Shown here: positions 1 through 64,000 of the stretch, in pieces | Numbering within the stretch: position 1 is the stretch's first letter | Layout: every line of letters starts with the position of its first letter | Position numbers and translations under genes: made by a program | Assembly (NCBI GenBank): GCA_003151625.1 | Contig: PLYC01000021.1 | Coordinates: forward strand, 16,235-80,234 | Length of the DNA stretch: 64,000 nucleotides | Reading direction: 5' to 3' | Origin: Candidatus Doudnabacteria bacterium | GTDB taxonomy: Bacteria; Patescibacteriota; Doudnabacteria; UBA920 | The notes under the pieces: generated by a model | Seen by the model: only the letters and a program-made list of their open reading frames with translations | Told to the model about the DNA's origin: nothing | Database searches by the model: none

Positions 1-11
1 ATTTAGCCAGA

Positions 12-206
12 ATGGCCAAGGACAAAATTGTCCAAAGCAAAATTGTTCGCAAAGGCCCGCCGGCGGAAGTTACCGTGCCAACGCCCAAAGCTCCAGCCGC
101 GACACCGGCCGCTTCCAAAAAAGAAACCCCGGTCTTGGCCGAAATTAACCAGGAAGAGCTGGATAAAAAAATAGAAGCGGCTCTTTCCGAAGATCTTACA
201 AAATAA
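12..206 (+). CDS. Small Lys/Ala/Pro-rich protein. The reading frame is open to the window start, so it could be the C-terminal tail of ribosomal protein S6 (rpsF) given the downstream ssb-rpsR synteny.
   Basis: No in-frame stop between position 1 and the ATG at 12. Low-complexity basic/acidic tail. The classical rpsF-ssb-rpsR order supports the S6 guess. No diagnostic S6 motif is visible. Confidence 0.3.
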   Translation: MAKDKIVQSKIVRKGPPAEVTVPTPKAPAATPAASKKETPVLAEINQEELDKKIEAALSEDLTK

Positions 207-296
207 ATTATTTATCCACTAATTCACGAATCATCACCAATATCACAAATTTGATATTCGTGTAATTCGTGCAATTAGTGAATTAGTGGAGAATTT

Positions 297-812
297 ATGG
301 ACTTAAACAAAGTCATGATAATCGGGCGCCTGACCCGCGACCCGGAACTGCGCACCATTCCTTCCGGCACCAGCGTCTGCCAAATGGGCGTGGCTACCAG
401 CTACGTTTATACCAACCAAACCACCGGACAAAAAGTGGAACAAACCGAATTTCACAATGTTGTTTTATGGCGCAAGCTTGGCGAGATTGCTCATCAATAT
501 TTAAAAAAGGGTAACCAGGTTTACATTGAAGGCCGCCTGCAAACCCGCAGCTGGGACGGGAAAGACGGGCTAAAAAGAAACCGTACCGAAATTATTGCCG
601 ACAATATGATAATGCTCGGCAGTAAAAATTCCGGCTCCGCACCGACCGCCGGATCATATTCTGCCGCTGCCCCAAAGCCCCAAAGCCCGCCTGCCGAAGA
701 TTCTAATCAGCCCGGACCGGCGGACCCGTCTCGACTAGGCGGAGCCGAGGCGGAGCAATTACCCACCATTCAGCAAGGCGAGGACATTAACGTCGAAGAC
801 ATCCCATTTTAA
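297..812 (+). CDS. ssb: Single-stranded DNA-binding protein
   Basis: The N-terminal OB-fold region 'MIIGRLTRDPELR...' is SSB-like. A Gly/Pro/Gln-rich linker follows, and the acidic C-terminus ends in the canonical DIPF. The gene lies between the S6-like ORF and rpsR. Confidence 0.9.
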   Translation: MDLNKVMIIGRLTRDPELRTIPSGTSVCQMGVATSYVYTNQTTGQKVEQTEFHNVVLWRKLGEIAHQYLKKGNQVYIEGRLQTRSWDGKDGLKRNRTEIIADNMIMLGSKNSGSAPTAGSYSAAAPKPQSPPAEDSNQPGPADPSRLGGAEAEQLPTIQQGEDINVEDIPF

Positions 813-910
813 ATAGAAGCGAAGGTATAAGCGAAAACCGCAACGCGAAAAAGTTGCGAATTCGCATTTATCTTCGCGTATAATTTCGTAATTAATTCGC
901 TTCTAACTAT

Positions 911-1156
911 ATGAGACCATCCAATAACAGAGACCGAGACAGCCAGCCCCAAATAAAAAAACAGTGCTATTTTTGCTCAAACAAAATTAGCACCGTAGAC
1001 TACAAAGATACGCAAACCCTGCGCCGCTTTATGTCGCCCCATGCCAAAATTATGAACCATAACCGCACCGGTACTTGCCCCAAGCACCAGCGCATGGTCA
1101 CCAAAGCCCTCAAGCAAGCCAGACATATGGCGTTATTGCCGTTTGTTGCAGCCTAA
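911..1156 (+). CDS. rpsR: 30S ribosomal protein S18
   Basis: S18 hallmarks: 'CYFC', 'DYKD', 'LRRF' and a C-terminal 'ALLPF'. A TATAAT box at ~879-884 sits upstream. Confidence 0.9.
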   Translation: MRPSNNRDRDSQPQIKKQCYFCSNKISTVDYKDTQTLRRFMSPHAKIMNHNRTGTCPKHQRMVTKALKQARHMALLPFVAA

Positions 1157-1300
1157 TTAATACATCGAATTAACGAATAGAACGACACAGTCATCCGACG
1201 TGTCGCCCTGTCGAATGACAGGGCGAATCTACGAAGAACAACGAATTCGCAGATTCACAAATATTCGTTGATTCGTCTCATTCGTAGATTCGATATATTT

Positions 1301-1861
1301 ATGGATTTAAATGACATGAAAATTGGGACTATCATTCTCTGGGAAAAACAACCGGTAATGATTATTTGGAGCAACCGAATGCGCACGGCCCAAAGAAAGC
1401 CCGTAATGCAAACCAAAATGCGCAACGTAATTACCGGCAAAGTTTACGAATATTCTTTTAAATTTGGTGAAAGCATAGAAGAGGCGGATGTGATTCGTGA
1501 AAAAGCTAATTTTTTGTATACCGACGCCGAAGGCACTCACTTTATGAATAATGAAACTTTCGAGACCATAGATATTGCCAAGGATGTGACCTTAGAACAG
1601 GAAAAATTCCTCAAAGAAGGAATGGAAGTCAGCATTCTGCGCTTTAACAACAAACCGGTATCTATTGAACTGCCAATAAAGATCGAGCTCAAAGTCACCG
1701 AAGCTCCTCCGGACACCAAAGGCAACAGCGGCGGCAATGTAACCAAACCTGTGACCTTAGAAACCGGCCTGGTGGTAGACGCGCCAATGTTTATTAAAGA
1801 AGGCGACACTCTCCGCATCGACACCCGCGACGGCCAATACGTGGAACGCGCCAGCCAGTAA
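1301..1861 (+). CDS. efp: Elongation factor P (the ORF opens at 1268; the likely start is 1301 or 1316)
   Basis: KOW-like N-terminus and OB domains. Motifs 'TDAEGTHFMNNETFE', 'PVSIELP' and 'TKPVTLETGLVV' are typical EF-P. Confidence 0.88.
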   Translation: MDLNDMKIGTIILWEKQPVMIIWSNRMRTAQRKPVMQTKMRNVITGKVYEYSFKFGESIEEADVIREKANFLYTDAEGTHFMNNETFETIDIAKDVTLEQEKFLKEGMEVSILRFNNKPVSIELPIKIELKVTEAPPDTKGNSGGNVTKPVTLETGLVVDAPMFIKEGDTLRIDTRDGQYVERASQ

Positions 1862-1910
1862 TGGAACAAATTAACACGGATCAAAGCAACGAATTAACAC
1901 GGATACAAAA

Positions 1911-1942
1911 CTCCCATACACTGTTGTATGGGAGTTCTTCGT
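1911..1942 (+). terminator. Rho-independent terminator after efp
   Basis: Perfect hairpin ctcccataca-ctgt-tgtatgggag followed by a T-rich tract. Confidence 0.7.
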
Positions 1943-1967
1943 TGTGTTCGTATTATGCCAGACAGTC

Positions 1968-2345
1968 CTATTTTAAAATCAACACCCCAACCACATAAGA
2001 CGCAAAATTCATAACACAGGCTAATAAAAAAAGTTTTCTTGGATTTTCTTTAAATGCCCACCATAATATCAGCCATTCAACTACAACTACAATAATTTCC
2101 AAAAAGCCAATAACAAAAAAATTTATCGTCACCGAAAAAAATAACCTGTTTATTACCAAAATATAATTTAAAAGTGGGTTGGTAATAAGATTTACAAGGA
2201 TAACAGCCAACAGCTGTTTTCTGCTATTGAATCCAATCAACAACGCTACCGATAATTCCACCGTTATGGCCAGTAAAAGTGGCTCAACTAAATTATTTAT
2301 CAGCATTCTTTTTCCGGAATAATCTGAATAAAAGATATACAGCAA
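1968..2345 (-). CDS. Hypothetical polytopic membrane protein
   Basis: ORF of 125 aa made almost entirely of hydrophobic helices. No recognisable motif. Confidence 0.4.
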   Translation of the reverse strand: MLYIFYSDYSGKRMLINNLVEPLLLAITVELSVALLIGFNSRKQLLAVILVNLITNPLLNYILVINRLFFSVTINFFVIGFLEIIVVVVEWLILWWAFKENPRKLFLLACVMNFASYVVGVLILK

Positions 2346-2520
2346 GGACGACTACTCCGATTACAACAACTGCAAATATAGTAAGCTGAAATATACCAAT
2401 AGTAAGTGGCTGGACTTGGGCAGCCTTTTCGCCGGGCGCGATAGGATCTGCAAAAACTTTACCAACAAGTGATAAATTTAAAAAAACAGATAACACCGAT
2501 GCTTTTATTATCTTTACCAT
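2293..2520 (-). CDS. Small membrane or secreted protein, signal-peptide-like; overlaps the 5' end of the previous ORF, so one of the two starts is wrong
   Basis: 75 aa. Hydrophobic N-terminus 'VLSVFLNLSLVGKVFA' and a C-terminal TM segment. Confidence 0.3.
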   Translation of the reverse strand: MVKIIKASVLSVFLNLSLVGKVFADPIAPGEKAAQVQPLTIGIFQLTIFAVVVIGVVVLAVYLLFRLFRKKNADK

Positions 2521-2620
2521 ATTCGTAGCTTTTTAGTTTTTGTCGGAATCCAAATGAATTTAAATAACCTTAACTTTAGTCTACATCAAAGCAAATAATT
2601 TTAAAAGTGACTTGCTCATA

Positions 2621-2652
2621 AAAAACCCCTCTCACGCGAGAGGGGTTTTAAT
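2621..2652 (-). terminator. Rho-independent terminator, probably bidirectional, downstream of the giant repeat protein
   Basis: Stem cccctctc-acgc-gagagggg flanked by A/T runs on both sides. Confidence 0.65.
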
Positions 2653-2693
2653 TTGTGTTTATTCGTAATTAATTCGTGTTTATTTGTTTGCTC

Positions 2694-5630
2694 TTATTGC
2701 ATCCGTGAATCCCCGGAAGTCATAGGGGAAAGAATGTACAGGCGGAAGTCATAGGAGTTGGCCGGGACCACAAATGAGGCTTGGCCGCCATTGTTTAGGA
2801 AAGTGTTCCAGTCGGGAACCGGAATTAGGCCGCTTTGGTGGACAAAATAAATGGTTTGGCCGCTTTTTATCCAGCTGCCCCAGGGGTGATGGACTGCCGT
2901 TGTTGATACGGTATAACCGGAGTCGGCCAAACCTGAATTACCAACCGCCACGACATTGCCAAATTTATATCCTAATCCCAAAAATACGGAGGCACTCGTA
3001 AAAGCAGTTTTGGTATTTTTATAAACTATATACACGGTTGAGCCTTCGGAAATTAGCTGGCCGTTTGCGTAAGCGCTGGCGCCAAGGACGCTGCTTGAAC
3101 CTCCCGGATACTGCAAGCTACCGCCGCCGTTGTTATTGTAAGGATAACCGCTGTTATAAGAATAGCCACCAACGGTAACATATAAACTCTGGCAGGAGTT
3201 GGCGCTGTTTTGGCAAATTTGCAGGGTGGAACTGCCGTTGCTAATTCCGTAAATAGTTATCACGCTACCGTTAAAGCTGGCGGAAATAACGCCGGGGTTG
3301 CTGTTGGAAGAAATATAATAGCCATATCCGCCGTTGCCGGAAACGTTCACCGTGGCGCTCTGGCCGACATTTAAACCTAAAGATGATTGGCTTAATATAA
3401 TATTATTGCCGCCGTAGCCATAACCATTAACGCTAACATATACGCTGGCGCACTGGCTAGAACTTGAGCCGCACAATACTATTGTGCTGCTGCCAGAACT
3501 TTGCCCATAAAAAGTAGCCTGGTTGACCGAAACACTTACCGAAACCACACCGGAATTGCTGTTGGAAGAAACATAAACAGAGGGCACATTGTAAGCCGAA
3601 ATAATCATGCTTTGACCCTGGCTTAAACTTAAACTAGTCTGGCTTAAAGACAGACTGCCACCGTAATTATTAGAAGATCCGCCACCGACTGTTACATAAA
3701 GCGTGCCGCAAAATCCCAAAGCCGTACTGCAAACAGAAATATTGCTGGAACCGTTTTGATTGGCGGTTAAATTTAATACCGTGCCCGAAATATTCGCGGA
3801 CACAACATAAGGACTGCTGTTGGAAGAAATATAATATGCGCTGGAATTATTTAAGTAAGATGTGGCATAGGAACTGCTATTAACAGAAACCGCCAGGCTT
3901 TGCCCAACATAAAGAGTAGGATTAGCCGGACTAAACCACAGGTTGGTGTTGGCTCCCAAAACCCCGCTGACCGTAACATAAAGGGTCGCGCAGGAAGAAC
4001 TATTAGAACTTTGGCAAACTAAAACATTGGTGTTACCGGCGCTTAAAGCGTTAACATATATGCTGCTGCCGGACATGCTGGCCGATGCAACACCGGAGTT
4101 GGAATTGCTGGAAATATAATAACTTCCGTAAGAAATGTTGTTGTTGTAAACGGCAACTGTCGCGCTTTGTCCGGAATTCAAAGACAGGCTGGAAGGACTA
4201 AAAGAAATTGTCCCCGAACTTCCGTTGCCGCCAACCGTAACATATAAGCTTACACAGGAAGAAATATTACTCGCGCAAATGCTTATAGTGCTGGAGCCAA
4301 CAGCCAAACCGTAAAGGCTAATGTTGTTTCCAGAGATGCTGGCCGATGCAACGCTGGAATTGCCATTGTTGGAAATATAAATGCTGTTGCCGTTATTGTA
4401 AGCCGTGACCACAGAAGTTTGGCCAATATTTAAGCTGACGCTGGTCTGGCTTAAAGAAAAAGAACCAATACCGCTGCCGCCGCCAACAGTTACATACAAG
4501 TAACCGCAAGTAGAATTACTCTGGCATACCGTAATTGTGCTGCTGCCAGTGCTCCCCGCCTGCAAATAAAGGGAACTGCCGGTAATGCTGGCAGACACGA
4601 TGCTCGAATTGCTGTTGTTGGAAATGTAAAGAGAAGTTCCAAAATACGAGGCAGAAATAAAGACAGTGGAGCTTTGGCCAACCGATAAATTTACAGAGCT
4701 GGGACTAAAAGTTATTGAGCCGGAACTGCTGCCGCCGCCAACTGTCACATACAAGGTTGCGCACTGGCTGGAACTATTTTGGCAAATACTAATGTTGGTT
4801 GAACCGTTACTAATTCCGTTAACATAAACCGTATTGCCCGAAACGCTGGCGCCGGCCACCGAAGAGTTGCTGTTGCCGGAAATGTAAGCTGAAGATCCGC
4901 TGTTGTATCCATAAACGGTAACCGTGGAGCTTTGGCCAACCGTTAAAGATAAACTAGTCTGGCTCAAAGAAAGACTGCCGGAACCGCATCCGTTGTAGCA
5001 ACTGCCGCCGTTGACTGTGGCATATAAAGTGGCGCAAGAGCTGCTACTGTTGGAACAAACACTAATGTTTGTTGAGCCGCTAACCAATCCATAAACGTTT
5101 ACCTGATTACCGGAAGCGGTCGCGGAAGCGACGCTCGGATTAGAATTGCTGGAAACGTAAAAACTATTACTCTGACCATAAACAGGATAGCTTGCGGTTA
5201 CAGAAGCGGTTTGGCCGACGTTTAAGCTTAGGCTGGTCTGACTCAAAGTTAATCCGCCCACATTGCATCCACTGTAACCGCAGCCGTTATTATTATAGTT
5301 ATTGCCGTTATTGTATCCGTAATTGTTGCTATAGACCTGCTGGCCGCCAACTGTGGCGTTAATTTGCGAACCCACGGCAGAATCAACCATAGTCATAAAA
5401 TTTCCGCTGTAATCCGTGAACCCGCTGACGCTAGTCAGTAAACTGCTGCCGGAAGGCGTGTAATTTATAGCCACTGCGGCGTTAGGCTGGCCGCCGCTAA
5501 TGGAAACTGTCGTGCTGTTTCCGGAGGAATAAACGCTTAATGTTGGGCTATAGGCCAAAACCGAACCGGCAAAACCCATAAAAAAGCTTATAAATAAAGC
5601 AAAAATTAAGCTTTTTGATAATGTCTTCAT
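2694..5630 (-). CDS. Large secreted surface protein with about nine tandem bacterial Ig-like (Big_2-like) repeats; Ser/Gly/Asn-rich
   Basis: N-terminal signal peptide 'MKTLSKSLIFALFISFFMGFAGSVLA'. Units of about 90 aa repeat on the pattern 'LSLSQTSLSLNVGQ[ST]A[ST]VTA...SSN.NSSVASA...G...V.G...GS.NISVC..SSS.CATLYVTVGGG', which resembles Big_2 domains. The DNA shows the same ~270-bp periodicity. Confidence 0.7.
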   Translation of the reverse strand: MKTLSKSLIFALFISFFMGFAGSVLAYSPTLSVYSSGNSTTVSISGGQPNAAVAINYTPSGSSLLTSVSGFTDYSGNFMTMVDSAVGSQINATVGGQQVYSNNYGYNNGNNYNNNGCGYSGCNVGGLTLSQTSLSLNVGQTASVTASYPVYGQSNSFYVSSNSNPSVASATASGNQVNVYGLVSGSTNISVCSNSSSSCATLYATVNGGSCYNGCGSGSLSLSQTSLSLTVGQSSTVTVYGYNSGSSAYISGNSNSSVAGASVSGNTVYVNGISNGSTNISICQNSSSQCATLYVTVGGGSSSGSITFSPSSVNLSVGQSSTVFISASYFGTSLYISNNSNSSIVSASITGSSLYLQAGSTGSSTITVCQSNSTCGYLYVTVGGGSGIGSFSLSQTSVSLNIGQTSVVTAYNNGNSIYISNNGNSSVASASISGNNISLYGLAVGSSTISICASNISSCVSLYVTVGGNGSSGTISFSPSSLSLNSGQSATVAVYNNNISYGSYYISSNSNSGVASASMSGSSIYVNALSAGNTNVLVCQSSNSSSCATLYVTVSGVLGANTNLWFSPANPTLYVGQSLAVSVNSSSYATSYLNNSSAYYISSNSSPYVVSANISGTVLNLTANQNGSSNISVCSTALGFCGTLYVTVGGGSSNNYGGSLSLSQTSLSLSQGQSMIISAYNVPSVYVSSNSNSGVVSVSVSVNQATFYGQSSGSSTIVLCGSSSSQCASVYVSVNGYGYGGNNIILSQSSLGLNVGQSATVNVSGNGGYGYYISSNSNPGVISASFNGSVITIYGISNGSSTLQICQNSANSCQSLYVTVGGYSYNSGYPYNNNGGGSLQYPGGSSSVLGASAYANGQLISEGSTVYIVYKNTKTAFTSASVFLGLGYKFGNVVAVGNSGLADSGYTVSTTAVHHPWGSWIKSGQTIYFVHQSGLIPVPDWNTFLNNGGQASFVVPANSYDFRLYILSPMTSGDSRMQ

Positions 5631-5819
5631 ATATTTAAAAAATTAATAATTAATTCTTGCTGGATTCTATATTATTATCCTTTTATCCCTGTTTGTCAAT
5701 GCAATTTAGGAATTTTTTTATAAAATAATTTGGCTTAAAAGTCAATCAAAAATCTTCCAAATAAAAAAATTGGGCGTTACCCATAGCGGGCAAACGCTCA
5801 ATTTCAATGGAGCTGTTAA

Positions 5820-7049
5820 TTATTCCATTTTATCTATAATCCTTTGCGCGGCTAAAACATAAGCGGCAGTTCTAAAAGTACAGTTGTATTTATTTTTCTG
5901 TTCCAAAACATCGGCAAACGCCAATTTAATTTGTTTGGATAATTTTTCCAGCACCTGTTCCTTGTTCCAGCTTTCACCCTTCATGTTCTGATACCACTCA
6001 TAGTAAGAGACGCACACTCCGCCGCTGTTGGCCAAAATGTCGGGAATAACAGCCACGCCATTTTTGGCAAAAATTATATCCGCCTCCGGTGTTGTTGGCC
6101 CGTTGGCCATCTCCACTATTAATTTGGCTTTAACTTTTTCGGCATTGTCTTTGGTTAAAACATTTTCCAACGCCGCCGGCACCAAAACATCGACAGGCAA
6201 TTCCAACAGCTGTTCATTGGAAATATTTTTTGCTCCCGGAAAATCTTTTAACGCTCCGCTGGATTTTTTGTAAGCCAGCACCTTTTCAAATCCTAAACCT
6301 TCAGGGTTATAAATCCCGCCTTTGGAATCCGATAACGCGACAATCTTGTAACCGATTTTTTCCGCCGCTTGGGCAAAAAAAGTAGAAACGTTGCCGAAAC
6401 CCTGAATGGCAACACTGGCATCTTTTGCCAAACCGACTACTTTGCTTTTTACTACTTCTTCAAAAACGTAAACACCGCCAAAACCGGTAGCCTCTTCCCT
6501 TCCCTGACTGCCGCCGTTGTCCAAAGACTTGCCGGTGAAAGTTGCTTTGGAGCTGTTAAAAGAGCGTTTTTGGTATTCGTCGAGCATCCAGCCCATAATT
6601 TGTCCGGTAGTGTTTACGTCCGGGGCGGGCACGTCTGTTTCCGGACCGATTATGGGATAAATCTTTTTTACGTAACCGCGGCTTAAACGTTCAAGTTCAG
6701 CCGCCGATAATTCTTTTGGGTTTACAATAATGCCGCCCTTGCCGCCGCCAAACGGCACGTTAACCACGGCGTTTTTAAAAGACATCCAAAAACTTAAAGC
6801 GCGCACCTCGTCAAGATTCACGTCCTGATGAAAGCGAATGCCCCCCTTGTAGGGCCCGCGGGCGTTATTGTGCTGGCTTCTGAAACCCGTAAAAATTTTT
6901 TGCGAACCATTATCCATTTTTAACGGAATGGCGACTTCCACGTAACGATCCGGATTTTTTAACTGTTCTACTTTGTCTTTATCCAAGTGGGCTGTTTCTG
7001 CGGCTTGCTGCAGCTGGGATTTGGCCGTCTCAAAAGGGTTTATTGTCAT
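5820..7049 (-). CDS. gdhA: NAD(P)-dependent glutamate dehydrogenase
   Basis: Catalytic Lys loop 'KGGIRFHQDVNLDEVRALSFWMSFKNAVVNVPFGGGKGG' and a Rossmann motif 'GFGNVS'. Confidence 0.9.
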   Translation of the reverse strand: MTINPFETAKSQLQQAAETAHLDKDKVEQLKNPDRYVEVAIPLKMDNGSQKIFTGFRSQHNNARGPYKGGIRFHQDVNLDEVRALSFWMSFKNAVVNVPFGGGKGGIIVNPKELSAAELERLSRGYVKKIYPIIGPETDVPAPDVNTTGQIMGWMLDEYQKRSFNSSKATFTGKSLDNGGSQGREEATGFGGVYVFEEVVKSKVVGLAKDASVAIQGFGNVSTFFAQAAEKIGYKIVALSDSKGGIYNPEGLGFEKVLAYKKSSGALKDFPGAKNISNEQLLELPVDVLVPAALENVLTKDNAEKVKAKLIVEMANGPTTPEADIIFAKNGVAVIPDILANSGGVCVSYYEWYQNMKGESWNKEQVLEKLSKQIKLAFADVLEQKNKYNCTFRTAAYVLAAQRIIDKME

Positions 7050-7076
7050 GTTAGATTAAAGATTAATGATTTAAGA

Positions 7077-8021
7077 TTAAATTGCTTTTTCGTTTTCCAA
7101 CACCGGGCTGTTAAAACTGCCGCCAGTCAAAACCAAAGCTGTTACCGAAGCCAATAATACCAGAGCTCCAACAATTTGCCAAGCGTTTAAAGTAATGCCC
7201 AAAAATTTCCAGTTGACAACAGTCAGCGCCAAAGGATATCCAAGTTCCATTAAAGTGGCAACCGAAGCTTTGGTGTGGCGCAGACCGTAGTAATATAGCC
7301 AAAGAGAGAAAAATCCGGTAACCAGGGCAATAATAATAACGTTACGCCAAAACAGCGGGGTCATTTGGCCAAATTGAAAATGATAGCCTATGACCACATA
7401 AACAGTTAAAAATATAAGCCCAAAAACGAAGCGCATCCCGTTAACCAGCTGTACATCAATATTTGACATTAAAGATCGCCCGACCACGGTACCGCCGGCC
7501 CATAAAATTGCCGCGCCAACTGCTAGAGCCGGTCCAAATAAATGCAAATGTCCACCGGAGCTCCAAAGTCCGGCCGGATTAGCCCAGCCAAACGTGACCA
7601 AATAGGCGCCGAGCAATGCAGGGACGGCAAACAGCCAGAATCTTGGCGAAAGTTTTTCCTTTAAAAAAATTACGGCCAGTGAAATGGCAAATATGGGTTG
7701 TAGTTTTTGTAGCAACGCGGCAATGGTAAAATTATAATTCATGGCCACCGCGGCCTGTACATAAAGTAGGGCGCCCAAGGCCGACGCTCCGGCGCCAATG
7801 TAAAGAAGCCCCGCCCACTGTTTTAAGGTCAAATTTTTAAACCCCGCGCGCTTGGCTAAAAGCCCCGGCATGCTGACAAGGCTGTTAAGCAGGTGCTCTA
7901 AAAACCCGACAAACGGCACCGAAAGGCCGCCCAAAAGCAGCGGTTCCCGAAACGGCGTATCGCCCGCCCACAGCAGTGATGAAAGAAAAACAATTAACGG
8001 TCCGCGCTTTTTTGTATCCAT
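7077..8021 (-). CDS. EamA/DMT-superfamily-like transporter (10-TM permease)
   Basis: 314 aa, with two internally similar halves of five hydrophobic helices each. No catalytic motif. Confidence 0.5.
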   Translation of the reverse strand: MDTKKRGPLIVFLSSLLWAGDTPFREPLLLGGLSVPFVGFLEHLLNSLVSMPGLLAKRAGFKNLTLKQWAGLLYIGAGASALGALLYVQAAVAMNYNFTIAALLQKLQPIFAISLAVIFLKEKLSPRFWLFAVPALLGAYLVTFGWANPAGLWSSGGHLHLFGPALAVGAAILWAGGTVVGRSLMSNIDVQLVNGMRFVFGLIFLTVYVVIGYHFQFGQMTPLFWRNVIIIALVTGFFSLWLYYYGLRHTKASVATLMELGYPLALTVVNWKFLGITLNAWQIVGALVLLASVTALVLTGGSFNSPVLENEKAI

Positions 8022-8026
8022 TGCAA

Positions 8027-8494
8027 TTATTTTTCCAATTTCTTAATATTTTTAATATCTTTTTTTATCTGCGCTTTTAACTCAATCTCCGATGAAAACT
8101 TTTTAAACGGCCTAATAAACTTCCCTAATGTTATTACAATTTTTTTGCCGTACAGGTTTCCTTTAAAACCTATCAGATGAGCTTCAAGTTTGGGCAGATG
8201 ATGTTTATCGAGCGGACCAATTACGATCGCGGCCACATACATTTTGCGATGTAGCGGCGGCCACCCAACTTCGCCAAGGCTTCGTCGGGCAGGCTGGCCG
8301 CCATTATTTTGGAGGCCGATGGCCTCCGCTACAATCACACCTCCCGCATATACCCCCAGCCTAACCTTTAACCCCCGTCTGACATAATCTCTCCTATCCA
8401 AATTTGCCGTAGGAAATCCTAGTTTTTTGCCATAGCTGTCACCATGAACCACCCGGCCTGATACTTGAAAATTTCTGCTTGGTAATTTATTCAT
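8027..8494 (-). CDS. Riboflavin kinase, a monofunctional RibF C-terminal-domain type
   Basis: Motifs 'GRVVHGDSYGKKLGFPTANL' and 'GVYA', and a PTAN flavokinase signature. The start overlaps the trxB stop by 8 bp. Confidence 0.72.
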   Translation of the reverse strand: MNKLPSRNFQVSGRVVHGDSYGKKLGFPTANLDRRDYVRRGLKVRLGVYAGGVIVAEAIGLQNNGGQPARRSLGEVGWPPLHRKMYVAAIVIGPLDKHHLPKLEAHLIGFKGNLYGKKIVITLGKFIRPFKKFSSEIELKAQIKKDIKNIKKLEK

Positions 8495-9416
8495 GTTCTG
8501 TTAAATATTTTTCTACATCTAGCGCGGCCATGCATCCCATACCGGCAGCCGAAACTGCCTGCCTATAGCGCGGATCGTTAACGTCTCCGGCCACAAACAC
8601 CCCCTCTATATTAGTGTGGGTGTGGTTCTTTACAACGATATAACCTTTTTGGTCGGTTTCTATGCCGGCAGCTGCAAAAATTTTCGCGGCTGGAGTATGG
8701 CCAATGGCCACAAACAAACCCTGGACAGGCAAAACCGATTCGTGACCGGATTGATTATCCTTAATCTTTAATCCCTCTACCGATTTTTCCCCCAAGACTT
8801 CCAAAATGGTAGCGTCGCCTATAAATTTAATTTTCGAATTATCCTGCGCCCTTTTGAGCATAATTTTACTGGCTCTAAATTCCGGACGACGATGAACAAT
8901 AGTCACAGTATTGGCAAACTTGGTTAAAAAAGTCGCTTCTTCCATAGCGCTGTCCCCGCCGCCGGCCACAATGATATCTTTTCCCTTAAAGAAAAATCCG
9001 TCGCAGGTCGCGCATGCCGAAACGCCTTTGCCGCGTAGTTTCTGCTCGCTGGGCAAATTTAACCAGTTAGCGTCGGCTCCGGTGGCAATAATTATTGTTT
9101 TTGCAAGATATTCGGCTTTATCGGTAGTGATTTTAAACGGCTGATTTTTAAAATCCGCGGCCGTAACATTTTCCGGCAAAATCTCCGTGCCAAACTTTTT
9201 TACCTGCTTCATCATATTTTCCATTAACTCCGGACCCATAATCCCTTCCGGAAAACCTGGAAAATTTTCCACTTCCGTGGTGTCCATTAGCTGGCCGCCG
9301 GGTTTTAAACCAGCCAATACCAAAGGCTTAAGTTCCGCCCTGGCCGCGTATAACGCGGCAGTCAGTCCGGCCGGGCCAGAACCTATAATTATTGTATTGA
9401 AAATCTGTTTGTCCAT
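8487..9416 (-). CDS. trxB: Thioredoxin-disulfide reductase
   Basis: FAD motif 'IIIGSGPAGLTAALYAAR', redox-active 'CATCDGFF' and NADPH motif 'VAGGGDSAME'. Confidence 0.92.
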   Translation of the reverse strand: MDKQIFNTIIIGSGPAGLTAALYAARAELKPLVLAGLKPGGQLMDTTEVENFPGFPEGIMGPELMENMMKQVKKFGTEILPENVTAADFKNQPFKITTDKAEYLAKTIIIATGADANWLNLPSEQKLRGKGVSACATCDGFFFKGKDIIVAGGGDSAMEEATFLTKFANTVTIVHRRPEFRASKIMLKRAQDNSKIKFIGDATILEVLGEKSVEGLKIKDNQSGHESVLPVQGLFVAIGHTPAAKIFAAAGIETDQKGYIVVKNHTHTNIEGVFVAGDVNDPRYRQAVSAAGMGCMAALDVEKYLTEHE

Positions 9417-9422
9417 AAAAAA

Positions 9423-9749
9423 TTAATTGGTTTTTGAATATAAATTAATTAATTCTGCAATGGCCTGCTTGCGCTTGCTGGTATTTTTGCTGTGCACCGC
9501 ATCCCAGGCGCAAATACCCAAATGGCCGCTTAAAATCATTTGGTTGATTTTTCGCAAAGCTTCGATGACCGCGTGATTTTGGTTAATAATATCCAAGCAA
9601 TAGGCTTCCGTTTCCACCATTTTACTGACCGCTTTTAAATGACCCTCCGCGTAATGCAGCCTGTTTAAAATATCTTTCCTATTTTTGTCGGATTTTTGCA
9701 CAGTTGGCATAATCTTATACTGATAGGACTTACGCGCTTGGTCAAGCAC
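9423..9749 (-). CDS. CsoR/RcnR/FrmR-family (DUF156) metal-sensing transcriptional repressor, CsoR-type x-C-H-C ligand pattern
   Basis: Family pattern 'LNRLHYAEGHLKAVSKMVETEAYCLDIINQ...ALRKINQMILSGHLGIC'. The Cys in helix 2 plus His-x3-Cys in helix 3 match the Cu-CsoR ligand set. Confidence 0.6.
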   Translation of the reverse strand: MLDQARKSYQYKIMPTVQKSDKNRKDILNRLHYAEGHLKAVSKMVETEAYCLDIINQNHAVIEALRKINQMILSGHLGICAWDAVHSKNTSKRKQAIAELINLYSKTN

Positions 9750-9906
9750 AAGGCATTTTCCGAGGATGTTTGGAGACGTAGTTAATCTACGACGACAAAC
9801 ACCGCAGGAAAATAACGAAGTGATTGACCAAGCCCCTGTGGTTGAGGCAACAATAAATAGATTTTTATCTTTTTTGCCTCAAACGCGTAAGTCCTAACTT
9901 ATTAAA

Positions 9907-9921
9907 CCCCCCTGTGGGGGG
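9907..9921. promoter_or_regulatory. C6-TGT-G6 palindrome; candidate CsoR/RcnR-family operator
   Basis: ccccccTGTgggggg lies about 160 bp upstream of the CsoR-like start. Operators of this family are known to be G/C-tract palindromes, for example the RcnR TACT-G6-N-AGTA site. Confidence 0.35.
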
Positions 9922-10115
9922 TAACAAATTAAGTATAGGCCGGGACTTGACAACTGTCAAATAAAAGTTTATACTTGTCGGTCACCCGGCAGGGCATGCC
10001 CGCCTTGGCTAGACGCCAAGTCGAGACAGGTCGATAGCCACTCTGGGTGGTGGAAAAGTTCTTTAACATCGGAACCCAAAAGGTTCCAAAGAAAACGGAG
10101 GGGAAAGGAACTCCC

Positions 10116-10379
10116 ATGTTAACGTTCCTGATTGTAGTAGCGGGATTACTGGTGGTGCTGGCCGCGCGCGAAAGCAAAAAATTGCGCAAAGCGCTGTCCA
10201 AGCATAAAACCAAAACCCGTCTACTGCCGCAAACCGTTAGTTTGCTGGTCATTTGTGCCCAGGTATCTGAACTGCTCAAGGTACTTGACCACGTGACCCT
10301 GACTAACGTCGCCACAACATTGTTTCTGTTGGCGATATTGGCGGCCGGCAAATCAGGAACAGAAAGCGAGCTGTATTAA
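10116..10379 (+). CDS. Small hypothetical membrane protein (about 88 aa)
   Basis: A GGAGG RBS, 'ggaggggaaaggaactcccATG'. Two hydrophobic helices. A hairpin terminator follows at 10448-10482. Confidence 0.3.
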   Translation: MLTFLIVVAGLLVVLAARESKKLRKALSKHKTKTRLLPQTVSLLVICAQVSELLKVLDHVTLTNVATTLFLLAILAAGKSGTESELY

Positions 10380-10447
10380 TTTCCCGAGTGAATTTAGCCT
10401 CGGACGTTTATTCGGCTGGAAAAGAGTTCCTGATAAAGGATAAGCAA

Positions 10448-10482
10448 GGACCCGGTTGTATAACAACAACCGGGTCTTTCTA
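10448..10482 (+). terminator. Hairpin terminator
   Basis: acccggttg-tataacaa-caaccgggt followed by ctttct. Confidence 0.5.
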
Positions 10483-10517
10483 ATTTAGGACGCGTAAGTC
10501 CTATTATTATCTATAAT

Positions 10518-11603
10518 TTATTGCAGTTGCCCCAAAACCACAGGGATATCTATATTAGAGCCGTTGCGCAGAACTTTTAAAGTCACCTGACTGCCGGCCT
10601 TGAATTTGCCGACAACATCATCTAAAGATTCATTCTGGTTTAAAGTAGTAGTGTTAACCCCGGTAATTATGTCCCCTGCTAAAATTCCCGCGACATCTGC
10701 CGGAGAGCCCTGCTTGATATCGGTAATAAGAGCGCCGTTTTGTACTGTCAAATTCTTGATAATTTGCACGGCGGGGCTAATGCTCACAAACATGACGCCC
10801 AAAAACGGACGGGAAACTTTACCAAAAGTTTTTAACTGCAAAACCGCATCCTTAATGGTATTTATTGATATGGCAAACCCCAAACCCGAGCCTTCGGTAT
10901 CTATGAGCGTGTTCATACCCACAACCTGGCCAGCCAAATTAATTAGCGGGCCTCCGGAATTGCCCGGATTAATAGCCGCGTCGGTCTGAATTAAATTGTG
11001 AAGCCTGGAAGAATCGTCGCTTACATCAACCGCCCGTCCCAAACCCGAAATTACTCCGCGGGTCACTGTATATTCATACTTGCCCAAAGAATTGCCAATG
11101 GCAAACACGCTTTGCCCGGTTTCCAAGCTGTCGGAATCCCCTAAAACGGCCGGGATCAAATTGTTAGCGCTAATTTGAAGTAACGCAATATCATCAAATT
11201 TATCCAAATCCAAAATTTTGGCCGAATATTCACTGCCATCGCTAAGCACTACCGTGTAACTCATATTTGGATCTTCTACTACGTGGTTGTTGCTTACAAT
11301 AAGCCCGTCTTTTTCCAACACAAAACCCGTTCCCAAAACTTCATTCGGCGTGGCGCTGATGCTCGGTGTGGAACTTGAATCCGGAGTGCTGGTGGCCTGA
11401 TTTTCAATGCCAATAATATTCACAACGGAGGCCTTGGCGGTGCGCACTGCTAAAATTCCCTGTTGTTCATCGGTTAAAGCCACCCCCGAGGAGTTAGGTT
11501 TAATCGGATTAAAGTTAATTGTCTGGCTTAATGCACCCGCTGCCGACATCACGGCCGCCGTAATAATTATTGTAATAATATATGATTGATATTTTTTGGG
11601 CAT
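10518..11603 (-). CDS. htrA: HtrA/DegP-family periplasmic serine protease with a C-terminal PDZ domain
   Basis: Catalytic triad context: 'NNHVV' (His), 'DIALL' (Asp) and 'GNSGGPLINLAGQVVGMNT' (Ser). An N-terminal TM anchor and a PDZ-like tail. Confidence 0.85.
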   Translation of the reverse strand: MPKKYQSYIITIIITAAVMSAAGALSQTINFNPIKPNSSGVALTDEQQGILAVRTAKASVVNIIGIENQATSTPDSSSTPSISATPNEVLGTGFVLEKDGLIVSNNHVVEDPNMSYTVVLSDGSEYSAKILDLDKFDDIALLQISANNLIPAVLGDSDSLETGQSVFAIGNSLGKYEYTVTRGVISGLGRAVDVSDDSSRLHNLIQTDAAINPGNSGGPLINLAGQVVGMNTLIDTEGSGLGFAISINTIKDAVLQLKTFGKVSRPFLGVMFVSISPAVQIIKNLTVQNGALITDIKQGSPADVAGILAGDIITGVNTTTLNQNESLDDVVGKFKAGSQVTLKVLRNGSNIDIPVVLGQLQ

Positions 11604-11661
11604 GAAATTTTTGAATAAAATTTAAAAAATTATAAATACTTACAGATGTGGCTCAATGCAT

Positions 11662-11697
11662 GTCAATCTTGTCAATCTTGTCAATCTTGTCAATTTT
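11662..11697 (-). promoter_or_regulatory. Four tandem 9-bp repeats (GTCAATCTT x3 plus GTCAATTTT) in the htrA upstream region. On the htrA strand they read as four reiterated TTGACA boxes.
   Basis: Direct read of the sequence. On the minus strand: TTGACAAGA TTGACAAGA TTGACAAGA TTGACA-n18-TAAGTAT. Confidence 0.45.
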
Positions 11698-11699
11698 AT

Positions 11700-12575
11700 T
11701 TACTCTATTCCCTGTTCTTTTAAGTCATCCAAAATTTGCTGAGTGGCGGTAAGCCAATTGGGATTGCAGGGCTGGACATAAACTCCGCACATTTGTTCCA
11801 GCGTCCAGTCGCTGTATTTTTTATCCAGCAGGCGGTTAAAATCCACCACCCAGGCGCTGTAACTGGCATATTGCCGCCAGGAAGGCGCGCCGGGTTTTAC
11901 CCCAATATTGCTGCAGTTATTGTCCGCGCAATTTTTCCCCAGCGTGCTTTCGGCAAAAGCGATGGCCAAAATTAGTTTCCAGTGTGCCTGTTCGGCAATT
12001 GTCTCGGACGCCGGAGCCAAGGGCGAATGCATGTCCGTTAAATATTTCTGCAGCTGATTTTTGCGCCGGTTAATAATGTCCGGTTCTTGGGTGCTCTGAA
12101 AATAACTTTGTAAATATTCTATCGGCGTATTAAATAAAACATCGTTGCCAACAGTTCCGCTGTTCTGGCTTTGCAGTTGTCCCCCAGCTAAGGGTGAGCC
12201 GGCGGGATTGGACATGTCTACGCTGGGACTATTTGTAAACGCGCCCAAAACCTGGGGCTGGGTGTCGGCAATAATGCTCTTGGTGTCCAGAACCGACCAC
12301 ATCCCGGCCACAAAAGCCAGAATTAAAGCCAGCACCGCGGCCGCAATGGGAACTTTTTTCTGGCTGTAAATTTTTCTGATGAATAGCCCCGGCGACGACT
12401 TTTTAACGGCTGATTTTCCATAAACTGACTTTGGTAATTTAACGTCGGCTCTTTTAACTGATCGCTTAACTATGCTATCAATTTTTAAAACCCTCGACTC
12501 TCCGAGCCTGGGCTGTTTTTTTAAATCAACAGTTTTTAGTTTTTTTATCCCGTCAATATTTTTGATATTTTTCAC
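11700..12575 (-). CDS. Hypothetical membrane-anchored protein with an N-terminal TM and a Cys-containing extracytoplasmic domain
   Basis: 291 aa with a TM segment 'IAAAVLALILAFVAGMW'. No recognisable catalytic motif. Confidence 0.4.
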   Translation of the reverse strand: MKNIKNIDGIKKLKTVDLKKQPRLGESRVLKIDSIVKRSVKRADVKLPKSVYGKSAVKKSSPGLFIRKIYSQKKVPIAAAVLALILAFVAGMWSVLDTKSIIADTQPQVLGAFTNSPSVDMSNPAGSPLAGGQLQSQNSGTVGNDVLFNTPIEYLQSYFQSTQEPDIINRRKNQLQKYLTDMHSPLAPASETIAEQAHWKLILAIAFAESTLGKNCADNNCSNIGVKPGAPSWRQYASYSAWVVDFNRLLDKKYSDWTLEQMCGVYVQPCNPNWLTATQQILDDLKEQGIE

Positions 12576-12706
12576 CTAACCATTATAACACTTCCCGGGC
12601 ATAAAAAAAACTTTTTTGAATTTAAAAGCTTTCCCCCCAATTTAGACTGTTGACAATATAATATAATTGATATATACTTTACATATCAATTATTAATCAA
12701 CAAATT

Positions 12707-13117
12707 ATGAAAATCAGCAATAGGCTTAAGTTCCTTATGCAGTTATCCAAAACCCAAAGCACGGTTTCCCGAAAATTAAGCGGGCAGGGTTTGAGTTTTG
12801 GAGATTTAGCGGTGCTCTACGCCATTAGCCAAGCTCAGGAAGGAAAAATCCGCAGAATAGATTTAGCCGAGCAGGTTGGCTTAACCGCTTCCGGTGTGAC
12901 CAGGTTGCTTATCCCCCTGGAAAAAATCGGCATTATTAAAAGACAAGCGCACGAGCGCGACGCTCGGGTTAGTTTTACTTTACTGACCCATGCCGGCAAG
13001 GAACTCCTGGAAGATTCCCTAAAGTGGGCGGAAATGAAATGCGAAGACCTTATTCCGGAAGACCAGGCAAAAAAAATCGACCAGGCTTCATTGTTACTTG
13101 AATCTATGTCCAAATAA
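12707..13117 (+). CDS. MarR-family winged-helix transcriptional regulator
   Basis: wHTH pattern 'LSFGDLAVLYAISQAQEGKIRRIDLAEQVGLTASGVTRLLIPLEKIGIIKRQAHERDARV'. Confidence 0.72.
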   Translation: MKISNRLKFLMQLSKTQSTVSRKLSGQGLSFGDLAVLYAISQAQEGKIRRIDLAEQVGLTASGVTRLLIPLEKIGIIKRQAHERDARVSFTLLTHAGKELLEDSLKWAEMKCEDLIPEDQAKKIDQASLLLESMSK

Positions 13118-13127
13118 GGATCAAATT

Positions 13128-13152
13128 AGGACTTACGCAGTGCGTAAGTCCT
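13128..13152. repeat. Perfect 11-bp inverted repeat with a 1-bp spacer, GGACTTACGCA-g-TGCGTAAGTCC. It belongs to a recurrent TAGGACTTACGC 12-mer family.
   Basis: Direct read. The same 12-mer occurs at about 9724, 9886 (reverse orientation) and 10489 (reverse orientation). Confidence 0.6.
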
Positions 13153-13162
13153 ACAAATTTTA

Positions 13163-13193
13163 AAAGCGCGGCTTCATAGGCCGCGCTTTTAAA
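13163..13193 (+). terminator. Rho-independent terminator after marR
   Basis: aaaagcgcggc-ttcatag-gccgcgctttt. Confidence 0.7.
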
Positions 13194-13264
13194 ATTACCT
13201 AAAACATTTTTTCATCGGCGCTCGGGCTGTAAATTTGCGGAACCGGTATGTTGTTCAGACGCAT

Positions 13265-13465
13265 ATAAAGGTTCCTCGGAGCTTAAGCTCTCGAGGTATT
13301 AGTGCAATGAGCTGCCTGCATTTCGCAGTCCGCCCGCCTAAGGCGGGCGGACGAAGTATTGAACCTGTATTAGCTCCTCGCCCATTCGACAGCGCTCAGG
13401 GCGACCCTGAGTTATACCGAACGGATCGGCTCGCCCCGCCAGGGCGGGATCTCACTCTACGTCGC
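13265..13465 (+). repeat. MITE-like interspersed repeat, copy 1 (about 200 bp)
   Basis: Shares the blocks 'ataaaggttcctcggag', 'ctgcatttcgcagtccgcc', 'taaggcgg', 'acgaagtattgaacctgtatta' and 'ccccgccagggcggg...ctctacgtcgc' with the reverse complements of 14932-15024 and 20181-20343. Confidence 0.65.
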
Positions 13466-13767
13466 AAATAAAAAAAATAATTCGACAATCGAGAACGACC
13501 GCCCCAACGATTAACCAAGCCTCCGACAAAATTAACGGAATTAAAAGATAAAATCGAATATAGCCATAAATTGGAATCAATTTTTACTAATGGCGGCACT
13601 GGACGAAAATATACGGGAAGTATGACAACTTTTTTATTTTCTTTCTTAAACCACAATTTTATAACCGATTCTGAAACTATTCCTATCTAATAAGCGTAAC
13701 ATTAGCACCTAGGACAATTAAGCGAACTATATTATTTACTATCATTATATTGAAAGGGAAAACAAGA

Positions 13768-14424
13768 ATGAACAACCTGAAAAAATATGCAGCGCCATTG
13801 GGCGTATTTGCCCTCCTTGCAACGGGAGCAGCCGCACTGACTTTTGCCCAACCAACGCAGGCGCTAGGCATAAGTAAGACCGTAAAAACACACGTAATAG
13901 CTCCAGGCATCAGCGGCACAGTTGCTTCAGTTAGCGGCAACAACATTATCTTAACCGGCAAAAACAAGACGACCTATACGGTTGATGCCACAAACGCCGC
14001 AATAACTAAAATTGTTAACGGAACTAAGGCCACTCTTACGGTTTCACAAATTGTTACGGGTGATAATTTAAAAGTTTCTGGTACTGTTTCCGGAACAAGT
14101 GTCACAGCCAAGACTATTGTTGATGGCGTACTTTCTATCCTTACCGCCAAACAATCCCCTACCGCGACTGGCACGATTTCGGGAATTTCCGGCAATATTA
14201 TAACATTAACCAAGGGTACCACAACATATACGGTTGATGCCACAAACGCCGCAATAATGATTACAAAGCCGGCCGGCACTTCTTTGGCCAATTCAGGAAT
14301 TATAGTCGGCGACAGCATAACAGTGTCTGGAACAACAACCGGTACCAACATTGTCGCCACTAAAATTACGGACGGCAAACTCGGCTTAGGCAAAGGGACT
14401 GGATTAAAGCCATTGAGCAAATAA
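13768..14424 (+). CDS. Secreted Thr/Gly-rich protein with two ~90-aa internal repeats (the ORF opens at 13750; the likely start is 13768)
   Basis: Signal peptide 'MNNLKKYAAPLGVFALLATGAAALTFAQ'. Repeats 'GNNIILTGKNKTTYTVDATNAAI...' and 'GNIITLTKGTTTYTVDATNAAI...'. An RBS 'aaaggga' lies upstream. Confidence 0.55.
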   Translation: MNNLKKYAAPLGVFALLATGAAALTFAQPTQALGISKTVKTHVIAPGISGTVASVSGNNIILTGKNKTTYTVDATNAAITKIVNGTKATLTVSQIVTGDNLKVSGTVSGTSVTAKTIVDGVLSILTAKQSPTATGTISGISGNIITLTKGTTTYTVDATNAAIMITKPAGTSLANSGIIVGDSITVSGTTTGTNIVATKITDGKLGLGKGTGLKPLSK

Positions 14425-14567
14425 TAGGTATTAAAATTAAAAAGATTACGTTTTCCTAATGGAAGCGTAATCTTTTTTTGTGAATAAAACTAATTTGGAT
14501 GGTTCAAAAATGCTAAATTGGCAGGATTAAAATTAAAGAGTACTGAAAAGTAAAACTAATAGCTATA

Positions 14568-14882
14568 CTACTTTAGCGCAATTATTTCTCGGATGATAGC
14601 GTGGACTATCCGGTTGTCGCCTTTAAGTTTATAGTAAACTTTTTGCCCCTTTCTCTCTTTTTGCAGCATATTACCCTGCTCCAAAATTTTAAGATGCTGG
14701 GAGGTCAAAGGTATGGATATTTTTAAAATTTTCGCAATGTTGCCGACTCTTAGCTCGGGGTACTGGTCTAATATTTGAAAAATTCTGTAACGGTTAGTGT
14801 CGGCCAGAATTTTAAAGACCTCTCTTTGGGAAGCACCATTTAAGCTTTTGCGGATTTTTGTGATTTGCTTGTTGGTCAACAT
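14568..14882 (-). CDS. ArsR/SmtB-family HTH transcriptional regulator
   Basis: 'FKILADTNRYRIFQILDQYPELRVGNIAKILKISIPLTSQHLKILEQGNML' is a typical ArsR wHTH. Confidence 0.72.
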   Translation of the reverse strand: MLTNKQITKIRKSLNGASQREVFKILADTNRYRIFQILDQYPELRVGNIAKILKISIPLTSQHLKILEQGNMLQKERKGQKVYYKLKGDNRIVHAIIREIIALK

Positions 14883-14931
14883 ATTTTTCCTTACCGCTTA
14901 ACAACATAATAATTAAGCTTTTAATTTATTC

Positions 14932-15024
14932 GCGACGTAGAGGGAGGCCCCGCCCTGGCGGGACGCCCAAGGAGTCTAAATACAGGTTCAATACCTCGGG
15001 ACTTGCGGAGAGTGAACCTTTATT
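14932..15024 (-). repeat. MITE-like repeat, copy 2 (truncated, about 93 bp)
   Basis: 'gcgacgtagag...ccccgccctggcggg...aatacaggttcaatacctcg...gaacctttatt' is the reverse complement of the copy-1 ends. Confidence 0.55.
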
Positions 15025-15107
15025 AAACCCAAATTAAAACCCGCAGAGGCTTCATACCCAAGCGGGCATACAAACTATATTTTATGATTTACTTATATAT
15101 GTCGGTT

Positions 15108-16007
15108 TCAATTATAGCTTCTTTTGGGTTTCTGCGCAAAGTTTTTAGACTTTTTCTTTGGCAGGAAATTTTGTTTGGATATTACGGGACGACGGAGCTC
15201 TTTTTCCAGTTCTTTTCTGGCGTTGCCGGCTACCCTGCCGCCGCGGCCAGCGTCTATTTTTAGCTTTGGCACGCCCTGGGATTCCTCATTTTTATGGATT
15301 TCCGTGGTGGAAGCTTCGCCGAGCATATTAAAAATAAGTTCCAAATTACCCATATGATCGCGCAGGTTTTCTCTTTTTAAACCTTTAATTTTTTTATGCT
15401 GGCTTGGAGTTAAATCAAAAGTGGCCTTGGCAATTTCCGCTGTTAAAATTTCGTAATCTTTTTTCTCTTTTGCCCCACGTTTTTGCCATTCGCCAGTTAG
15501 GTCTTCGCGCACTTCAATGCCGCGCATTCGCAACTCTATCCAAGAATCCGGGTAGCCTTTTAATTTATAAAGCATCCTTGTGCGTCGCGCGCCTAGCTCC
15601 GGATCCTCAATTTCCTGTACCCTTTCATACCCAACCTTTGCCAGCCAACGCTTAAAAGGTTCGGCTTTGGGAGATGGAATTGATTGGATAATACGAAAAA
15701 TTCCTTCTGTATTTGCGCAGTCGGTCTCATACATTTTACCGTCGGAAGATTTCAACTTCAGTTGTCTACAAATTGTAGACAACTCAAATCCATCTGCGCT
15801 TTTTACCCGAGACTTCATTGCAAACCAATAAACTCTTGGTTTATTACTGTCCGCTAGTGCCCCCACTACGTCAATAACTGAAAACCACCATTCGTTATTA
15901 AAAATTGTCCTTCTTATTTTGTTACCTTTAAACAAAGCTATACTATTAGTTTCCGTAAATTTACCCCTAATTATATTATACCTATATAGTATACTATCGT
16001 TCACCAT
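15108..16007 (-). CDS. DinD / Bro-N-like (DNA-damage-inducible protein D family) protein
   Basis: Bro-N/DinD core 'NEWWFSVIDVVGAL' and 'PKAEPFKRWLAKVGYERVQEIEDPELG'. A basic C-terminal tail. Confidence 0.55.
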   Translation of the reverse strand: MVNDSILYRYNIIRGKFTETNSIALFKGNKIRRTIFNNEWWFSVIDVVGALADSNKPRVYWFAMKSRVKSADGFELSTICRQLKLKSSDGKMYETDCANTEGIFRIIQSIPSPKAEPFKRWLAKVGYERVQEIEDPELGARRTRMLYKLKGYPDSWIELRMRGIEVREDLTGEWQKRGAKEKKDYEILTAEIAKATFDLTPSQHKKIKGLKRENLRDHMGNLELIFNMLGEASTTEIHKNEESQGVPKLKIDAGRGGRVAGNARKELEKELRRPVISKQNFLPKKKSKNFAQKPKRSYN

Positions 16008-16065
16008 AAATCAAGTCTGGTCTGTGGATAAATCCGGGCGTCTTTTTCCAAGTGTATTTTTGACT

Positions 16066-16422
16066 TTAGTTTGTTTTGTCTTTGTCCGTTTGCAAATGGA
16101 ACTGGTGCAGGAGGCGATGTATTATGGGGGCAAGGAGCACGCCTACGGAGACCAGGAAAATTATGCCGGAGAACAGCGCATAAAAGGAAGCAAAAATCTT
16201 GCCTGCATTGGTATGAAGCTGATCAACCGGCCCCATACCGCCAAGTATCATTGCCGCGTTTAAAGTGGAATCTATCCACGGCAGGCCTTCCAACAAGCGA
16301 TAGCCTAAAATCCCAATCATCCATGAAACCGCCACCAGCAATAAAGCCCACCCCGCAAACCTCCCCATCCTCTTCACAAATTCCCGCCTTGATATTAAAG
16401 GTTGTTTATGATGTTCAAACAT
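16066..16422 (-). CDS. Hypothetical 2-TM membrane protein
   Basis: TM helices 'FAGWALLLVAVSWMIGILGY' and 'IFASFYALFSGIIFLVSVGVLLAPII'. Preferred over the overlapping low-complexity plus-strand ORF. Confidence 0.4.
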   Translation of the reverse strand: MFEHHKQPLISRREFVKRMGRFAGWALLLVAVSWMIGILGYRLLEGLPWIDSTLNAAMILGGMGPVDQLHTNAGKIFASFYALFSGIIFLVSVGVLLAPIIHRLLHQFHLQTDKDKTN

Positions 16423-16585
16423 AGAAGAGTTTATTTATTAATAGCTACTTTAATTATACACCTTTTGCCGTTGTCTTAAACTAAACCATAACCGCCTTTA
16501 TAGAGTTGGCCTCTTGAAAAATTTATGGCTTTATGATACAGTAGTTAGTCCCCCAAAGTTTACAGTCACAATCGAAGGAGAAACA

Positions 16586-17098
16586 ATGAAGCCAAACGCG
16601 GTCGCTTTTGTAAGCGACACCAACCCGGAAACGGTGCCCCTGGCTATGAAGGCATGTCTGAAAGCGGACGCGAAACGCCGCTCTTGGATATTGTCCGTCA
16701 ATACGCCTAACCTCTTTACGCTCATCCGGCAAAACCTCCTGCAGTACAAGCCGGAAGTTATTGCCATCGACGCCAATCTCAGGACGGGCGACCTAGCGCG
16801 ATTGGGCGAACTCGCCCAAATGACCCCGCCCGAACTCAACCGGCTGACGAGCGACCCTGAAGCTAATTTGCCCGCCAGCCTCCGGCTGCTGCGCTTCTTG
16901 GCCAGAGAGAAGTCGCCGACCACGCCGGTCTTCTATTTCACCGACGAGCTCCCCATCTATCTCAACCTAATAGTCTATAGTCTCGGAGCCACCTGGGTTT
17001 GGACCCCGAGAAGCAACGTCGACGGGAGCGAGGAAGATTTTACCTACTTCGCTGACACCCTCATCAGGGGACGGGGCGGCGCTGGAGAGTCAGTTTAA
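16586..17098 (+). CDS. Hypothetical protein (the ORF opens at 16514; the likely start is 16586 after the 'aaggag' RBS)
   Basis: High-GC coding region by eye, with a good RBS. No recognisable motif. Convergent with lctP. Confidence 0.4.
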   Translation: MKPNAVAFVSDTNPETVPLAMKACLKADAKRRSWILSVNTPNLFTLIRQNLLQYKPEVIAIDANLRTGDLARLGELAQMTPPELNRLTSDPEANLPASLRLLRFLAREKSPTTPVFYFTDELPIYLNLIVYSLGATWVWTPRSNVDGSEEDFTYFADTLIRGRGGAGESV

Positions 17099-17279
17099 AC
17101 TATCCCGCATTGGCAAACCGCAGCCCAAAAGGCGGCCCGCACGAAGTCCCGACTTCTGCCGGTCGCCTTGATTTATTTATTTAAACTTATAATTCAACAC
17201 TAAAAACCGCTGCCCTTAACCCAAACCTTGCTAAACTAAAAATTCCACGTGAGTGGATTTTTTAGTTTATAATATTTAT

Positions 17280-19063
17280 TTATTCCTGCGAGTTGGCGGA
17301 GCGATAACGGCGGGAGAAGGAGGCTAGGGTGGTGATTATGAGGATGGAGGCGAGGATGGCCATTAGTTCGGGGAAGGAGAGGGTGGAGCTGGTAGTGGTG
17401 GCGGAGGCTGATGAAATTGCCGGAATCATCCAAGTGGCCCAGCGGGCTTGGATGTAGGTTATTATGCAGACCAGAAAAATTAGGCCGAGACTGTGTAATA
17501 TAGTAAATCGGAAAAGGGTGCCTTCTTGGCCGGGGAGGTGGGCAGAGGCTGTGGCTACGGCTATGCTTTGGGGCGAAATCATTTTTGCCGCCACTCCCCC
17601 GCTGGAGTTGGCGGCAACGCTAAGCACCGGGCTAATGCCCAGAGAGTGCGCGGTTTGGGATTGAATGTTACTAAATAATGCGTTGGACGATGTATCACTC
17701 CCGGTAATAAATACGCCAAACCAACCGAGTAAGGGAGAGAGGAAGGGAAAGAACGCGCCGGTTACGGTAAGCGCGTTGCCAATGGCCGTGGACATGCCGG
17801 AATAGTTGGCCACGTAAGCAAAACCAACAATGGAGCCTATGGTTAATAACGGCTTGGATAATTCTTTCAATGTTTGCCAGGTAACTTCCCAAAAATCTTT
17901 CCACGCCAGATGGAGCATAAGCGCGGTTAAAATTGTGGCCAGTAAAATTGCCGTACCGGCCGCGCCCAGCCAGGCAAAGGTGTAATTAATATTTAAAGTT
18001 ATGCCGTTGCTAATTATTGCGTGATAAATATTTCCAAAAGGAATTAAGAGCGTAACTTGGCCGAGCAGTTGCTGAATACCGGTAATGCCCCAGTTGCCCA
18101 CAAAGACAATGAGTAAAATAAACGGAGTCCAGGCGCGGACAAGTTCGCTTGCGGTATGTTTGGCGCGGATGTTTGGTACGGCGTTGCCCTGCACCGGAGT
18201 CAGACGACTGGTGCAGGGTTGATTAACCCTCTCCTTTGGAAACCGCCAAATTTCTTTAGGATGCCAAATCCGCAAAAATAGCAAAAGACAAATTATAGAA
18301 ACAATCGCGGACAGTACATCGGGCAATGTCGGTCCAAGATAGCTTGCTGTCAGAAACATCGTTAAAGCATACGAAGCGCCGGTCACAAAAATAGCCGGCC
18401 AAATTTGTTTGGCGCCCTTCCATCCCGAGACAACCAACACCAGCCATAGCGGAATAATAAAGGCAATAAACGGTAACTGGTGCGCTATCATTTTGCTTAA
18501 AATATTCGGGTCTATATTGGTTAAATGCCCGGCCGTAATAACCGCAATGCCAATGCCGCCAAAGGCCACTGGCGCGGTGTTGGCAATAAGGCAAATACCG
18601 GCCGCGTACAAAGGCTCAAAACCAAGGCCTACCAGCATACCGGCGGTAATGGCCACGGGCGCGCCAAACCCGGCCGCGCCTTCCAAAAAAGTCCCAAAAC
18701 AAAACCCGATTAACAAAGCCTGCAGGCGCCGGTCGGTAGTAACCGACTCAATACTGTCTCGCACTACATTAAAACTTCCCGTGCGGACGCTAACGTTATA
18801 AAGCAGTACGGCGTTAAAAACAATCCAACCAATAGGAAACAAACCGTTTAAAAACCCATATAGGCCGGACATAACGCCCAGCCCCACGGGCATAGTGAAT
18901 ATGGTAACCGCGATAATTAATCCCAGTAAGAGCGTCAGGAGTGTGGCAATATGGCCGGCAACTTTGCGGCTAAGCAGTAAGGCGAACAAAAAAATAATCG
19001 GAACCGAGGCGGCAAAGGCGGAAAACATTACGCTATGCAATGGGTTGGAAGTTTGTGTCCACA
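17280..19063 (-). CDS. lctP: L-lactate permease, LctP family (the ORF extends to 19124; the likely start is at MWTQTS)
   Basis: LctP hallmark helices 'LLTLLLGLIIAVTIFTMPV' and 'FGTFLEGAAGFGAPVAITAGMLVGLGFEPLYAAGICLIANTAPVAFGGIGIAV', with more than 12 TM segments. Noticeably GC-richer than the neighbours by eye. Confidence 0.85.
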
Positions 19064-19244
19064 TACGCGAGTATGGATTGGTTGGAACCCATTTTAAAAA
19101 TCCTTTGGGCTGCAATTCCAGCATTTTGGCGTCTTGGCCTTAAAAATTTTTCCGCTTAGCTTCGGCTAAACGTCAAAATTTATTAAGAGCCAATCCGCTC
19201 AAAATCCTGAAATTTCGCCTACAAATTATTTTTAAAATGAGTTC

Positions 19245-20147
19245 TTAATTATTTTGCACGTAAGCCTGAACAATATAGCTTGTGGTGGAATCAACTGTTT
19301 GCTTGGTATAATCCTGGGAATTTTTGTGGCCGAGAATTTGCAGTTTTGAAGAAAAAAATTCATTTTGCAAACGCATCTGCACGTATTGGCATGCTATTGA
19401 ATCTAAATTGTCAGGCTGGTTTAAAAGGAATAATTGTTCCGGATCCCCGCTTTGTAAAACTTTTACGGTTTGTTCATCATGATTTTCCGCGTTGGTCGCC
19501 GTCAGATAATGAGAAAAGTCCGTACTTTGGACGACTAATGAATTTTTATCCAAAACTTTTTTTAAAGCCTCAACCATTTGTTCCAGTTCCCATTTAGGCG
19601 TAGATTCTTTAAACGTAACGGCAATAATTTTAGCACTGGGAAAATAATATTTAATAAACGGCAATTCGGCGCCCAGCCCGTGCTCCCGATAGAAAAAATT
19701 CTGGACATTTACAAACGGCAGGTTAAGAAATTTTTGCGTCGCCTGTTTGTCGGTGTCCAGGGTGCCAAAAACCGTGGAGAAATCGCTTAAAGAAATTGAA
19801 ATATCCGTTTGGCCCAAATTAAAATGGTCTGGGCTAATTAACAATATTTGATTGGGGCTGCTTGAGGCGGCAAACTTAAAAGCATTAGCAATAAGGTCTG
19901 TGGCCAATAAATGGTGCGGCACGGTTATGCCGGTAACTTTTTCCGTGGTGGGAGTGGCCGTGCTAAAGTTTATTGGGGTTAAAAAAATTGATTCGTCTTC
20001 AAATTGCGGAGGCACGGTCATGGTTTGCAGGGTGCCAAGCGGCGCCGCGTTTGCGCGTACAAATGAATATTTTTGACGCTGCCATAACACTCCGGCCAAT
20101 CCGGCAAGCACAATAAAAAATATAATAAGCGCGAGTTTGAATTTCAT
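19245..20147 (-). CDS. Hypothetical exported or membrane-anchored protein
   Basis: N-terminal TM or signal sequence 'MKFKLALIIFFIVLAGLAGVLW'. Conserved-looking His/Asp patches 'VPHH', 'SPDHF' and 'TDFSHY'. Family not identified. Confidence 0.4.
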   Translation of the reverse strand: MKFKLALIIFFIVLAGLAGVLWQRQKYSFVRANAAPLGTLQTMTVPPQFEDESIFLTPINFSTATPTTEKVTGITVPHHLLATDLIANAFKFAASSSPNQILLISPDHFNLGQTDISISLSDFSTVFGTLDTDKQATQKFLNLPFVNVQNFFYREHGLGAELPFIKYYFPSAKIIAVTFKESTPKWELEQMVEALKKVLDKNSLVVQSTDFSHYLTATNAENHDEQTVKVLQSGDPEQLFLLNQPDNLDSIACQYVQMRLQNEFFSSKLQILGHKNSQDYTKQTVDSTTSYIVQAYVQNN

Positions 20148-20180
20148 TTTGTTTGTAAAGTGCGCGTTTAGCTTTATTGA

Positions 20181-20343
20181 GCTGTGTAGAGCGAGTGAAA
20201 GTCATCCGCCTAAGGCGGATAACCTTCCGAGCCCAAGGAGTCTTAATACAGGTTCAATACCTCGTCCGCCTTAGGCGGACTGCAAAATGCAGTCTGCTCT
20301 TTGGGCTCAATACCTTGGAGTTCTACTCCGAGGAACCTTTATT
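20181..20343 (-). repeat. MITE-like repeat, copy 3 (about 160 bp)
   Basis: Its reverse complement begins 'ataaaggttcctcggag' and carries 'ctgcattttgcagtccgcc...taaggcgg...acgaggtattgaacctgtatta', matching copy 1 block for block. Its terminus supplies the last codons and the stop of the 818-aa gene. Confidence 0.6.
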
Positions 20344-22795
20344 TCGCGATTAAAGAATCATACCAAAAATTCTTTACCGGTAATTTGTCGGTTTGGTCAT
20401 AAACCCAACCCTTCCAGTCTTCGTCGGTCAGCCTTTGGCCGCCGAGCGGATTGGTAAATTCGTACTGGTTATAGGCCAAACCGGTTACCACTCTCGGAGT
20501 TTTCTCGTTATCGACAATGGCCAGCATCACATACGGCCTGCCATCGGCTTCATAAAGAATTTGGTTTTTTATCGCGTCCGTATGAATGTCGGCAATTAAA
20601 GCCGTTTTGCCGCTGTCCTGATCGGGCTGGGCGGCGGTATCAAACGGCTGAACCATAAACGAGAGCGTTGTGGTTCTTAATTTTTCGTAATCGCTTTCAC
20701 TTATATTTTTACCCTGTGTTTCTTGGTCGGCTAGAGAAGAATAAAATGTGGTAATGTCCTGGAAATTTTGCAGCCGGGCGGAAACCTCGCTGTCGCTAAA
20801 CAATTTATTTTGGCTAAAAACTTGTTTGGTTTGGCTAATTAATTGGCTAAAACGATTCCAAAAATCCATATTCGGTTCCACAAAACCTTTAACTACCGGG
20901 GGCAAAGGCGGATTTTCATCTCCCCCGCCGCCCCTTTCCGCGTAGCTCTGTTTAGCGTAAAGCAGGGTGTCGTGTTTGAGTTCGGTAAATGATCCCAAAA
21001 AAGTCTGGAGCTGTTTGTCCAAAAAAAACGGCTCCTGCATATAGGCGGGATAGGTGGAATTATAGGAGTGGGTCAAAGAGCCGAGCACATAAAGCCAGGC
21101 GCTGCCCATGGAAGCAAACCACTCCCCTTGGGTAACCTTGCCAATGTCTGACTGCTTTTGGGAAAGTTTGGTTAAAAACCCCTGCGTGTCGCTGTCAGTA
21201 AAGCCCGCGTCTTTTTGGAGAAACTCTGTGGTGTACTTTTGCGCCTGCGCGTCGCCAAACGCCGCCGGGACAAACAGCGCCGAAGGAGTAGACGGCAGTT
21301 TTACGTCGGTTTTTTCCTGACCCGCGGTTAAGTCGTTAAGCACCCAGGCGTCAAAACTAAACCTTTGGCCAAAAATTCTAAAAGACAAAGATTGTCTTAA
21401 CAAATCGCTTTTGGTTTCGGAAGAAATATTATTGTCCATCACCACGTCGGATAAAATTTTTGGCAGCCTCACCTGATTTAAATTATCGGCTATTTTTTGG
21501 ATGTCGGCCTGGGCAACCAAATCCGCGTCCGCCGGCTGGTTCGTGCCCAGTACCCGAGTTTCAAAATCCTGCCATTGGGTATAAGTTAAATCATCGCTCT
21601 GACCGGCATAAAAAGCCGTCACTGTCATAATTTTTTGCCACGGATCAACCGGAGTAATGCCAATCTTACTTTTAATCTGAAATTGTTTGGCCAATAAACT
21701 TGAGTCGGTTATGCCCACATCTTTTTGCAAAAAATAACTGCTGCGCCCCAAATACATCATTGTCCGGAAGTAAGCGCGCAAAGCGGAATTTTCCGTATAA
21801 TGGCTGCGCGGGGTGAATTGGGTGTAATCGGTCTGCAGGGTGTCGGAATATTGCGCAAACAACGGCGACTTGCCGACATCACTGGCTTTATAAATAGACT
21901 CCAATTCGGTTTGAACGGCGCTAATAAGATCCGGGGTCAAACCAGCGGAATATTTGGACATGATGGTTTTGGCATTGCCAAAACCATCTATTGTTTGGTC
22001 TTGCTGGTTATAGGCAGTTTCCTGATCCGGGGTCTCAAAAGAAGCGGGCTTTGGCGGGTTTTTATTTTCAAACACAACTCGCGCCACGGTAATTTGAGCC
22101 AGTAAATTTTGATAACGGGTTTTGGTGTAACCGGTATTGCTCTGAACGGCCGTAAGCAAATTGCTGTACAAGCTGTTAAGAAAATCGCCTAGGGACTGTG
22201 CCAGCTCCTTTTGTTCCAGCTGCTGCAAAGTCATATCAAAAAATTTATGGTAAGTATGCAGAACAATATCGGGCGTGACAAATTTAGTATTATCCGGGGT
22301 ACGGTAGTATTCGGAGGGAGCCCCGGTTAAGAAATCAAAATCCGTAAGCATCTCGTCAAAATTATTGCCGTAGTTGGAAGCAAAAGCCGTGTCGGCCGGA
22401 TTAATCAAGACAAAATGATTATCTTCCAAATACTTTTGCTCGGCCGGGGTAAGGTTTAGGCCGTATTTCTCCGCAACCGCCATAAAATTCGGAATGGCTT
22501 TTAAAGCGTCGTCCACCGGATATTGAATGGCGGTTGTGGAAGCAGAATCGGCAACAGGCTGTGAGCTGCTCGCCTGCTGTCCCGCAGGAACCTGATTCAG
22601 GGACGTAGACGTAGGCTTGGCCGGAAAAAATTTAACGGCCAAAATCGCCACGATTATTAAAAACACAACCACCGCCCCAACAATAATATATATAGTGCGT
22701 TTACTTAAGCCGCGCGGTTGCGAATTCTGCGGAGGCATGTCTGGCTGATTGTTTTGCGGGGGCACCGAATTTTGATTTTGGTTATTTGTTTCCAT
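20339..22795 (-). CDS. Large hypothetical membrane-anchored extracytoplasmic protein (818 aa)
   Basis: Gln/Pro-rich N-terminus, a single TM 'IYIIVGAVVVFLIIVAILAVKFF' and a large globular remainder. No identifiable catalytic motif. Confidence 0.5.
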   Translation of the reverse strand: METNNQNQNSVPPQNNQPDMPPQNSQPRGLSKRTIYIIVGAVVVFLIIVAILAVKFFPAKPTSTSLNQVPAGQQASSSQPVADSASTTAIQYPVDDALKAIPNFMAVAEKYGLNLTPAEQKYLEDNHFVLINPADTAFASNYGNNFDEMLTDFDFLTGAPSEYYRTPDNTKFVTPDIVLHTYHKFFDMTLQQLEQKELAQSLGDFLNSLYSNLLTAVQSNTGYTKTRYQNLLAQITVARVVFENKNPPKPASFETPDQETAYNQQDQTIDGFGNAKTIMSKYSAGLTPDLISAVQTELESIYKASDVGKSPLFAQYSDTLQTDYTQFTPRSHYTENSALRAYFRTMMYLGRSSYFLQKDVGITDSSLLAKQFQIKSKIGITPVDPWQKIMTVTAFYAGQSDDLTYTQWQDFETRVLGTNQPADADLVAQADIQKIADNLNQVRLPKILSDVVMDNNISSETKSDLLRQSLSFRIFGQRFSFDAWVLNDLTAGQEKTDVKLPSTPSALFVPAAFGDAQAQKYTTEFLQKDAGFTDSDTQGFLTKLSQKQSDIGKVTQGEWFASMGSAWLYVLGSLTHSYNSTYPAYMQEPFFLDKQLQTFLGSFTELKHDTLLYAKQSYAERGGGGDENPPLPPVVKGFVEPNMDFWNRFSQLISQTKQVFSQNKLFSDSEVSARLQNFQDITTFYSSLADQETQGKNISESDYEKLRTTTLSFMVQPFDTAAQPDQDSGKTALIADIHTDAIKNQILYEADGRPYVMLAIVDNEKTPRVVTGLAYNQYEFTNPLGGQRLTDEDWKGWVYDQTDKLPVKNFWYDSLIAK

Positions 22796-22845
22796 GGAAA
22801 TTTGTTTTTGGTCTCCGAGATTACATACGGAGGTTAACTATTAAT

Positions 22846-23640
22846 TTATGACAGCAGTGCTCCCCCATCCACAACCACCTGCGTGCCGGTCACATAGCTG
22901 GAAAGGTCAGAGGCCAAAAACAGAGCGGTTTTGCCTATGTCGTCGGGTTCGCCCAGCCGCTTTTGCGGAATTTTGTCTAAAAACTTTTGTGCTTGCGCTT
23001 CCATTTCCTGAGTTTTTGGCTGGCCGGCTCCGGCTCCCGGCGTGCTAATGCCGCCCGGGGCAATGGCATTTACCTGAATATTTTGCGGGGCAAGTTCCAG
23101 CGCCGTATTTTTGGTAAAACCCCACAGCCCGTGTTTGGACGCATCGTAAACCGCCAACCCGACCGAGGAAGGATGCAGCGCGTCTATAGATGTAATATTA
23201 ATAATTTTCCCTCCCCTGTTTTGCTTTATCATAACTTCGGCCGCGGCTTTGGTAAAAAAGAACGCGCTCTTTAGGTTAACGGCCAGGATTTTTTCAAAAT
23301 CCTCCGCCTGCATTTTCATAACCGGGATTACGGGATAAATGCCGGCGTTATTTACTAAAATATCAACACCGCCGAATTTTTTCACGGCAAAGTCCGTGGC
23401 GCTTTTTACTTCCTCTTGCTTGGAGACATCGGTTTTTACAAATGCCGCCTGCCAGCCGGCATTAATCAGCTGTTTGACCGCCGCCTCTCCGGCTTGTTCA
23501 TTTAGGTCCGCAATTACCACTTCTGCGCCGGCTTCGGCTAAACGGTAAGCAATACCATAACCAATTCCCATAGCCCCGCCGGTCACAATGGCCGTCTTTC
23601 CCTTAAGGTTAATGAGTTGCTGTAATGAAGGTAAATTCAT
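22846..23640 (-). CDS. Short-chain dehydrogenase/reductase, FabG-like
   Basis: Cofactor motif 'TGGAMGIGYGIA', 'NNAGI' and the catalytic 'YDASKHG' (YxxxK). Confidence 0.85.
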   Translation of the reverse strand: MNLPSLQQLINLKGKTAIVTGGAMGIGYGIAYRLAEAGAEVVIADLNEQAGEAAVKQLINAGWQAAFVKTDVSKQEEVKSATDFAVKKFGGVDILVNNAGIYPVIPVMKMQAEDFEKILAVNLKSAFFFTKAAAEVMIKQNRGGKIINITSIDALHPSSVGLAVYDASKHGLWGFTKNTALELAPQNIQVNAIAPGGISTPGAGAGQPKTQEMEAQAQKFLDKIPQKRLGEPDDIGKTALFLASDLSSYVTGTQVVVDGGALLS

Positions 23641-23938
23641 ATCTTAAAATTTAATTATTTAAAAAGATTCCCAAAAAATCCAAAATAAAGTGGGCTTTGC
23701 CTGTCCTCCGTAGCCTTGCCTGCCCGCCGAAGCTACAGCGAAGGAGGGGCGAAAGGAAAAAACCTCAAAAATTCTTAACTTCAACATTTTAAGTATACCA
23801 CAAATTAGTCGGCGTCCTCTGTAATCCCCGAACACCTTGAAAAACCTGGGATTTTATGGTAAACTGTGATAAGTTACTTTAAATTTTGAGGATTTTCCAA
23901 TCTTTCAATCTAAAACCTTCAATCTTAAATCTATATAT

Positions 23939-24013
23939 GGCGCTATCATCTAATGGTTAGGATAAGTGGTTTTCATCCACTAAATCGGGGTTCGATTCCC
24001 CGTAGCGCTACCA
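23939..24013 (+). tRNA. tRNA-Glu (anticodon UUC), CCA encoded
   Basis: Manual fold. Acceptor GGCGCTA/TAGCGCT with a G1-U72 wobble. Anticodon stem AGTGG/CCACT with loop TTTTCAT. T-arm CGGGG-TTCGATT-CCCCG. Discriminator A plus CCA. Confidence 0.75.
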
Positions 24014-25508
24014 AAGCAGAATTGCCGCCTTCAAGGGCGGTTTTTGCTTGATAGATATAAGAAAGTTTCGGGGTTGTAAAAGTTTGATAATTATAAATGG
24101 GCTTAATTGGAAAAATCATACCCATCAATTTTAATTTTTGCCAGTAGGTAGTTTTAGGCCAGAGTTTTGGCAAGTCGGCTATAAAGTCAAAAACAAAGCT
24201 CACAGTGTCATCAGCGTTAAAGTCCTGGGTCGCGCTGTCGCTAATTTCCAACTGCTTATCCGCCAGTAATTCCTTGACCTTGGCAAATTCAATTTTAAAA
24301 TCCTCATCGGGCAGTAAATCTCTTTTAACCAAATCCAGCAGTTTGGCTTTTTCCTGTTTTAAGTTTTCTATTTCCTTTTTGGCCTGTTCCTGCTGTTGAT
24401 TCTGCTGTTTAAGCCTGTTTTGGCCGACATCGGTTAGCACCTTTTTAAAGGTTTCCATTATTTCTTTGGTGGGCGTAATTTTGGCCAGACACTTGTCAAA
24501 CTCGTCCTCCAAAGTTTTTTTGGTGATGGCTTTTTTAGACGGGCAGTTTTTATTGTAACAGCGGTAGTAATAATACATACTGCCCCAGCGGTTTTCCGAA
24601 GTATGGGCGGTTAAAGGCCGGGAGCATAAGCCGCAGTCAACTTGGTGGCGCAGGGGGAATAACTCATTAGTCCGACTACCGGCGATAATGTCGCCTTTGG
24701 TGAATCGTTTTAAAAGCTTTTGGTTTTTGTAATAAATATCCTCGGTAATGAGCGTGGGGTGAGAACCTTTAAATTCGCCGCGCTTGTTGCAGATGAGGCC
24801 GAAATAAAATTTGTTGGTTAAAATTTTATGCATCAGCTGAAAGGAAATTTCTTTGCCCGAAGGCGAACGCAAGCCCATTTTGTTTACCTTAATCCGTAAT
24901 TCTTCCTGGGTATACATGCCTTTGAAATACTCTTCAAGCAAAAACTTAACAAGGCCAAACCGGGCAGGGTCTAAGATTATGGTTTTGTCGTGCTTGCCGT
25001 GGTTTTGGTTGAGGTAGCCAAAAGGCGCGCGGTGCGGGAAGCGGCCGGACTTAAGGCACTGGATTATGCCGTCGGTAACTCTCTCACTGCGAACATCGTT
25101 ATCAAGCTGGGCAATGCTAGCCATCATATTTCCCATAAACTTGCCAAAGGAATTTTCGCCAATGGCTTCGGTGGTGGAAATTAACTGGACGCTGATTTTA
25201 TCCAGCAGGCTTTTTATGGCCGAGTAGTCGTTGACGTTGCGGGACAGGCGGTCAACTTTGTTGACGATGACAAAGCTGATTTTGTTTTTCTTGTCGGCGA
25301 CAAACTTAAGCATAGCCTGGAGTCCGGGGCGGTCTGCGGTCTTGGCAGATTCGCCCTCATCGGAAAAAAGCTTAATGGCCTTAATGCCTTTGTCCTGTGC
25401 GTATTTTAAGCAGGCTTCTTTTTGGTTTCCGAGGCTAAAGCCGTCCACTTGGTCGGCGGTGGATACGCGGTAATAAATCACTCCCAGTTTTTGGTTTTCT
25501 TGGTTCAT
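23973..25508 (-). CDS. Large serine recombinase (resolvase/invertase catalytic domain, recombinase domain and a zinc-ribbon). Its 3' end overlaps the tRNA antisense strand, so the true C-terminus is uncertain.
   Basis: Active-site 'YYRVSTADQ' with 'VVNKVDRLSRN'. A 'CGLCSRP...YYYYRCYNKNC' zinc ribbon. A coiled-coil tail. Confidence 0.85.
   Translation of the reverse strand: MNQENQKLGVIYYRVSTADQVDGFSLGNQKEACLKYAQDKGIKAIKLFSDEGESAKTADRPGLQAMLKFVADKKNKISFVIVNKVDRLSRNVNDYSAIKSLLDKISVQLISTTEAIGENSFGKFMGNMMASIAQLDNDVRSERVTDGIIQCLKSGRFPHRAPFGYLNQNHGKHDKTIILDPARFGLVKFLLEEYFKGMYTQEELRIKVNKMGLRSPSGKEISFQLMHKILTNKFYFGLICNKRGEFKGSHPTLITEDIYYKNQKLLKRFTKGDIIAGSRTNELFPLRHQVDCGLCSRPLTAHTSENRWGSMYYYYRCYNKNCPSKKAITKKTLEDEFDKCLAKITPTKEIMETFKKVLTDVGQNRLKQQNQQQEQAKKEIENLKQEKAKLLDLVKRDLLPDEDFKIEFAKVKELLADKQLEISDSATQDFNADDTVSFVFDFIADLPKLWPKTTYWQKLKLMGMIFPIKPIYNYQTFTTPKLSYIYQAKTALEGGNSALVALRGIEPRFSG
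24022..24047 (+). terminator. Hairpin plus T-run immediately after the tRNA
   Basis: gccgcc-ttcaa-gggcgg ttttt. Confidence 0.55.
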
Positions 25509-25561
25509 AAAATTATTTTAAAATTAAGAATCTTCGGTCAAAATATTATACACCCGAAAAC

Positions 25562-25720
25562 TCATCCGGCAAAATTATTTTGCCTTTTTTCCTTGGCCCA
25601 CAGGTCAAAACCGATTTCAGCCAACTGATACATATCCTGCCGGAGCTGTTCCAGTTCTTCCCGGGTGAACCTGTTGCCGTAATCCCCAAGCGAATTTTTA
25701 AAATCATCCAGGGAAATCAT
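25562..25720 (-). CDS. Possible small protein (52 aa, 'MISLDDFKNSLGDYGNRFTREELEQLRQDMYQLAEIGFDLWAKEKRQNNFAG')
   Basis: Hand translation of an ORF absent from the track because it is under 60 aa. Helical and charged. Next to the recombinase, as for an excisionase or RDF, but no motif supports that. Confidence 0.2.
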   Translation of the reverse strand: MISLDDFKNSLGDYGNRFTREELEQLRQDMYQLAEIGFDLWAKEKRQNNFAG

Positions 25721-25740
25721 GGCTAAATTTTGTAATGTTT

Positions 25741-25915
25741 AAAAGCATTGAATTTATTGGTAAATTTTCTTAATTCTCTAGTTAAGAGGTATATATCAAG
25801 TCAATGGAAATTAAAAAATATAATTATTTGGCCAAGAAACCTTGAAATTTAAAATCATTGAATTTATTAAGGAATTTTATTTATTTCCAAGATATGAGGT
25901 ATAGATCAAGTCAGC
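25741..25915. repeat. Two imperfect ~65-bp direct repeats (25741-25805 and 25852-25915) beside the recombinase
   Basis: 'aaaa[gt]cattgaatttatt..gtaaatttt.tt.att.c.ag.ta.gaggtata[tg]atcaagtca' is repeated with about 111-bp spacing. Confidence 0.55.
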
Positions 25916-26247
25916 AAAAACATTAAGGTTTTAGTTGTTATGGTAATATGTTATCGCTTAGTAACAAGCTTACGGCCGCGCCCCTGCGGGGCGGCGGCCT
26001 GCGCCGTTGTCCCACTGGCCGCTTTGCTGGCCGTGGGACACGGCGTCTCAAGGTTGGATCTGGAAAATTGCGGTTAAATCAGCCGGGCAGTCAGGGCAGG
26101 TTCAGAGGGAAATTAGGCAGTAAACTTAAATGTTTGTCAAAGTCAAAATGGGGGCAAAATTAAAAAACAATCTTCACTACTTGAAGATTATCGTTTAGGT
26201 CAAAAACAAACAAAGAGTTAAGCGTGCTACATAAGAATTCTTCTGTG

Positions 26248-26991
26248 CTACACTTCTTTTCGCATATTGGAGATTATTTTGTTAACGGTTCCCTCATCTA
26301 AAAACTCGCCAGTTTGTTTCCGGACGGCTCTGCGTATCTCTATTCGGGGCAAATCCCGCAAAGACCAGATAAGCTGGTTGCGCTTGGTAACGGCCGGGTC
26401 TTTGACTCTTAATTTGCCGAGCTTAATTTTAGGGTTTTGGTATTTGAGTTGTAACGGGTGGATGCTTGTCTTAAACTCTTTGGTAATAAAGTCCCTAATA
26501 ACGCGTTCTGAAGCGTAGGGGCTGATTTTAATGGCTAAGGGATAAGCGGCTAATTCGTTGTCTATGTGGGTTTTACCGTATTTATGTTTGGGCTTTTGTT
26601 TTAAGTCCGAGACTTTGCAAAGGCCTAAATTTTCGTCTTCCAGGTAAGTAATAAAATCCAAATCGTGAAAGATATGATACCAAATGGCGTAGGCAAAGCT
26701 ATTATTAAGCGCGTACTTTTTTATGAATTTTTCCCGAATTTCTTTTTCTATCTGTTCGGTCTTCTCATACAGAAAAGCCTCGCCTTCTAGAGATACGGGA
26801 TAAAATCGGGGCTTTACAGGCTTATCTTCCGGATTATCCGAACTAAGATATTCCGCCGGCACCACCTTGTCCGGCATATACTTGGCCCGCATTTCCCAAA
26901 CAGCATCGTTAAAATCCTGCTTTGCGGAAACTTCGTAAAAATATTCCAAGGCTTTTTTACGGCTTTCGGAGGGTTGTTTTTGTTTTGGCAT
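26248..26991 (-). CDS. Hypothetical protein (247 aa) in the island
   Basis: ORF with an acidic C-terminal portion. No recognised motif. Confidence 0.45.
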   Translation of the reverse strand: MPKQKQPSESRKKALEYFYEVSAKQDFNDAVWEMRAKYMPDKVVPAEYLSSDNPEDKPVKPRFYPVSLEGEAFLYEKTEQIEKEIREKFIKKYALNNSFAYAIWYHIFHDLDFITYLEDENLGLCKVSDLKQKPKHKYGKTHIDNELAAYPLAIKISPYASERVIRDFITKEFKTSIHPLQLKYQNPKIKLGKLRVKDPAVTKRNQLIWSLRDLPRIEIRRAVRKQTGEFLDEGTVNKIISNMRKEV

Positions 26992-27154
26992 AATTTATAA
27001 ATCTAAATCGTCAACATCAATACCCAAAGCTTCCATTCGGTTTAAGGCCTCATCCGGGTCATCCTGAAATTGCTCGGCCAGTTCTTCCTTTAAGCCGTCC
27101 TCGTCCAATTCCATTCTGATTTCGTCTTCCAAATCTTCAAGAGGCATAAAATAA

Positions 27155-30100
27155 TTACGCGGTCACTAAACTCTTGTTGTCATAGTAGTTTTCATAAACA
27201 AAATTATAAACTTCAAATTTTTTGAATTCACAATCTTGCTCTGTGTAGGTAGGCGCGGGTAGTTTCTCAAATAATATATCTGATATGGCGCTCTTTACCC
27301 CCGAGCGGTTGGTTTCAAAATCTCTCCAATGTGGGACAAGAAGCGGCTTAAGATTTTCCAATAATTCGTGTGCCGTGCCTTTAATTTTAGCAACTTCATC
27401 CGGGTTAAGATTTTCTTTAACCAATAAGTCAAAAATTGCCAACTCCTCCTCATTTAAATTTTCCTTCACCGCACGTTGTTCTTCCACGCTCAAATCTTTT
27501 GCAAGGGAAATAAGATCGTCAAAAAGCTTGTCAACATCATGCGCGCCACTGTTATATTCCTGTAACAAAGCAAGTAAGCGATCCATAAATTTGGTTCGTT
27601 TTTTGTTCTTTCTTACCATTTCCGCTATTTTTTGTTCTAGCTCTGCGCTCATGGCCTCCACTTGAAGGTTTTTGTTTTCTAGACCCTCAAAAAATGTATG
27701 CAGTGCTTCGGAATCCAACTTACTTAAATCTTTCAACTTTTTATGTGGCGATATTACGTACTCACCAGCTTGAATAGACTTATCAAGTAAGTCCTCTAAA
27801 TCTTTTTTTACCTGGGTAACATCCACACTTTGAGCGCCTACATCTCGAATACGCGAAGCCAATACGCGAACGGCAGTCACTTCTTTATAATAATCTTCCG
27901 CGCTTGGATCCGGCAACACCGATCGGTAGGCACTTTGTAAATCCGAGGCTAAGTTTAAAAACTTTTTTTTAATTTCCTGTTTGCCAATTATTAAGTCGGC
28001 GAATTTTTCTAACAATAACAATTTTTGATCACCTGGCGCTTCCAACAAAGGCTTAAGTTCAATTTGTATAGCGCTCAAGAAATGTTTTACGGTTTTAAGT
28101 GTACTTTTTAAATCTTCTAAAAGCTCGTCTTTGCTTTTGATTATTTCATCTTTGTCTACACCGCTGGCCGCATACAATGCCAAGGCACGCTCAATATTTT
28201 TGAATACGCCAATGTAATCAACTATTAGCCCGTTCTTTTTGTCTGCGTCAGCTACGCGGTTGGCGCGGGCAATCGTCTGCATTAAAGTATGATTTTTGAG
28301 TGGTTTGTCCAAATATAATGTGGAGAGGTTTGGCACGTCAAAGCCGGTCATCCACATAGCGCAGACAAAAATAATCCGCAGATTGCTGTCGGCTTTCTTG
28401 AATTCTTCTTCCAAATTTCCGTGAATTATCCTATCCCGAATCGGCTTAACGTCAATCTCAAACTCTTCCATATCGGCGATTTCGTTCTGATTGTCGCCCA
28501 GACTTACCATTACCGCCATGTCAACATTTTCGTGCTGTTCCAGTTTTGCCAGTATTTTTTCGTGCTCACGTTCATCCTTGGCTCGGGAAAGGTCCATGCG
28601 CAATTTAGCGATGTAGCGATCCCACTCTTTTTTAACTTTGTCGTACATCCGGAACGTGGTTTTTTTATCAATACAAACCACCATGGCCTTGCCATTATAA
28701 CCCCGCCCAATGTAGTGTTCTACAATATCCCGAGCAATAACATTTAAGCGATCTTCGCGGGTAATAATTTCGTAAAAATTGGAGTACTCGCGTTCTAATC
28801 TTTCTTCTTCATCTTCATCCAAATCATACCTATCCATAAGCTGGCCTAACTGCTCCTCAAGGTTTTCGTTGACGTTTTTTAGCCTCGGCACCCTGTTTTC
28901 ATAATACAGCGGCACAGTTGCGCCATCGGCCACGGACTGGCCAAAATTATACACCGAAACATAACTGCCAAAAGTTTTTACCGTTTCGGCTTCACCGTCT
29001 GTCATTAGCGGAGTGCCGGTAAATCCAATAAAAGATGCATTGGGAAGTGCTTTTCGCATATTTAGCGCCATGCGGTCATATTGGGTACGGTGCGCCTCAT
29101 CGGTCATTACGATAATATCCTCTCGTTCGGAAATGGCGCTGGCGATATCTTGAAATTTCTGAATTGTCGTAAATACTTGCCTATGGTCTGCTCTCAGCAA
29201 TTTTTTAAGATCTTCTACAGAATCCGCATGTACTTCTTTTTCATACACCGCGCCAACATTGGCAAAATTATCGTATGCTTGTCCGTCCAACTGTTTCCTG
29301 TCTGTAACAATAACAAAAGTAAAATTACCGGTAAGTTTTCGCAAAACCTTTTGCGAAAGCCAAACCATAGAATATGATTTGCCCGAGCCTTGGGTATGCC
29401 AAAACACGCCAAGTTTGCCGTCCATTTGCTTACGATTAACAACATGTTCAAACGCCCGGTTAACACCGTAATATTGGAAATACCGCGGCACTATCTTTTT
29501 AGTCTCTCCCTTTGATTCATCAAACAAAATAAAATTTTCAAAAATATCCAAAAGCCTTGTTTTATCGCATACTCCGCTAATTATCGTAGACAAATCTGTT
29601 CTTGGTTTATTATCTTCGCTGTCGGCTTTTTTCCACTCATTGAAAAATTCGTAGGGTGCTGTCAGCGAGCCAAATTTATTTTCTATGCCATTGCTGATAA
29701 TAATTCCCATATTATACCAAAACAATTTGGGAATAGTATCTTTGTAATCGCGAATGTTGTCTTTATATGCATCCACCAAACTCTTGTGAGACGCTTTGAG
29801 TTCTAATAATACAAGCGGAATACCATTTACAAACAGCACAACGTCGGTTCTTCTGGTATACATTTCTCCTACGATCCACAATTGCGAAACGGCCAGAAAA
29901 TGATTATTCTTTGGATTTTCAAAGTCAAAAAACCTTACCCGCTCCGGCTTGCTTTCGCCGTTGGATTGGACGACATTCACGCTCACGCCGTCCCGTAAAA
30001 GTTTGTAAATTTCCTGATTAGCTTTAACCAAGCTTAAATTTGACCTGTCCCGCGTCAATGCGTCCATTGCCTGAACTAAAGATTCTTGTGACAAACCTTT

Positions 30101-30286
30101 ATTTAATTTTACCAGAGCAGGTAACAAAAACTTTTTCAATACCACTTCACCTTGATTTTCCCTTCCAAGCTTTAAATCATCCTCATCCGCAAATGCGTTT
30201 ATATGACAATCCGAATTGCCCCAAACTTCCTTAATAAGTTTGATGACAGTCTGTTCAACCAAATTGTCTTCAGAAAATGGGTTCAT
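27155..30286 (-). CDS. hsdR: Type I restriction enzyme R subunit
   Basis: 1043 aa. Helicase motifs include 'MTDEAHRTQ' (DEAH box) and 'GFTGTP'. A long coiled C-terminal domain. Adjacent to hsdS and hsdM. Confidence 0.9.
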   Translation of the reverse strand: MNPFSEDNLVEQTVIKLIKEVWGNSDCHINAFADEDDLKLGRENQGEVVLKKFLLPALVKLNKGLSQESLVQAMDALTRDRSNLSLVKANQEIYKLLRDGVSVNVVQSNGESKPERVRFFDFENPKNNHFLAVSQLWIVGEMYTRRTDVVLFVNGIPLVLLELKASHKSLVDAYKDNIRDYKDTIPKLFWYNMGIIISNGIENKFGSLTAPYEFFNEWKKADSEDNKPRTDLSTIISGVCDKTRLLDIFENFILFDESKGETKKIVPRYFQYYGVNRAFEHVVNRKQMDGKLGVFWHTQGSGKSYSMVWLSQKVLRKLTGNFTFVIVTDRKQLDGQAYDNFANVGAVYEKEVHADSVEDLKKLLRADHRQVFTTIQKFQDIASAISEREDIIVMTDEAHRTQYDRMALNMRKALPNASFIGFTGTPLMTDGEAETVKTFGSYVSVYNFGQSVADGATVPLYYENRVPRLKNVNENLEEQLGQLMDRYDLDEDEEERLEREYSNFYEIITREDRLNVIARDIVEHYIGRGYNGKAMVVCIDKKTTFRMYDKVKKEWDRYIAKLRMDLSRAKDEREHEKILAKLEQHENVDMAVMVSLGDNQNEIADMEEFEIDVKPIRDRIIHGNLEEEFKKADSNLRIIFVCAMWMTGFDVPNLSTLYLDKPLKNHTLMQTIARANRVADADKKNGLIVDYIGVFKNIERALALYAASGVDKDEIIKSKDELLEDLKSTLKTVKHFLSAIQIELKPLLEAPGDQKLLLLEKFADLIIGKQEIKKKFLNLASDLQSAYRSVLPDPSAEDYYKEVTAVRVLASRIRDVGAQSVDVTQVKKDLEDLLDKSIQAGEYVISPHKKLKDLSKLDSEALHTFFEGLENKNLQVEAMSAELEQKIAEMVRKNKKRTKFMDRLLALLQEYNSGAHDVDKLFDDLISLAKDLSVEEQRAVKENLNEEELAIFDLLVKENLNPDEVAKIKGTAHELLENLKPLLVPHWRDFETNRSGVKSAISDILFEKLPAPTYTEQDCEFKKFEVYNFVYENYYDNKSLVTA

Positions 30287-30298
30287 AGATTGTTGTAA

Positions 30299-31765
30299 TT
30301 ATTCTATCCATTCTGGTTTAATTTTCCAATCTGTTTTTGGTAAAATTCCAAAATTGGATAGACAAAGTGTATTTCTTGGATCATCCATTGAAAAAGTTAT
30401 GGTAAAACCTCTACCGTCGTTATCTTTTGGTGGTTTAATTTTTCTTTCTAAATAATATTTCAGAGCATAAACTACCTTGAATCCCTTTATTTTGAATTCA
30501 TCAACAAATTTTGTAATCCTATTCACTCCTTTCTTTATTTCTCTAGCCTTGTCTGAATTTACGAAATAAGTACAATCGTATACATAACTTCCAACGATAG
30601 AACAATTGCATAATCGCGCTTCAATTCTCCCATTTTTAAATTCTTTGGCTTCAAAAAGAAGTTTATCCGATTTGATAACAAATTCAATTGATTCATGGCC
30701 AGTACATTTTATATAGAAAAGACACCCCTGTACGTCTTTGTCATTCGACTCATTTTTTACCTCCGTAATAACCTCGTCTGTTTTGCCATAAAAAAGTATG
30801 GGGCGCCAAGCACAAGGACTGTTATATCGAGTATTTTTTTCCCTAAAAATTTTGCCATTAAATAACCATTTCCTTTGCAATTTTGCTAGTTCGCCAACAA
30901 AAAAATTAATATGATCTTTTTCCAGCATGACATTGATACCATGAACTCGCTCTTTTCTTCTTTCCCAAAATGCTTGCGAACCATTTGAAAAATGCATTTT
31001 AAACCCAACCAACCCCTCTTTCTTATCGGTCAGCAACTCAAATACTTCATAATTTGGCATTCGGTGTAGTTTCTTTGTTTTTTTAAAAGAGTACCTAATC
31101 TGCCTGTATAGATCAAAAAAAGCTTGGTAAAAAGCAAAGCAGCGGGATAATTTTTCTGACAGTTCCTCAAAGGAAACTACTTTTGGTAGTCCATTTTCAC
31201 AAATTCTAAATTCAGTATCAGTTAGAGAATAATCGGAATGATAAAATGCATTCCTTATGTCATCATCAAAAAATGAATTAATTTTACTAATCAATTCTTG
31301 CTCGCCAATCTTTTCCGCTTCATTTTTAAGTGTTACTAATTTTTTTGTTGGCGACTGTGGTCTTACATGAAATGGTTTCTTTTTCCCCAATGATTCTCCT
31401 GGGAAAGGGAAAGGAACATAGTTTTTACCTTGTGCGCACCCCAATAAATTATACAGTATTTGGTACGGGGCCGACATCTCAATCGAGTGACAATATATAA
31501 GTAAGGCAACTCGAAAAGAGGATTTTTTTATACCCTTTTTGCTAATTTTTTGAAGTATTTTACTAAACTCGATTAAGGCTTCTTGTGCCTCAATAAAAGG
31601 GTCCCATCCGCCATCTTGTACACCGCTTACACGAAGCAGTGTGTAAATATACTGTAGCCCATTTGTGTCGCGTGCACGTTCAAAAAGATGGTCAAGATAA
31701 CTACGATATTCTTGATAATATGCTTTTTGTGAATCTTGGGTCTTATATTTTACAGTTGTGCCCAT
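30299..31765 (-). CDS. Uncharacterised 488-aa protein embedded between hsdS and hsdR. Candidate HEPN-domain abortive-infection-type effector.
   Basis: It sits where prrC sits in prr loci. It has no P-loop. It contains 'DDDIRNAFYHSDY' (an Rx4H HEPN-like motif). It has a Cys-rich C-terminal half. Confidence 0.55.
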   Translation of the reverse strand: MGTTVKYKTQDSQKAYYQEYRSYLDHLFERARDTNGLQYIYTLLRVSGVQDGGWDPFIEAQEALIEFSKILQKISKKGIKKSSFRVALLIYCHSIEMSAPYQILYNLLGCAQGKNYVPFPFPGESLGKKKPFHVRPQSPTKKLVTLKNEAEKIGEQELISKINSFFDDDIRNAFYHSDYSLTDTEFRICENGLPKVVSFEELSEKLSRCFAFYQAFFDLYRQIRYSFKKTKKLHRMPNYEVFELLTDKKEGLVGFKMHFSNGSQAFWERRKERVHGINVMLEKDHINFFVGELAKLQRKWLFNGKIFREKNTRYNSPCAWRPILFYGKTDEVITEVKNESNDKDVQGCLFYIKCTGHESIEFVIKSDKLLFEAKEFKNGRIEARLCNCSIVGSYVYDCTYFVNSDKAREIKKGVNRITKFVDEFKIKGFKVVYALKYYLERKIKPPKDNDGRGFTITFSMDDPRNTLCLSNFGILPKTDWKIKPEWIE

Positions 31766-31773
31766 AAGTGTAA

Positions 31774-33024
31774 TTATTTTAGTTCTCGTTTTCCTGTGAC
31801 TAACTGGGGAATCAAAAGATCGCGAATCTGGGAAAGATTTTGATTTTCATCCTGCAAAGACAATACTAAATCAAAATGTTTTTTTACTAGGTGGCTAAAT
31901 TCATTAAGAATTTCTGAACTTGGAATAATGACCTTAACATCCTTAACTTGTATCGGACTTAAATTTTGCTGGGCAGCACCATTAGACATCCCCTCCAGTT
32001 TTTGCTGAAATCTCTTTTGCCTAAATAATAAGTAAATGTATTCTCTTTTATTTGTTCCCGTTGGATTTAATTTCGCGACTCGTTGATTTAACAAATAATC
32101 TGAACCATATACAACACAAATACGTCCAACATTCCCAGTCAATGAAAGTAGAATGTCACCACTATTCAAAATGCAATTTTCTGGCAATTTTGAAGGTAGG
32201 TCATCAATAAACGAGTCAAAATTTAATACAAATTTTCCATCATGAACATTTTTTATGGTAACTATTTTATACTTTCCGCTTTCTTGGTATGTTGACCCTT
32301 TGAAAGGAAACCCTGAAATAACATTTACGAGTTCACTAATCTTTCCAACTTTCCAACCCTCTGGAATCATACCGTATTCGGTGCCGCTGTTAATCATTTT
32401 TTCTTTTTCATGGCCGGGAAATTTGAATTTTATAAACCACTCGGTATAGAGAAGCTGGGACATTTGCTCCAGGGCTTTGATGCGTTTTTCGTTATTTTCT
32501 ATTAGGTCGTCGTAGGCGGAGAGGACAGAAGCAATGCGTGTTTGGGTTGGGAGCTCTGGAAGCTCAATTTGCAAACCGTAAAGTAAATTTATTGTGTACG
32601 CTTTTTGGGACGATCCAATAGTACATTTATTTAATTCTGATTTACCTTGCGGTGAAAGAAGCCAATAATATAACCATTGACCATTTATTCCATGAAAATT
32701 TCTAAACCATGTTAAATTTCCATCCTTAAAATAAAATTCTTCGTTCTCTTTTACCAAATACGGATTTCCGATTGTTCCGACAGAGGTCAACAATAGATCA
32801 CCCTTTTGAGGCACACCGTATTTGGCCTTTATTTCCTCAAATTTATCTCTAGAAATATATATTAAGTCGCTTACTTCTGCAGAGCTTCTTTGTTTTTCGC
32901 TGATTTCCTTTCCACGATAGAAAGGAACGCCTGATGATAAATACTCATCAGCAAAAATTCTCTTGCTTGAGGTTATTTCACAATAATCCTTAATTTTTAC
33001 TTTTTGAAAACTTACCATAATCAT
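31774..33024 (-). CDS. hsdS: Type I R-M specificity subunit with two target-recognition domains
   Basis: The TRD starts 'KIKDYCEITSSKRI...GVPFYRGKEI' and 'LPEGWKVGKISELVNVISGFPFKG' are repeated. The conserved C-terminal 'LIPQLVTGKREL'. Confidence 0.82.
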   Translation of the reverse strand: MIMVSFQKVKIKDYCEITSSKRIFADEYLSSGVPFYRGKEISEKQRSSAEVSDLIYISRDKFEEIKAKYGVPQKGDLLLTSVGTIGNPYLVKENEEFYFKDGNLTWFRNFHGINGQWLYYWLLSPQGKSELNKCTIGSSQKAYTINLLYGLQIELPELPTQTRIASVLSAYDDLIENNEKRIKALEQMSQLLYTEWFIKFKFPGHEKEKMINSGTEYGMIPEGWKVGKISELVNVISGFPFKGSTYQESGKYKIVTIKNVHDGKFVLNFDSFIDDLPSKLPENCILNSGDILLSLTGNVGRICVVYGSDYLLNQRVAKLNPTGTNKREYIYLLFRQKRFQQKLEGMSNGAAQQNLSPIQVKDVKVIIPSSEILNEFSHLVKKHFDLVLSLQDENQNLSQIRDLLIPQLVTGKRELK

Positions 33025-34602
33025 TTATAAAATACTTTCCCAATCGTCCTGGATATTTTTTTCCAGCTTGTGAGCTTCGACGGTTAAACCTGTAAATTCA
33101 CTCATTAATTCTTTCATTCGCGCGTTAAAGTCCACATCGCTCATTTCTTTTTCTATAATCTCCACATAACGCCCAGGATTAAGTGAGTAGTCGTTAGCTC
33201 GAATTTCCTCAAGAGTTGCAACTTTGCATCGGCCTTTAATGTCTTGATATTTTTCTTCGCCTTTTTCTTTGCGATAGCGGCGAACAACACCGGCGATTTC
33301 TTGTATTTGCTCATCTGTCCAGTCGCTATGAGCACGGTCAATTTCGGTAAAAATATCTTGCGCGTTTATAAATAAAACTTTGTTTTGCCGTTCGCTGCCG
33401 CTTTTGCGTTTGTCAAAAAACCACAAGGTACAGGAAAGTGTAGCGTTCATAAACATATTTGTGCCAACGGAAACAATTGCATCCACCATTCCGGCGTCTA
33501 CCATTTTTTTGCGGATTTCTTTTTCCGCATTTCCGGCATCACTGGAAGCGTTTGACATAACAAAGCCTGCCCGTCCTTGCGGGTTTAAAGCACTAGCAAA
33601 CATTTGCATCCATAAATAATTAGCGTTGCTGATTTCACCTTTACCAGTAAGCGGCAATCCTAAATTGTATCGCGGGTCGCCTTGAATTTTTGCTGGATCA
33701 ATTACAATTTGTTTGTTCTTGTCTTTGCCTTTTACATTAAACGGCGGATTTGCAAGGACAAAGTCAAAAGCGCCAACGCTGTTAAACGTATCGGTATAAA
33801 AAGAATTTACTTCCGCAATTTTACCCGACAAACCGTGAATAGCTAGGTTCATTTTGGCCGTGCGAATGTTGCTACTACCTTTTTCTTGGCCATACAGTGC
33901 AACTTCGTTCATAACTTGAGTTTTCTTTTCGGAATGCGCTTTAACAAAATTTGCAGACTGCACAAACATACCGCCGCTTCCGCAGGCGGGGTCGTATATT
34001 TTTCCATGGTATGGCTCAATAATTTCTACCAGTAATTTAACAATAGATTGCGGCGTAAAAAACTCGCCGCCTTTGGCTCCTTCGGCGCGCGCAAACTCAC
34101 CAAGGAAATATTCGTAAATTTCCCCGAATGCGTCACCCTCAATGTCATCGGGGATTTGATTAAAATTTTTCAGTAAGGTGATTAATATCTGACTATTTTC
34201 GCCTGGAATTTTGTGAAGCGAAGTATAATCTTGCGGCAAAACACCGGCAAGATCGGTATTTTCTTCTTCTATTGCCTTCATCGCATCATTAATTTTTTTG
34301 CCAATATTTGCACTCTCAGGTAGGCTCATTAAATAAGAATACGTGGCAATTTCTGGCAAATACAGAACACCCTTGGATTTATAATGGTCAGGCGTAATAG
34401 GTTTATTTCTTCCGGAATAAGCTTTAACAGCGCGCTCTGCAACAATCTCCGACTGGAATCTCTTAAAACGTACGTCCGCAAACTTAAGAAAAATAAGCCC
34501 TAAAATTGGCTCGGAAATTTCGTTTAATTTTAGCCCGGAGTTTGCCCGAAGCTGTACCGCCGCAGACCAAAGCCTTTCGTGAAGTTGTTTTCTGGTTGTC
34601 AT
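33025..34602 (-). CDS. hsdM: Type I R-M N6-adenine DNA methyltransferase subunit
   Basis: Motif IV 'VLANPPFN', motif I 'DPACGSGGMF' and an HsdM N-terminal domain. Confidence 0.9.
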   Translation of the reverse strand: MTTRKQLHERLWSAAVQLRANSGLKLNEISEPILGLIFLKFADVRFKRFQSEIVAERAVKAYSGRNKPITPDHYKSKGVLYLPEIATYSYLMSLPESANIGKKINDAMKAIEEENTDLAGVLPQDYTSLHKIPGENSQILITLLKNFNQIPDDIEGDAFGEIYEYFLGEFARAEGAKGGEFFTPQSIVKLLVEIIEPYHGKIYDPACGSGGMFVQSANFVKAHSEKKTQVMNEVALYGQEKGSSNIRTAKMNLAIHGLSGKIAEVNSFYTDTFNSVGAFDFVLANPPFNVKGKDKNKQIVIDPAKIQGDPRYNLGLPLTGKGEISNANYLWMQMFASALNPQGRAGFVMSNASSDAGNAEKEIRKKMVDAGMVDAIVSVGTNMFMNATLSCTLWFFDKRKSGSERQNKVLFINAQDIFTEIDRAHSDWTDEQIQEIAGVVRRYRKEKGEEKYQDIKGRCKVATLEEIRANDYSLNPGRYVEIIEKEMSDVDFNARMKELMSEFTGLTVEAHKLEKNIQDDWESIL

Positions 34603-34653
34603 ACTAATTTATATTTAAAAATAACTGCTCGCGCTTTAATTTTTAGTCCTTTG

Positions 34654-35922
34654 CTATTTCAATAAATCCTCAAGCTCACAGGAGAGCAGGGCGGATTTGT
34701 TAAGCACGATTTGTTCTTTCTGGTTTAGGTTGTCCGCGGTAAGTCTAATAACTTTTGTGATTATAGCGTTGCCAATAACAACGTGGTTGGTTTTCTTTAA
34801 GTAGTTTTCGGTTTTTTCGTAAAACAGTGTTATAAAGCGCTTTAGCTTGTCGCTTAGTTTATCTTTCATATTTCCCGTAACCAATGCGACTACTTTTTCG
34901 TTTATTTCCGTCGGTATATTCCCCTCCGCGAATACTATCCAATAATCGCTTATGGCATAGGCAAAGCGCACTGGCATTTTATCTTTAGTTTCGTAAAAAT
35001 AAACAAAACGGTAATTCTGGGAACTAAAATCCTGGCCAATGGCTATTTCGCGCAACTCGCCGACTGTATTTATATCGTAAGAGTTTACAAGCCGGAGATA
35101 ATTTTCCAGCCAAGTTTCAAGCCAATGCGTAATAAAAGTCTGATCCACAAATAGCGGAGTTAAATCCTGCTGTAAGTTTGTTTTGTTTACTTTGTTCATT
35201 TGCACGGTCAGCCGGTCAAACAGCGCCTGCAAATGCGTAACATCAACCTCCTTGGCTTTAAGATAGTCCAAATCGGGGACAGTTTTCTTTTCCATATACC
35301 ACAGCAGGTCGTAAATGTCGCGGCCTTTTTCTTCGTATATTTCCTTGCCCACGCCACGCTGTCCACGTAAAAATATAGCGGCAATTTTACTGGCCATAAG
35401 CGCAGACATATTGTAAGTCTTTATTACGAATGACAGCTGGTCGTGGTTTACGGGTATCCGTTCCGTAACCGCTTTGGGAGCCGTAAAATGGTTCAAATCA
35501 ATTTTAACGTGCACCTGTTTTGAAGGGTGGCTCATTCCCAGCTCGTCGCCGATAATGAATTTTAAAAGCAACCCGCGGCCGTTGGTAATTTTTATGTTCA
35601 AAAGATCCGGCCCGGTGCTGTAGGTTTCCAAAAAATGTTCCTGCAACGCTTCCTTAAGGTTGTTAAGCAAGCTGTCGGTAGGGGCTTCCGCAATTTCAAA
35701 ATCCAAATCAACGGACATTCTGTTCAACTCATGGCAAATGCGCAAGGCGGAGCCGCCGTACATAGTCCAATTGCTGTAGACCGGGTGGTGATAAATAAAA
35801 TTTAACAGGTAATACTGCAATTCCTCTTTTAAGGCGTTGCGCTGAACTTCAATATCCACCTGTCCGTAACGAGACAGGTCTTCAAGTTTTCTTTTTAGTA
35901 AAATAATTATTTGGTTATTCAT
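34654..35922 (-). CDS. AbiEii/AbiGii-family nucleotidyltransferase (DUF1814) toxin-like protein
   Basis: 'TMYGGSALRICHELNRMSVDLDF' matches the AbiEii NTase signature 'GGTAL...R.S.DLDF'. It overlaps the upstream partner by 8 bp. Confidence 0.65.
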   Translation of the reverse strand: MNNQIIILLKRKLEDLSRYGQVDIEVQRNALKEELQYYLLNFIYHHPVYSNWTMYGGSALRICHELNRMSVDLDFEIAEAPTDSLLNNLKEALQEHFLETYSTGPDLLNIKITNGRGLLLKFIIGDELGMSHPSKQVHVKIDLNHFTAPKAVTERIPVNHDQLSFVIKTYNMSALMASKIAAIFLRGQRGVGKEIYEEKGRDIYDLLWYMEKKTVPDLDYLKAKEVDVTHLQALFDRLTVQMNKVNKTNLQQDLTPLFVDQTFITHWLETWLENYLRLVNSYDINTVGELREIAIGQDFSSQNYRFVYFYETKDKMPVRFAYAISDYWIVFAEGNIPTEINEKVVALVTGNMKDKLSDKLKRFITLFYEKTENYLKKTNHVVIGNAIITKVIRLTADNLNQKEQIVLNKSALLSCELEDLLK

Positions 35923-36535
35923 TGTTTAAATATTTTTTAATCATCTCATAAAATAAAGTCTGCTCCTTTTTGTCCATTTCTTCAATATCAATGCGCAGGT
36001 CGCGGATTAGCCCATCCACCATTTCCGGCTTTATCCCCCGAAACTGTCTGGTCTTAAAATACAACAGGTCAAACAATGCTTTGGAAGGCGCGGCAATAAA
36101 AAAATCAAATTTTCCTTTTACCAAAGAGAATCCGGAAAATAATTCTTTTTTAATTGAATTGTAGCCAAAGTTTCCGGCCCGCGTCTGGTAGTCTCTGGTA
36201 ACTTTTAGCGTAACCGAGGTAATAGTCTGGATGGCTTCGGTTGTTAGTTCGTAATACTGCAAAGCCGCCCAGGAGCTGACGTAAGACGGCGTCCTAATGA
36301 CGTTGGCCAGATAAAATTTGTAGGAAATATCCGCCCTGTTGTTTTCGTAAAAGTAAGTTGTTGTATACAGCCCTTTTTTAAACTGGATAATATCCTTGGA
36401 CTTCAAAGAGCGGCCGATATAGCTATCAACCGTGGTATTTTTTAGGCCGTACTGCTTGCTTAACTGGTAAATAGCGCTTTTGTTAAAATACGGCAAACTC
36501 TTGAGCTGTTCTAACAATATTTCTCTATATTTCAT
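35915..36535 (-). CDS. Probable AbiEi-type antitoxin/transcriptional regulator, partner of AbiEii
   Basis: 206 aa immediately upstream of, and overlapping, the AbiEii-like gene. This is the typical AbiEi size and arrangement. No strong motif, so it is called by context. Confidence 0.45.
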   Translation of the reverse strand: MKYREILLEQLKSLPYFNKSAIYQLSKQYGLKNTTVDSYIGRSLKSKDIIQFKKGLYTTTYFYENNRADISYKFYLANVIRTPSYVSSWAALQYYELTTEAIQTITSVTLKVTRDYQTRAGNFGYNSIKKELFSGFSLVKGKFDFFIAAPSKALFDLLYFKTRQFRGIKPEMVDGLIRDLRIDIEEMDKKEQTLFYEMIKKYLNNE

Positions 36536-36631
36536 AATTGTGATGTAATCATAACAATGATGAAATACTTTGTCAATATGGATAGTTATTTGGATATAAA
36601 TTTAAGAAAATACCCTTTATTTATGGGTATT

Positions 36632-36790
36632 TTGCTTCCTTATGGCTTTTTATTGTAATTCTGGATCCCGTCCAGTCAAGGGTAAAACCAAATTATTTGC
36701 CATAGGCCATAAATTGGTTTTAATCCCGTTGACTGTCCAGGCGTTCCAGAATTTTGTTTTCGCCATAATCAGTAAGCAAAAAAGATTATG
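36632..36790 (+). promoter_or_regulatory. Conserved ~160-bp intergenic module, copy A (divergent region between abiEi and the radC-like gene)
   Basis: Aligns along its length with 38489-38651. Shared blocks: 'ttgcttccttatggctt', 'gtcaagggtaaa', 'tttatttgcc.t.ggccataaa', 'tttaatccc.ttgactg' and 'gccataat.agtaa'. The hairpin positions carry compensatory differences between the copies. Confidence 0.6.
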
Positions 36791-37270
36791 GAATACCAAG
36801 TCAATGTCAATTATCGGTTTCAAGCAGTTAATGAAAAGGAGGCAAAAGAAAAAGCTGTAAAATATTTAGCTAACACCCTAAAAGTCCAGCCAATGTCCAA
36901 GGCAGTATGCAGTCCCCTTGAGATTGCCGACCAGTGCTGGGATTTTAGGAAAAAGGACAAGGAGCACTTTTGCGTGTTCTTTTTAAATACCCAAAACCAA
37001 ATTATCAGCCGGGAGATTATTAGCATTGGAACTTTGAACGCCAGTCTAATTCACCCGCGGGAATGTTTTAGGACGGCAATATCTAAAAACTGCGCCTCAG
37101 TCATTTTTGTCCATAACCATCCAAGCGGCAGTCTAGAACCCTCGGACGAAGACATTGCCGTAACCAAGCGCCTTAAAGATGCCGGCAAACTTATCGGCAT
37201 CGAAGTTTTGGACCATGTGATTGTAACGGCTGAGTCCCATAAAAGCCTTAAGGAACAAGGCTTGGTATAA
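36788..37270 (+). CDS. RadC-like JAB-domain protein (DUF2466)
   Basis: JAMM/RadC signature 'VIFVHNHPSGSLEPSDEDIAVTKRLKDAGKLIGIEVLDHVIV'. Confidence 0.8.
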   Translation: MEYQVNVNYRFQAVNEKEAKEKAVKYLANTLKVQPMSKAVCSPLEIADQCWDFRKKDKEHFCVFFLNTQNQIISREIISIGTLNASLIHPRECFRTAISKNCASVIFVHNHPSGSLEPSDEDIAVTKRLKDAGKLIGIEVLDHVIVTAESHKSLKEQGLV

Positions 37271-37276
37271 GCCAGA

Positions 37277-38062
37277 CTAACTCTTTGAGCCCTTTTCGGT
37301 TTCGATTTTGAATTCTTCAAATTTGTTTTTATATGCAATAAAAAGATCTTGGGCCAAATCCAAAATTACTTTGGTATGTTTTTCCATTGTCGGCGATATT
37401 CTCTGACGCCTTGTTCTATAGCCTCGAGTTTTTAATAAGTTATCCGAGGTATTTATATCCATCTCGTGAATAATTTGATTCCTTACGGTAAAAGCATCTT
37501 TAAGTGCGTTCATTCTGTCAGCAGTGAATATCTTATTTGTGCTTAACCCAGAAGCGTCAGAAACCATACACAGTTGTCCAACGGACTGGAGGCTGTCTTT
37601 GGTCATACTGCTTAAGTATTCTTTTAAAAATATTTCCCTTGGATTTTGGTCTATCAAAGCCAAGGCAACTGTATTTAATATCTTTTCCGGACTCTTTTTG
37701 TCTATACCATTTTTAACGTAATTTCTAAATTTTTCTTGGGCATTTTTGTCTACAGTTATCAATTTTGAAAGTTTGGTTTTGGTCAGCTGTTTAACAAATA
37801 CGTCAAGTCCAGCGCAAGCAAAAATCAGCATTGCACGATATAGGTCTTGTTGGTAATGGGTAGATGGGCCACCCTTTGAGCCGCGTCTGATAATTTTATA
37901 CAGCAAATTGAAGTTATTAACGGACTCTGCTGTCTTTAGCAAAATATTGTATTCAAAACTAAAAAGACTGTCGTCCTTCTCAGCCGAAAGGTGAATTTTA
38001 TAAAATCCTAATTCCCGTTTTTTAACAGCCTTTTTCGCCTTACTGGATTTAAGCTTTGCCAT
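37277..38062 (-). CDS. Hypothetical 261-aa protein with a C-terminal HEPN-like Rx4HxxD motif
   Basis: 'AFTVRNQIIHEMD' resembles the HepT/HEPN motif R-N-x-x-x-H. The N-terminus is Lys-rich. Convergent with radC-like and preceded by a 112-aa ORF. Confidence 0.45.
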   Translation of the reverse strand: MAKLKSSKAKKAVKKRELGFYKIHLSAEKDDSLFSFEYNILLKTAESVNNFNLLYKIIRRGSKGGPSTHYQQDLYRAMLIFACAGLDVFVKQLTKTKLSKLITVDKNAQEKFRNYVKNGIDKKSPEKILNTVALALIDQNPREIFLKEYLSSMTKDSLQSVGQLCMVSDASGLSTNKIFTADRMNALKDAFTVRNQIIHEMDINTSDNLLKTRGYRTRRQRISPTMEKHTKVILDLAQDLFIAYKNKFEEFKIETEKGSKS

Positions 38063-38074
38063 AAAGATTTTACT

Positions 38075-38413
38075 TCAGGAAACATTATCGCCGTCAGATG
38101 GCATGGCCGTTGCAATTGCGTTGGTAAATAACGAATCACAGTGGACTAACAAAGACTCAATTAAACGCCCATGGTATATTGCGTAGACTTCGGAACTGAT
38201 AGTTTTGCTCTTAGGTTTAATAATAAAAAAGGTCAGCTCTTTGCCACTTTCTACTTCCGGACGGAACCACGCCAAATATTTCCATTGTTGCGCCGTATGT
38301 GTAAAATCGCCATCTTTATCATAAGACCAAGTGACTATTAGCCCGTCATCAATTGCCTTCTTAAAAGAGGATAGCACTTTATTCGGAGTGGAAGTTTCTA
38401 AATGTACGGCCAT
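38075..38413 (-). CDS. Hypothetical 112-aa protein, upstream partner of the HEPN-motif ORF
   Basis: ORF tightly linked to the HEPN-motif gene, with a 12-bp gap. No MNT (GSxxxGxxxxxSDxD) motif seen. Confidence 0.4.
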   Translation of the reverse strand: MAVHLETSTPNKVLSSFKKAIDDGLIVTWSYDKDGDFTHTAQQWKYLAWFRPEVESGKELTFFIIKPKSKTISSEVYAIYHGRLIESLLVHCDSLFTNAIATAMPSDGDNVS

Positions 38414-38488
38414 AAAATTTTCATTATTTATAGCACTATTTTAAAACTTTACTAATATAAAGTCAATTTTGCAAAAAAACCAATTCCT

Positions 38489-38651
38489 TTGCTTCCTTAT
38501 GGCTTCTCATTATACTGGCCGTTTACGGCCGGTCAAGGGTAAATTTCATTTATTTGCCGTGGGCCATAAAATCAATTTAATCCCTTGACTGCCGTAACCT
38601 GCGGCCAGTATATGATTGCCATAATAAGTAATCAAGAAAGGAGTTAATATG
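38489..38651 (+). promoter_or_regulatory. Conserved ~160-bp intergenic module, copy B
   Basis: See copy A. Hairpin 'ctggccgtttacggccgg' here versus 'ctggatcccgtccag' in A. A downstream 'ggccag' here versus 'tccag' in A. Confidence 0.6.
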
Positions 38652-38846
38652 CCTAAAGTCAAAAAGGCAGTTAGCAAGAGGCAGGGAATCACGCCGGAGA
38701 TGAAGTTAAACATCATCAAGGCGTCCTTGCAGAGAAGTATCAATTACTTTATGGAATTGAGACACTCTGTAGACCCCTCTTCCAGCGATTATCACGATTT
38801 CGGAAAAAAGGTTTCCGCGTATATCGCTGTAAAGCAGACAGTCTAA
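38649..38846 (+). CDS. Small hypothetical protein (65 aa) downstream of module B
   Basis: ORF with an 'aaaggag' RBS. Basic N-terminus. Confidence 0.35.
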   Translation: MPKVKKAVSKRQGITPEMKLNIIKASLQRSINYFMELRHSVDPSSSDYHDFGKKVSAYIAVKQTV

Positions 38847-38898
38847 CAAACACCAAAACAAAAACAAAAATCTTTCTTTAATTTTTAACCTTATCCCA

Positions 38899-39057
38899 AT
38901 GAAAATTATGACTGCACAGTTTGTCTACGAGATTACCTGTCCAAGATGCCAATACACATGGAGCGCTACCAAGGAAGAGACCTTTGACCTTGATATTGTG
39001 TCCTGCTCCCAATGTGGTTCCTGTGAGCTTGAAATTACCAAAAAGTTAGAAGCTTAA
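38899..39057 (+). CDS. Small zinc-ribbon protein (52 aa, 'MKIMTAQFVYEITCPRCQYTWSATKEETFDLDIVSCSQCGSCELEITKKLEA')
   Basis: Hand-translated. A CPRC...CSQCGSC four-Cys ribbon. Not in the track because it is under 60 aa. Confidence 0.3.
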   Translation: MKIMTAQFVYEITCPRCQYTWSATKEETFDLDIVSCSQCGSCELEITKKLEA

Positions 39058-39298
39058 AATCAAAACAAAAACAAAATTTTTTTATGGTCGCAAATTTGCT
39101 AAAACCTCCAAAAACGCGTTAAACTGAATTCATTAGCGGAATAAAATCACGGAATTGCCGTAATTCCTGGATTAAGAGGTTGTAATGCTGTGAACAGAAG
39201 GCTACCACAAAAGCCCGAACTTTGGTTCGGGTTTTTATTTATGGTAACTTAGACATTCCTTTGTCTTTTATGCCAAAGTCTGGTAAGTTTAATACATT

Positions 39299-40387
39299 AT
39301 GAACAAACAAATTATAGTGTTTTTGGGCATTGCCCAATTGGTGCTAATTGCTTTTAATCTGATTATTTACGGCTTGCTTTTAACTTTTTTCCCGGCGCTT
39401 GGTACGCACAAAGTAGAGGTGCTAATAACCGTGCTTTTGCTGGCAATATCATTTTTAATTTTTTCTGTACTAACTTTCAAATACGAAAATATTGTTCTAA
39501 GAATCGGTTACAAACTTTCGTCAATTTGGCTGGTTCTTGGCTTTTATTTTGTTTTGGCCTCGCTTATTGCGCTTATTATATATCTGCTATCCCCCATCAA
39601 CTTGTTATATTATGGTCTGGCCGCAGTGTTTGTTAGCTCGGTTTTAACTATTTACGGACTTATCAATGCCCGGGTGACCAGACTCACGAAGATAAAAATC
39701 AGCCTCCCCAACCTGCCGGCATACTGGAAAGACAAAAGCGCCATAATGGTTTCCGATTTGCACTTAGGCCAGGTCTTGCGAAAAGGTTTTGCCAATAAAA
39801 TCATAAATTTAATAAACCGCGAAAGTCCGGAAATAGTTTTTATTCCGGGAGACTTTTACGACGGCGTGCATACGGGATTTCAAAATTTAGCCAATGAATT
39901 TAAAAAAATCAGCGCGCCCCAAGGCATATATTTTTGTTCCGGCAATCACGAAATGTTCGCTGGCTACGGGCAATGTGAACAGGCATTAAGAGGCGCGGGC
40001 ATAAAAATTTTGGAAAATCAAAAAGTGGAAATCCAGGGACTCCAAATTGCCGGTGTGTCTTACAAACACGATGTTATGCCCGATTTGTCCCAGACTCTAC
40101 AAAATATAAGCCTCGATAAAAATAAGCCCAGTGTTTTACTCAAACACGTACCGCTGCAGTTAAAGGAGGTTTGGGAAGCCGGTTTTAACCTGGTGCTGTG
40201 CGGCCATTCCCACCATGGTCAAATATGGCCGGGCAGGCTAATTACCAAGCGCTACTTTAAAGGTTTTGATTACGGTTTAAAAACCTTTAACAATTTACTG
40301 GTTTACACCAGTAGCGGAGCAGGCACCTGGGGTCCGCCCATGCGCATATTTACCAAATCCGAAGTTGTCAAAATAATATTTATATGA
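39299..40387 (+). CDS. Membrane-anchored calcineurin-like metallophosphoesterase
   Basis: N-terminal multi-TM region, then 'MVSDLHLG', 'FIPGDFYDG', 'CSGNHE' and 'GHSHHGQ' phosphoesterase motifs. Confidence 0.75.
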   Translation: MNKQIIVFLGIAQLVLIAFNLIIYGLLLTFFPALGTHKVEVLITVLLLAISFLIFSVLTFKYENIVLRIGYKLSSIWLVLGFYFVLASLIALIIYLLSPINLLYYGLAAVFVSSVLTIYGLINARVTRLTKIKISLPNLPAYWKDKSAIMVSDLHLGQVLRKGFANKIINLINRESPEIVFIPGDFYDGVHTGFQNLANEFKKISAPQGIYFCSGNHEMFAGYGQCEQALRGAGIKILENQKVEIQGLQIAGVSYKHDVMPDLSQTLQNISLDKNKPSVLLKHVPLQLKEVWEAGFNLVLCGHSHHGQIWPGRLITKRYFKGFDYGLKTFNNLLVYTSSGAGTWGPPMRIFTKSEVVKIIFI

Positions 40388-40434
40388 TAACAAAAAAATC
40401 CGCCAAAAGAGGCGGAATTTTTTTATGTAAGATT

Positions 40435-40938
40435 TTATTGCATTCCACCCTGAGTTAAAGTATGAGACCCCGGCCCCAATGCCCCAACTTTTGTTCCTAT
40501 ACAAAAAGTAATAATATAAGTAGTGGTTACTAACTGAGTTCCGGCGACATTGGCATATATATAATAATCATTGGTGCCATTGCCCGGCCCACCGCCGCAA
40601 GTGCCGTCGGAAGGAAGCACTGTTTTGGGCATCGAACTTAAATAATTCGGGACTAAAAGTCCGGCAATAGTGCCGTTGCCTAGAGCTGCGCCGGGTGTAA
40701 TGGTCGGGTAGCTGTTTTTGTCATTAAAATAAAGTTCAAATGCTTTGGCTAACTGGTTCATATCCGCGACCCTTTTGGCGTCTCTAGCTTTAGTCCTGGC
40801 ACCATTTAGCGCCACTAAAACAACGGAAGCCAAAAGACCAATAATGGCAATAACCACTAAAAGTTCAATTAGGGTAAATCCAGCACCACTTTTTGATTTA
40901 TTTTTAGTATATTTATTTGCAAAGAAAAATCCGACCAT
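40435..40938 (-). CDS. Type IV pilin / pseudopilin-like protein with a class III signal peptide (the ORF extends to 41022; the likely start is at MVGFFF)
   Basis: Prepilin motif 'G|[24 protein letters not shown]' with Glu at +5. Confidence 0.7.
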
Positions 40939-41078
40939 TGATAAACACGACCCTAGCCGCTGTTTCAAAGAGTGGTGCTGGGTAAATCCCTGCATATTAT
41001 GATTGATTTTTTTTGTTTCCATTAAAATCTTAAAATAAGTCCGTTCTTATTATAGCACGAAATAAATAAAATTATCCA

Positions 41079-41654
41079 CTATTGGATAATTTTATCTATA
41101 ATTCCATATTTTTTAGCCTCGTCCGCGGTCATAAAATAGTCTCGGTCGGTATCTTTTTCTATCTTACTTATAGGCTGATTCGTGTGTTTGGCTAAAATGG
41201 CGTTTATTTGATTTTTAATGCGCATCATTTCTCTGGCCTGAATTTCCACGTCCTTTTGCTGGCCTTCCACCCCGCCCATTACCTGATGGATAAGTACGCG
41301 AGCATTGGGCAAGGAAAAACGCTTGCCTTTGGCACCGCAAGCAAGTAAGACAGCGGCGGCCGAAGCGGCCTGTCCCAAACAAATGGTGGAAACATCGGCT
41401 TTAACGTGCTGCATGGTGTCATAAAGAGCCATGGCAGAGGTAACCGACCCGCCCGGGGAATTTATATATAATTTAATGTCTTCTTTGCTGGTTTCGGCGT
41501 CTAAAAATAGCAATTGCGCTATTAGAGTATTGGCAACCGCGTCGTCTATTGGTTCGCCCAAAAAAATAATTCTTTCTTTGAGCAAACGGCTGTAAATATC
41601 GTAAGCCCTCTCCCCCATTGAGGACTTCTCAATCACCATCGGTACTAGAGGCAT
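41079..41654 (-). CDS. clpP: ATP-dependent Clp protease proteolytic subunit
   Basis: '[15 protein letters not shown]', the active-site Ser in '[13 protein letters not shown]', and 'LIHQVMGG'. Confidence 0.9.
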
Positions 41655-41782
41655 AGGAGTAGTTGTTAGTAATTAGTTGTTAGTTTGTAGCGTGCCGATT
41701 TATCGGCTGCATTATTAATCAAAGAGGTTTGATTCTAATCTTTCTGACATTATAAAATTAGAACAGTTAGGTCAATTATAAA

Positions 41783-42997
41783 CTATTCCTTAGTTTCATC
41801 AGCTTTAACTTCTTCAACTGCTACCGCTTCTTTTGAAGCTTCCGATGTTTCCGCAACAGTTTCCTCGCCACCTAGTTTTTCCCCGTTAATATCTATTTTC
41901 CATCCCGTCAAACGCGCGGCGAGGCGGACGTTTTGTCCGGCTTTGCCAATGGCTAAAGACAACTGATCTTCTAACACGCCGACTTTGGCTTCTTTGGCTT
42001 GGTCGTTTAATTGGACGTTTAAAATTTTGGCCGGTGAAAGAGCGTTGGCAATAAATTTTACCTGGTCATCGGAAAATTCTATAATATCAATTTTCTCCCC
42101 GCCCAGTTCGGCCATTACGGTTTGCACTCGGCTGCCCTTTTGCCCCACGCAACTGCCAATTGGGTCTATGCCGTCCTGGTTACTAAACACGGCAATTTTG
42201 GAGCGCGAACCCGCTTCCCTGGCCAGGGCTTTAATTTCCACACTGCCGTTAAAAATTTCCGGCACTTCCAGTTCAAAAAGCTTGCGCACCATATCGGGAT
42301 GCGAACGGGACAAAGTAATTTTTGGCCCCTTAGTAGCCGGTTCAACATGGAGGATTAAAACTTTTATGCGCTGGCCAATGGTATATTTTTCCCCGCGAAT
42401 TTGCTCGCTGGGGAACAGCACGCCGGCGGCTTTGCCTAAGTCTACCAGCACGGTGTCGCCTTCCACTCTCTGGACAACCCCGTTTTGCAAAGTGCGCTCT
42501 TTGGCTTTGAAATCGGAAAACTGAACATTTCTTTCGGCTTCGCGTAATTTTTGGATAATAACCTGCTTGGCGGTTTGCGCGGCAATGCGGCCGTACGAGG
42601 TGCCGGTTTTGGGAGTGATTTCCGTGCGGATTTCGTCACCGACTTTGTGTTTATGAGATTTTTTTCCGCCGGTCGTTCGAGACCCTGAGGGGTCCTCAGA
42701 CCCCCGAAGGGAGGAGGATCCGCCTTTGGCGGAAATTTCCTGCGCCGCTTCCAGGGTAATGAATTTTTGGGGGTCTTCTTCCGCCTCGGTCTCGGTTTCT
42801 ACCACGGTTTTTACGTCAAAAACTTTGGTAGCCATATTCTCCGGGTCAAATTCCACCACAATATTCTGGTTCTTCTCGCCGTAATCTTTCCGGAAAGCCG
42901 CGGCCAAAGACGCTTCTATCATAGAAACTAAATCCTGGCGGCTAATGCCTTTTTCTTCTGCTATTTGGTCTAAAGCTTGTTCTAGCTGTTCGTTCAT
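41783..42997 (-). CDS. nusA: Transcription termination/antitermination factor NusA, carrying an in-frame repeat-element insertion in the N-terminal linker
   Basis: S1 'VVQRVEGDTVLVDLG', and KH domains 'GSRSKIAVFS' and 'IGSCVGQKGSRVQTVMAELGGEKIDII'. The insert 'GGSSSLRGSEDPSGSRTTGGK' is shared with tsaD. Confidence 0.9.
   Translation of the reverse strand: MNEQLEQALDQIAEEKGISRQDLVSMIEASLAAAFRKDYGEKNQNIVVEFDPENMATKVFDVKTVVETETEAEEDPQKFITLEAAQEISAKGGSSSLRGSEDPSGSRTTGGKKSHKHKVGDEIRTEITPKTGTSYGRIAAQTAKQVIIQKLREAERNVQFSDFKAKERTLQNGVVQRVEGDTVLVDLGKAAGVLFPSEQIRGEKYTIGQRIKVLILHVEPATKGPKITLSRSHPDMVRKLFELEVPEIFNGSVEIKALAREAGSRSKIAVFSNQDGIDPIGSCVGQKGSRVQTVMAELGGEKIDIIEFSDDQVKFIANALSPAKILNVQLNDQAKEAKVGVLEDQLSLAIGKAGQNVRLAARLTGWKIDINGEKLGGEETVAETSEASKEAVAVEEVKADETKE
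42667..42733 (-). repeat. Palindromic ~63-bp element inserted in-frame in nusA
   Basis: 'ggcggatcc.cctcccttcg.gggtctgaggacccctcagggtctcgaacgaccggcgg' is near-identical to 53751-53815 in tsaD. Confidence 0.7.
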
Positions 42998-43004
42998 TTT
43001 AATA

Positions 43005-43083
43005 CAAACTAATTAACACGGATTTAGAAACGAATGAACACGGATCTGTGTTAATTCGTCTGCGATATTAGTGTTCATCCGTG
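43005..43083. repeat. About 80-bp promoter-proximal repeat, copy 1, upstream of nusA
   Basis: 'caaactaattaacacggatttagaaacgaat.aacac.gatc.gtgtt.attcgt.tgc..tattagtgtt.at.cgt' is shared with 44066-44146. Confidence 0.6.
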
Positions 43084-43158
43084 GTTTCTAATAAAAAAGA
43101 TGAGCATCGCTCATCCAATGAATCTGTACAATCTTTTCTTCAACTGGTAACTGTAAAC

Positions 43159-43578
43159 TTAATTCCAGTCTTCAACTGCATTCGGTATTATTATAGCAGG
43201 TTTAAAGGTTTTGTCAAACTCTCCATATTCCATTAAACATACGTCAATTTGAGGCCTAAATTCAAGCATTTTCGGATTTCGCAAAAAATACATTTTTATG
43301 GCTCGCAAAAGTTTTTGCTGTTTGTAAATATTTACCGATTCCACTCCCTTCCCAAACTTGTCCGCGCCCGCAGTCCTGGTTTTAACTTCCACAAAGACAA
43401 TGGAGTGTTTATCTTTGGCGATAAAGTCTATCTCACCCAAGCGCTTGCCCTTTTTATTGTACTCGTTTCTGGCAATAATTTTGTAACCCAGTTTTTTATA
43501 TTCTTCCTGCGCGGCTTCCTCCCCAAGCTGGCCAAGGGTTTTTGGATTTTTATTTTTCGATGTAAACCATCTTGGCAT
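43159..43578 (-). CDS. YraN/UPF0102-family endonuclease-like protein
   Basis: 'GEEAAQEEYKKLGYKIIARNEYNKKGKRLGEIDFIAKDKHSIVFVEVKTR' is a UPF0102 signature. Confidence 0.65.
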   Translation of the reverse strand: MPRWFTSKNKNPKTLGQLGEEAAQEEYKKLGYKIIARNEYNKKGKRLGEIDFIAKDKHSIVFVEVKTRTAGADKFGKGVESVNIYKQQKLLRAIKMYFLRNPKMLEFRPQIDVCLMEYGEFDKTFKPAIIIPNAVEDWN

Positions 43579-43661
43579 AAAAATTTCTACTAAATACTAA
43601 AAAAACTAAAATACTAAATCGGCCAGCTTTCGTATTTCGTTACTTTAATATTTAGTAGAGG

Positions 43662-44060
43662 TTATTTAGGTAAATATTTCAGCCTCACCTGCTCTTTTTC
43701 CCAAACGTCTTTTTCTTTTTTATAATTTTTAAGCATACCGGTTAAAATTGCAACCAGCCAAACAAGTCCGATTAAAACAATTAATAAAGCCACAAAATGG
43801 GTGCCAAAAAACATGGCATTTTCATAACGGCACAGGTACCATAAAATTTCCACAAGCCCAATGCTCAAAAACAAATGATAAAACTTCTGCCTGTATTTGC
43901 CGTCCACGGGATTGGGCGCCAAAATCGAAGAAATTTTTAGCACAATGCTCAACAAAATTAAAATAACCCCACTCAAAAAAAACAGCTTTTCCCGCGGGCT
44001 AATGAAAGCTGTATTTATTTGAAAAAGGTTTTGGTAAGTAAATAACTGTTTTATGTTCAT
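43662..44060 (-). CDS. Hypothetical membrane protein (3-4 TM)
   Basis: Hydrophobic ORF. Preceded by repeat copy 2. Confidence 0.4.
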   Translation of the reverse strand: MNIKQLFTYQNLFQINTAFISPREKLFFLSGVILILLSIVLKISSILAPNPVDGKYRQKFYHLFLSIGLVEILWYLCRYENAMFFGTHFVALLIVLIGLVWLVAILTGMLKNYKKEKDVWEKEQVRLKYLPK

Positions 44061-44065
44061 ATAAA

Positions 44066-44146
44066 TTCAAACTAATTAACACGGATTTAGAAACGAATTT
44101 ACACAGATCAGTGTTCATTCGTTTGCAGTATTAGTGTTTATTCGTT
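44066..44146. repeat. About 80-bp promoter-proximal repeat, copy 2
   Basis: See 43005-43083. Confidence 0.6.
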
Positions 44147-44150
44147 ATTG

Positions 44151-44678
44151 CTACTTCTCGTACAATACCGCGTAGTGATAGCCATCGGCCTGGAGGTCTT
44201 TGTCTTTTCGGAAACCCGCGGACTGCAGCATAATTTCCAGTTTTTCCTGATCCAATCTCTTGTCCAGCGGCGGACCAAAAGGAGTGGCGGTGCGTTTCCA
44301 TTCTACCGCGACCACGCGCCCGCCGGATTTTAACACGCGATAAATGTTTTTAATCAATTCCTGTTTTTGGTCTATTTCGTGCAAAATACTGCCAATAATA
44401 ACCAAGTCGCAGGAGCCGGGCAAAATATCCAAAAGCGGTTTGCTTAAATTGGCCTGAATAACCCGCACATTTTTATATCCAAACTGGTTGGCAATGGAAA
44501 TTGTGGCGGCCAATTTAACCGTTTGTACGTCAACCGCGTAAACCGTTCCGGTGGGGCCAATCATTTGCGCGGCCGGTAAAACATAAAACCCGTTGCCGCA
44601 GCCCAAGTCTGCCACTGTCTGGCCCATCATAAGCCCTGTTTGCGCCATAACAGCGCTTGGATTTAAAAATTGACTCAT
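44151..44678 (-). CDS. Class I SAM-dependent methyltransferase
   Basis: Motif I 'VADLGCGNGFY', with acidic motifs II/III. Confidence 0.7.
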   Translation of the reverse strand: MSQFLNPSAVMAQTGLMMGQTVADLGCGNGFYVLPAAQMIGPTGTVYAVDVQTVKLAATISIANQFGYKNVRVIQANLSKPLLDILPGSCDLVIIGSILHEIDQKQELIKNIYRVLKSGGRVVAVEWKRTATPFGPPLDKRLDQEKLEIMLQSAGFRKDKDLQADGYHYAVLYEK

Positions 44679-44747
44679 ATAATTTTCTAAGAGAAAATTA
44701 GTGTGGATTAACTTTTGTTTCCTGATGAAACCTTTGTTGTTTATTAC

Positions 44748-45167
44748 TTACTTTAAAGCACCAATTACAGCTTTTAAGTATTCAGTGTAAGCCGGGATGA
44801 AAGAATTTTTTATGGAATCGTAAAATTTTCTGTTGTCTAACTCAAAATCATACTCATGGACAAGCCCATTGCGCAAACTCACGGAATCGACAAGTTTTTT
44901 ACACAAATCTCCCCCTATTATACCTAATTTATTCAGCCATTGAAAGGAATCTTTGTAAGTGTCCGGCGTTTTACCCTGTTTTTGCTGGACAATACTACTG
45001 TTAATGTCGCTAGACAACTCAACTAATAATTCCAAATTTCGCTCGCTAGACCTTATTAAAGTTACTGTTTTGTCAAAAACTTCAAACTCAACATCCGTCC
45101 ATTCCTTTAGTTCCTGAATGAACGAATGGATTTGTTCCGACTTTTTTTCTATAATTTCGTTACCCAT
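44748..45167 (-). CDS. hepT: HepT-like HEPN toxin (DUF86)
   Basis: 'LRNGLVHEYD' is the Rx4HxY HEPN motif. 139 aa. Overlaps the upstream MNT gene by 8 bp. Confidence 0.75.
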   Translation of the reverse strand: MGNEIIEKKSEQIHSFIQELKEWTDVEFEVFDKTVTLIRSSERNLELLVELSSDINSSIVQQKQGKTPDTYKDSFQWLNKLGIIGGDLCKKLVDSVSLRNGLVHEYDFELDNRKFYDSIKNSFIPAYTEYLKAVIGALK

Positions 45168-45525
45168 ATATTGACTGTAAATATTCGTGTCTCATTTTTC
45201 TGAACTTAGCCGTATGCTGATATCGCTTCCAAGCCGATAACTTAAATTTAAAAAAATCTTCTTCGCTACCCTTTAGCAATTTGCCGCTTTGGGCCGCTTC
45301 CATCTGGAGTAACGGCGAAGCCTCGTTTAAATCCACGAGATCAATTTTGTCTTCGGGAAATGAAAGCTCTTTGGAAAGATCTTCTCTTAATTTATCCTTA
45401 GTTTCCAAACTTAAAGGTTGTCCCGCCACCACGCCAATGTCAAAATCTGATGTAGCGTTGGCGCTCCCTTTGCTTTGAGAACCAAAAAGGATAAATAAAG
45501 ATGGGTTCGAAAATTTTGAAAACAT
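45160..45525 (-). CDS. mntA: MntA-like minimal nucleotidyltransferase antitoxin
   Basis: 'LFGSQSKGSANATSDFDIGVV' is the GSx9-11SDxD NTase motif. Confidence 0.75.
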   Translation of the reverse strand: MFSKFSNPSLFILFGSQSKGSANATSDFDIGVVAGQPLSLETKDKLREDLSKELSFPEDKIDLVDLNEASPLLQMEAAQSGKLLKGSEEDFFKFKLSAWKRYQHTAKFRKMRHEYLQSIYG

Positions 45526-45528
45526 TTT

Positions 45529-45882
45529 TTACCTCAACGGGTTTATTAAATAATTCCAAAAAAAGAATATAAAAAATAAGTTTAAAATTGTTACAAAGCT
45601 CCAATACAGAGCCACTAGAGCAACGCCAACGATGCGTTTTGTGTCTAAATATTTATATGCAATCCTGCCTAAGCCATAAATTAACGCTGCTAATAAAACC
45701 GTAAACAAACCAGATTCGCATATCATTCTACCGACAGTTACAAATACCCCGATTCGTGTCGTAGCCTGCTGAAGACCATATTGAGGTTGTCCAGAAAATA
45801 CACTATTAACTAACAAACTAATATATAGTAACCACCAGAAAATAACAGAATAAAATCCAAATTTTTGATTAAAAATTCTCAC
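45529..45882 (-). CDS. Hypothetical small membrane protein
   Basis: Three hydrophobic helices. No motif. Confidence 0.35.
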   Translation of the reverse strand: MRIFNQKFGFYSVIFWWLLYISLLVNSVFSGQPQYGLQQATTRIGVFVTVGRMICESGLFTVLLAALIYGLGRIAYKYLDTKRIVGVALVALYWSFVTILNLFFIFFFWNYLINPLR

Positions 45883-45936
45883 TGTTTATCTTATAAATTA
45901 GGAACTCACTTTTATTTAAAAATTAAAATAATTAGA

Positions 45937-46767
45937 TCAATTAGAAATTTCTTGGTAGAGTTTTGTTATCGCTTGCGCTTTCCCATCAGCTGATGTTTCT
46001 ACCAGCACACCATTGATTTGCAACATCCCGTCTTCTTCCACCTCATTTTTAAACTTCCCTTCCGGATGCAAAAACTTTTCTAAGACAGCTTCTTTTTTTA
46101 CTCCTATTACCCCGTTTAGCGCGCCGGTCATCCCTACGTCTGTAATGTGGGCGGTGCCGTTTGACAATACGCGGGCGTCCGCGGTCGGCACATGGGTATG
46201 GGTTCCTAAGACCGCCGTTACGCGGCCGTCCGTGTAATATCCGAACGCTACTTTCTCCGAGGTGGCCTCCGCGTGCAAATCCACTATTATTATATCACCT
46301 TTTTGTCCTTCCTGCGCCAAGAGCTTATCAAATGCCAAAAACGGGTTTGCAATTCCGCCATTAAACTGATTTTCCATAAACACCTGGCCGTTTAGGTTGA
46401 TAACCAGGAATTGTTGGCTATTTTTGGCAAAACGATAATACCCGTGCCCAGGTACAGGTTGTTTTTGTTTGGCCTTATCGAGCAAAAATTCGTAGTTTGC
46501 CGGTCTTATCAGCTTATCGTATTTTTCAAAACACGTTGCCGCATCTTTGTTAAAAATATGGTTACCCGATGTATAGCAGTCTATATCCAATTCATCCAAC
46601 TCCCCCAAAGTTGATGGCGTCACCCCTTTTCCATGCGCCAAGTTTTCCACATTTACAATTACAACATCAGGATTATATTTTTCTCTCCACTGGGGCAAGA
46701 CCTCACGGAGTATTTTCCGCCCGCCTTTACCTACAATGTCGCCAATGAATAAAATTTTATGCTGCAT
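45937..46767 (-). CDS. ymdB: YmdB-family (TIGR00282) metallophosphoesterase, a 2',3'-cNMP phosphodiesterase
   Basis: 'MQHKILFIGDIVGKGGR' and 'VNVENLAHGKG'. Located downstream of rny, as in Bacillus. Confidence 0.8.
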   Translation of the reverse strand: MQHKILFIGDIVGKGGRKILREVLPQWREKYNPDVVIVNVENLAHGKGVTPSTLGELDELDIDCYTSGNHIFNKDAATCFEKYDKLIRPANYEFLLDKAKQKQPVPGHGYYRFAKNSQQFLVINLNGQVFMENQFNGGIANPFLAFDKLLAQEGQKGDIIIVDLHAEATSEKVAFGYYTDGRVTAVLGTHTHVPTADARVLSNGTAHITDVGMTGALNGVIGVKKEAVLEKFLHPEGKFKNEVEEDGMLQINGVLVETSADGKAQAITKLYQEISN

Positions 46768-46859
46768 AAAATTTTAAGAATCAAGATCCAAGAACACAAG
46801 AACCAAACCCGTATTGCGGTCTTTGAATCTGGCATCTTGGTTCTTGGATTTTATTACTA

Positions 46860-48446
46860 TTATCTTGCGTACTCAATAACCCTGGTCTCCCTAATTACAT
46901 GCACTTTAATTTCACCCGGGAATTTTAATTCCTGTTCCAAGCGATTGGCAATGTCCCTGGCCAATCTTTGACAGCCAAGGTCATCGAGTTTCGATGGAGT
47001 GACAAACACGCGAATTTCGCGGCCGCCCTGAATGGCGTAGGTTTTTTCCACGCCTTCGTAAGAGTTGGCAATATTTTCCAAATCCGTTAAACGCTTAATA
47101 TAATTTTCCAAAGAATCTTTACGTGCGCCTGGGCGGGCGCCGGAGATGTTGTCGCAGGCATCCACAATTATGGCTTCCACACTCTGCGCCGCTTCGGCTT
47201 TGCCGGTCACATCGGTATCGGCATGATGGCTGGCAATAGCTTCTATTACTCTGGCATCCAAATTAAACTTTTCGGCAACTTTCTTGCCAAGCTCCACATG
47301 GCTGCCTTCCAAGTCCTGGTCCAACGCTTTGCCAATATCGTGTAACAGCGCGCCCTGTTTGGTAATTTGCACATCCGCGCCCAGTTCCTCGGCCATTAAC
47401 GCACCAATTTTGGCCATTTCAATGGAGTGACGAAGAATATTCTGGCCGTAAGAGGTTCTAAACAAAAGTCTGCCAATTAAATGTACCAACTTTGGCGGAA
47501 AACTGGTAATTCCCAAATCGTAAACCGCCTGCTGGCCAGCTTCTTTAATTTGGTCGTTAATTTCCGCTTTGCTTTTTTCGTAAGCCTCTTCTATTCTGGC
47601 CGGATGAATACGCCCGTCGGCAACCAATTTTTCCAAAGTCAGCTTGGCAATATGCCTGCGGATGGAGTTAAAGCCGGAAATGACCACGGTATCCGGGCTG
47701 TCGTCAATTAAAATTTCCACACCCATCATCTGCTCAAAGGCGCGGATGTTGCGGCCTTCTTTGCCGATAATTCTGCCTTTCATTTCTTCGCTGGGAATTT
47801 GTACCGTAGTGGTGGTAACTTCGGCGGTGACTTCGCTGGCCACGCGCTCTATGGCTTGAGCCACAATATTGCGGCCTTCCCGTTCGGCGTCTTCGTGGGT
47901 TTGAGCTAAAAGCTTTCTGTATAATTCCAGCATTTCCACTTTGACGGTTTTTTCCGCGTTATCAAGCAGTACTTTAGCCGCTTGCTCACGCGTCATACCG
48001 GCGATTTTTTCCAAATTTTCTAGCTGTTTTACTTTAAGCTCCTTAATTTCCTCCTGAATCTGCTTTATTTGTTCGGCTTTCTGCTCCAATTCAGTTTTTT
48101 GCCTGTCTAAGCTGGAAGATTTTACGTCCAGTTCTTTTTCCTTACGATCTATTCTCTCCTCAAACCTGACAATTTGGGAACGGAATTCGCTCTCCTGTTT
48201 TTTGGCCTGGTCAATAATTTCCAAAGAGCGGGTTTTGGCCTCCAGTAAAAGTTCCCTTTCCCGGACCTTGGCTTCTTCTAAAATTTTCTCGGCGCGCGCT
48301 TCGGCACTGCCAACTTTTTTGGAAACCAAGCTTTGGCGAATTAAATAACCAACGCCAAGGCCAACCAAAGCGGCAACCAAACCCACTATAAATAACATCA
48401 TAAAAATAGCCTTACATCGCAAAGTAAAGTTATTTAGGCTACGCAA
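46860..48446 (-). CDS. rny: Ribonuclease Y
   Basis: N-terminal TM and coiled-coil. KH domain 'IGKEGRNIRAFEQMMGVEILIDD'. HD domain 'LRHSIEMAKIGALMAEELGADVQITKQGALLHDIGKA'. Confidence 0.9.
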   Translation of the reverse strand: MRSLNNFTLRCKAIFMMLFIVGLVAALVGLGVGYLIRQSLVSKKVGSAEARAEKILEEAKVRERELLLEAKTRSLEIIDQAKKQESEFRSQIVRFEERIDRKEKELDVKSSSLDRQKTELEQKAEQIKQIQEEIKELKVKQLENLEKIAGMTREQAAKVLLDNAEKTVKVEMLELYRKLLAQTHEDAEREGRNIVAQAIERVASEVTAEVTTTTVQIPSEEMKGRIIGKEGRNIRAFEQMMGVEILIDDSPDTVVISGFNSIRRHIAKLTLEKLVADGRIHPARIEEAYEKSKAEINDQIKEAGQQAVYDLGITSFPPKLVHLIGRLLFRTSYGQNILRHSIEMAKIGALMAEELGADVQITKQGALLHDIGKALDQDLEGSHVELGKKVAEKFNLDARVIEAIASHHADTDVTGKAEAAQSVEAIIVDACDNISGARPGARKDSLENYIKRLTDLENIANSYEGVEKTYAIQGGREIRVFVTPSKLDDLGCQRLARDIANRLEQELKFPGEIKVHVIRETRVIEYAR

Positions 48447-48731
48447 AAATTTGCTAATTTAAAACGTAAATTAGCGGGTTATCTTTTTTGTAAGTTCACT
48501 TTTTACAAACCGTTTGTGAAAAGTGGCACCCAGTACCGGCAAACTAACGACTGGTACCGAGGTGAAAAAAATTGGCTTAGAAAAAGACCGGATTTGCATA
48601 AAGAGCCTAAACTGCAACTACTATGCGGAAAATTATCAATACTTTCAACACCCAAACATTACCATATTTTGCCAAACCTGTCAAAATCCCCCGGAAAAAA
48701 AATTGGGCGCCCAATGTGCTATTATTAAATA

Positions 48732-50039
48732 ATGATTGGTGATTTAACCTTCACTCAAAATTCCCAAAAAACCCCCGCCGGAGGCAAACTCGCCTTTTGC
48801 CGGAAATACGACATTTGGCTAATTATGCTTTTGGCTTTTTTTGTCAGAATAATTGGCTATAAATGGATGGGCTATACAAATTTTCCGGAATTTTACCGCG
48901 ACTACTATATGGTCAGTGGCATAGCCCACGGCACCCAGGCAGTCTTGCTGGGTCCGCCCTCTATGCTTCATGGATTTCATTTTGGTCCGTTTTATTATTA
49001 TTCCATGCTGCCATTTTTTTTGTTGTTTGGCGGCCACCCTTTTGGCTTAATCTTTACCGGAATTGTGTTCTCTGTTTTAACCGTCTACGTTTTTTTTAAA
49101 ATTTTGCTGCTTTGGTCTAACAACCGCGGCCTGGCATTAGCCGGCGCGCTATTTACGGCGCTGTCGGTTTACAGCCTGCATTTGGCCTCATATACCTCCA
49201 ATCCGAACTTTTTACCGCTGTTTGTGCTGTGGTACTTTTATTATTTAACAAAAATTTTAGGCGGAGCCAAAAATAAAGATTATATATTATTAGGGTTGGC
49301 TTTTGGACTTGCCACCCAACTCCATGCCACGGCCATGATTGTACTCCCGCTAGTTACCATAACCACTCTAATTATAAACAAATATCGTCCACGGATAAAA
49401 ACCGTCGCAATTTTTTTGGCCACAGTCGTCCTTACCTATCTACCATACTTATTTTATGAGTGTACCCATCGTTTCACGAATTTTAGCAGGCTGTTTATTT
49501 TAGGAACCAAGGAGTTGGGCGGCCGGCATTTAGGCGCGGGGCTTTACGCGATTTGGAATTTTTTTCAGGGAACCTTAACGCCGTTTAACTACTGGTACAG
49601 CTACAGCAACATCCAGCCAAATATTTTATACCTGGTCGTTGCCGCGGCGGCGCTTTTTGTCCTGTTTGACCTGCTGTACAAAATTTTTAAAAAGCAAAAA
49701 GGGGCGCAAACCAACGTTAAGATTTCCAAAGAAGGGCTGACCATAATTTTATCCTGGATATTTTTTACGTGCGCAGTTTTGCTTATGTTTGACCGCGGGG
49801 TACACGACCACTATATTATTATTCTCTGGCCGGTGCCCATGATAATTTTAGCCTACGCCGTTTTTTGGATGAAGGCCAGATTCAACATTTTTGCCTCCCT
49901 GATAATGTTGATTGTTGTTACCTCCCTGCTGCAAATTTATTCTTTTTACCAATTCGGCCGCACGCCCTGGTCGGCTTTTTGGCCGGAATACCAAAACCAC
50001 TACCAAAACCAGCCCGGAGTTTCGGAGATTGGTTCTTGA
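48732..50039 (+). CDS. Polytopic membrane protein, possibly a GT-C-fold (ArnT/PMT-like) glycosyltransferase
   Basis: About 12 TM segments with a large first extracytoplasmic loop. Assignment by architecture only. Confidence 0.45.
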   Translation: MIGDLTFTQNSQKTPAGGKLAFCRKYDIWLIMLLAFFVRIIGYKWMGYTNFPEFYRDYYMVSGIAHGTQAVLLGPPSMLHGFHFGPFYYYSMLPFFLLFGGHPFGLIFTGIVFSVLTVYVFFKILLLWSNNRGLALAGALFTALSVYSLHLASYTSNPNFLPLFVLWYFYYLTKILGGAKNKDYILLGLAFGLATQLHATAMIVLPLVTITTLIINKYRPRIKTVAIFLATVVLTYLPYLFYECTHRFTNFSRLFILGTKELGGRHLGAGLYAIWNFFQGTLTPFNYWYSYSNIQPNILYLVVAAAALFVLFDLLYKIFKKQKGAQTNVKISKEGLTIILSWIFFTCAVLLMFDRGVHDHYIIILWPVPMIILAYAVFWMKARFNIFASLIMLIVVTSLLQIYSFYQFGRTPWSAFWPEYQNHYQNQPGVSEIGS

Positions 50040-50069
50040 TAACATCCAGTTTTTCTATATAATAGCAAT

Positions 50070-50561
50070 ATGGCTAAACTAAAGTTCAAAAATTTAGGGA
50101 TCAAAATTAAGGGCTTCCCCAATAAACCCGACAAAAATATTCTGGAAAGCTTTCCCAACCGGCACCCTGAACAGTTATACTTGGTGTCTTTGGTGTGTTT
50201 GGAGTTTACCGCCATCTGCCCCATTACCGACCAGCCCGATTTCGGCAAATTTGAAATTGTTTACGTTCCCGGCAAAAAAATGGTTGAGTCAAAGTCTTTA
50301 AAACTTTATTTATTTTCCTTCCGCAATCACGGAGAATTCCACGAAGACGTTACGAATCGAATTTTTAAAGATTTATGGGGGCTTATGCAGCCAAAATTTA
50401 TGAGGATTTTGGGAGACTTTAACCTCCGTGGCGGGATTGCCATAAAACCATTGGTGCAAAAATTCGCCGCTGGCACAAAAAGCCCAGCCGAAAAATCAAT
50501 TTTACAAATGCTGCAAAGCTGGGATAGTTCAAAAAATAAAAACTCTTATGGACCAACTTAA
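50070..50561 (+). CDS. queF: NADPH-dependent 7-cyano-7-deazaguanine reductase (unimodular type)
   Basis: QueF motif 'EFTAICPITDQPDF' and 'ESKSLKLYLFSFRNHGEFHE'. Confidence 0.8.
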   Translation: MAKLKFKNLGIKIKGFPNKPDKNILESFPNRHPEQLYLVSLVCLEFTAICPITDQPDFGKFEIVYVPGKKMVESKSLKLYLFSFRNHGEFHEDVTNRIFKDLWGLMQPKFMRILGDFNLRGGIAIKPLVQKFAAGTKSPAEKSILQMLQSWDSSKNKNSYGPT

Positions 50562-51888
50562 TTACGGCCGCGCCTTAATGGGCGACAGTTTAGGATATCA
50601 TATTTTGTTTGCCCTGCTCGGTGTCGGCATTCCCCTGCTAATTTCCCTGTCTGAACTTATTGGGCTAATAAAAAAAGACAACCACTACTACACTATGGCT
50701 CGCCGCTGGAGCTTTGCCTTGGGAGTATTATTTGTGGTTGGGGCGGCCAGCGGCACCATAATTTCCATCCAACTTAACGCCTTGTGGCCAAGCTTTATGA
50801 CGCTGGCCGGCAAAATCATTGGTCTGCCGTTTTTTTTGGAAGGCTTTGCCTTTTTTATAGAAACAATTTTTCTGGGAATTTACTTGTACTCCTGGGACAG
50901 ATTTTCCAACAAATGGACACACTGGCTGTGTAGTTTGCCAATTGTTTTGGCTTCCGCCACTTCCGCGTTTTTTATTACCACGGCCAATGCCTGGATGAAC
51001 AACCCGGCGGGATTTAGCTACAGCAACGGAGTTGTCTCGGGCATCAACCCCATAAAAGCCATGTTTAACGCGGCCACGCCAACCGAGACTTCCCACTCCA
51101 TTTTTGCCTACTACTTAACCACGGTTTTGGCTTTTGCCGGTTTATACGCCATTTTTTTATGGCGGGAAAAACTCGATATTCAGCAAAAAATATATTACAA
51201 AAAAGTCATCGGCATGGCCATGGCTTTAGGGTTAATTTTTGCCTGCGCTACAGCTTTGACCGGAGACTTCTCCGGCAAATATCTGGCTAAATATGAACCG
51301 CTAAAACTGGCCGCGGCCGAAGGCTTGCAACAAAGCGGGAGCGATGCGGATTTGTCTGTGGGAGGAATTTTCCACCGCGATGAAAATGAACCCGGCGAAA
51401 AGCTGGACGGCGCGCTGCGGTTTCCCGGAATGCTAAGCTTTTTGGCCACCGGTAGTATTCACGGTTTTGTCCGGGGCTTAAATTCCTTTGACCCAAATAC
51501 CTGGCCGCCGTTATGGATTCACTATATGTTCGACTTCATGGTTTTTATCGGTATATTTTTAACTACGGTACCCTTAATATTTTTATTACTGCTCTGGAAA
51601 AAACGACAATGGGCGTTCAATAAATTTTTATTGCTTTTAACAATTGTCGCGGGGATTTCCGGATTTTTTGCCGTTGAATTCGGCTGGATATTAACCGAAG
51701 TCGGCCGCCAGCCTTATGCCATCCGCGGCATAATGACAACAACCCAGGCTTTTACCACCAACCCTGACGTCGCCCGATGGGGATTTATTTTTCCGTTAAT
51801 GTACTTGGCCTTATTTATAATTACTCCTTGGATATTGCTCAGATATTACAAAAAAAATAAGCTGGATTTGAAAAAAAATTATTTTTAG
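50548..51888 (+). CDS. cydA: Cytochrome bd ubiquinol oxidase subunit I
   Basis: The N-terminal 150 aa parallel E. coli CydA ('HILFALLGVGIP...GLPFFLEGFAFFIETIFLGIYLYSWDRF...ANAWMNNPAGF'). Its start overlaps the queF stop by 14 bp. Confidence 0.8.
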   Translation: MDQLNYGRALMGDSLGYHILFALLGVGIPLLISLSELIGLIKKDNHYYTMARRWSFALGVLFVVGAASGTIISIQLNALWPSFMTLAGKIIGLPFFLEGFAFFIETIFLGIYLYSWDRFSNKWTHWLCSLPIVLASATSAFFITTANAWMNNPAGFSYSNGVVSGINPIKAMFNAATPTETSHSIFAYYLTTVLAFAGLYAIFLWREKLDIQQKIYYKKVIGMAMALGLIFACATALTGDFSGKYLAKYEPLKLAAAEGLQQSGSDADLSVGGIFHRDENEPGEKLDGALRFPGMLSFLATGSIHGFVRGLNSFDPNTWPPLWIHYMFDFMVFIGIFLTTVPLIFLLLLWKKRQWAFNKFLLLLTIVAGISGFFAVEFGWILTEVGRQPYAIRGIMTTTQAFTTNPDVARWGFIFPLMYLALFIITPWILLRYYKKNKLDLKKNYF

Positions 51889-51892
51889 TATT

Positions 51893-52816
51893 ATGCAGCC
51901 GTTTGCTCTAATTTTATCTTCCATCTTTTTATACTGCTATATTATTCTTTCGTCTATAGAATTCGGGGCGTCAGTTTTTAATATTTACCCCGAACTGCTC
52001 GGCGACCACTCTAAGTTAAATGAGTATCTAAGTCCGGTCTGGGAAACCACCAATGTTTTTTTGGTATTTTTTATAGTTGGAATTTTTACTTTTTTCCCCG
52101 GCTCTGTAATTTACTACGGCACCAATTTAATGCCGCTGCTGTTTACCGCGCTGGTTTTTGCCGTACTTCGCGTTGTTTGTATGCTGCTAGTTTTTTACGG
52201 CGAAATCCAGAACCAATACATTAATCTGCTTTTTGTTATTTCCCGCTTTTTCTTTCCTTTAATCCTTTGCGGTTTTTACTTTTATTGTCTAACGGGACAG
52301 CTTGCTATAATCCCGGAAAGTTTTTTGGGCTTGGCTTTATGGTTGTTTGCCATAGCCGTAATTTTGCTTATTTCCGCGACATTTTTTCAATATTATTCTG
52401 GCGTCAATCTAAAAAAATATATTGAAAAACTGGCCATTTTATTTACTTTGGCGCTGGCTGTTTTAATTACCGCCTTAGCCAACAGCGCACCTTACTTGTT
52501 TGCCAATGGCTACCAAAATTTATTAGCAGGATTAGTCTTACTAATAAGCGCGGCGGGGTTTATTTGGATTTTTTACAAACAAAAATTTCTACATTTATTT
52601 TTGTCCGTTTGCAGTATTATTGGGACAATCTTTTTTAGCTTAATTAGCCTCCATTTGCCTTACTTAATCTATCCAAATGTAACGGTTTACAGCGCTTTCA
52701 CCGATCCGGCCGTTTTTAAAATTATGATGTGGTGCCTGCCGTTCGGGTTAATTGTTGTTGCCCCGGCATTATTTTTGCTGTATTCCCTGTTTGGTTCTAA
52801 ACAATCCCATAACTGA
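51893..52816 (+). CDS. cydB: Cytochrome bd oxidase subunit II (short form)
   Basis: Immediately downstream of cydA. A CydB-like 'SPVWETTNVFLVFFIVGIFTFFP', cf. 'W..VWLI..G...F..FP'. Eight or nine TM segments. Confidence 0.6.
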   Translation: MQPFALILSSIFLYCYIILSSIEFGASVFNIYPELLGDHSKLNEYLSPVWETTNVFLVFFIVGIFTFFPGSVIYYGTNLMPLLFTALVFAVLRVVCMLLVFYGEIQNQYINLLFVISRFFFPLILCGFYFYCLTGQLAIIPESFLGLALWLFAIAVILLISATFFQYYSGVNLKKYIEKLAILFTLALAVLITALANSAPYLFANGYQNLLAGLVLLISAAGFIWIFYKQKFLHLFLSVCSIIGTIFFSLISLHLPYLIYPNVTVYSAFTDPAVFKIMMWCLPFGLIVVAPALFLLYSLFGSKQSHN

Positions 52817-52827
52817 TTTTAAAAAAA

Positions 52828-54000
52828 ATGACAAAAAAAATTTTAGCCATAGAAACCAGTTGTGACGAAACAGCGGCGGCAGTTTTGGAATTGCGCGATA
52901 GCAAAACTTGGCCGAAAATAGCTTCGCTTTCTTCCGTGGTCAAATCCCAAATTTCCCTCCATAAATCTTTTGGCGGGGTGGTGCCGGAAGTTGCGGCGCG
53001 GGCGCACGTAAAAAATATTTTACCGGTCGTAAAAAAAGTCCTGTCAGACAGCAATTTAACAAAGACAAGTGAAATTCACGGCCGTGAATTTCACTTGTCT
53101 TTGCAAAAAATAGATTATATTGCGGTAACCGTAGGACCTGGTTTAATTCCCTCACTAATTGTGGGCGTGGAATTTGCCAAAGCGCTTTCACTGGCAACCG
53201 GCAAACCGATTATCCCTGTCAACCATATGTTGGGACACCTGTACTCGCCATTCGGAAAATTGGAAAATGAGGAAATTGAAAAATTATTTCCAATGATTTC
53301 ACTAATAGTTTCGGGTGGTCACACAATAATTGTGCTTATAAAAAATATTAAAGAATACAAAGTCCTGGGACAAACCGTGGACGATGCCGCGGGAGAAGCT
53401 TTTGATAAAGTCGCAAAACTCCTTGGCCTCCCCTATCCCGGAGGCCCCGAGGTCAGTAGGCTGGCCAAACTGTCTAAATCTTCCGCGATTGTGTTTCCGC
53501 GGCCAATGATAAACAGTAAAAATTATGATTTTTCTTTTTCCGGCCTAAAAACCGCGGTACTATATTATTTGCGCGACAACCCAAACGCGAAAAAAGAAGA
53601 CGTCTGTAAAGCTTTCCAGGAAGCCGCCGTAGACGTCCTGGCTACCAAAACCATGCGCGCCGCAAAAGAATATGGGGCAAAGTCAGTCAGCCTGTCCGGA
53701 GGCGTAGCCGCTAACGAACCCTTACGGAGCGCCTTAAATCTTTCCGCCAGAGGCGGATCCGCCTCCCTTCGAGGGTCTGAGGACCCCTCAGGGTCTCGAA
53801 CGACCGGCGGAAAATCTAAAATCTTAAACCCGTCTCGTTCGACGCGAGCCGAGGCGGATCTGAATTTTTTTGTTCCCCAAAAAAATTTATGCACTGACAA
53901 CGCCGAAATGATAGGCGTGGCCGCCTGCTTTATGCTGCACAACGGGTTTAAGCCAAAAAACTACAAGCAAATTAAGGCCGACCCGAACCTTGAACTTTAA
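52828..54000 (+). CDS. tsaD: tRNA N6-adenosine threonylcarbamoyltransferase (Kae1/Gcp family), with an in-frame ~35-aa repeat-element insertion near the C-terminus
   Basis: 'ILAIETSCDETAAAV', 'GVVPEVAARAHV', 'GPGLIPSLIVGVEFAK', 'SGGVAAN' and 'LCTDNAEMIG'. The insertion 'RGGSASLRGSEDPSGSRTTGGKSKILNPSRSTRAEAD' sits between 'ALNLSA' and 'LNFFVP'. Confidence 0.85.
   Translation: MTKKILAIETSCDETAAAVLELRDSKTWPKIASLSSVVKSQISLHKSFGGVVPEVAARAHVKNILPVVKKVLSDSNLTKTSEIHGREFHLSLQKIDYIAVTVGPGLIPSLIVGVEFAKALSLATGKPIIPVNHMLGHLYSPFGKLENEEIEKLFPMISLIVSGGHTIIVLIKNIKEYKVLGQTVDDAAGEAFDKVAKLLGLPYPGGPEVSRLAKLSKSSAIVFPRPMINSKNYDFSFSGLKTAVLYYLRDNPNAKKEDVCKAFQEAAVDVLATKTMRAAKEYGAKSVSLSGGVAANEPLRSALNLSARGGSASLRGSEDPSGSRTTGGKSKILNPSRSTRAEADLNFFVPQKNLCTDNAEMIGVAACFMLHNGFKPKNYKQIKADPNLEL
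53751..53860 (+). repeat. Palindromic element (~63-bp core plus ~40-bp partial duplication) inserted in-frame in tsaD, flanked by GAGGCGGATC direct repeats
   Basis: The core is near-identical to the nusA copy. 'gaggcggatc' occurs at 53751 and 53851. An internal near-duplicate, 'gtctcgaacgac' / 'gtctcgttcgac'. Confidence 0.7.
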
Positions 54001-54179
54001 AGCCCGATGGATTATAATAAAGTCAAGCTTATGTTCCGGCTGTCACCGGAACAGCGCGGGAAGAAATCGATGCTTGTAGTCTGCCGATTTATCGGCCATC
54101 AAAAGTAGAGCCCGCCGGGATTGCCCGTTATAGCGATCAAATTAAGTTAAATTCACGATGGTACCGCCCGCGAGGGCTT

Positions 54180-54647
54180 GTGAACACCACTTTTGTGGTG
54201 TTTTTATTTAACAACAAACTTATGGAAACCTATCAAACTCCAATATCTGTCAAAGCAATAATTTTCGAAGGCTCCAAGGTATGGTTAAGAAAAAACGAAA
54301 GAAACGAATGGGAACTGCCGGGAGGAAAACTGGAAAAACAAGAACAGCCGGAACAGACAGTTACCCGGGAAATTAAAGAGGAGCTAGATTCAGATATTGA
54401 AATAATTGAGATTATACAAGCCTATGTTTACCAAATAACAAAATCGGCAGATGAGCAATACGGAGTAATGGTTATAACATATCTGTGCAAATTATTATCT
54501 TTGGGCAAAAACTTTGAAACCCAAGGCGAAGCAGGAACTGCAGAATTCAAAAAAATTTCTATCAAAGATATTCCGGCTCTAAAGATGCCTTCGTTTTACA
54601 AAGATTCTATACAAAAAGCTTGGAACAAATTAAACAAAACATTATGA
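54180..54647 (+). CDS. NUDIX hydrolase (the start may be the internal Met at 54222)
   Basis: Nudix box 'GGKLEKQEQPEQTVTREIKEELD'. The stop overlaps the valS ATG (ATGA). Confidence 0.7.
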   Translation: MNTTFVVFLFNNKLMETYQTPISVKAIIFEGSKVWLRKNERNEWELPGGKLEKQEQPEQTVTREIKEELDSDIEIIEIIQAYVYQITKSADEQYGVMVITYLCKLLSLGKNFETQGEAGTAEFKKISIKDIPALKMPSFYKDSIQKAWNKLNKTL

Positions 54648-56833
54648 TCGAACTTGATAAAGCCTACGACCATTCCACGGTCGAAGAAAAAATTTATAAG
54701 ATGTGGGAGACTTCGGGATATTTTAATCCGGACAAGCTTCCGGGCGACCGTAAACAACCCTATACCATAATTATGCCCCCGCCGAATGCCAACGCTCCAA
54801 TGCATTTGGGGCACGCTTTGTTTGTGACCATAGAAGACATCCTAATAAGGTATAAAAGGATGCAAGGATACAAGACGCTATGGCAGCCGGGCACCGACCA
54901 CGCGGGTTTTGAAACCCAGGTGGTTTTTGAAAAAAAACTGGAAAAGGAAGGCCGGTCGCGTTTTAAAATGCAACGGGAAGAATTTTACAAGGAAATTTGG
55001 GAGTTTGTCCAAAGCAACAAGCATATAACAGAAAACGGACTGCGCCGTCTCGGAGCATCCTGCGATTGGGACAGGAACATTTTTACCCTGGACCCGGAAA
55101 TCGTAAGAATAGTCTACGCGACTTTTAAAAAAATGCACGAAGACGGGCTAATGTACCGCGGCGACCGCATTGGCAACTGGTGTTTTAAGCACCAAACCGC
55201 TTTGTCTGACTTGGAAACCAAATACGAAGAACGCGTTGAGCCATTTTATTATTTTAAATATGGCCCGTTTACCATAGGCACCAGCCGCCCGGAAACCAAG
55301 TTTGGTGACAAATACGTGGTTATGCATCCGAACGATAAACGTTACGCCCAATATAAAAACGGCGATACTTTTGAAGCGGAATGGATTAACGGGTCAATAA
55401 AGGCAACCATTATTAAAGACGAAGCCGTGGATATGGAATTCGGTAGTGGGGTTATGACTATTACGCCGTGGCATGATCCCGTGGACTTTGATTTGGCGCA
55501 AAAGCACAAGCTGGACAAAGAACAAATAATCGACAAATTTGGGAAGCTTTTGCCGATTGCCGGTGAGTTCGCGGGAATGAAAAACGCGATTGCCCGCCCT
55601 CTAATTGTGGAAAAATTAAAAAACAAAACCCTCCTGGTAAAAGTTGATGAGAATTACAAGCACAATGTAAATGTTTGCTATAAATGCGGCGCCATAATAG
55701 AGCCGCAAATAATCCCCCAGTGGTTCGTGGCTATGGCCAAACCGCTCCCCGATGGTCGGCCAAGCCTCCGCGATATGGCCATTAACGCCATAAAAAATAA
55801 GGAAGTAGAGATTGTCACGGAAAAATTCGAAAAAATTTTTATGCACTGGATGGAGAACCTCCGCGACTGGCCGGTAAGCAGGCAAATTTGGTGGGGAATC
55901 CCGATTCCGGTAAAATATTGTGTCGATTGCAAAGAGGTTATTGTAGACACGGACGATTCCATAAAAGTATGTCCAAAATGCCAATCACCCAAACTCGAAA
56001 AGGATCAGGATACTTTTGACACCTGGTTTTCCAGCGGTCAGTGGCCATATGCGACTTTAATGGCGAACGATGTTAAAAGAGGCACTAAGGACTTTGAAAA
56101 TTATTTTCCAACGCAAGTCATGGAAACCGGTTGGGATATTTTATTTTTCTGGGTGGCCAGAATGGTAATGATGTCGTATTACCGCACCGGAAAACAACCT
56201 TTTGAAAAAGTTTATTTGCATGGTTTGGTGCGAGACAAAGACCGGCAAAAAATGAGCAAAAGCAAAGGTAATGTTATTGACCCGCTTGGTGTTATTGATA
56301 CCTATGGCTGTGACGCTTTGCGCTTTGCGCTCATATTTTCCACCTCGGCCGGCAACGACATTCCCCTGGCTGAAGACAAAATTAAAGGCATGAAACATTT
56401 TGCCAACAAGCTTTGGAATATTGCGAGATACATTTTGGCAAATGTAAGTGTCCCCATTCCCCCCCTTGCAGAGGGGGGGCTAGGGGGGGTTACCGATGCA
56501 GACAAAGAGATTTTAACCAAACTCAATCAAACAATTAAAAATACCACGGTCCACCTGGATAATTTTCGCCTGCACGAAGCCGCCCAGGAAATTTACCAGT
56601 TTACCTGGCACGAGCTGGCGGATATTTACGTGGAAGCGTCCAAAAAACAGCTGGCTGATGAAACCTTAAAAGAAAATACCCAAAAATTGCTGCTGCATAA
56701 TTTAATTAACATCATAAAATTACTCCATCCGTTTATGCCATTCATTACCGAGGAACTTTGGGGAATACTGGGACAAGCCGATTTATTGGGTCGTCATGAC
56801 TTGCTAATAATTGAAAAATGGCCTATAGTATAA
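54644..56833 (+). CDS. valS: Valine--tRNA ligase, compact form (the ORF opens at 54620; the likely start is 54644, MIELDKAYD...)
   Basis: HIGH motif 'PNANAPMHLGHA' and 'WQPGTDHAGFETQ'. ValRS-specific 'TSRPETKFGD' and 'ITPWHDPVDFD'. 'KMSKSKGNVIDP'. Confidence 0.85.
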   Translation: MIELDKAYDHSTVEEKIYKMWETSGYFNPDKLPGDRKQPYTIIMPPPNANAPMHLGHALFVTIEDILIRYKRMQGYKTLWQPGTDHAGFETQVVFEKKLEKEGRSRFKMQREEFYKEIWEFVQSNKHITENGLRRLGASCDWDRNIFTLDPEIVRIVYATFKKMHEDGLMYRGDRIGNWCFKHQTALSDLETKYEERVEPFYYFKYGPFTIGTSRPETKFGDKYVVMHPNDKRYAQYKNGDTFEAEWINGSIKATIIKDEAVDMEFGSGVMTITPWHDPVDFDLAQKHKLDKEQIIDKFGKLLPIAGEFAGMKNAIARPLIVEKLKNKTLLVKVDENYKHNVNVCYKCGAIIEPQIIPQWFVAMAKPLPDGRPSLRDMAINAIKNKEVEIVTEKFEKIFMHWMENLRDWPVSRQIWWGIPIPVKYCVDCKEVIVDTDDSIKVCPKCQSPKLEKDQDTFDTWFSSGQWPYATLMANDVKRGTKDFENYFPTQVMETGWDILFFWVARMVMMSYYRTGKQPFEKVYLHGLVRDKDRQKMSKSKGNVIDPLGVIDTYGCDALRFALIFSTSAGNDIPLAEDKIKGMKHFANKLWNIARYILANVSVPIPPLAEGGLGGVTDADKEILTKLNQTIKNTTVHLDNFRLHEAAQEIYQFTWHELADIYVEASKKQLADETLKENTQKLLLHNLINIIKLLHPFMPFITEELWGILGQADLLGRHDLLIIEKWPIV
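56459..56490 (+). repeat. C7-ttgcaga-G7-ctag-G7 palindromic G/C-tract element inside valS, translated as 'PIPPLAEGGLGG'
   Basis: Direct read. It resembles the C6-TGT-G6 site at 9907-9921. Confidence 0.55.
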
Positions 56834-57054
56834 TTAATTACATGGTTGATTCAAAATACTTAACAGAATATCGCTGTCCGGGATGTCGCAAGCTTCTTTG
56901 TAAAGGTCTTTTAACAGACCAAAGCAATGTTTTGGAAGTAAAATGCCGCGGGTGTGGACAAATTTGCCAGTTTGCCGGTGAAGATGCCCACATTATCAGC
57001 GAACGCTCCGTGTTAATTAGGCAACGCCTTATACCGGATACCGACACCACCTAG
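56818..57054 (+). CDS. Small Com-like zinc-ribbon protein (78 aa)
   Basis: 'YRCPGCRKLLCKG...LEVKCRGCGQICQF' is a two-CxxC-pair pattern like the Mu Com translational regulator. Overlaps the valS 3' end by 16 bp. Confidence 0.35.
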   Translation: MAYSIINYMVDSKYLTEYRCPGCRKLLCKGLLTDQSNVLEVKCRGCGQICQFAGEDAHIISERSVLIRQRLIPDTDTT

Positions 57055-57064
57055 TATAAAATTT

Positions 57065-57100
57065 AAAACAGCGGACGCCATAGCGTCCGCTGTTTTTTTA
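57065..57100. terminator. Strong bidirectional rho-independent terminator
   Basis: aaaacagcggacgc-cata-gcgtccgctgttttttt. Confidence 0.8.
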
Positions 57101-57108
57101 TCTCTATA

Positions 57109-58308
57109 TTATTTAGCCAGGTATGCCTTTAAGCCTTCGCGCAAAATTTCCATGGCTTCTTTTAAGATCTTGCTGTCCAAAACATATGCCACGCGAATTT
57201 CGCTGTGGCCGCGGCCGGGCGTAATGTAAAAATCCTGCATCGGGGTAACCATTACGGTTTTACCTTTATAGCTAAATTCGCTAATCATAAACTTTACAAA
57301 ATCTTCGGACTCTTTTACCGGTATTTGTAAAGATTGATAAATCGCGCCCTGTGCCGGCTTAAACACCACGCCTGGAATTTTGGCCAAGCCTTCGGCTATA
57401 ACGTCGCGGCGCTTATGATATTCCTTAACCAGCTTTGTTACATAAGGTTTGCTGTTGTTTAAAACCGGGATTAAACCCAGCTGTTCCAGCGTCGGAGTGG
57501 ACAGCCTGGCCTGGGCAAACTTTAAAATGGTATGCATTACATCGGTGTTAAAACTTGCCACAACGCCTGTGCGCGCGCCCGGCATGGTAAAGCGCTTGCT
57601 GGCGCTGTCGCAGACTATTACGTACTCTCGGGCGGCTTTGTTGGCCAAAAGAGAAGTGGGTTTTTTGCCGTCAAAACGGATTTCACGGTAAGTCTCATCG
57701 GAAATTATAAATAGGTTGTGTTTTTTCGCAATGGCGACTACGGTATTCAGCTCTTTTTCCGTCCAGAGTTTTCCGGTCGGGTTGTCCGGATTAATTACCA
57801 CCACCGCTTTGGTTTTTTTGGTAATCTTTTTTTCTATTTCCGCGGCTGTGGGCAACGCGAAATTTTTTTCAAAAGGCAGCAGTACCGGCACCAGCTTAAT
57901 TCCGGTCATTACGGCAAAAGATTTATAGCTGGCATATAGCGGCTCAAAAACCAACAGCTCTTCGCCGGGGTCGCAAACCGCCTGCATGGCCAAAAGTATG
58001 GCCTCGGCACAGCCCACGGCAGGGATAATCCCGGACATCGGCAAATCTACGCCAAACTGCTTAAAATATGTTTGCCAGGCGGCCGTGTGCGCGGGAATTC
58101 CAGGGGACGGCGTATAAGGCAAAGTCTTTCCGGCATAAGCCCGAATAACTTTAAAAAAATCCTGCGGCGGCACCAAATCGGGATCACCAACATTAATTTT
58201 AATTACCTTTATCCCCTTTTTCTCCGTGGCCTGCACATAAGGCAAAAACTTGCGTATTGGCGAAGCAATAACATCTCTGCCCCTTTTTGAAACCTGCAAT
58301 TTAGACAT
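57109..58308 (-). CDS. PLP-dependent aminotransferase, class I/II (aspartate/aromatic aminotransferase family)
   Basis: 'NPDNPTGKLWT', and 'SASKRFTMPGARTG' (SK....G.R.G, the PLP-Lys motif). Confidence 0.85.
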   Translation of the reverse strand: MSKLQVSKRGRDVIASPIRKFLPYVQATEKKGIKVIKINVGDPDLVPPQDFFKVIRAYAGKTLPYTPSPGIPAHTAAWQTYFKQFGVDLPMSGIIPAVGCAEAILLAMQAVCDPGEELLVFEPLYASYKSFAVMTGIKLVPVLLPFEKNFALPTAAEIEKKITKKTKAVVVINPDNPTGKLWTEKELNTVVAIAKKHNLFIISDETYREIRFDGKKPTSLLANKAAREYVIVCDSASKRFTMPGARTGVVASFNTDVMHTILKFAQARLSTPTLEQLGLIPVLNNSKPYVTKLVKEYHKRRDVIAEGLAKIPGVVFKPAQGAIYQSLQIPVKESEDFVKFMISEFSYKGKTVMVTPMQDFYITPGRGHSEIRVAYVLDSKILKEAMEILREGLKAYLAK

Positions 58309-58463
58309 ATTTTGTTTATTTAAGGCTTAAATTTAAAAAGTATGATACTGTCATACAATTCAGTAAAACTATTATAACAAAAATCCCTGCTCTTTGATAG
58401 GGCAGGATTAAAAATCATTAAACTTTTATCATTATATATAACTCTGCCGCCAATTTTCTCCCT

Positions 58464-59090
58464 CTAAATAGAAGTTTCAAATATTTTCTTTACTAAACTT
58501 GTTCTTGCGTAAAAAGCACGGCTTATCGATCCATGACCCGCCCCTTTTGTTCGTGCTTGTATCCACTTCCCATCTGAGCCTGTAAGACTGGCAAAACCTT
58601 TTTTTATTAGCTTATTTCTTATAAGATCGTAATCAGCCTTTATCTCTTTAATCAGCTCGTCTGTTTCGGCAAAATCCAGACTAGTTACTTTTATCAATTC
58701 TGCTTTTTCTGCATTTTTTCCATACCACATTACCGCACAAAAAATTATGGATTTTAGTTTAGACCAGCAATGACTTTTATAGAACTCATTGTCTTTAAGC
58801 TCTTGCGGATTAATCATTGTTATTGCCATGGTCTCTTTTGGCACGAGCAGGTTTTTTACATTGTGAAAACTTACGGACTTTAATTCCCAAGAAAGTCCAT
58901 TTGGAGCTTTGGACACATTATTTTCCAAACCGGCTAGCCTTTCTAAAATTAAACCTTTCCAACCTTTGTTTTGTTTTCCCGTCTCATATGTTGTAATTTT
59001 AAAATTCTTAGCAAGTTTTCTCAAATCCTTGCCTATATATTTATTTAAGTTCTTTATTGCAACTGCTCTAGTAATAATTTTCTTAGGCAT
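58464..59090 (-). CDS. MutH/Sau3AI-family endonuclease (probable GATC-type restriction endonuclease or MutH homologue)
   Basis: Collinear with E. coli MutH: 'NKGWKGLILERLAGL' (cf. DKGWIGVLLEIWLG), 'GLSWELKS' (cf. GVELKT), 'WIQARTK' (cf. YLQIRPK) and 'RAFYARTSLVKKIF' (cf. RGFYLKKNFTSALL). Confidence 0.65.
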   Translation of the reverse strand: MPKKIITRAVAIKNLNKYIGKDLRKLAKNFKITTYETGKQNKGWKGLILERLAGLENNVSKAPNGLSWELKSVSFHNVKNLLVPKETMAITMINPQELKDNEFYKSHCWSKLKSIIFCAVMWYGKNAEKAELIKVTSLDFAETDELIKEIKADYDLIRNKLIKKGFASLTGSDGKWIQARTKGAGHGSISRAFYARTSLVKKIFETSI

Positions 59091-59093
59091 AAA

Positions 59094-60014
59094 TTACTTA
59101 AATAATTCTTCCTGCTTCATTGAAAGTCTATTTGCCATAATTTCTACTTGTTTTTTACTAGGAGCTTTATTATAAACCTGATTTAGCTCTTTAATTAGAC
59201 TTTCCAATTCGGCGTGCCTCTTAATAGACAGATCCAAATATTTCTTCTCCATATCTATACCAATAAACTTACGTTTAAAAGCGCTGGCCGCTATGCCGGT
59301 GGTGGAACTTCCGGTAAAAGGATCTAAGACTACGTCCCCTTCTTTGGTGCTGGCCAACACAATGCGTTTAAGCAAATCTATTGGTTTTTGTGTTGGATGT
59401 TTGCCAAAGTGTTTTTCAGCCTTTCTTGGAGTAAGAATTGACCAAACGGAGCGCATTTGCAAACCCTCTTTTTTTAAAAAGTCTTCAGGCCACTGGCCAT
59501 TCTTCATCAAATCATAGTTAAAAGTATGTTTGGCCTTTTTGTCTTTGCGTGCCCATATAATTGTTTCGTGGCTGGCGGTAAAAAACCGGCAGCTTAAATT
59601 TGGCGAGGCGTTTGGTTTAAACCAGGAAATGTCGTTTAAAATATGGTAACCCAAAGACTGAAGGGCGTGGCCGCACTGGTAAATAGAGTGATAAGTTCCG
59701 CTAACCCAAAGGCTACCTTCCGGTTTTAAGACCCTTTTACAGGCTTCCATCCATTTGTAGTGAAAATCGTAATCATCTTGAAAACCTCTGCTTTTGTCCC
59801 AGTCCCCTTTATTCACGCTAACCATTCTTCCTGCGTGCACGGAAAAGCCTCCGTTAGAAAGGTTGTACGGAGGGTCAGCAAAAATCATATCTACGCTATT
59901 TTCCGGAAGCTGGCTTAAAACATCCAAGCAGTTTGAGTGGTACAAAACAAAATTATCCTTCGTGAAATAAGGCTTTTGGGCGACATTTGATAGGATTTTC
60001 GCTCCGGTTTCCAT
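59094..60014 (-). CDS. Beta-class N6-adenine/N4-cytosine DNA methyltransferase (the ORF extends to 60059; the likely start is METGAK)
   Basis: Motif IV 'DMIFADPPYNLS' precedes motif I 'VVLDPFTGSSTTGIAA'. 4-bp gap to the endonuclease gene. Confidence 0.85.
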   Translation of the reverse strand: METGAKILSNVAQKPYFTKDNFVLYHSNCLDVLSQLPENSVDMIFADPPYNLSNGGFSVHAGRMVSVNKGDWDKSRGFQDDYDFHYKWMEACKRVLKPEGSLWVSGTYHSIYQCGHALQSLGYHILNDISWFKPNASPNLSCRFFTASHETIIWARKDKKAKHTFNYDLMKNGQWPEDFLKKEGLQMRSVWSILTPRKAEKHFGKHPTQKPIDLLKRIVLASTKEGDVVLDPFTGSSTTGIAASAFKRKFIGIDMEKKYLDLSIKRHAELESLIKELNQVYNKAPSKKQVEIMANRLSMKQEELFK

Positions 60015-60115
60015 TTTTTTTCTTTTGTTGATTTTTCGTCTTTTTTTCATAGTATACAATCGTTCACCTTATGTCAAGTGGATAACTTTTAAGACTTTTA
60101 TACAGTTATTCTATC

Positions 60116-60146
60116 AAAAAACCCCGCTCTTTACGAGCGGGGTTTT
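60116..60146. terminator. Rho-independent terminator downstream of rpoC
   Basis: aaaaaccccgctc-tttac-gagcggggttttt. Confidence 0.7.
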
Positions 60147-60183
60147 TGTTGCCGATGTTATAGTTATCAATTATCGTTCTCCC

Positions 60184-63100
60184 CTACTCCCCTTCTTCCA
60201 CCATACTGGCGGCGGCGGAGACTTCAAGTTGGAGGTTTTCTTTGGCAATTTGGTCGGTAAAACCGGTACCGGCAGGAATTAATTTACCGATAATTACATT
60301 CTCTTTTAGGCCTCTTAAATAGTCGGTCTTGCCAGTAACAGCGGCTTCGATAAGCACGCGGGTTGTTTCCTGGAAAGAAGCGGCGGCTAAAAAGGAATCG
60401 GTGTTCAAGGAAACTTTGGTAATTCCCATTAGCAACTGCTCGGATGCCACAGGGCGCTTGCCCGCAGCCTTAAGCTCTTCGTTAATAAAACCGAGCTTGG
60501 CTTTGTCGGCGACTTCGCCAACCGTTAGTTCGCTCTCGCCGGAATCGGTTATTCTGACTTTGCTGAACATTTGCTTCACAATTATTTCAATGTGCTTGTC
60601 ATGAATGTTCTGCCCCTGAGAAACGTAAATATCCTGAACTTCCTTAACAATATATTTTTGTGCCGGTTCTAAACCGCGTAGAACCATTATTTGTCCCGGA
60701 TTTAAGTTGCCTTCGGTTAACTGCTGACCCTGAGTCACCAAGTCTCCGTCTTTAACCACAAGCGACAAAGTTGCCGGAATAATATATTCCTTCACCTGAT
60801 CGCTTTCGTGCACCACAATAATGTGGCCTTTTTCCAAGCGCACCAACCCGGCTGTTTTGGCTTTAATGGCTTTGCCGGCTTCGTCTATGTATAAAGTTTC
60901 GCCGGACTCCACCTTAATACCGTCTTTAATGGTGGATTGCGCCTGCCCCAAAGTGTAATTGTCTTTGGTAACATCCGCACCCTGGATTCTGACAATAAAT
61001 TCTTTATTATTTGGTTTGGCAATATACACCTGGCCGTCGATTTCCGAGACATAAGCCTGTCCTTTTGGTTCTCTGGCTTCAAACAACTCTTCCACTCTCG
61101 GAAGACCCTGGGTAATATCTTTAACCGAGGCCGAGCCCCCTGTGTGGAAGGTTCTCATGGTCAGCTGGGTACCCGGTTCACCAATAGATTGAGCGGCCAC
61201 AATACCCACGGCCGCGCCAAGGCGCACCATATCGTTAAAGCCCAAATCATAACCGTAGCACAAGCGGCAAACTCCGCGTGACAGTTTGCACTTTAAAACG
61301 CTGCGGCATTTAACTTCCTCAATACCAGCGTCGGTAATTTCTTTGGCCTGGATGTCGTCTATGCCGTGATTTTTTTCCACAATCACCTTGCCGCTCTTAT
61401 CTTTTAAATCCTCGGCAACCACGCGGCCGAACAACCTTCTGTCGAACGGTTTGTTCATGCGCTTGCTGTCTTCCTGCGTTATTAAATCGTAATCTTCCGT
61501 GCCACAGTCTTCGCTGTTAACCACAATGTCCTGGGCTACGTCTACCAGACGGCGGGTAAGATACCCGGCATCGGCTGTACGCATAGCGGTATCGGACATT
61601 CCTTTTCTGCTGCCGTGAGTGGAAATAAAATATTCCAAAACGTTTAATCCTTCTTTAAAACTGCCTTTAACCGGAAGTTCAATAACATCGCCGGCCGGGT
61701 TAACCACCAAGCCTTTCATTCCGGACATTTGGGTAATTTGAGAAAACGACCCTCTGGCGCCGGAAGATACAAAGTAATTGACGCTGCCGTATTCAGCCAC
61801 CGTGCCGTTAACCGACTTGGCGATTTTTTCCGAAACATCGGCCCAAATTTCCACCACGCGGTTATAACGCTCGTCTTCGGTAAGCAACCCTTCCTGATAC
61901 TGCTGATAAGTTCCTTCCACTTCCCCATCGGCAATTTTTAACGTTTCATATTTTCCCGGCGGAACCAGCAGGTCGTCCATGCCCCAGGACAATCCGGATT
62001 TCTTCATATAGTAAAAACCCGTGCGCTTAATTTCATCAATTAATTCCGCGGTTTTTTCATTGCCCAGCAGACGGTGCGCTTCGCGCACTAAGCCCTGAAG
62101 TTTCTTTTTGTCAAAATTATCGTTTCTAAAACCAAGTTCTTTGGGTACAACTTTGTTAAAAATCAAACGGCCAACAGAGGTTTCCACGGTTTCGCCGCTT
62201 TCTATTCTAACTTTAACTTTGGCCTGAATGTGAACATAACCGTTGTTGTAAGCCATAATAGCTTCGCTTGGGGAAGAAAATATTTTTCCTTCGCCCTTTT
62301 GGCCGGGATGGATTCTGGTAATGTAATAACAGCCCACAACCACGTCTTTGTCCGGAGTCATAACCGGGTCACCGGAAGCAGGCTTGAGCAGGTTGTGCGC
62401 GGAGACCATAATTTCGCGCGCTTCCTTTTGGGCGGCTTCGGTTAACGGCACGTGCACGGCCATTTGGTCGCCGTCAAAGTCCGCGTTAAATGCGGCACAA
62501 ACCATTGGGTGCAGTTGAATGGCTTTTCCTTCTATTAATACCGGCTGGAAAGCCTGGAAGCCCAAACGGTGCAAGGTAGGAGCGCGGTTAAGCAACACGT
62601 AATGGTCTTTAGTAACTTCTTCCAAAATATCATAGACTTCGGTTCTGCCCTGCTCGATTAAACGGTTGGCACTGCGCACGTTGTGCGCAAACTCGCGGCC
62701 TATAAGCTTGCTAATGACAAAAGGTTTAAACAATTCCAAAGCCATCATTTTTGGCAAACCACACTGATGCAAGCGCAAGCGAGGACCCACCACAATAACA
62801 CTGCGTCCGGAATAGTCCACGCGCTTACCGAGGAGGTTCTGGCGAAAACGCCCCTGCTTGCCTTTAAGCATGTCGGCCAGGGAGCGCAATTTTCTTTTTT
62901 GGCCCGTGCTAGCGGTAACTTCCTTGCCGTGGCGGATGCTGTTGTCTATAAGCGCGTCCACCGCTTCCTGAAGCATGCGTTTTTCGTTTCTGGTAATAAC
63001 TTCCGGGGCCTTAATTTCCAAAAGTTTCTTTAAGCGATTGTTACGGTTGATAACACGGCGGTATAAATCGTTTAAGTCCGAAGCGGCAAAGCGTCCGCCG

Positions 63101-64000
63101 TCTAACTGAACCATTGGGCGCAGATCCGGCGGAATAACCGGCAACATGGTAATTAACATCCATTCGGGGCGCAGACCGGAATTAATTAAAGATTTTACCA
63201 GCTTCATGCGCTTAAGAACTTTCCTTTCGGCTTGTCCTTCCAAATTCGGCAAAGCGGTTTGCAAATCCAAAAGCAGCTGCTCCAGATTCACTTCTTCCAA
63301 AAGTCCTTTTATGCCCTCGGCGCCAATAGAGGCGTTAAAAACCGGTCCGTACTTTAAAGACAAATCACGATATTGCAGTTCGCTGATGATTTGCATTTTT
63401 TTAATGGACTTTAGCTCGCTACGCGCCTGATCGCGGATGCTCTCCAAAGCTTCCAGCTCTTTGCCCCAGGCGTCTTTGAGGCGGGTAACTTCGGTGTCAA
63501 TTTCTGCCTGTAAAACATCCGGATCTTTTTGAGCGAATTTTTGCCCAATGGCGCTTTTAGATTTGCCAATAAGCGTTTCAAATTTTTCTTCTATGACTTT
63601 TTTCTTGGCTTTAAATTCGTGCTCAATTTGTTCCAGTGTAGACATGCGGGCTTCTTCGTCTACGGAATTAATAATGTAGGCGGCAAAGTAAACCACCTTC
63701 TCCAGTTCCTGTACGCCCAAATCCAAAATAAGTCCCAAGCGCGATGGCACGCCGCGCAAAAACCAAATGTGCGCGGTCGGCACGGCCAATTTAATATGAC
63801 CCATTCTTTCGCGCCTGACCGAAGACTTGGTAACTTCCACGCCGCACTTGTCGCAAACAATTCCTTTATAACGAATCCTCTTATATTTGCCGCAATAACA
63901 TTCCCAGTCCTTAATGGGACCAAAAATCTTTTCATCAAAAAGCCCGTCCTTTTCCGGACGTTGTGTTCTATAGTTAATGGTTTCCGGCTTAGTGACCTCC
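60184..64000 (-). CDS. rpoC: DNA-directed RNA polymerase subunit beta' (3' portion; the 5' end is beyond the window)
   Basis: '[12 protein letters not shown]', and a zinc finger '[23 protein letters not shown]'. Hand translation of 63841-64000 stays in the same frame, so the gene runs off the window edge. Confidence 0.95.

Follow-up and report, generated by a model that had tools for sequence, protein, structure and literature searches.

The window, a 64,000-nt stretch of one contig from Candidatus Doudnabacteria bacterium, contains two genes that share a short repeat. The gene nusA (41783..42997, minus strand, 404 aa) showed the Pfam domains NusA_N, S1, KH_5 and KH_NusA_C and had 8000 homologues at E ≤ 1e-30. 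The gene tsaD (52828..54000, plus strand, 390 aa) matched Pfam TsaD with E = 2e-86. The Pfam results confirmed the hosts named in the initial annotation. The repeat search of the window showed a single inverted pair (42662-42735 and 53741-53814) of 74 nt, with 71/74 identical positions (96%). This agrees with the earlier description of a sequence shared at more than 90% identity in one orientation and frame: both copies lie on the coding strand and encode, in a common reading frame, the peptide GGS[S/A]SLRGSEDPSGSRTTGGK. The hairpin CTGAGG-ACC-CCTCAG, also described earlier, was present. The 33-nt centre of the repeat had 2 exact matches in the window, while 0 were expected from 100 shuffles. 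The GC content of the element was 65%, compared with 36–47% in 4-kb bins of the window. A search with an nhmmer profile of the core, the inner unit of the repeat, found no third copy, either in the whole window or in the preceding 9.7 kb of the source contig.

Comparison with orthologues showed that the segment was inserted, as had been proposed, since it was absent from most NusA orthologues and from the closest TsaD orthologue. Most NusA orthologues of 80–93% identity were empty at the insert site, and some carried a shell (the outer unit) of 10–11 aa only. The full shell and core were found, among the orthologues compared, only in the window and in a 99%-identical strain. One NusA site therefore occurred in three states (none, shell only, shell plus core) in orthologues of 80–99% identity. 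The closest TsaD orthologue (L165) had near-identical flanking DNA and a clean empty site, with two clean gaps in the alignment. The tsaD insert is flanked by AAATCT^...^AAAATCT, and the number of AAAATCT units equals that of the empty site, indicating no target-site duplication. No duplication was found at this filled/empty pair, the one perfectly resolved site, nor at the core junctions. Judged from these alignments, the segment is a clean 69-nt insertion in which a 39-nt unit lies nested within a 30-nt unit, and not a single repeat element of about 63 bp as first annotated. Its length is fixed in tsaD by the empty site, and in nusA by analogy to within 1 nt.

Two 15-nt hairpins in tandem, (TCCGCC-N3-GGCGGA) x2, make up the 30-nt shell, the outer unit, which was inserted directly 5′ of AAAA; viewed on the opposite strand, it sits 3′ of TTTT. 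The inner unit is a 39-nt core with alternating complementary 5-nt arms, GGGTC and GACCC. The core was inserted after TC within the loop of the shell's hairpin 2, between TC and N. Shells without a core were found at seven related loci (L003, L011, L025, L042, L061, L116 and L166), and their loops read TCT, TCG or TCC, and TTT in L003.

The composite in tsaD (53742..53810, plus strand, TTCCGCC...GGCGG) is 69 nt long and encodes SARGGSASLRGSEDPSGSRTTGG; its ends are those given by L165. The 5′ part of its shell (53742..53765, plus strand) consists of TT, hairpin 1 (TCCGCC-AGA-GGCGGA), the 5′ arm TCCGCC and the loop bases TC. It is followed by the 39-nt core (53766..53804, plus strand), CC-TTCGA-GGGTC-TGAG-GACCC-CTCA-GGGTC-TCGAAC-GAC, which is identical to the family consensus. 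The 3′ part of the shell (53805..53810, plus strand) contains the loop base C and then GGCGG. The composite in nusA (42666..42734, minus strand) comprises shell and core in 69 nt and encodes SAKGGSSSLRGSEDPSGSRTTGG, NusA residues about 90–112. The tsaD empty site served as the model for its ends, which are given to ±1 nt. The sequence and place first reported at 42667-42733 hold. The 39-nt nusA core (42672..42710, minus strand), CCTTCGGGGGTCTGAGGACCCCTCAGGGTCTCGAACGAC, is exactly the DNA absent from the shell-only orthologue L042, and it has one stem mismatch relative to the family consensus. In the 5′ part of the nusA shell (42711..42734, minus strand), hairpin 1 is TCCGCC-AAA-GGCGGA, the 5′ arm of hairpin 2 is mutated to TCCTCC, and the loop bases are TC. 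The 3′ part (42666..42671, minus strand) has the loop base C and then GGCGG, the 3′ arm of hairpin 2.

Folding of the tsaD core gave a hairpin whose 6+6 bp stem is interrupted by a 3x3 internal loop and capped by an apical loop of 3 nt. The stability of the core hairpin alone was not clearly above that of shuffled sequence (z = -1.4 to -2.2). The composite as RNA on the tsaD sense strand reached -43.3 kcal/mol (z = -4.6), and stem pairs were lost in the nusA copy. If the core ends are joined in a circle, they re-form a GACCC arm. Both units are GC-rich, have a length that is a multiple of 3, and contain no stops in 4/6 frames.

The NusA insert had been placed in the linker after the N-terminal domain. 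It lies inside that domain: the insert splits Pfam NusA_N into two stretches and takes the place of a turn of three residues, 86-88 in T. maritima NusA (1hh2). The 69-nt insert of TsaD and a neighbouring 30-nt insert together replace a 4-residue turn of the solved TsaD 8iey. The AlphaFold model of NusA, built from a shallow orthologue alignment, was poor (mean pLDDT 44.9), and mapping to solved structures was therefore used instead. In that model, residues 92-95 and 97-114, which span the insert, were of low confidence, and the insert was mostly coil except for a 3-residue strand at 95-97. Between the two strains compared, the insert differed at 6/69 positions and the remainder of nusA at 33/1146 (Fisher p = 0.02); 3/5 amino-acid changes were inside the insert. 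The insert is under relaxed constraint and evolves faster than its host gene.

The search for further copies, which the initial annotation had recommended, returned 41 loci with the exact 22-mer of the core among species-representative genomes; many in-frame copies were also found in other conserved genes. All 41 were in MAGs labelled as CPR or in three MAGs doubtfully labelled Gammaproteobacteria. Near-identical cores occurred in MAGs of Doudna-, Peri-, Uhr-, Kerfeld- and Saccharibacteria, the Uhrbacteria copies being on 12 contigs of one MAG. A degenerate core pattern matched at least 120 metagenome stretches, and shell-only copies were dispersed as well. The search of 2.9 million viral contigs in IMG/VR found neither of the two core variants (v1 and v2) and only two contigs with the shell, and we rejected phages as the vector. 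Two peptide-level searches used queries that were too short: the concatenated four-frame query gave 7 word-sharing candidates and 0 scoring matches, and the 30-aa window query gave one marginal match among 1.84 billion representatives.

The hosts of in-frame copies included GyrB, FtsK, an RluD-like synthase, a radical SAM protein, Pth, IleRS, ArgRS (two copies), KsgA, DHFR, GT4 enzymes and hydrolases. About half of the v1 copies were in frame in genes, for example those of GyrB, FtsK, IleRS, the RluD-like synthase and Pth; the sister variant v2 was commoner, and its hosts include ArgRS, KsgA and DHFR. The copies inside genes used only the four stop-free reading frames. We found no gene that a copy had convincingly split, and one case was ambiguous. 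For v1, 52% of copies lay inside ORFs of at least 150 aa, compared with 70% of random positions. Core v2 was mostly intergenic, with 19% of copies inside such ORFs compared with 53% of random positions. The intragenic v1 copies preferred the sense orientation (19 sense and 6 antisense, p = 0.015), whereas the intergenic copies showed no bias (14 sense and 15 antisense, with gene direction as a proxy for replication direction). Because the bias was confined to intragenic copies, it does not support strand-specific insertion at replication forks.

Five fully linked positions separate the two core variants, C/G/C/G/C in v1 and G/C/G/C/G in v2. The tally at these positions was 77 v2, 2 canonical v1, 9 copies one position off a haplotype and 0 mixed. 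The linked substitutions preserve the complementarity of adjacent arms and both termini. The core length was 39 nt in 38/40 v1 and 72/77 v2 copies. The base 5′ of the core was C in 39/40 v1 copies, usually within CTC, and G in all 77 v2 copies. Many cores of both variants lay in unrelated flanks that had just one or two fixed nucleotides in common. A stem of at least 5 bp abutted the core in 25% of v1 copies and 4% of v2 copies. We therefore rejected the rule that the core always lies in a hairpin loop, and targeting of loops is a tendency. No empty versions of a mid-tier element were found among the related loci searched.

The units have the size of repetitive extragenic palindromes (REPs). 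REPs inside genes have been documented, as have REPs set within small CCGSSCC(n3,4)GGSSCGG palindromes (Di Nocera et al. 2013, PMC3733652). In that survey, some intragenic REPs lie wholly inside known genes, often as dimers, and add 20–30 residues to products of replication, repair, tRNA-synthetase and pseudouridine-synthase genes. Both they and the CPR units are short (20–40 nt), GC-rich, imperfect palindromes with many dispersed copies, a description that fits the 39-nt core as well as the 30-nt shell. The survey classed RPE-4 and RPE-6 of R. conorii as CGTC-type REPs, for which no transposase was identified, and reported GTAG REPs in Opitutus terrae. One end of a REP bears a conserved, unpaired tetranucleotide, either GTAG or CGTC (TGTC/CCTC). 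In the reverse complement of the CPR core, NGTC (v1) or YCTC (v2) stands directly before the stem, and the tetranucleotide is CGTC or TGTC in all 12 Uhrbacteria copies. Outside these copies the N varies, and one more G is present in the window copies (GTCG). However, the core sequence differs from that of intragenic REPs and had no match in the supplements of PMC3733652. It lacks the CCA tail of the REPs in that survey and the GTAG tag of REPs and REPINs. REP stems are 8–9 bp long with loops of 4–5 nt, unlike the interrupted 6+6 bp stem of the core (3x3 internal loop, 3-nt apical loop). REPs are mostly extragenic, whereas about half of the v1 copies are intragenic. Unlike intragenic REPs, the same core is common to several candidate phyla, and the CPR are not listed in the survey of PMC3733652.

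The palindromic elements of Rickettsia (RPEs), with which the insert had been compared, are translated in-frame inserts in tolerant surface segments of functional, often essential genes (Ogata et al. 2000, as cited in PMC3184786 and PMC3733652). The analogy is right in that a palindrome is tolerated in frame in functional ORFs. It fails in size and clade: RPEs are given as about 105–146 bp in PMC3184786 and belong to an unrelated clade, whereas the CPR units are REP-sized (30 and 39 nt), with a 69-nt composite. The CPR units are not known to resemble RPEs in sequence. In REPtrons and REPINs, RAYT (RayT) HUH tyrosine transposases mobilise the REP sequences, and IS200/IS605 elements transpose as single strands. 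REPtrons, REPINs and IS200/IS605 elements have in common with the CPR element hairpin substrates, no target-site duplication and a fixed nucleotide context on one side. As in IS200/IS605, insertion occurs without duplication 3′ of a short specific sequence, v1 after C and v2 after G. IS200/IS605 elements are biased in orientation relative to replication (lagging-strand template); with gene direction as the proxy, intergenic CPR copies gave 14:15 and intragenic v1 copies 19:6. The BIMEs of E. coli are mosaics of REP variants and linker motifs, arranged in side-by-side arrays in extragenic DNA. They resemble the CPR composites as modular combinations of small palindromic units and differ from them in that the CPR units were inserted one within another, often inside genes.

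Five RayT-like genes were found in element-bearing loci. Their products matched Pfam Y1_Tnp, and their best NCBIfam match was the REP-associated tyrosine transposase at 22–62 bits, under the curated cut-off of 80 bits. As in REPtrons, each of the five genes was flanked by its own hairpin pair, distinct from the core and the TCCGCC shell. The flanking hairpin of the RayT-like gene in L117 is the outermost shell of composites of the sister core v2, one inside ArgRS and one, on another contig, inside DHFR. Among the composites, only this outermost shell (L117/L136) matched a RayT flank. In REPtrons the same repeat flanks the RAYT gene; in the related loci searched, neither the core nor the TCCGCC shell was seen to flank a transposase gene. 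No RayT-like ORF was found in the window or the 9.7 kb upstream. RayT-like genes occurred in 5 of about 165 related loci searched, which may be no enrichment. An autonomous parent was also sought and rejected, as no core-bounded ORF resembles a transposase and the paired cores of L117 are both inside ArgRS.

Overall, the repeat is probably best explained as a non-autonomous, REP/RPE-like palindromic mobile element of two nested units. We hold with high confidence its descriptive part: insertion without duplication, nesting, dispersal across CPR lineages, in-frame residence and relaxed constraint. The shell goes in directly 5′ of an A-run and leaves no target duplication; the core likewise leaves none and goes in behind ..CTC, which in the window composites lies in the loop of hairpin 2 of the shell. 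We tentatively suggest that a RayT/IS200-like HUH (Y1) transposase supplied in trans may mobilise the units, working on hairpins in single-stranded DNA. Such a mechanism would account for the hairpin substrate, the missing duplication, the fixed flanking nucleotide and the preference for hairpin loops. Because the units are a multiple of 3 in length, GC-rich and stop-free in 4/6 frames, a copy in a tolerant surface turn would simply be read through into a hydrophilic loop rich in Gly, Ser and Pro; it would last there, even in an essential gene, and then decay neutrally. The near-identity of the core across phyla needs either a recent horizontal spread or a strongly conserved partner, both putative. 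A more specific version, which we consider rather unlikely, is that the 39-nt core could be a minimal self-contained HUH substrate. Its unpaired internal triplets would guide its own 3′ end and the target nucleotide, and this would account for the five linked substitutions of v1 and v2. In the form of a single-stranded circle of 39 nt, the core would travel preferentially into the hairpin loops of other palindromes, and so form Russian-doll composites whose horizontal spread would reach across CPR phyla.

Recombination without a dedicated transposase is an unlikely alternative source of these copies. Gene conversion or illegitimate recombination of hairpin-prone DNA, possibly after natural DNA uptake, would then have copied the core from shell to shell. 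Several relatives carry the shell in NusA and only the window lineage carries the core, an outcome that conversion of a shell-only copy would also give; both window composites, shells included, are 96% identical. No cognate transposase was found, and CGTC-type REPs are likewise reported without a dedicated one (PMC3733652). However, the tsaD site passed from empty to full composite without flanking homology for recombination, and v1 and v2 cores often lie in unrelated flanks with one or two fixed nucleotides in common. The constant 39-nt length and the exact junctions suggest site-specific cutting.

It is quite improbable that the insert is a module selected by the host, either as an mRNA hairpin for stability, pausing or processing or as a useful peptide linker. 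The strong RNA fold of the tsaD sense strand, the sense preference of intragenic copies and the conservation of the core between lineages would fit such a function. However, the same DNA occurs in four reading frames, in both orientations, in unrelated proteins and in intergenic DNA, and close orthologues manage without it. The insert also evolves faster than its host gene, and its nusA copy lacks some stem pairs. No Rfam family matched: a search of Rfam 15, including ribozymes, with the window copy, six v2 loci and the whole window gave no match near the gathering score, and permissive thresholds gave only noise. Three specific identities were dropped. CUGAGGA fits the hammerhead box CUGANGA by eye, but no stem II/GAAA arrangement follows it. 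Two loci have cores 77–78 nt apart as in a CRISPR-like array, but with low-complexity spacers and only two units. For a tRNA-derived element, ARAGORN gave only tRNA-Glu at 23939.

It is very improbable that the element is a conventional MITE, which derives by deletion from a DDE-transposase insertion sequence and is recognised via terminal inverted repeats. The composite does end in TTCCGCC...GGCGGAA, but these repeats are merely the outer arms of two tandem hairpins. MITEs combine terminal inverted repeats with a target-site duplication, and the latter was absent at the perfectly resolved site and at the core junctions. The units of 30 and 39 nt are also well under the 70–300 bp stated for MITEs in PMC3733652. 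We can practically dismiss a chimeric assembly, and equally an old linker of this lineage that just seems repeated: independent assemblies from ENA, JGI, Logan and NCBI carry the insert with in-situ point differences (L044), orthologues lack it, and more than 100 further copies occur elsewhere.

The CPR (Patescibacteria) have tiny, gene-dense genomes that are usually described as streamlined. The present data reveal dispersed palindromic parasites of 30–40 nt that cross the borders of candidate phyla with an almost unchanged core, nested in one another and in frame in core proteins, among them NusA, TsaD, GyrB, FtsK and aminoacyl-tRNA synthetases. Intragenic REPs are already known; we found no description of such elements in CPR in the literature searched, and the present family is apparently undescribed for this group. 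It offers a concrete source for some of the unexplained short insertions in CPR proteins. As markers, the elements point to genome change in the very recent past and perhaps to horizontal exchange between CPR. They also call for caution in annotation and phylogenomics, because the inserts are homoplastic, arising separately in lineages that are not related. Should the HUH reading be right, these units would rank with the smallest transposable substrates in nature, and their guide/target code would be readable. If the core is a minimal substrate, composites would steadily add loop segments to essential proteins of reduced genomes.

Re-reading the sequence confirmed both stretches reported by the initial annotation. 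A repeat search of the window returned them as one inverted repeat pair (42662-42735 / 53741-53814) of 74 nt and 96% identity. The 33-nt centre occurred exactly twice in the window, versus 0 occurrences expected from 100 dinucleotide-preserving shuffles. The host proteins were identified by Pfam as NusA and TsaD. The common orientation and reading frame also held, as both copies lie on the coding strand and are translated as GGS[S/A]SLRGSEDPSGSRTTGGK. The GC content of the element was 65%, against 36–47% in the 4-kb bins of the window. A profile search with its 39-nt palindromic unit, the core, found no third copy in the window, nor any in the 9.7 kb that precede it on the source contig (ENA ERZ27254241 k141_694420).

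Other repeats were observed in the window. A 99-nt repeat (42992-43090 / 44055-44153, 84% identical) has an internal inverted repeat and extends over the sequence upstream of nusA and of a 132-aa ORF (43662-44060), with the ATGAAC start of each. It may serve both genes as a promoter/leader or be one more small repeat. A 97-nt direct repeat (36631-36727 / 38488-38584, 75% identical) is spaced 1.86 kb. Tandem repeats of about 258 nt (3244-5258) lie inside a 978-aa ORF (2694-5630), whose Pfam matches were only faint and Big_2-like. Immediately outside the window, on its upstream side, the source contig encodes an HTH_36 protein together with a large serine recombinase with Resolvase and Recombinase domains (L169:4203-7181), preceded by several small ORFs without Pfam matches. 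The window may border on an integrated element here.

NusA orthologues of 80–99% identity showed three states at one site: nothing inserted (e.g., P0006), a short SAKGGSASGG segment (P0003, P0004, P0009, P0018, P0031, and P0040), and the full SAKGGSSSLRGSEDPSGSRTTGG, present only in the window and one 99%-identical strain. The alignment thus establishes the NusA segment as an insertion. In DNA, the short form is a 30-nt unit of tandem hairpins, (TCCGCC-AAA-GGCGGA)(TCCGCC-TCC-GGCGGA), here called the shell. The full form has 39 nt more, the core, placed in the loop of the second hairpin, and the two make up a 69-nt composite. In the closest TsaD orthologue (P0122, locus L165), the flanking DNA is almost unchanged, and 53742-53810 is missing as a clean gap of 69 nt. 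The empty junction reads AAATCT^AAAATCT, and because the number of AAAATCT units is the same in the empty and the filled site, the tsaD composite shows no target-site duplication. The same TsaD loop carries the shell alone or different small inserts in other orthologues. A second tsaD insertion, the GC-rich 30-nt ACCCGTCTCGTTCGACGCGAGCCGAGGCGG (53828-53857), is likewise a clean gap in the L165 alignment. It lies 17 nt downstream of the composite, encodes approximately PSRSTRAEAD, and ends in GGCGG, as the shell does; no further copies were found in the related loci examined.

The search for more copies that had been proposed was productive. The exact 22-mer GAGGACCCCTCAGGGTCTCGAA was found at 41 loci among 185,579 species-representative genomes. 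The MAGs belonged to Doudna-, Peri-, Uhr-, Kerfeld- and Saccharibacteria or unclassified Patescibacteria, with 12 contigs from a single Uhrbacteria MAG. About 40 nt are conserved across loci, and the flanks vary with lineage. The 41 loci also include those of three MAGs titled 'uncultured Gammaproteobacteria', whose loci (L003, L010, L015, L025, L030, and L035) carry shell-plus-core composites matching those of Saccharibacteria. Their GyrB has 692 aa, insert included, and the GyrB of E. coli is far longer, so these MAGs are probably mislabelled. Should the title be correct, the element family reaches beyond CPR. A degenerate-pattern scan of metagenomes gave at least 120 stretches. Among the matches listed, a sister core variant, GCC(G/A)TTCGAGGCTCTGAGGAGCCCTCAGGCTCTCGAAGAG (v2), was commoner than the variant of nusA and tsaD (v1). 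Neither core was found in 2.9 million viral contigs, two of which contained the shell.

Shell-only copies were found in L003, L011, L025, L042, L061, L116, and L166. A run of at least three A directly follows the shell in all but L025 (AAG). Their second loop is TCT, TCG, or TCC (TTT in L003), whereas that of core-bearing shells is TC[core]N; the core has therefore entered after TC as an insert of 39 nt, without duplication. Of the v1 cores, 25% directly adjoined a stem of 5 bp or more in their flanks, versus 7% with permuted flanks (maximum 18%, 200 permutations), and of the v2 cores only 4%. Loop targeting is thus a significant tendency of v1 and no rule. Nesting goes deeper where v2 lies within a mid-tier palindrome, CCTTCGGGTCTGAGCCTCAGG..GTCGAAGAC. 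A third level was seen in two Doudnabacteria MAGs, where a 42-nt v2-like unit lies inside the CTGAGG stem of a v1 core (L021:~1430-1530 and L027:~4800-4900).

Two other hairpin-rich sequences were noted. An intergenic repeat with the conserved core AATACAGGTTCAATACCTCG occurs three times in the window (13320-13500, 14900-15020, and 20195-20300). Its flanks have GC-rich hairpins, including single TCCGCC-TAA-GGCGGA hairpins resembling shell arms, and one copy has an additional CTCAGGGTCGCCCTGAG hairpin insert. A conserved sequence of ~170 nt (...GGTTAAGACCCGTTAGAGATCCGATGCG..CCAAGGTCAGACCTTTACGCACCCGCCGTTTTTGCC) was found in L059, L067, L077, L086, L087 (about 1000-1180, minus strand), L089, L094, and L145. 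It adjoins the 5′ side of v2 cores in five contigs (L059, L077, L087, L089, and L145). In L086, ~30 nt separate it from a v2 core, and no core adjoins it in L067, in L094, or in a second L077 copy. Neither sequence matched an Rfam family. The ~170-nt sequence could be another element tier or a new RNA.

As single-stranded DNA, either strand of the core can form a 6+6 bp hairpin (TTCGAG/CTCGAA and CTGAGG/CCTCAG) with a 3x3 internal loop and a 3-nt apical loop. The core can also be read as alternating complementary arms, xCC-loop-GGx'TC-TGAG-GAxCC-CTCA-GGx'TC-loop-GAx. The differences between v1 and v2 are exactly the five x/x' positions, which are fully linked: 77 v2 and 2 canonical v1 copies were counted, with 9 one-position deviants and none mixing haplotypes. 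Owing to this linkage, neighbouring arms and both termini stay complementary. The length of 39 nt was kept in 38 of 40 v1 and 72 of 77 v2 copies, although three sub-variants have +1 and -1 changes that cancel out. Immediately 5′ of the insert, v1 copies have C (39/40, usually as part of CTC) and v2 copies G (77/77). Both the NusA comparison and the loops of shell-only copies point to this fixed base being part of the target. As an anatomical remark, the core ends (GAC + CC), if joined, would restore a full GACCC arm.

The NusA insert had been placed in the linker after the N-terminal domain, which was slightly off. In T. maritima NusA (1hh2), the site is a 3-residue turn of the N-terminal domain (residues 86-88), which the insert replaces, and the Pfam NusA_N match is broken into two stretches. 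Confidence in the AlphaFold model of NusA was poor, at a mean pLDDT of 44.9. Residues 92-95 and 97-114, spanning the insert, were of low confidence, and the insert was mostly coil with a three-residue strand at 95-97. Both TsaD inserts jointly expand a 4-residue turn of the solved TsaD 8iey.

Copies lay in ORFs of at least 150 aa in 52% (v1) and 19% (v2) of cases, versus 70% and 53% of random positions in the same loci. Pfam identified the hosts as GyrB (between Toprim and the C-terminal domain), FtsK, an RluD-like pseudouridine synthase, a radical SAM protein, Cu-oxidase_4, GT4 glycosyltransferases, an alpha/beta hydrolase, Pth, an IleRS-type synthetase with an identical SAKGGSASFRGSEDPSGSRTTGGK segment, ArgRS with two composites, another class I synthetase, KsgA, DHFR, NAD(P)H-hydrate dehydratase, and a metallophosphoesterase. 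Intragenic copies used four frames, sense GSEDPSGSR and GLRTPQGLE and antisense FETLRGPQTL and RDPEGSSDP, and neither stop-containing frame. No convincing example of a gene split by a copy was found, with one ambiguous case. This pattern is what read-through translation plus purifying selection predicts. Intragenic orientation was skewed to sense (v1 19:6, p = 0.015; v2 11:6), versus 14:15 between co-oriented genes. As the bias is confined to genes, it looks like the result of selection and not of insertion preference. Compared with the 99%-identical strain L044, the window differed at 6/69 positions of the insert and at 33/1146 in the rest of nusA (p = 0.02); three of five amino-acid changes in NusA fell within the 23-aa insert. 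The tsaD copy equals the family consensus, and its stem pairs are partly lost in the nusA copy.

Candidate transposases were screened in the ORFs of L001-L164 and the window by an HUH...Y pattern and then Pfam, giving six Y1_Tnp matches. Five form one RayT-like family (L117:1928-2675, L056:795-1626, L045:2314-3053, L006:55-770, and L129:11518-12268). Their sole NCBIfam match was 'REP-associated tyrosine transposase' (E = 1e-4 to 4e-17), below the curated cut-off. Each gene lies between the two members of a hairpin pair of its own, a REPtron layout. The contigs are of CPR type, a clade for which, to our knowledge, no REPtron-like units have been described. None of the flanking hairpins of the five genes is the core or the TCCGCC shell. 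The L117 hairpin, AGCCTCGCAAGG-TCTCAC-CTTGCAAGGCT, forms the outermost shell around composites in-frame in the adjoining ArgRS, in which it encloses the mid-tier and a v2 core. It is also the outermost shell of the DHFR-gene composite on another contig. This shared hairpin alone directly connects a transposase-type gene with the composites. The best-supported guess, still a tentative one, is that an HUH enzyme of the RayT/IS200 type may mobilise the elements by acting on single-stranded hairpins; the main rival is the spread of copies by recombination.

Intragenic REPs and RPEs are an already known kind. GTAG- and CGTC-tagged REPs are 20–40 nt long (Di Nocera et al. 2013, PMC3733652). The same study described intragenic REPs encoding 20–30 residues in Opitutus terrae, R. 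conorii (RPE-4, RPE-6), and others, REPs nested within small CCGSSCC(n3,4)GGSSCGG palindromes, and CGTC REPs without a transposase. RPEs proper are about 105–146 bp (PMC3184786). An NGTC or YCTC motif adjoins the stem of the core (CGTC or TGTC in 12/12 Uhrbacteria copies). In the geometry of stem, loop, and tail, the core departs from all four CGTC families described. The core sequence was absent from the PMC3733652 supplements, the window copy and six v2 loci matched no Rfam family, and our literature search found no description of such elements in CPR. The initial interpretation as a palindromic element colonising ORFs was essentially right, and the finding is real. This is a two-tier family of REP-sized palindromic mobile elements that inserts without target duplication, is widely common to CPR lineages, and is tolerated in-frame in essential genes. 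The family is of interest for its conservation across phyla, its nesting, and its setting in minimal genomes, and also for the five-position linkage that joins the ends and internal triplets of the core.

Follow-up and report, generated by a model that had tools for sequence, protein, structure and literature searches.

Two small GC-rich palindromes entered a single loop of the tsaD gene independently and recently, as a comparison of filled and empty sites shows. We interpret these insertions as selfish mini-palindromes, akin to the Rickettsia palindromic elements, that are translated as part of the host protein, and we give this reading a probability of about 0.78. The analysis covered a stretch of 64,000 nucleotides (the window), the NusA protein of which is nearest to that of Candidatus Doudnabacteria.

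The host gene tsaD (52828-54000, forward strand) encodes 390 aa. Residues H133, H137 and D357 occupy invariant columns and the catalytic motifs are kept; the gene is intact and most likely functional. Between ALNL and the conserved LNFFVPQKNLCTDNAE the protein contains 33 extra amino acids, which are split into stretches of 23 and 10 aa. The loop that received them is flanked by the last long helix of TsaD and by the strand just ahead of the CTDN motif.

The first insertion is a 69-nt composite palindrome, TCCGCC...GGCGGA (53743-53811, forward strand; 53742-53810 by strict empty-site alignment, a boundary uncertainty of 1 nt), which encodes S306-G328 (SARGGSASLRGSEDPSGSRTTGG). Its components, all on the forward strand, are hairpin A of a carrier (TCCGCC-AGA-GGCGGA, 53743-53757), the 5' arm TCCGCC of hairpin B followed by the loop bases TC (53758-53765), a 39-nt core CCTTCGAGGGTCTGAGGACCCCTCAGGGTCTCGAACGAC directly 3' of this TC (53766-53804), and the third loop base C of hairpin B with the 3' arm GGCGGA (53805-53811). 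The core forms an imperfect 15-bp hairpin with an ACC loop, encodes (S)LRGSEDPSGSRTT, and matches the canonical form of the sequence that recurs in numerous CPR MAGs. The next 17 nt, AAATCTAAAATCTTAAA (53812-53828, forward strand; K-S-K-I-L-N), are a native tsaD spacer that is present in the empty site and belongs to a native (A)AAATCT x4 tandem, likewise found there. The second insertion is a 30-nt hairpin, CCCGTCTCG-TTCGACGCGAGC-CGAGGCGGA (53829-53858, forward strand; alternatively 53828-53857, an ambiguity of 1 nt), and encodes PSRSTRAEAD.

An insertion in tsaD had been proposed in the earlier note and is borne out by the homologues. The closest TsaD (P0002, locus L038) has near-identical flanks and an empty site, ...AATCT|AAAATCTAAAATCTTAA|ATCTGAAT..., and the 69-nt and 30-nt insertions are the sole differences between it and the window at this loop; its protein reads ALNL-KSKILN-LNFFVPQ. 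No insert of any kind is present in the loop of ∼113 of the 120 TsaD homologues. Loci L038 and L091 come from the same JGI sample, where their contigs abut, and both have 94-97% identity to the window, so they probably belong to a single relative genome. This relative possesses the copy of the composite in nusA and has neither of the tsaD copies, thus the two tsaD insertions, which distinguish the window from its nearest relative, are recent. A pairwise comparison of ∼10 kb between the window and L091 revealed gene-content differences only, with no further small hairpin indels.

The 30-nt hairpins form a family of their own, which differs from the 69-nt composite and is lineage-restricted. The ssb gene (297-812) contains a second copy, CCCGTCTCG-ACTAGGCGGAGC-CGAGGCGGA (725-754, forward strand), in the part for its C-terminal tail, where it encodes PSRLGGAEAE in the same reading frame as in tsaD; the number of such matches expected by chance is 0.

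Carrier and core modules

The palindromic element that the earlier note had seen in both tsaD and nusA is real, the two genes sharing 74 nt at 96% identity (53741-53814 versus 42662-42735 on the reverse strand). The nusA gene (41783-42997, reverse strand) contains a second 69-nt composite at 42665-42733 (reverse strand), in the same orientation and frame relative to the gene as in tsaD, with a core at 42672-42710 that has one substitution. The carrier is a 30-bp perfect palindrome composed of two TCCGCC-NNN-GGCGGA hairpins with GGATCC at its centre, and the core is located inside its second triloop, 3' of TC. The nesting of the 69-nt element (a 30-bp palindrome plus a 39-nt core) and the sharing of the core by many CPR lineages are observations that go beyond the earlier note. 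The carrier was found without the core at 12 loci, while all 18 distinct composites are exactly 69 nt long with identical junctions. Across copies, hairpin A has compensatory changes at three of its six pairs, and in hairpins A and B together five stem pairs are changed on both sides, which is equalled by at most 1 of 500 shuffles.

By alignment of orthologous sites, the empty, carrier-only and carrier-plus-core states are all shown to exist. A single NusA site is empty in L093, occupied by the carrier only in L092, and by the carrier plus core in the window and L091; for the IleRS gene, both the carrier-only and the carrier-plus-core forms were found. Alignments of empty and filled sites revealed no target-site duplication at either tsaD insertion or at nusA. 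Comparison of orthologous copies also demonstrates that a resident core decays: the core in L091 has 3 substitutions in 39 nt, one of which disrupts a stem pair, and the adjoining ∼110 nt of displayed gene sequence have about 4 by hand count.

A 22-mer from the centre of the core was identified at 37 loci in species-representative genomes, which include Doudna-, Uhr-, Peri-, Sacchari- and Kerfeldbacteria by their deposited labels (Uhrbacteria being represented by 15 contigs of one MAG), and at ∼45 metagenome loci. The 69 unique core copies with full context are near-identical, an 'invariance' that is partly a product of the search, because the collection scans required an exact 19-22-mer. Scanning all loci with an nhmmer profile of the core added a single near-exact copy, along with a few fragments, so these loci hold few copies of intermediate age. 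Three of the core-bearing MAGs are labelled Gammaproteobacteria; one GyrB, compared with the PDB, could be aligned to E. coli GyrB only to ∼residue 555. The exact core 22-mer had no match in viral contigs and the composite had none by blastn in plasmids and phages, hence no transfer vector was found in these sets.

Outside the carrier, the core occupies the loops of hairpins of other kinds in further CPR genomes. In the Uhrbacteria MAG, the hairpin ATCCCCTT-GCAG-AAGGGGAT is present in four copies without the core and in one copy whose loop contains it; at CTCCTC^GCAAAGAC, L027 has an empty site, and L029 and L033 have the core. Core insertions in the Uhrbacteria hairpins lack a target duplication. 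Other contexts include stems of heptad repeats in Peribacteria and a family of zinc-ribbon genes. Immediately 5' of the core there is always a C, mostly after T (TC^); as a 'target', two bases constitute weak evidence for insertion of the IS200/IS605 kind. Comparing the complementarity of flanks with that of flanks exchanged among copies gave no information, because many copies have a common carrier.

The composite could instead be the only mobile unit, in which case carrier-only sites and 'empty' hairpins would have lost the core by precise deletion, perhaps through slippage across the hairpin. Long hairpins are prone to deletion, the three nusA states alone give no direction of change, and 18 composites with the same junctions are expected of a unit that moves whole. 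Nevertheless, we consider this explanation improbable, since the core is also found within hairpins unrelated to the carrier (the ATCCCCTT/AAGGGGAT hairpin of Uhrbacteria, CTCCTC^GCAAAG, the Peribacteria heptad-repeat stems, the zinc-ribbon family). Deletion would require that carriers have diverged past recognition around an unchanged core, yet a resident core decays. Furthermore, the empty forms are exact within a boundary ambiguity of 1-2 nt and outnumber the filled ones. The near-identity of the core between lineages probably reflects constraint on still-mobile copies and/or transfer between lineages, rather than a function at the resident site.

Probable reading of the inserts in frame

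All modules are multiples of 3 nt in length and free of stop codons in the frames used, and each module is stop-free in two of the three frames per orientation; these properties can account for the persistence of the modules in gene-dense CPR genomes. Inserts were found in frame, in both orientations, in SecA, SMC, RtcB, IleRS, CDC48-like, GyrB, IscU-like, Pth and RluD. A long open frame spans about half of the unique copies, many of these frames being identifiable housekeeping genes, and among the copies examined there is no convincing case of a gene interrupted in a stop-containing frame. Judged from these open frames, the inserts are probably translated through. Insertions into permissive surface loops would simply become part of the protein, TsaD gaining disordered stretches of 23 and 10 aa that are rich in Ser, Gly, Arg and Pro. 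The AlphaFold2 model of TsaD (mean pLDDT 87.5) predicts disorder of the inserted stretch: residues 315-340 score below 50, and residues 308-345 have no secondary structure between the helix 297-307 and the strand 346-348.

The core was also compared by eye with the hammerhead consensus (CUGANGA...GAAA) and with twister, HDV and attC architectures, which were rejected on this inspection: the spacing is wrong, as the four bases UCUC lie ahead of GAA, and attC sites have their conservation at the ends rather than in the middle.

A structured RNA, be it a cis-regulatory hairpin, a processing site, a ribozyme or a bypass signal as in T4 gene 60 or a mitochondrial 'byp', might alternatively be encoded by such a palindrome. 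The insert region has a very stable predicted fold (-60 kcal/mol; stabler than shuffles, z = -4.1), G-U pairs of the core hairpin occur on one strand only, the stems show compensatory changes, and several copies are located immediately 5' of start codons. Moreover, mobile GC-rich hairpins bypassed by ribosomes exist in yeast mitochondria, as Lang et al. 2014 reportedly described. However, at gathering scores no Rfam 15 family reaches its cutoff anywhere near the site in a scan of the whole window, and with E values up to 10 the best match in 53650-53950 is the irrelevant AS-traI, at 21 bits versus a cutoff of 99. Copies lie inside real genes in both orientations, so that no one RNA strand is consistently expressed; the coding copies all use a stop-free frame and a length divisible by 3, which would be needless if the RNA were removed or skipped; and the orthologous resident copy gains substitutions, one of them pair-breaking. 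An RNA function is thus a distinctly poor candidate, well behind deletion of the core.

Least plausible of all are two further accounts of the tsaD loop. The first, put forward in the earlier note, envisaged a single ∼100-nt element at 53751-53860, bounded by the 10-mer GAGGCGGATC as a target-site duplication or terminal repeat and containing a partial internal duplication that arose by slippage or repair. Both 10-mers exist, at 53750-53759 (one base upstream of the start given before) and 53851-53860, and shuffling the region reproduces an exact repeat of this length in just 2 of 300 trials; its origin is the GGCGGA arm on which both hairpins are built. Neither role of the 10-mer survives the comparison with the empty site, which lacks GAGGCGGATC and reveals two distinct insertions set apart by 17 native bases, their actual boundaries being 53742/3-53810/1 and 53828/9-53857/8. 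Most of the first 10-mer lies inside hairpin A, whereas the second consists of the final 8 nt of insertion 2, belonging to its 3' arm, and the native bases TC. Extra residues do precede the conserved C-terminus, as had been described, but not as a contiguous insert of ∼35 aa, since the native K-S-K-I-L-N (53812-53828) lies inside. The segments GTCTCGAACGAC (53793) and GTCTCGTTCGAC (53832) are both present; however, the similarity of the 12-mers gtctcgaacgac and gtctcgttcgac (two mismatches) is no greater than chance gives, being reached in 94 of 300 shuffles. Instead of a slippage product, the downstream part represents a distinct element that recurs in ssb, and it is missing from the nusA copy, which stops at GGCGGA. 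The two 10-mers are 101 nt apart, no multiple of 3, hence deleting one repeat with the intervening sequence would break the frame, which further argues against a single element. The second account, an ancestral or adaptive TsaD loop lost by relatives or an assembly artefact, has as little to recommend it: loop length does vary among CPR TsaD homologues, but ∼113 of 120, the closest included, have no insert, the same DNA is found in nusA as well as in unrelated genes from other lineages, the identical protein is called on the ENA and NCBI contigs, and related copies come from many independent assemblies.

Proposed mobility and the search for an enzyme

Under the preferred reading of selfish, translated palindromes, carrier and core would each be able to move as non-autonomous elements, and the composite probably would as well. 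We tentatively extend it, at somewhat less than even odds, to a 39-nt core that would be independently mobile and among the smallest such elements known, entering the loops of pre-existing hairpins after C (mostly TC^N) without duplication. A conserved enzyme acting on single-stranded DNA hairpins would keep this core near-identical across CPR classes, and together with the 30-bp carriers it would form a nested 'hairpin within hairpin' ecosystem that repeatedly lengthens essential CPR proteins.

The absence of duplications, the exact pairs of empty and filled sites, and insertion 3' of a short loop motif ending in C (mostly TC) led us to propose mobilization in trans by an enzyme for folded ssDNA hairpins. 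The best fit is an HUH/Y1 transposase of the IS200-IS605 or RAYT-type 'peel-and-paste' kind, although we see this assignment as doubtful. No Y1/HUH or IS transposase was found among the 30 window ORFs scanned, nor a parent IS with shared ends in these ORFs or in the 685 kb of loci searched by tblastn with an approximate IS200 TnpA query. Among 93 loci, only L013 contains a Y1_Tnp gene (IS200-like; Pfam PF01797, E = 6e-23); it lies ∼1.1 kb from a core copy, is not flanked by cores, and ends in hairpins with no relation to the core, which makes it a lead and not an established connection. In the window, GC skew tracks gene orientation, and the direction of replication is not readable from it.

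To our knowledge, palindromes inserted in frame are a textbook curiosity, described almost solely from Rickettsia and some mitochondria, and we found no prior literature on palindromic, MITE or in-frame elements in CPR/Patescibacteria. The present case shows that in-frame palindromes recur in tiny, gene-dense genomes. What is new compared with the known cases is the far smaller size of the modules (30 and 39 nt), their stacking inside one another, and a core common to several classes. Some of the unexplained short Gly/Ser/Arg/Pro-rich inserts in CPR proteins may have such an origin, which bears on annotation, alignment, phylogeny and structure prediction. The series of empty, carrier-only and carrier-plus-core sites provides clean natural material for tracing the mobilizing enzyme.

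Comparison with known systems

REPs are extragenic and have a GTAG or CGTC tag, and each family is accompanied by a RAYT gene that has REPs of that family on either side (PMC3116915, PMC3733652). The elements described here share with the REP/REPIN-RAYT and IS200/IS605 systems imperfect palindromes of 20-40 nt and the lack of target duplication; like those systems, they may also depend on recognition of ssDNA hairpins and on insertion 3' of a short motif. They differ in that many copies are intragenic, no associated Y1 gene was found in the loci searched, and the tag is absent, GTAG and CGTC occurring neither in the core, CC(G)TTC...CGAACGAC, nor in the carrier, TCCGCC...GGCGGA. IS1397 and ISKpn1 (cited in PMC3116915) use the loops of enterobacterial palindromic units as insertion sites. 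Targeting the loop of a pre-existing repeated hairpin is common to both cases; however, IS1397 and ISKpn1 are complete insertion sequences of the IS3 family that possess a transposase and make a target duplication, not 39-nt hairpins. Among the traits of MITEs, terminal inverted repeats are present in the TCCGCC...GGCGGA arms, trivially so for a palindrome, while the fixed-length target-site duplication is found at neither tsaD insertion, nor at nusA, nor at the Uhrbacteria hairpins.

Cyanobacterial palindromic repeats of 21-27 nt, which Elhai et al. 2008 (cited in PMC3116915) are said to have described, reportedly look mobile, are nested in other repeats or hairpins, and have no assigned transposase. 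They resemble the present elements in their size, far below that of MITEs, in nesting and in the lack of an assigned transposase, but have other sequences, are mostly intergenic, and are not known in frame in conserved proteins.

Mitochondria contain double-hairpin elements (DHEs) in Allomyces and bypassed elements (byps) in Magnusiomyces. The length of byps need not be a multiple of 3, since ribosomes hop over them. Yeast GC42 clusters have a putative AG/TAG target duplication and merge into composites (PMC4478555), and hairpin elements are also described from sponge mitochondria (PMC2800124). In common with GC clusters, DHEs and byps, the elements studied here are GC-rich palindromes of 30-50 nt that proliferate in an AT-richer, compact genome, sometimes in coding regions; mitochondrial GC clusters likewise show interspecies transfer, and their merging into composites is the closest parallel to the carrier plus core. 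The mitochondrial elements differ in being organellar and in the duplication of GC42, whereas the elements here insert without duplication and always keep an open frame. Being short, GC-rich, mobile and merging is thus a functional likeness alone, the host being non-organellar.

The Rickettsia palindromic elements (RPEs) are characterized by a length of ∼100-150 bp, about ten Rickettsia-specific families and a conserved peptide (Ogata et al. 2000, as summarized in PMC10969869). The two systems share palindromes located in frame in unrelated housekeeping genes as well as in intergenic DNA, which add peptides to the protein surface (here by probable translation), a host-dependent bacterium with a small and gene-dense genome, and a transposase that is not known. 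They are set apart by size and lineage, as the modules here measure 30, 39 and 69 nt, are nested, and are spread over several CPR classes. The RPE-like trait of an in-frame palindrome that is probably read through is found in tsaD, nusA and ssb of the window and in seven named genes elsewhere (SecA, SMC, RtcB, IleRS, GyrB, Pth and RluD).

Anatomy of the tsaD insertions

The tsaD gene (52828-54000, plus strand, 390 aa) contains an insert stretch of ~60% G+C, compared with a window mean of 43%, and the region folds at -60.1 kcal/mol (z = -4.1 vs shuffles). The earlier note described a single palindromic insert of about 110 nt, bounded by two copies of GAGGCGGATC. The nearest of 120 TsaD homologs, P0002 (80% identity overall, 87% in a later multiple alignment), reads ALNL-KSKILN-LNFFVPQ at this site. 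Its DNA locus, L038, has flanks nearly identical to those of the window and an empty site (...GCC TTA AAT CT/A AAA TCT AAA ATC TTA AA/T CTG AAT TTT...), confirming that the stretch is an insertion. By alignment to L038, the difference is made up of two insertions, one of 69 nt at 53742-53810 (strict alignment; 53743-53811 when written as TCCGCC...GGCGGA) and one of 30 nt at 53829-53858 (1-nt ambiguity). The insert is not contiguous, as 17 native bases (K-S-K-I-L-N) separate the two.

Both copies of GAGGCGGATC exist, the second at 53851-53860 and the first at 53750-53759, one base before the reported 53751. Their reading as a target-site duplication fails, as no duplication lies beside either insertion; the empty site already has, as a tandem, the AAATCT motifs that flank the 69-nt insertion. 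The first copy starts in the last part of loop 1, runs through the 3' arm of hairpin A and ends two bases into hairpin B; the second combines the 30-nt element's 3' arm with two native bases. At a spacing of 101 nt, the copies could not bound an excisable in-frame unit. Because only 2 of 300 shuffles of 53700-53900 give an exact 10-mer repeat, the repeat is real; it is due to the GGCGGA arm in both hairpins. The similar 12-mers GTCTCGAACGAC (53793) and GTCTCGTTCGAC (53832) were both found as reported, and their interpretation as a partial internal duplication gives way to chance: 94 of 300 shuffles of the same interval contain a 12-mer repeat with at most two mismatches.

A blastn search of the region against the window confirmed a palindromic element common to tsaD and nusA (53741-53814 matching 42662-42735 on the minus strand, 74 nt, 96% identity). 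Sharing is limited to this part, sequence 3' of 53814 being absent from nusA. The two copies agree in orientation and frame relative to their genes, with the product SA[KR]GGS[AS]SLRGSEDPSGSRTTGGK.

The 30-nt hairpin is a family separate from the 69-nt element. The pattern CCGTCTCG-N(6-30)-CGAGGCGG has two matches in the window vs 0.00 expected by chance, the second copy being at 725-754 (pattern match 726-753) in the C-terminal tail of ssb (297-812, plus strand), which is disordered in the protein. The ssb and tsaD copies share a frame (PSRLGGAEAE vs PSRSTRAEAD) and identical arms, and differ in 8 of 12 central bases. The other 90 loci hold no copy besides the window's own duplicate record.

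Core, carrier and distribution of the 69-nt composite

An exact scan with the central 22-mer of the core, using one genome per species, identified 37 loci in metagenome-assembled genomes (MAGs) labeled Candidatus Doudnabacteria, Uhrbacteria, Peribacteria, Saccharibacteria and Kerfeldbacteria, as well as in three labeled 'Gammaproteobacteria'; the Uhrbacteria loci are 15 contigs of one MAG, and all labels are used as supplied. A metagenome scan added ~45 true copies, and the unique copies with full context total 69. Since the scans need exact matches, they under-represent older and diverged copies, and the apparent invariance of the core partly reflects this requirement. The part common to all copies is the 39-nt hairpin core, with three length-preserving edge variants (CC-TTCGAG...CGAACGAC, CCGTTC-AG...CGAACGAC and CCGTTCGAG...CGAA-GAC). 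The core flanks vary between copies, yet they pair with each other.

The exact flank architecture of the window recurs in 18 distinct copies, all of 69 nt in total: hairpin A (6+3+6 nt), followed by the 6-nt 5' arm of hairpin B, then TC, the 39-nt core, a single variable base and, last, the 6-nt 3' arm of hairpin B. Five stem pairs of the two hairpins are changed on both sides (for example TCCGCC/GGCGGA, CCAGCC/GGCTGG, TCTCCC/GGGAGA and TCCACC/GGTGGA), a number reached by at most 1 of 500 shuffles, with no slid register coming near. Without the core, the flanks form a perfect 30-bp palindrome, the carrier, TCCGCC-NNN-GGCGGA-TCCGCC-NNN-GGCGGA, centered on GGATCC. The carrier stands alone at 12 of the loci, including two TsaD genes (P0014 and P0017; L039 and L040) that have it in the same loop as the window's tsaD. 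The base 5' of the core is always C, mostly preceded by T; relative to the second loop of carrier-only copies (TCN), the core lies between TC and N.

Several copies have other surroundings. In L023 and L064, and in L003, L015 and L025 (Peribacteria), some cores are embedded in short tandem heptads, such as CCTACAA on both sides in L023, or GGCAGAA and GTCAGTA in L025, where the outer stems become very long; the heptads may represent a further carrier type or a target preference for simple repeats. In L028, one of the MAGs labeled Gammaproteobacteria, GyrB carries the core in a CCAGCC/GGCTGG carrier, approximately at the site of the large lineage-specific insertion of E. coli GyrB. Alignment of this 689-aa protein to E. 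coli GyrB stops at about residue 555, which makes the label doubtful.

The window contains further hairpins and repeats. In valS (54620-56833, plus strand), a GC-rich palindrome at 56446-56491 (CCCCCCC-TTGCAGA-GGGGGGG, then CTAGGGGGGG) encodes PIPPLAEGGLGGV; in L038, the corresponding stretch is similar in length but AT-richer and unrelated. The palindrome has a loop like that of an Uhrbacteria hairpin, ATCCCC-TTGCAGAA-GGGGAT, core-bearing in L026. More strong GC-rich hairpins (for example GTCCGCCCGCC-TAA-GGCGGGCGGAC) lie at 13301-13473, 17576-17661, 20598-20649 and 25953-26057, the last a hairpin pair folding at -61 kcal/mol. Intergenic direct repeats of 97-99 nt (42992-43090/44055-44153 and 36631-36727/38488-38584, 84% and 75% identity) are unrelated to the palindromic elements, as are 1860-1904 and the short motif AATTAACACGGAT, which recurs four times. 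A 978-aa ORF (2694-5630, minus strand) with six to seven internal repeats of period ~258 nt (60-76% identity) is probably a repetitive surface protein.

Evidence for movement, decay of resident copies and probable translation

The elements insert without target duplication and yield exact pairs of filled and empty sites. At the NusA site, the empty state is represented by L093 (P0126, 86% identity), the carrier-only state by L092 (P0123, 91%) and several others, and carrier plus core by the window and L091 (P0122, 99%); further NusA genes have the carrier a few codons away. Judged by the names of the closest NusA hits, the host of the window is probably a Doudnabacteria-like CPR bacterium. The IleRS gene in L063 has one carrier-only copy and one with the core. 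The Uhrbacteria MAG has four empty copies of the hairpin ATCCCCTT-G[CA]AG-AAGGGGAT and one copy with the core in its loop; at its CTCCTC^GCAAAGAC site, L027 is empty, and L029 and L033 are filled. Paralogous Cys-rich proteins of Peribacteria ending in ...ERPE[TI]VYCE occur with and without the element. The elements nest in hairpin loops, and the stems keep pairing via compensatory change. At each site taken singly, the step between the carrier-only and carrier-plus-core states could have run either way.

L038 and L091 come from one JGI sample, abut at window position ~50070 and share 94-97% identity with the window over ~10 kb. This relative has the nusA copy and an empty tsaD, therefore both tsaD insertions postdate the split. 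The core in tsaD has the canonical sequence, and the older nusA core has one change. Of the 39 nt of the orthologous nusA core in L091, three are substituted, and one of these changes breaks a pair; about four differences were counted in the neighboring ~110 nt of displayed gene sequence. Resident copies therefore decay, which attributes the cross-lineage identity to still-mobile copies or transfer and not to function at each site. No viral, plasmid or phage sequence with the core was found.

The same relative differs elsewhere. A segment of ~2.3 kb between queF and tsaD (50535-52930; ORFs 50548-51888 and 51893-52816, with a gene call on an identical ENA contig matching Pfam Cyt_bd_oxida_II) is missing from L038, where queF abuts tsaD. 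L091 lacks 44732-45936, which encodes a toxin-antitoxin pair: a HepT-like RNase (44751-45167) together with a Pol-beta/MNT nucleotidyltransferase (45163-45525). Near 46800, L091 has another insertion, of ~550 nt.

All module lengths (30, 39, 69 and 30 nt) are multiples of three, and two of three core frames are open in either orientation. The elements occur in both orientations within genes: clear real genes contain the core in sense (SecA, SMC, RtcB, IleRS, a CDC48-like ATPase, GyrB, an IscU-like protein and a glycosyltransferase) and antisense (Pth, RluD and two others). The search for genes interrupted in the stop-containing core frame gave only four candidates, two overlapping real genes in other frames and two of low-complexity nonsense. 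We infer that the inserts are translated by read-through. The catalytic residues of TsaD are intact, and an AlphaFold2 model built with 64 homologs has a confident fold (mean pLDDT 87.5). Between its helix 297-307 and strand 346-348, residues 308-345 make an excursion that lacks structure, with pLDDT < 50 at 315-340. At the protein level, other CPR TsaDs (P0036/P0049/P0093, P0111, P0067 and P0009) have different short inserts in this loop, probably encoded by other GC-rich palindromes (CLAGRQA, PVRRSLGEGG, ISRLQSPEPSADGG and AL..SEAEG), PVRRSLGEGG at the position of the window's 30-nt insert. Judged from these sequences, the loop seems to be either an insertion hot spot or a region that tolerates inserts.

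Proposed mobilization and relation to known elements

These observations suggest selfish, non-autonomous elements that would be mobilized in trans and survive because they are translatable. Action at the RNA level is unlikely given the mixed orientations, the always-open frames, the lack of an Rfam match and the decay of the orthologous core. As for the mobilizing enzyme, DDE transposases leave target duplications, so a single-strand, hairpin-recognizing HUH/Y1 transposase (IS200/IS605, RAYT) would fit the selfish elements better, although this class is a tentative guess. No transposase of the HUH/Y1 type was found among 30 window ORFs scanned, and the only IS200-like gene among the loci, in L013, has ends unrelated to the core. 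In this Saccharibacteria contig, the core copy (318-358) lies ~1.1 kb from the Y1 transposase gene (1457-1846; PF01797, E = 6e-23; N-terminus apparently frameshifted), which has its own hairpin on each side (CCCCAGC-TTTA-GCTGGGG and GCCACCAGC-ATAC-GCTGGTGGC).

The scanned ORFs show a tRNA-linked set of genes at 23939-38413, which looks like an integrated island, with G+C down to 36-40%. It includes a tRNA (23939-24010), a large serine recombinase overlapping the tRNA 3' end (23976-25508, minus strand), type I R-M genes (HsdR 27158-30286, HsdS 31777-33024, HsdM 33028-34602), AbiEii (34657-35922), RadC (36788-37267) and a RiboL-PSP HEPN protein (37280-38062).

The elements of the window fit none of the Rickettsia palindromic elements (RPEs), MITEs and REPs, differing from each in at least one tested defining feature: from RPEs in size and lineage and apparently in sequence, from MITEs in the absence of target duplication, and from REPs in tag and extragenic location. 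Full-text literature searches turned up no account of elements like these in CPR/Patescibacteria. The tsaD insertion itself is an ordinary outcome of the element type; of interest are the nesting of a 39-nt module within a 30-nt one and the presence of one core in several classes. Further parallels are REP/REPIN-RAYT systems and the very small Nostoc SDRs (Elhai 2008, as cited in PMC3116915). Nearest in behavior are RPEs, which are inserted in frame into unrelated genes (PMC10969869), and mitochondrial GC clusters, with yeast GC42 (42 nt) proliferating, crossing species and merging into composites (PMC4478555).
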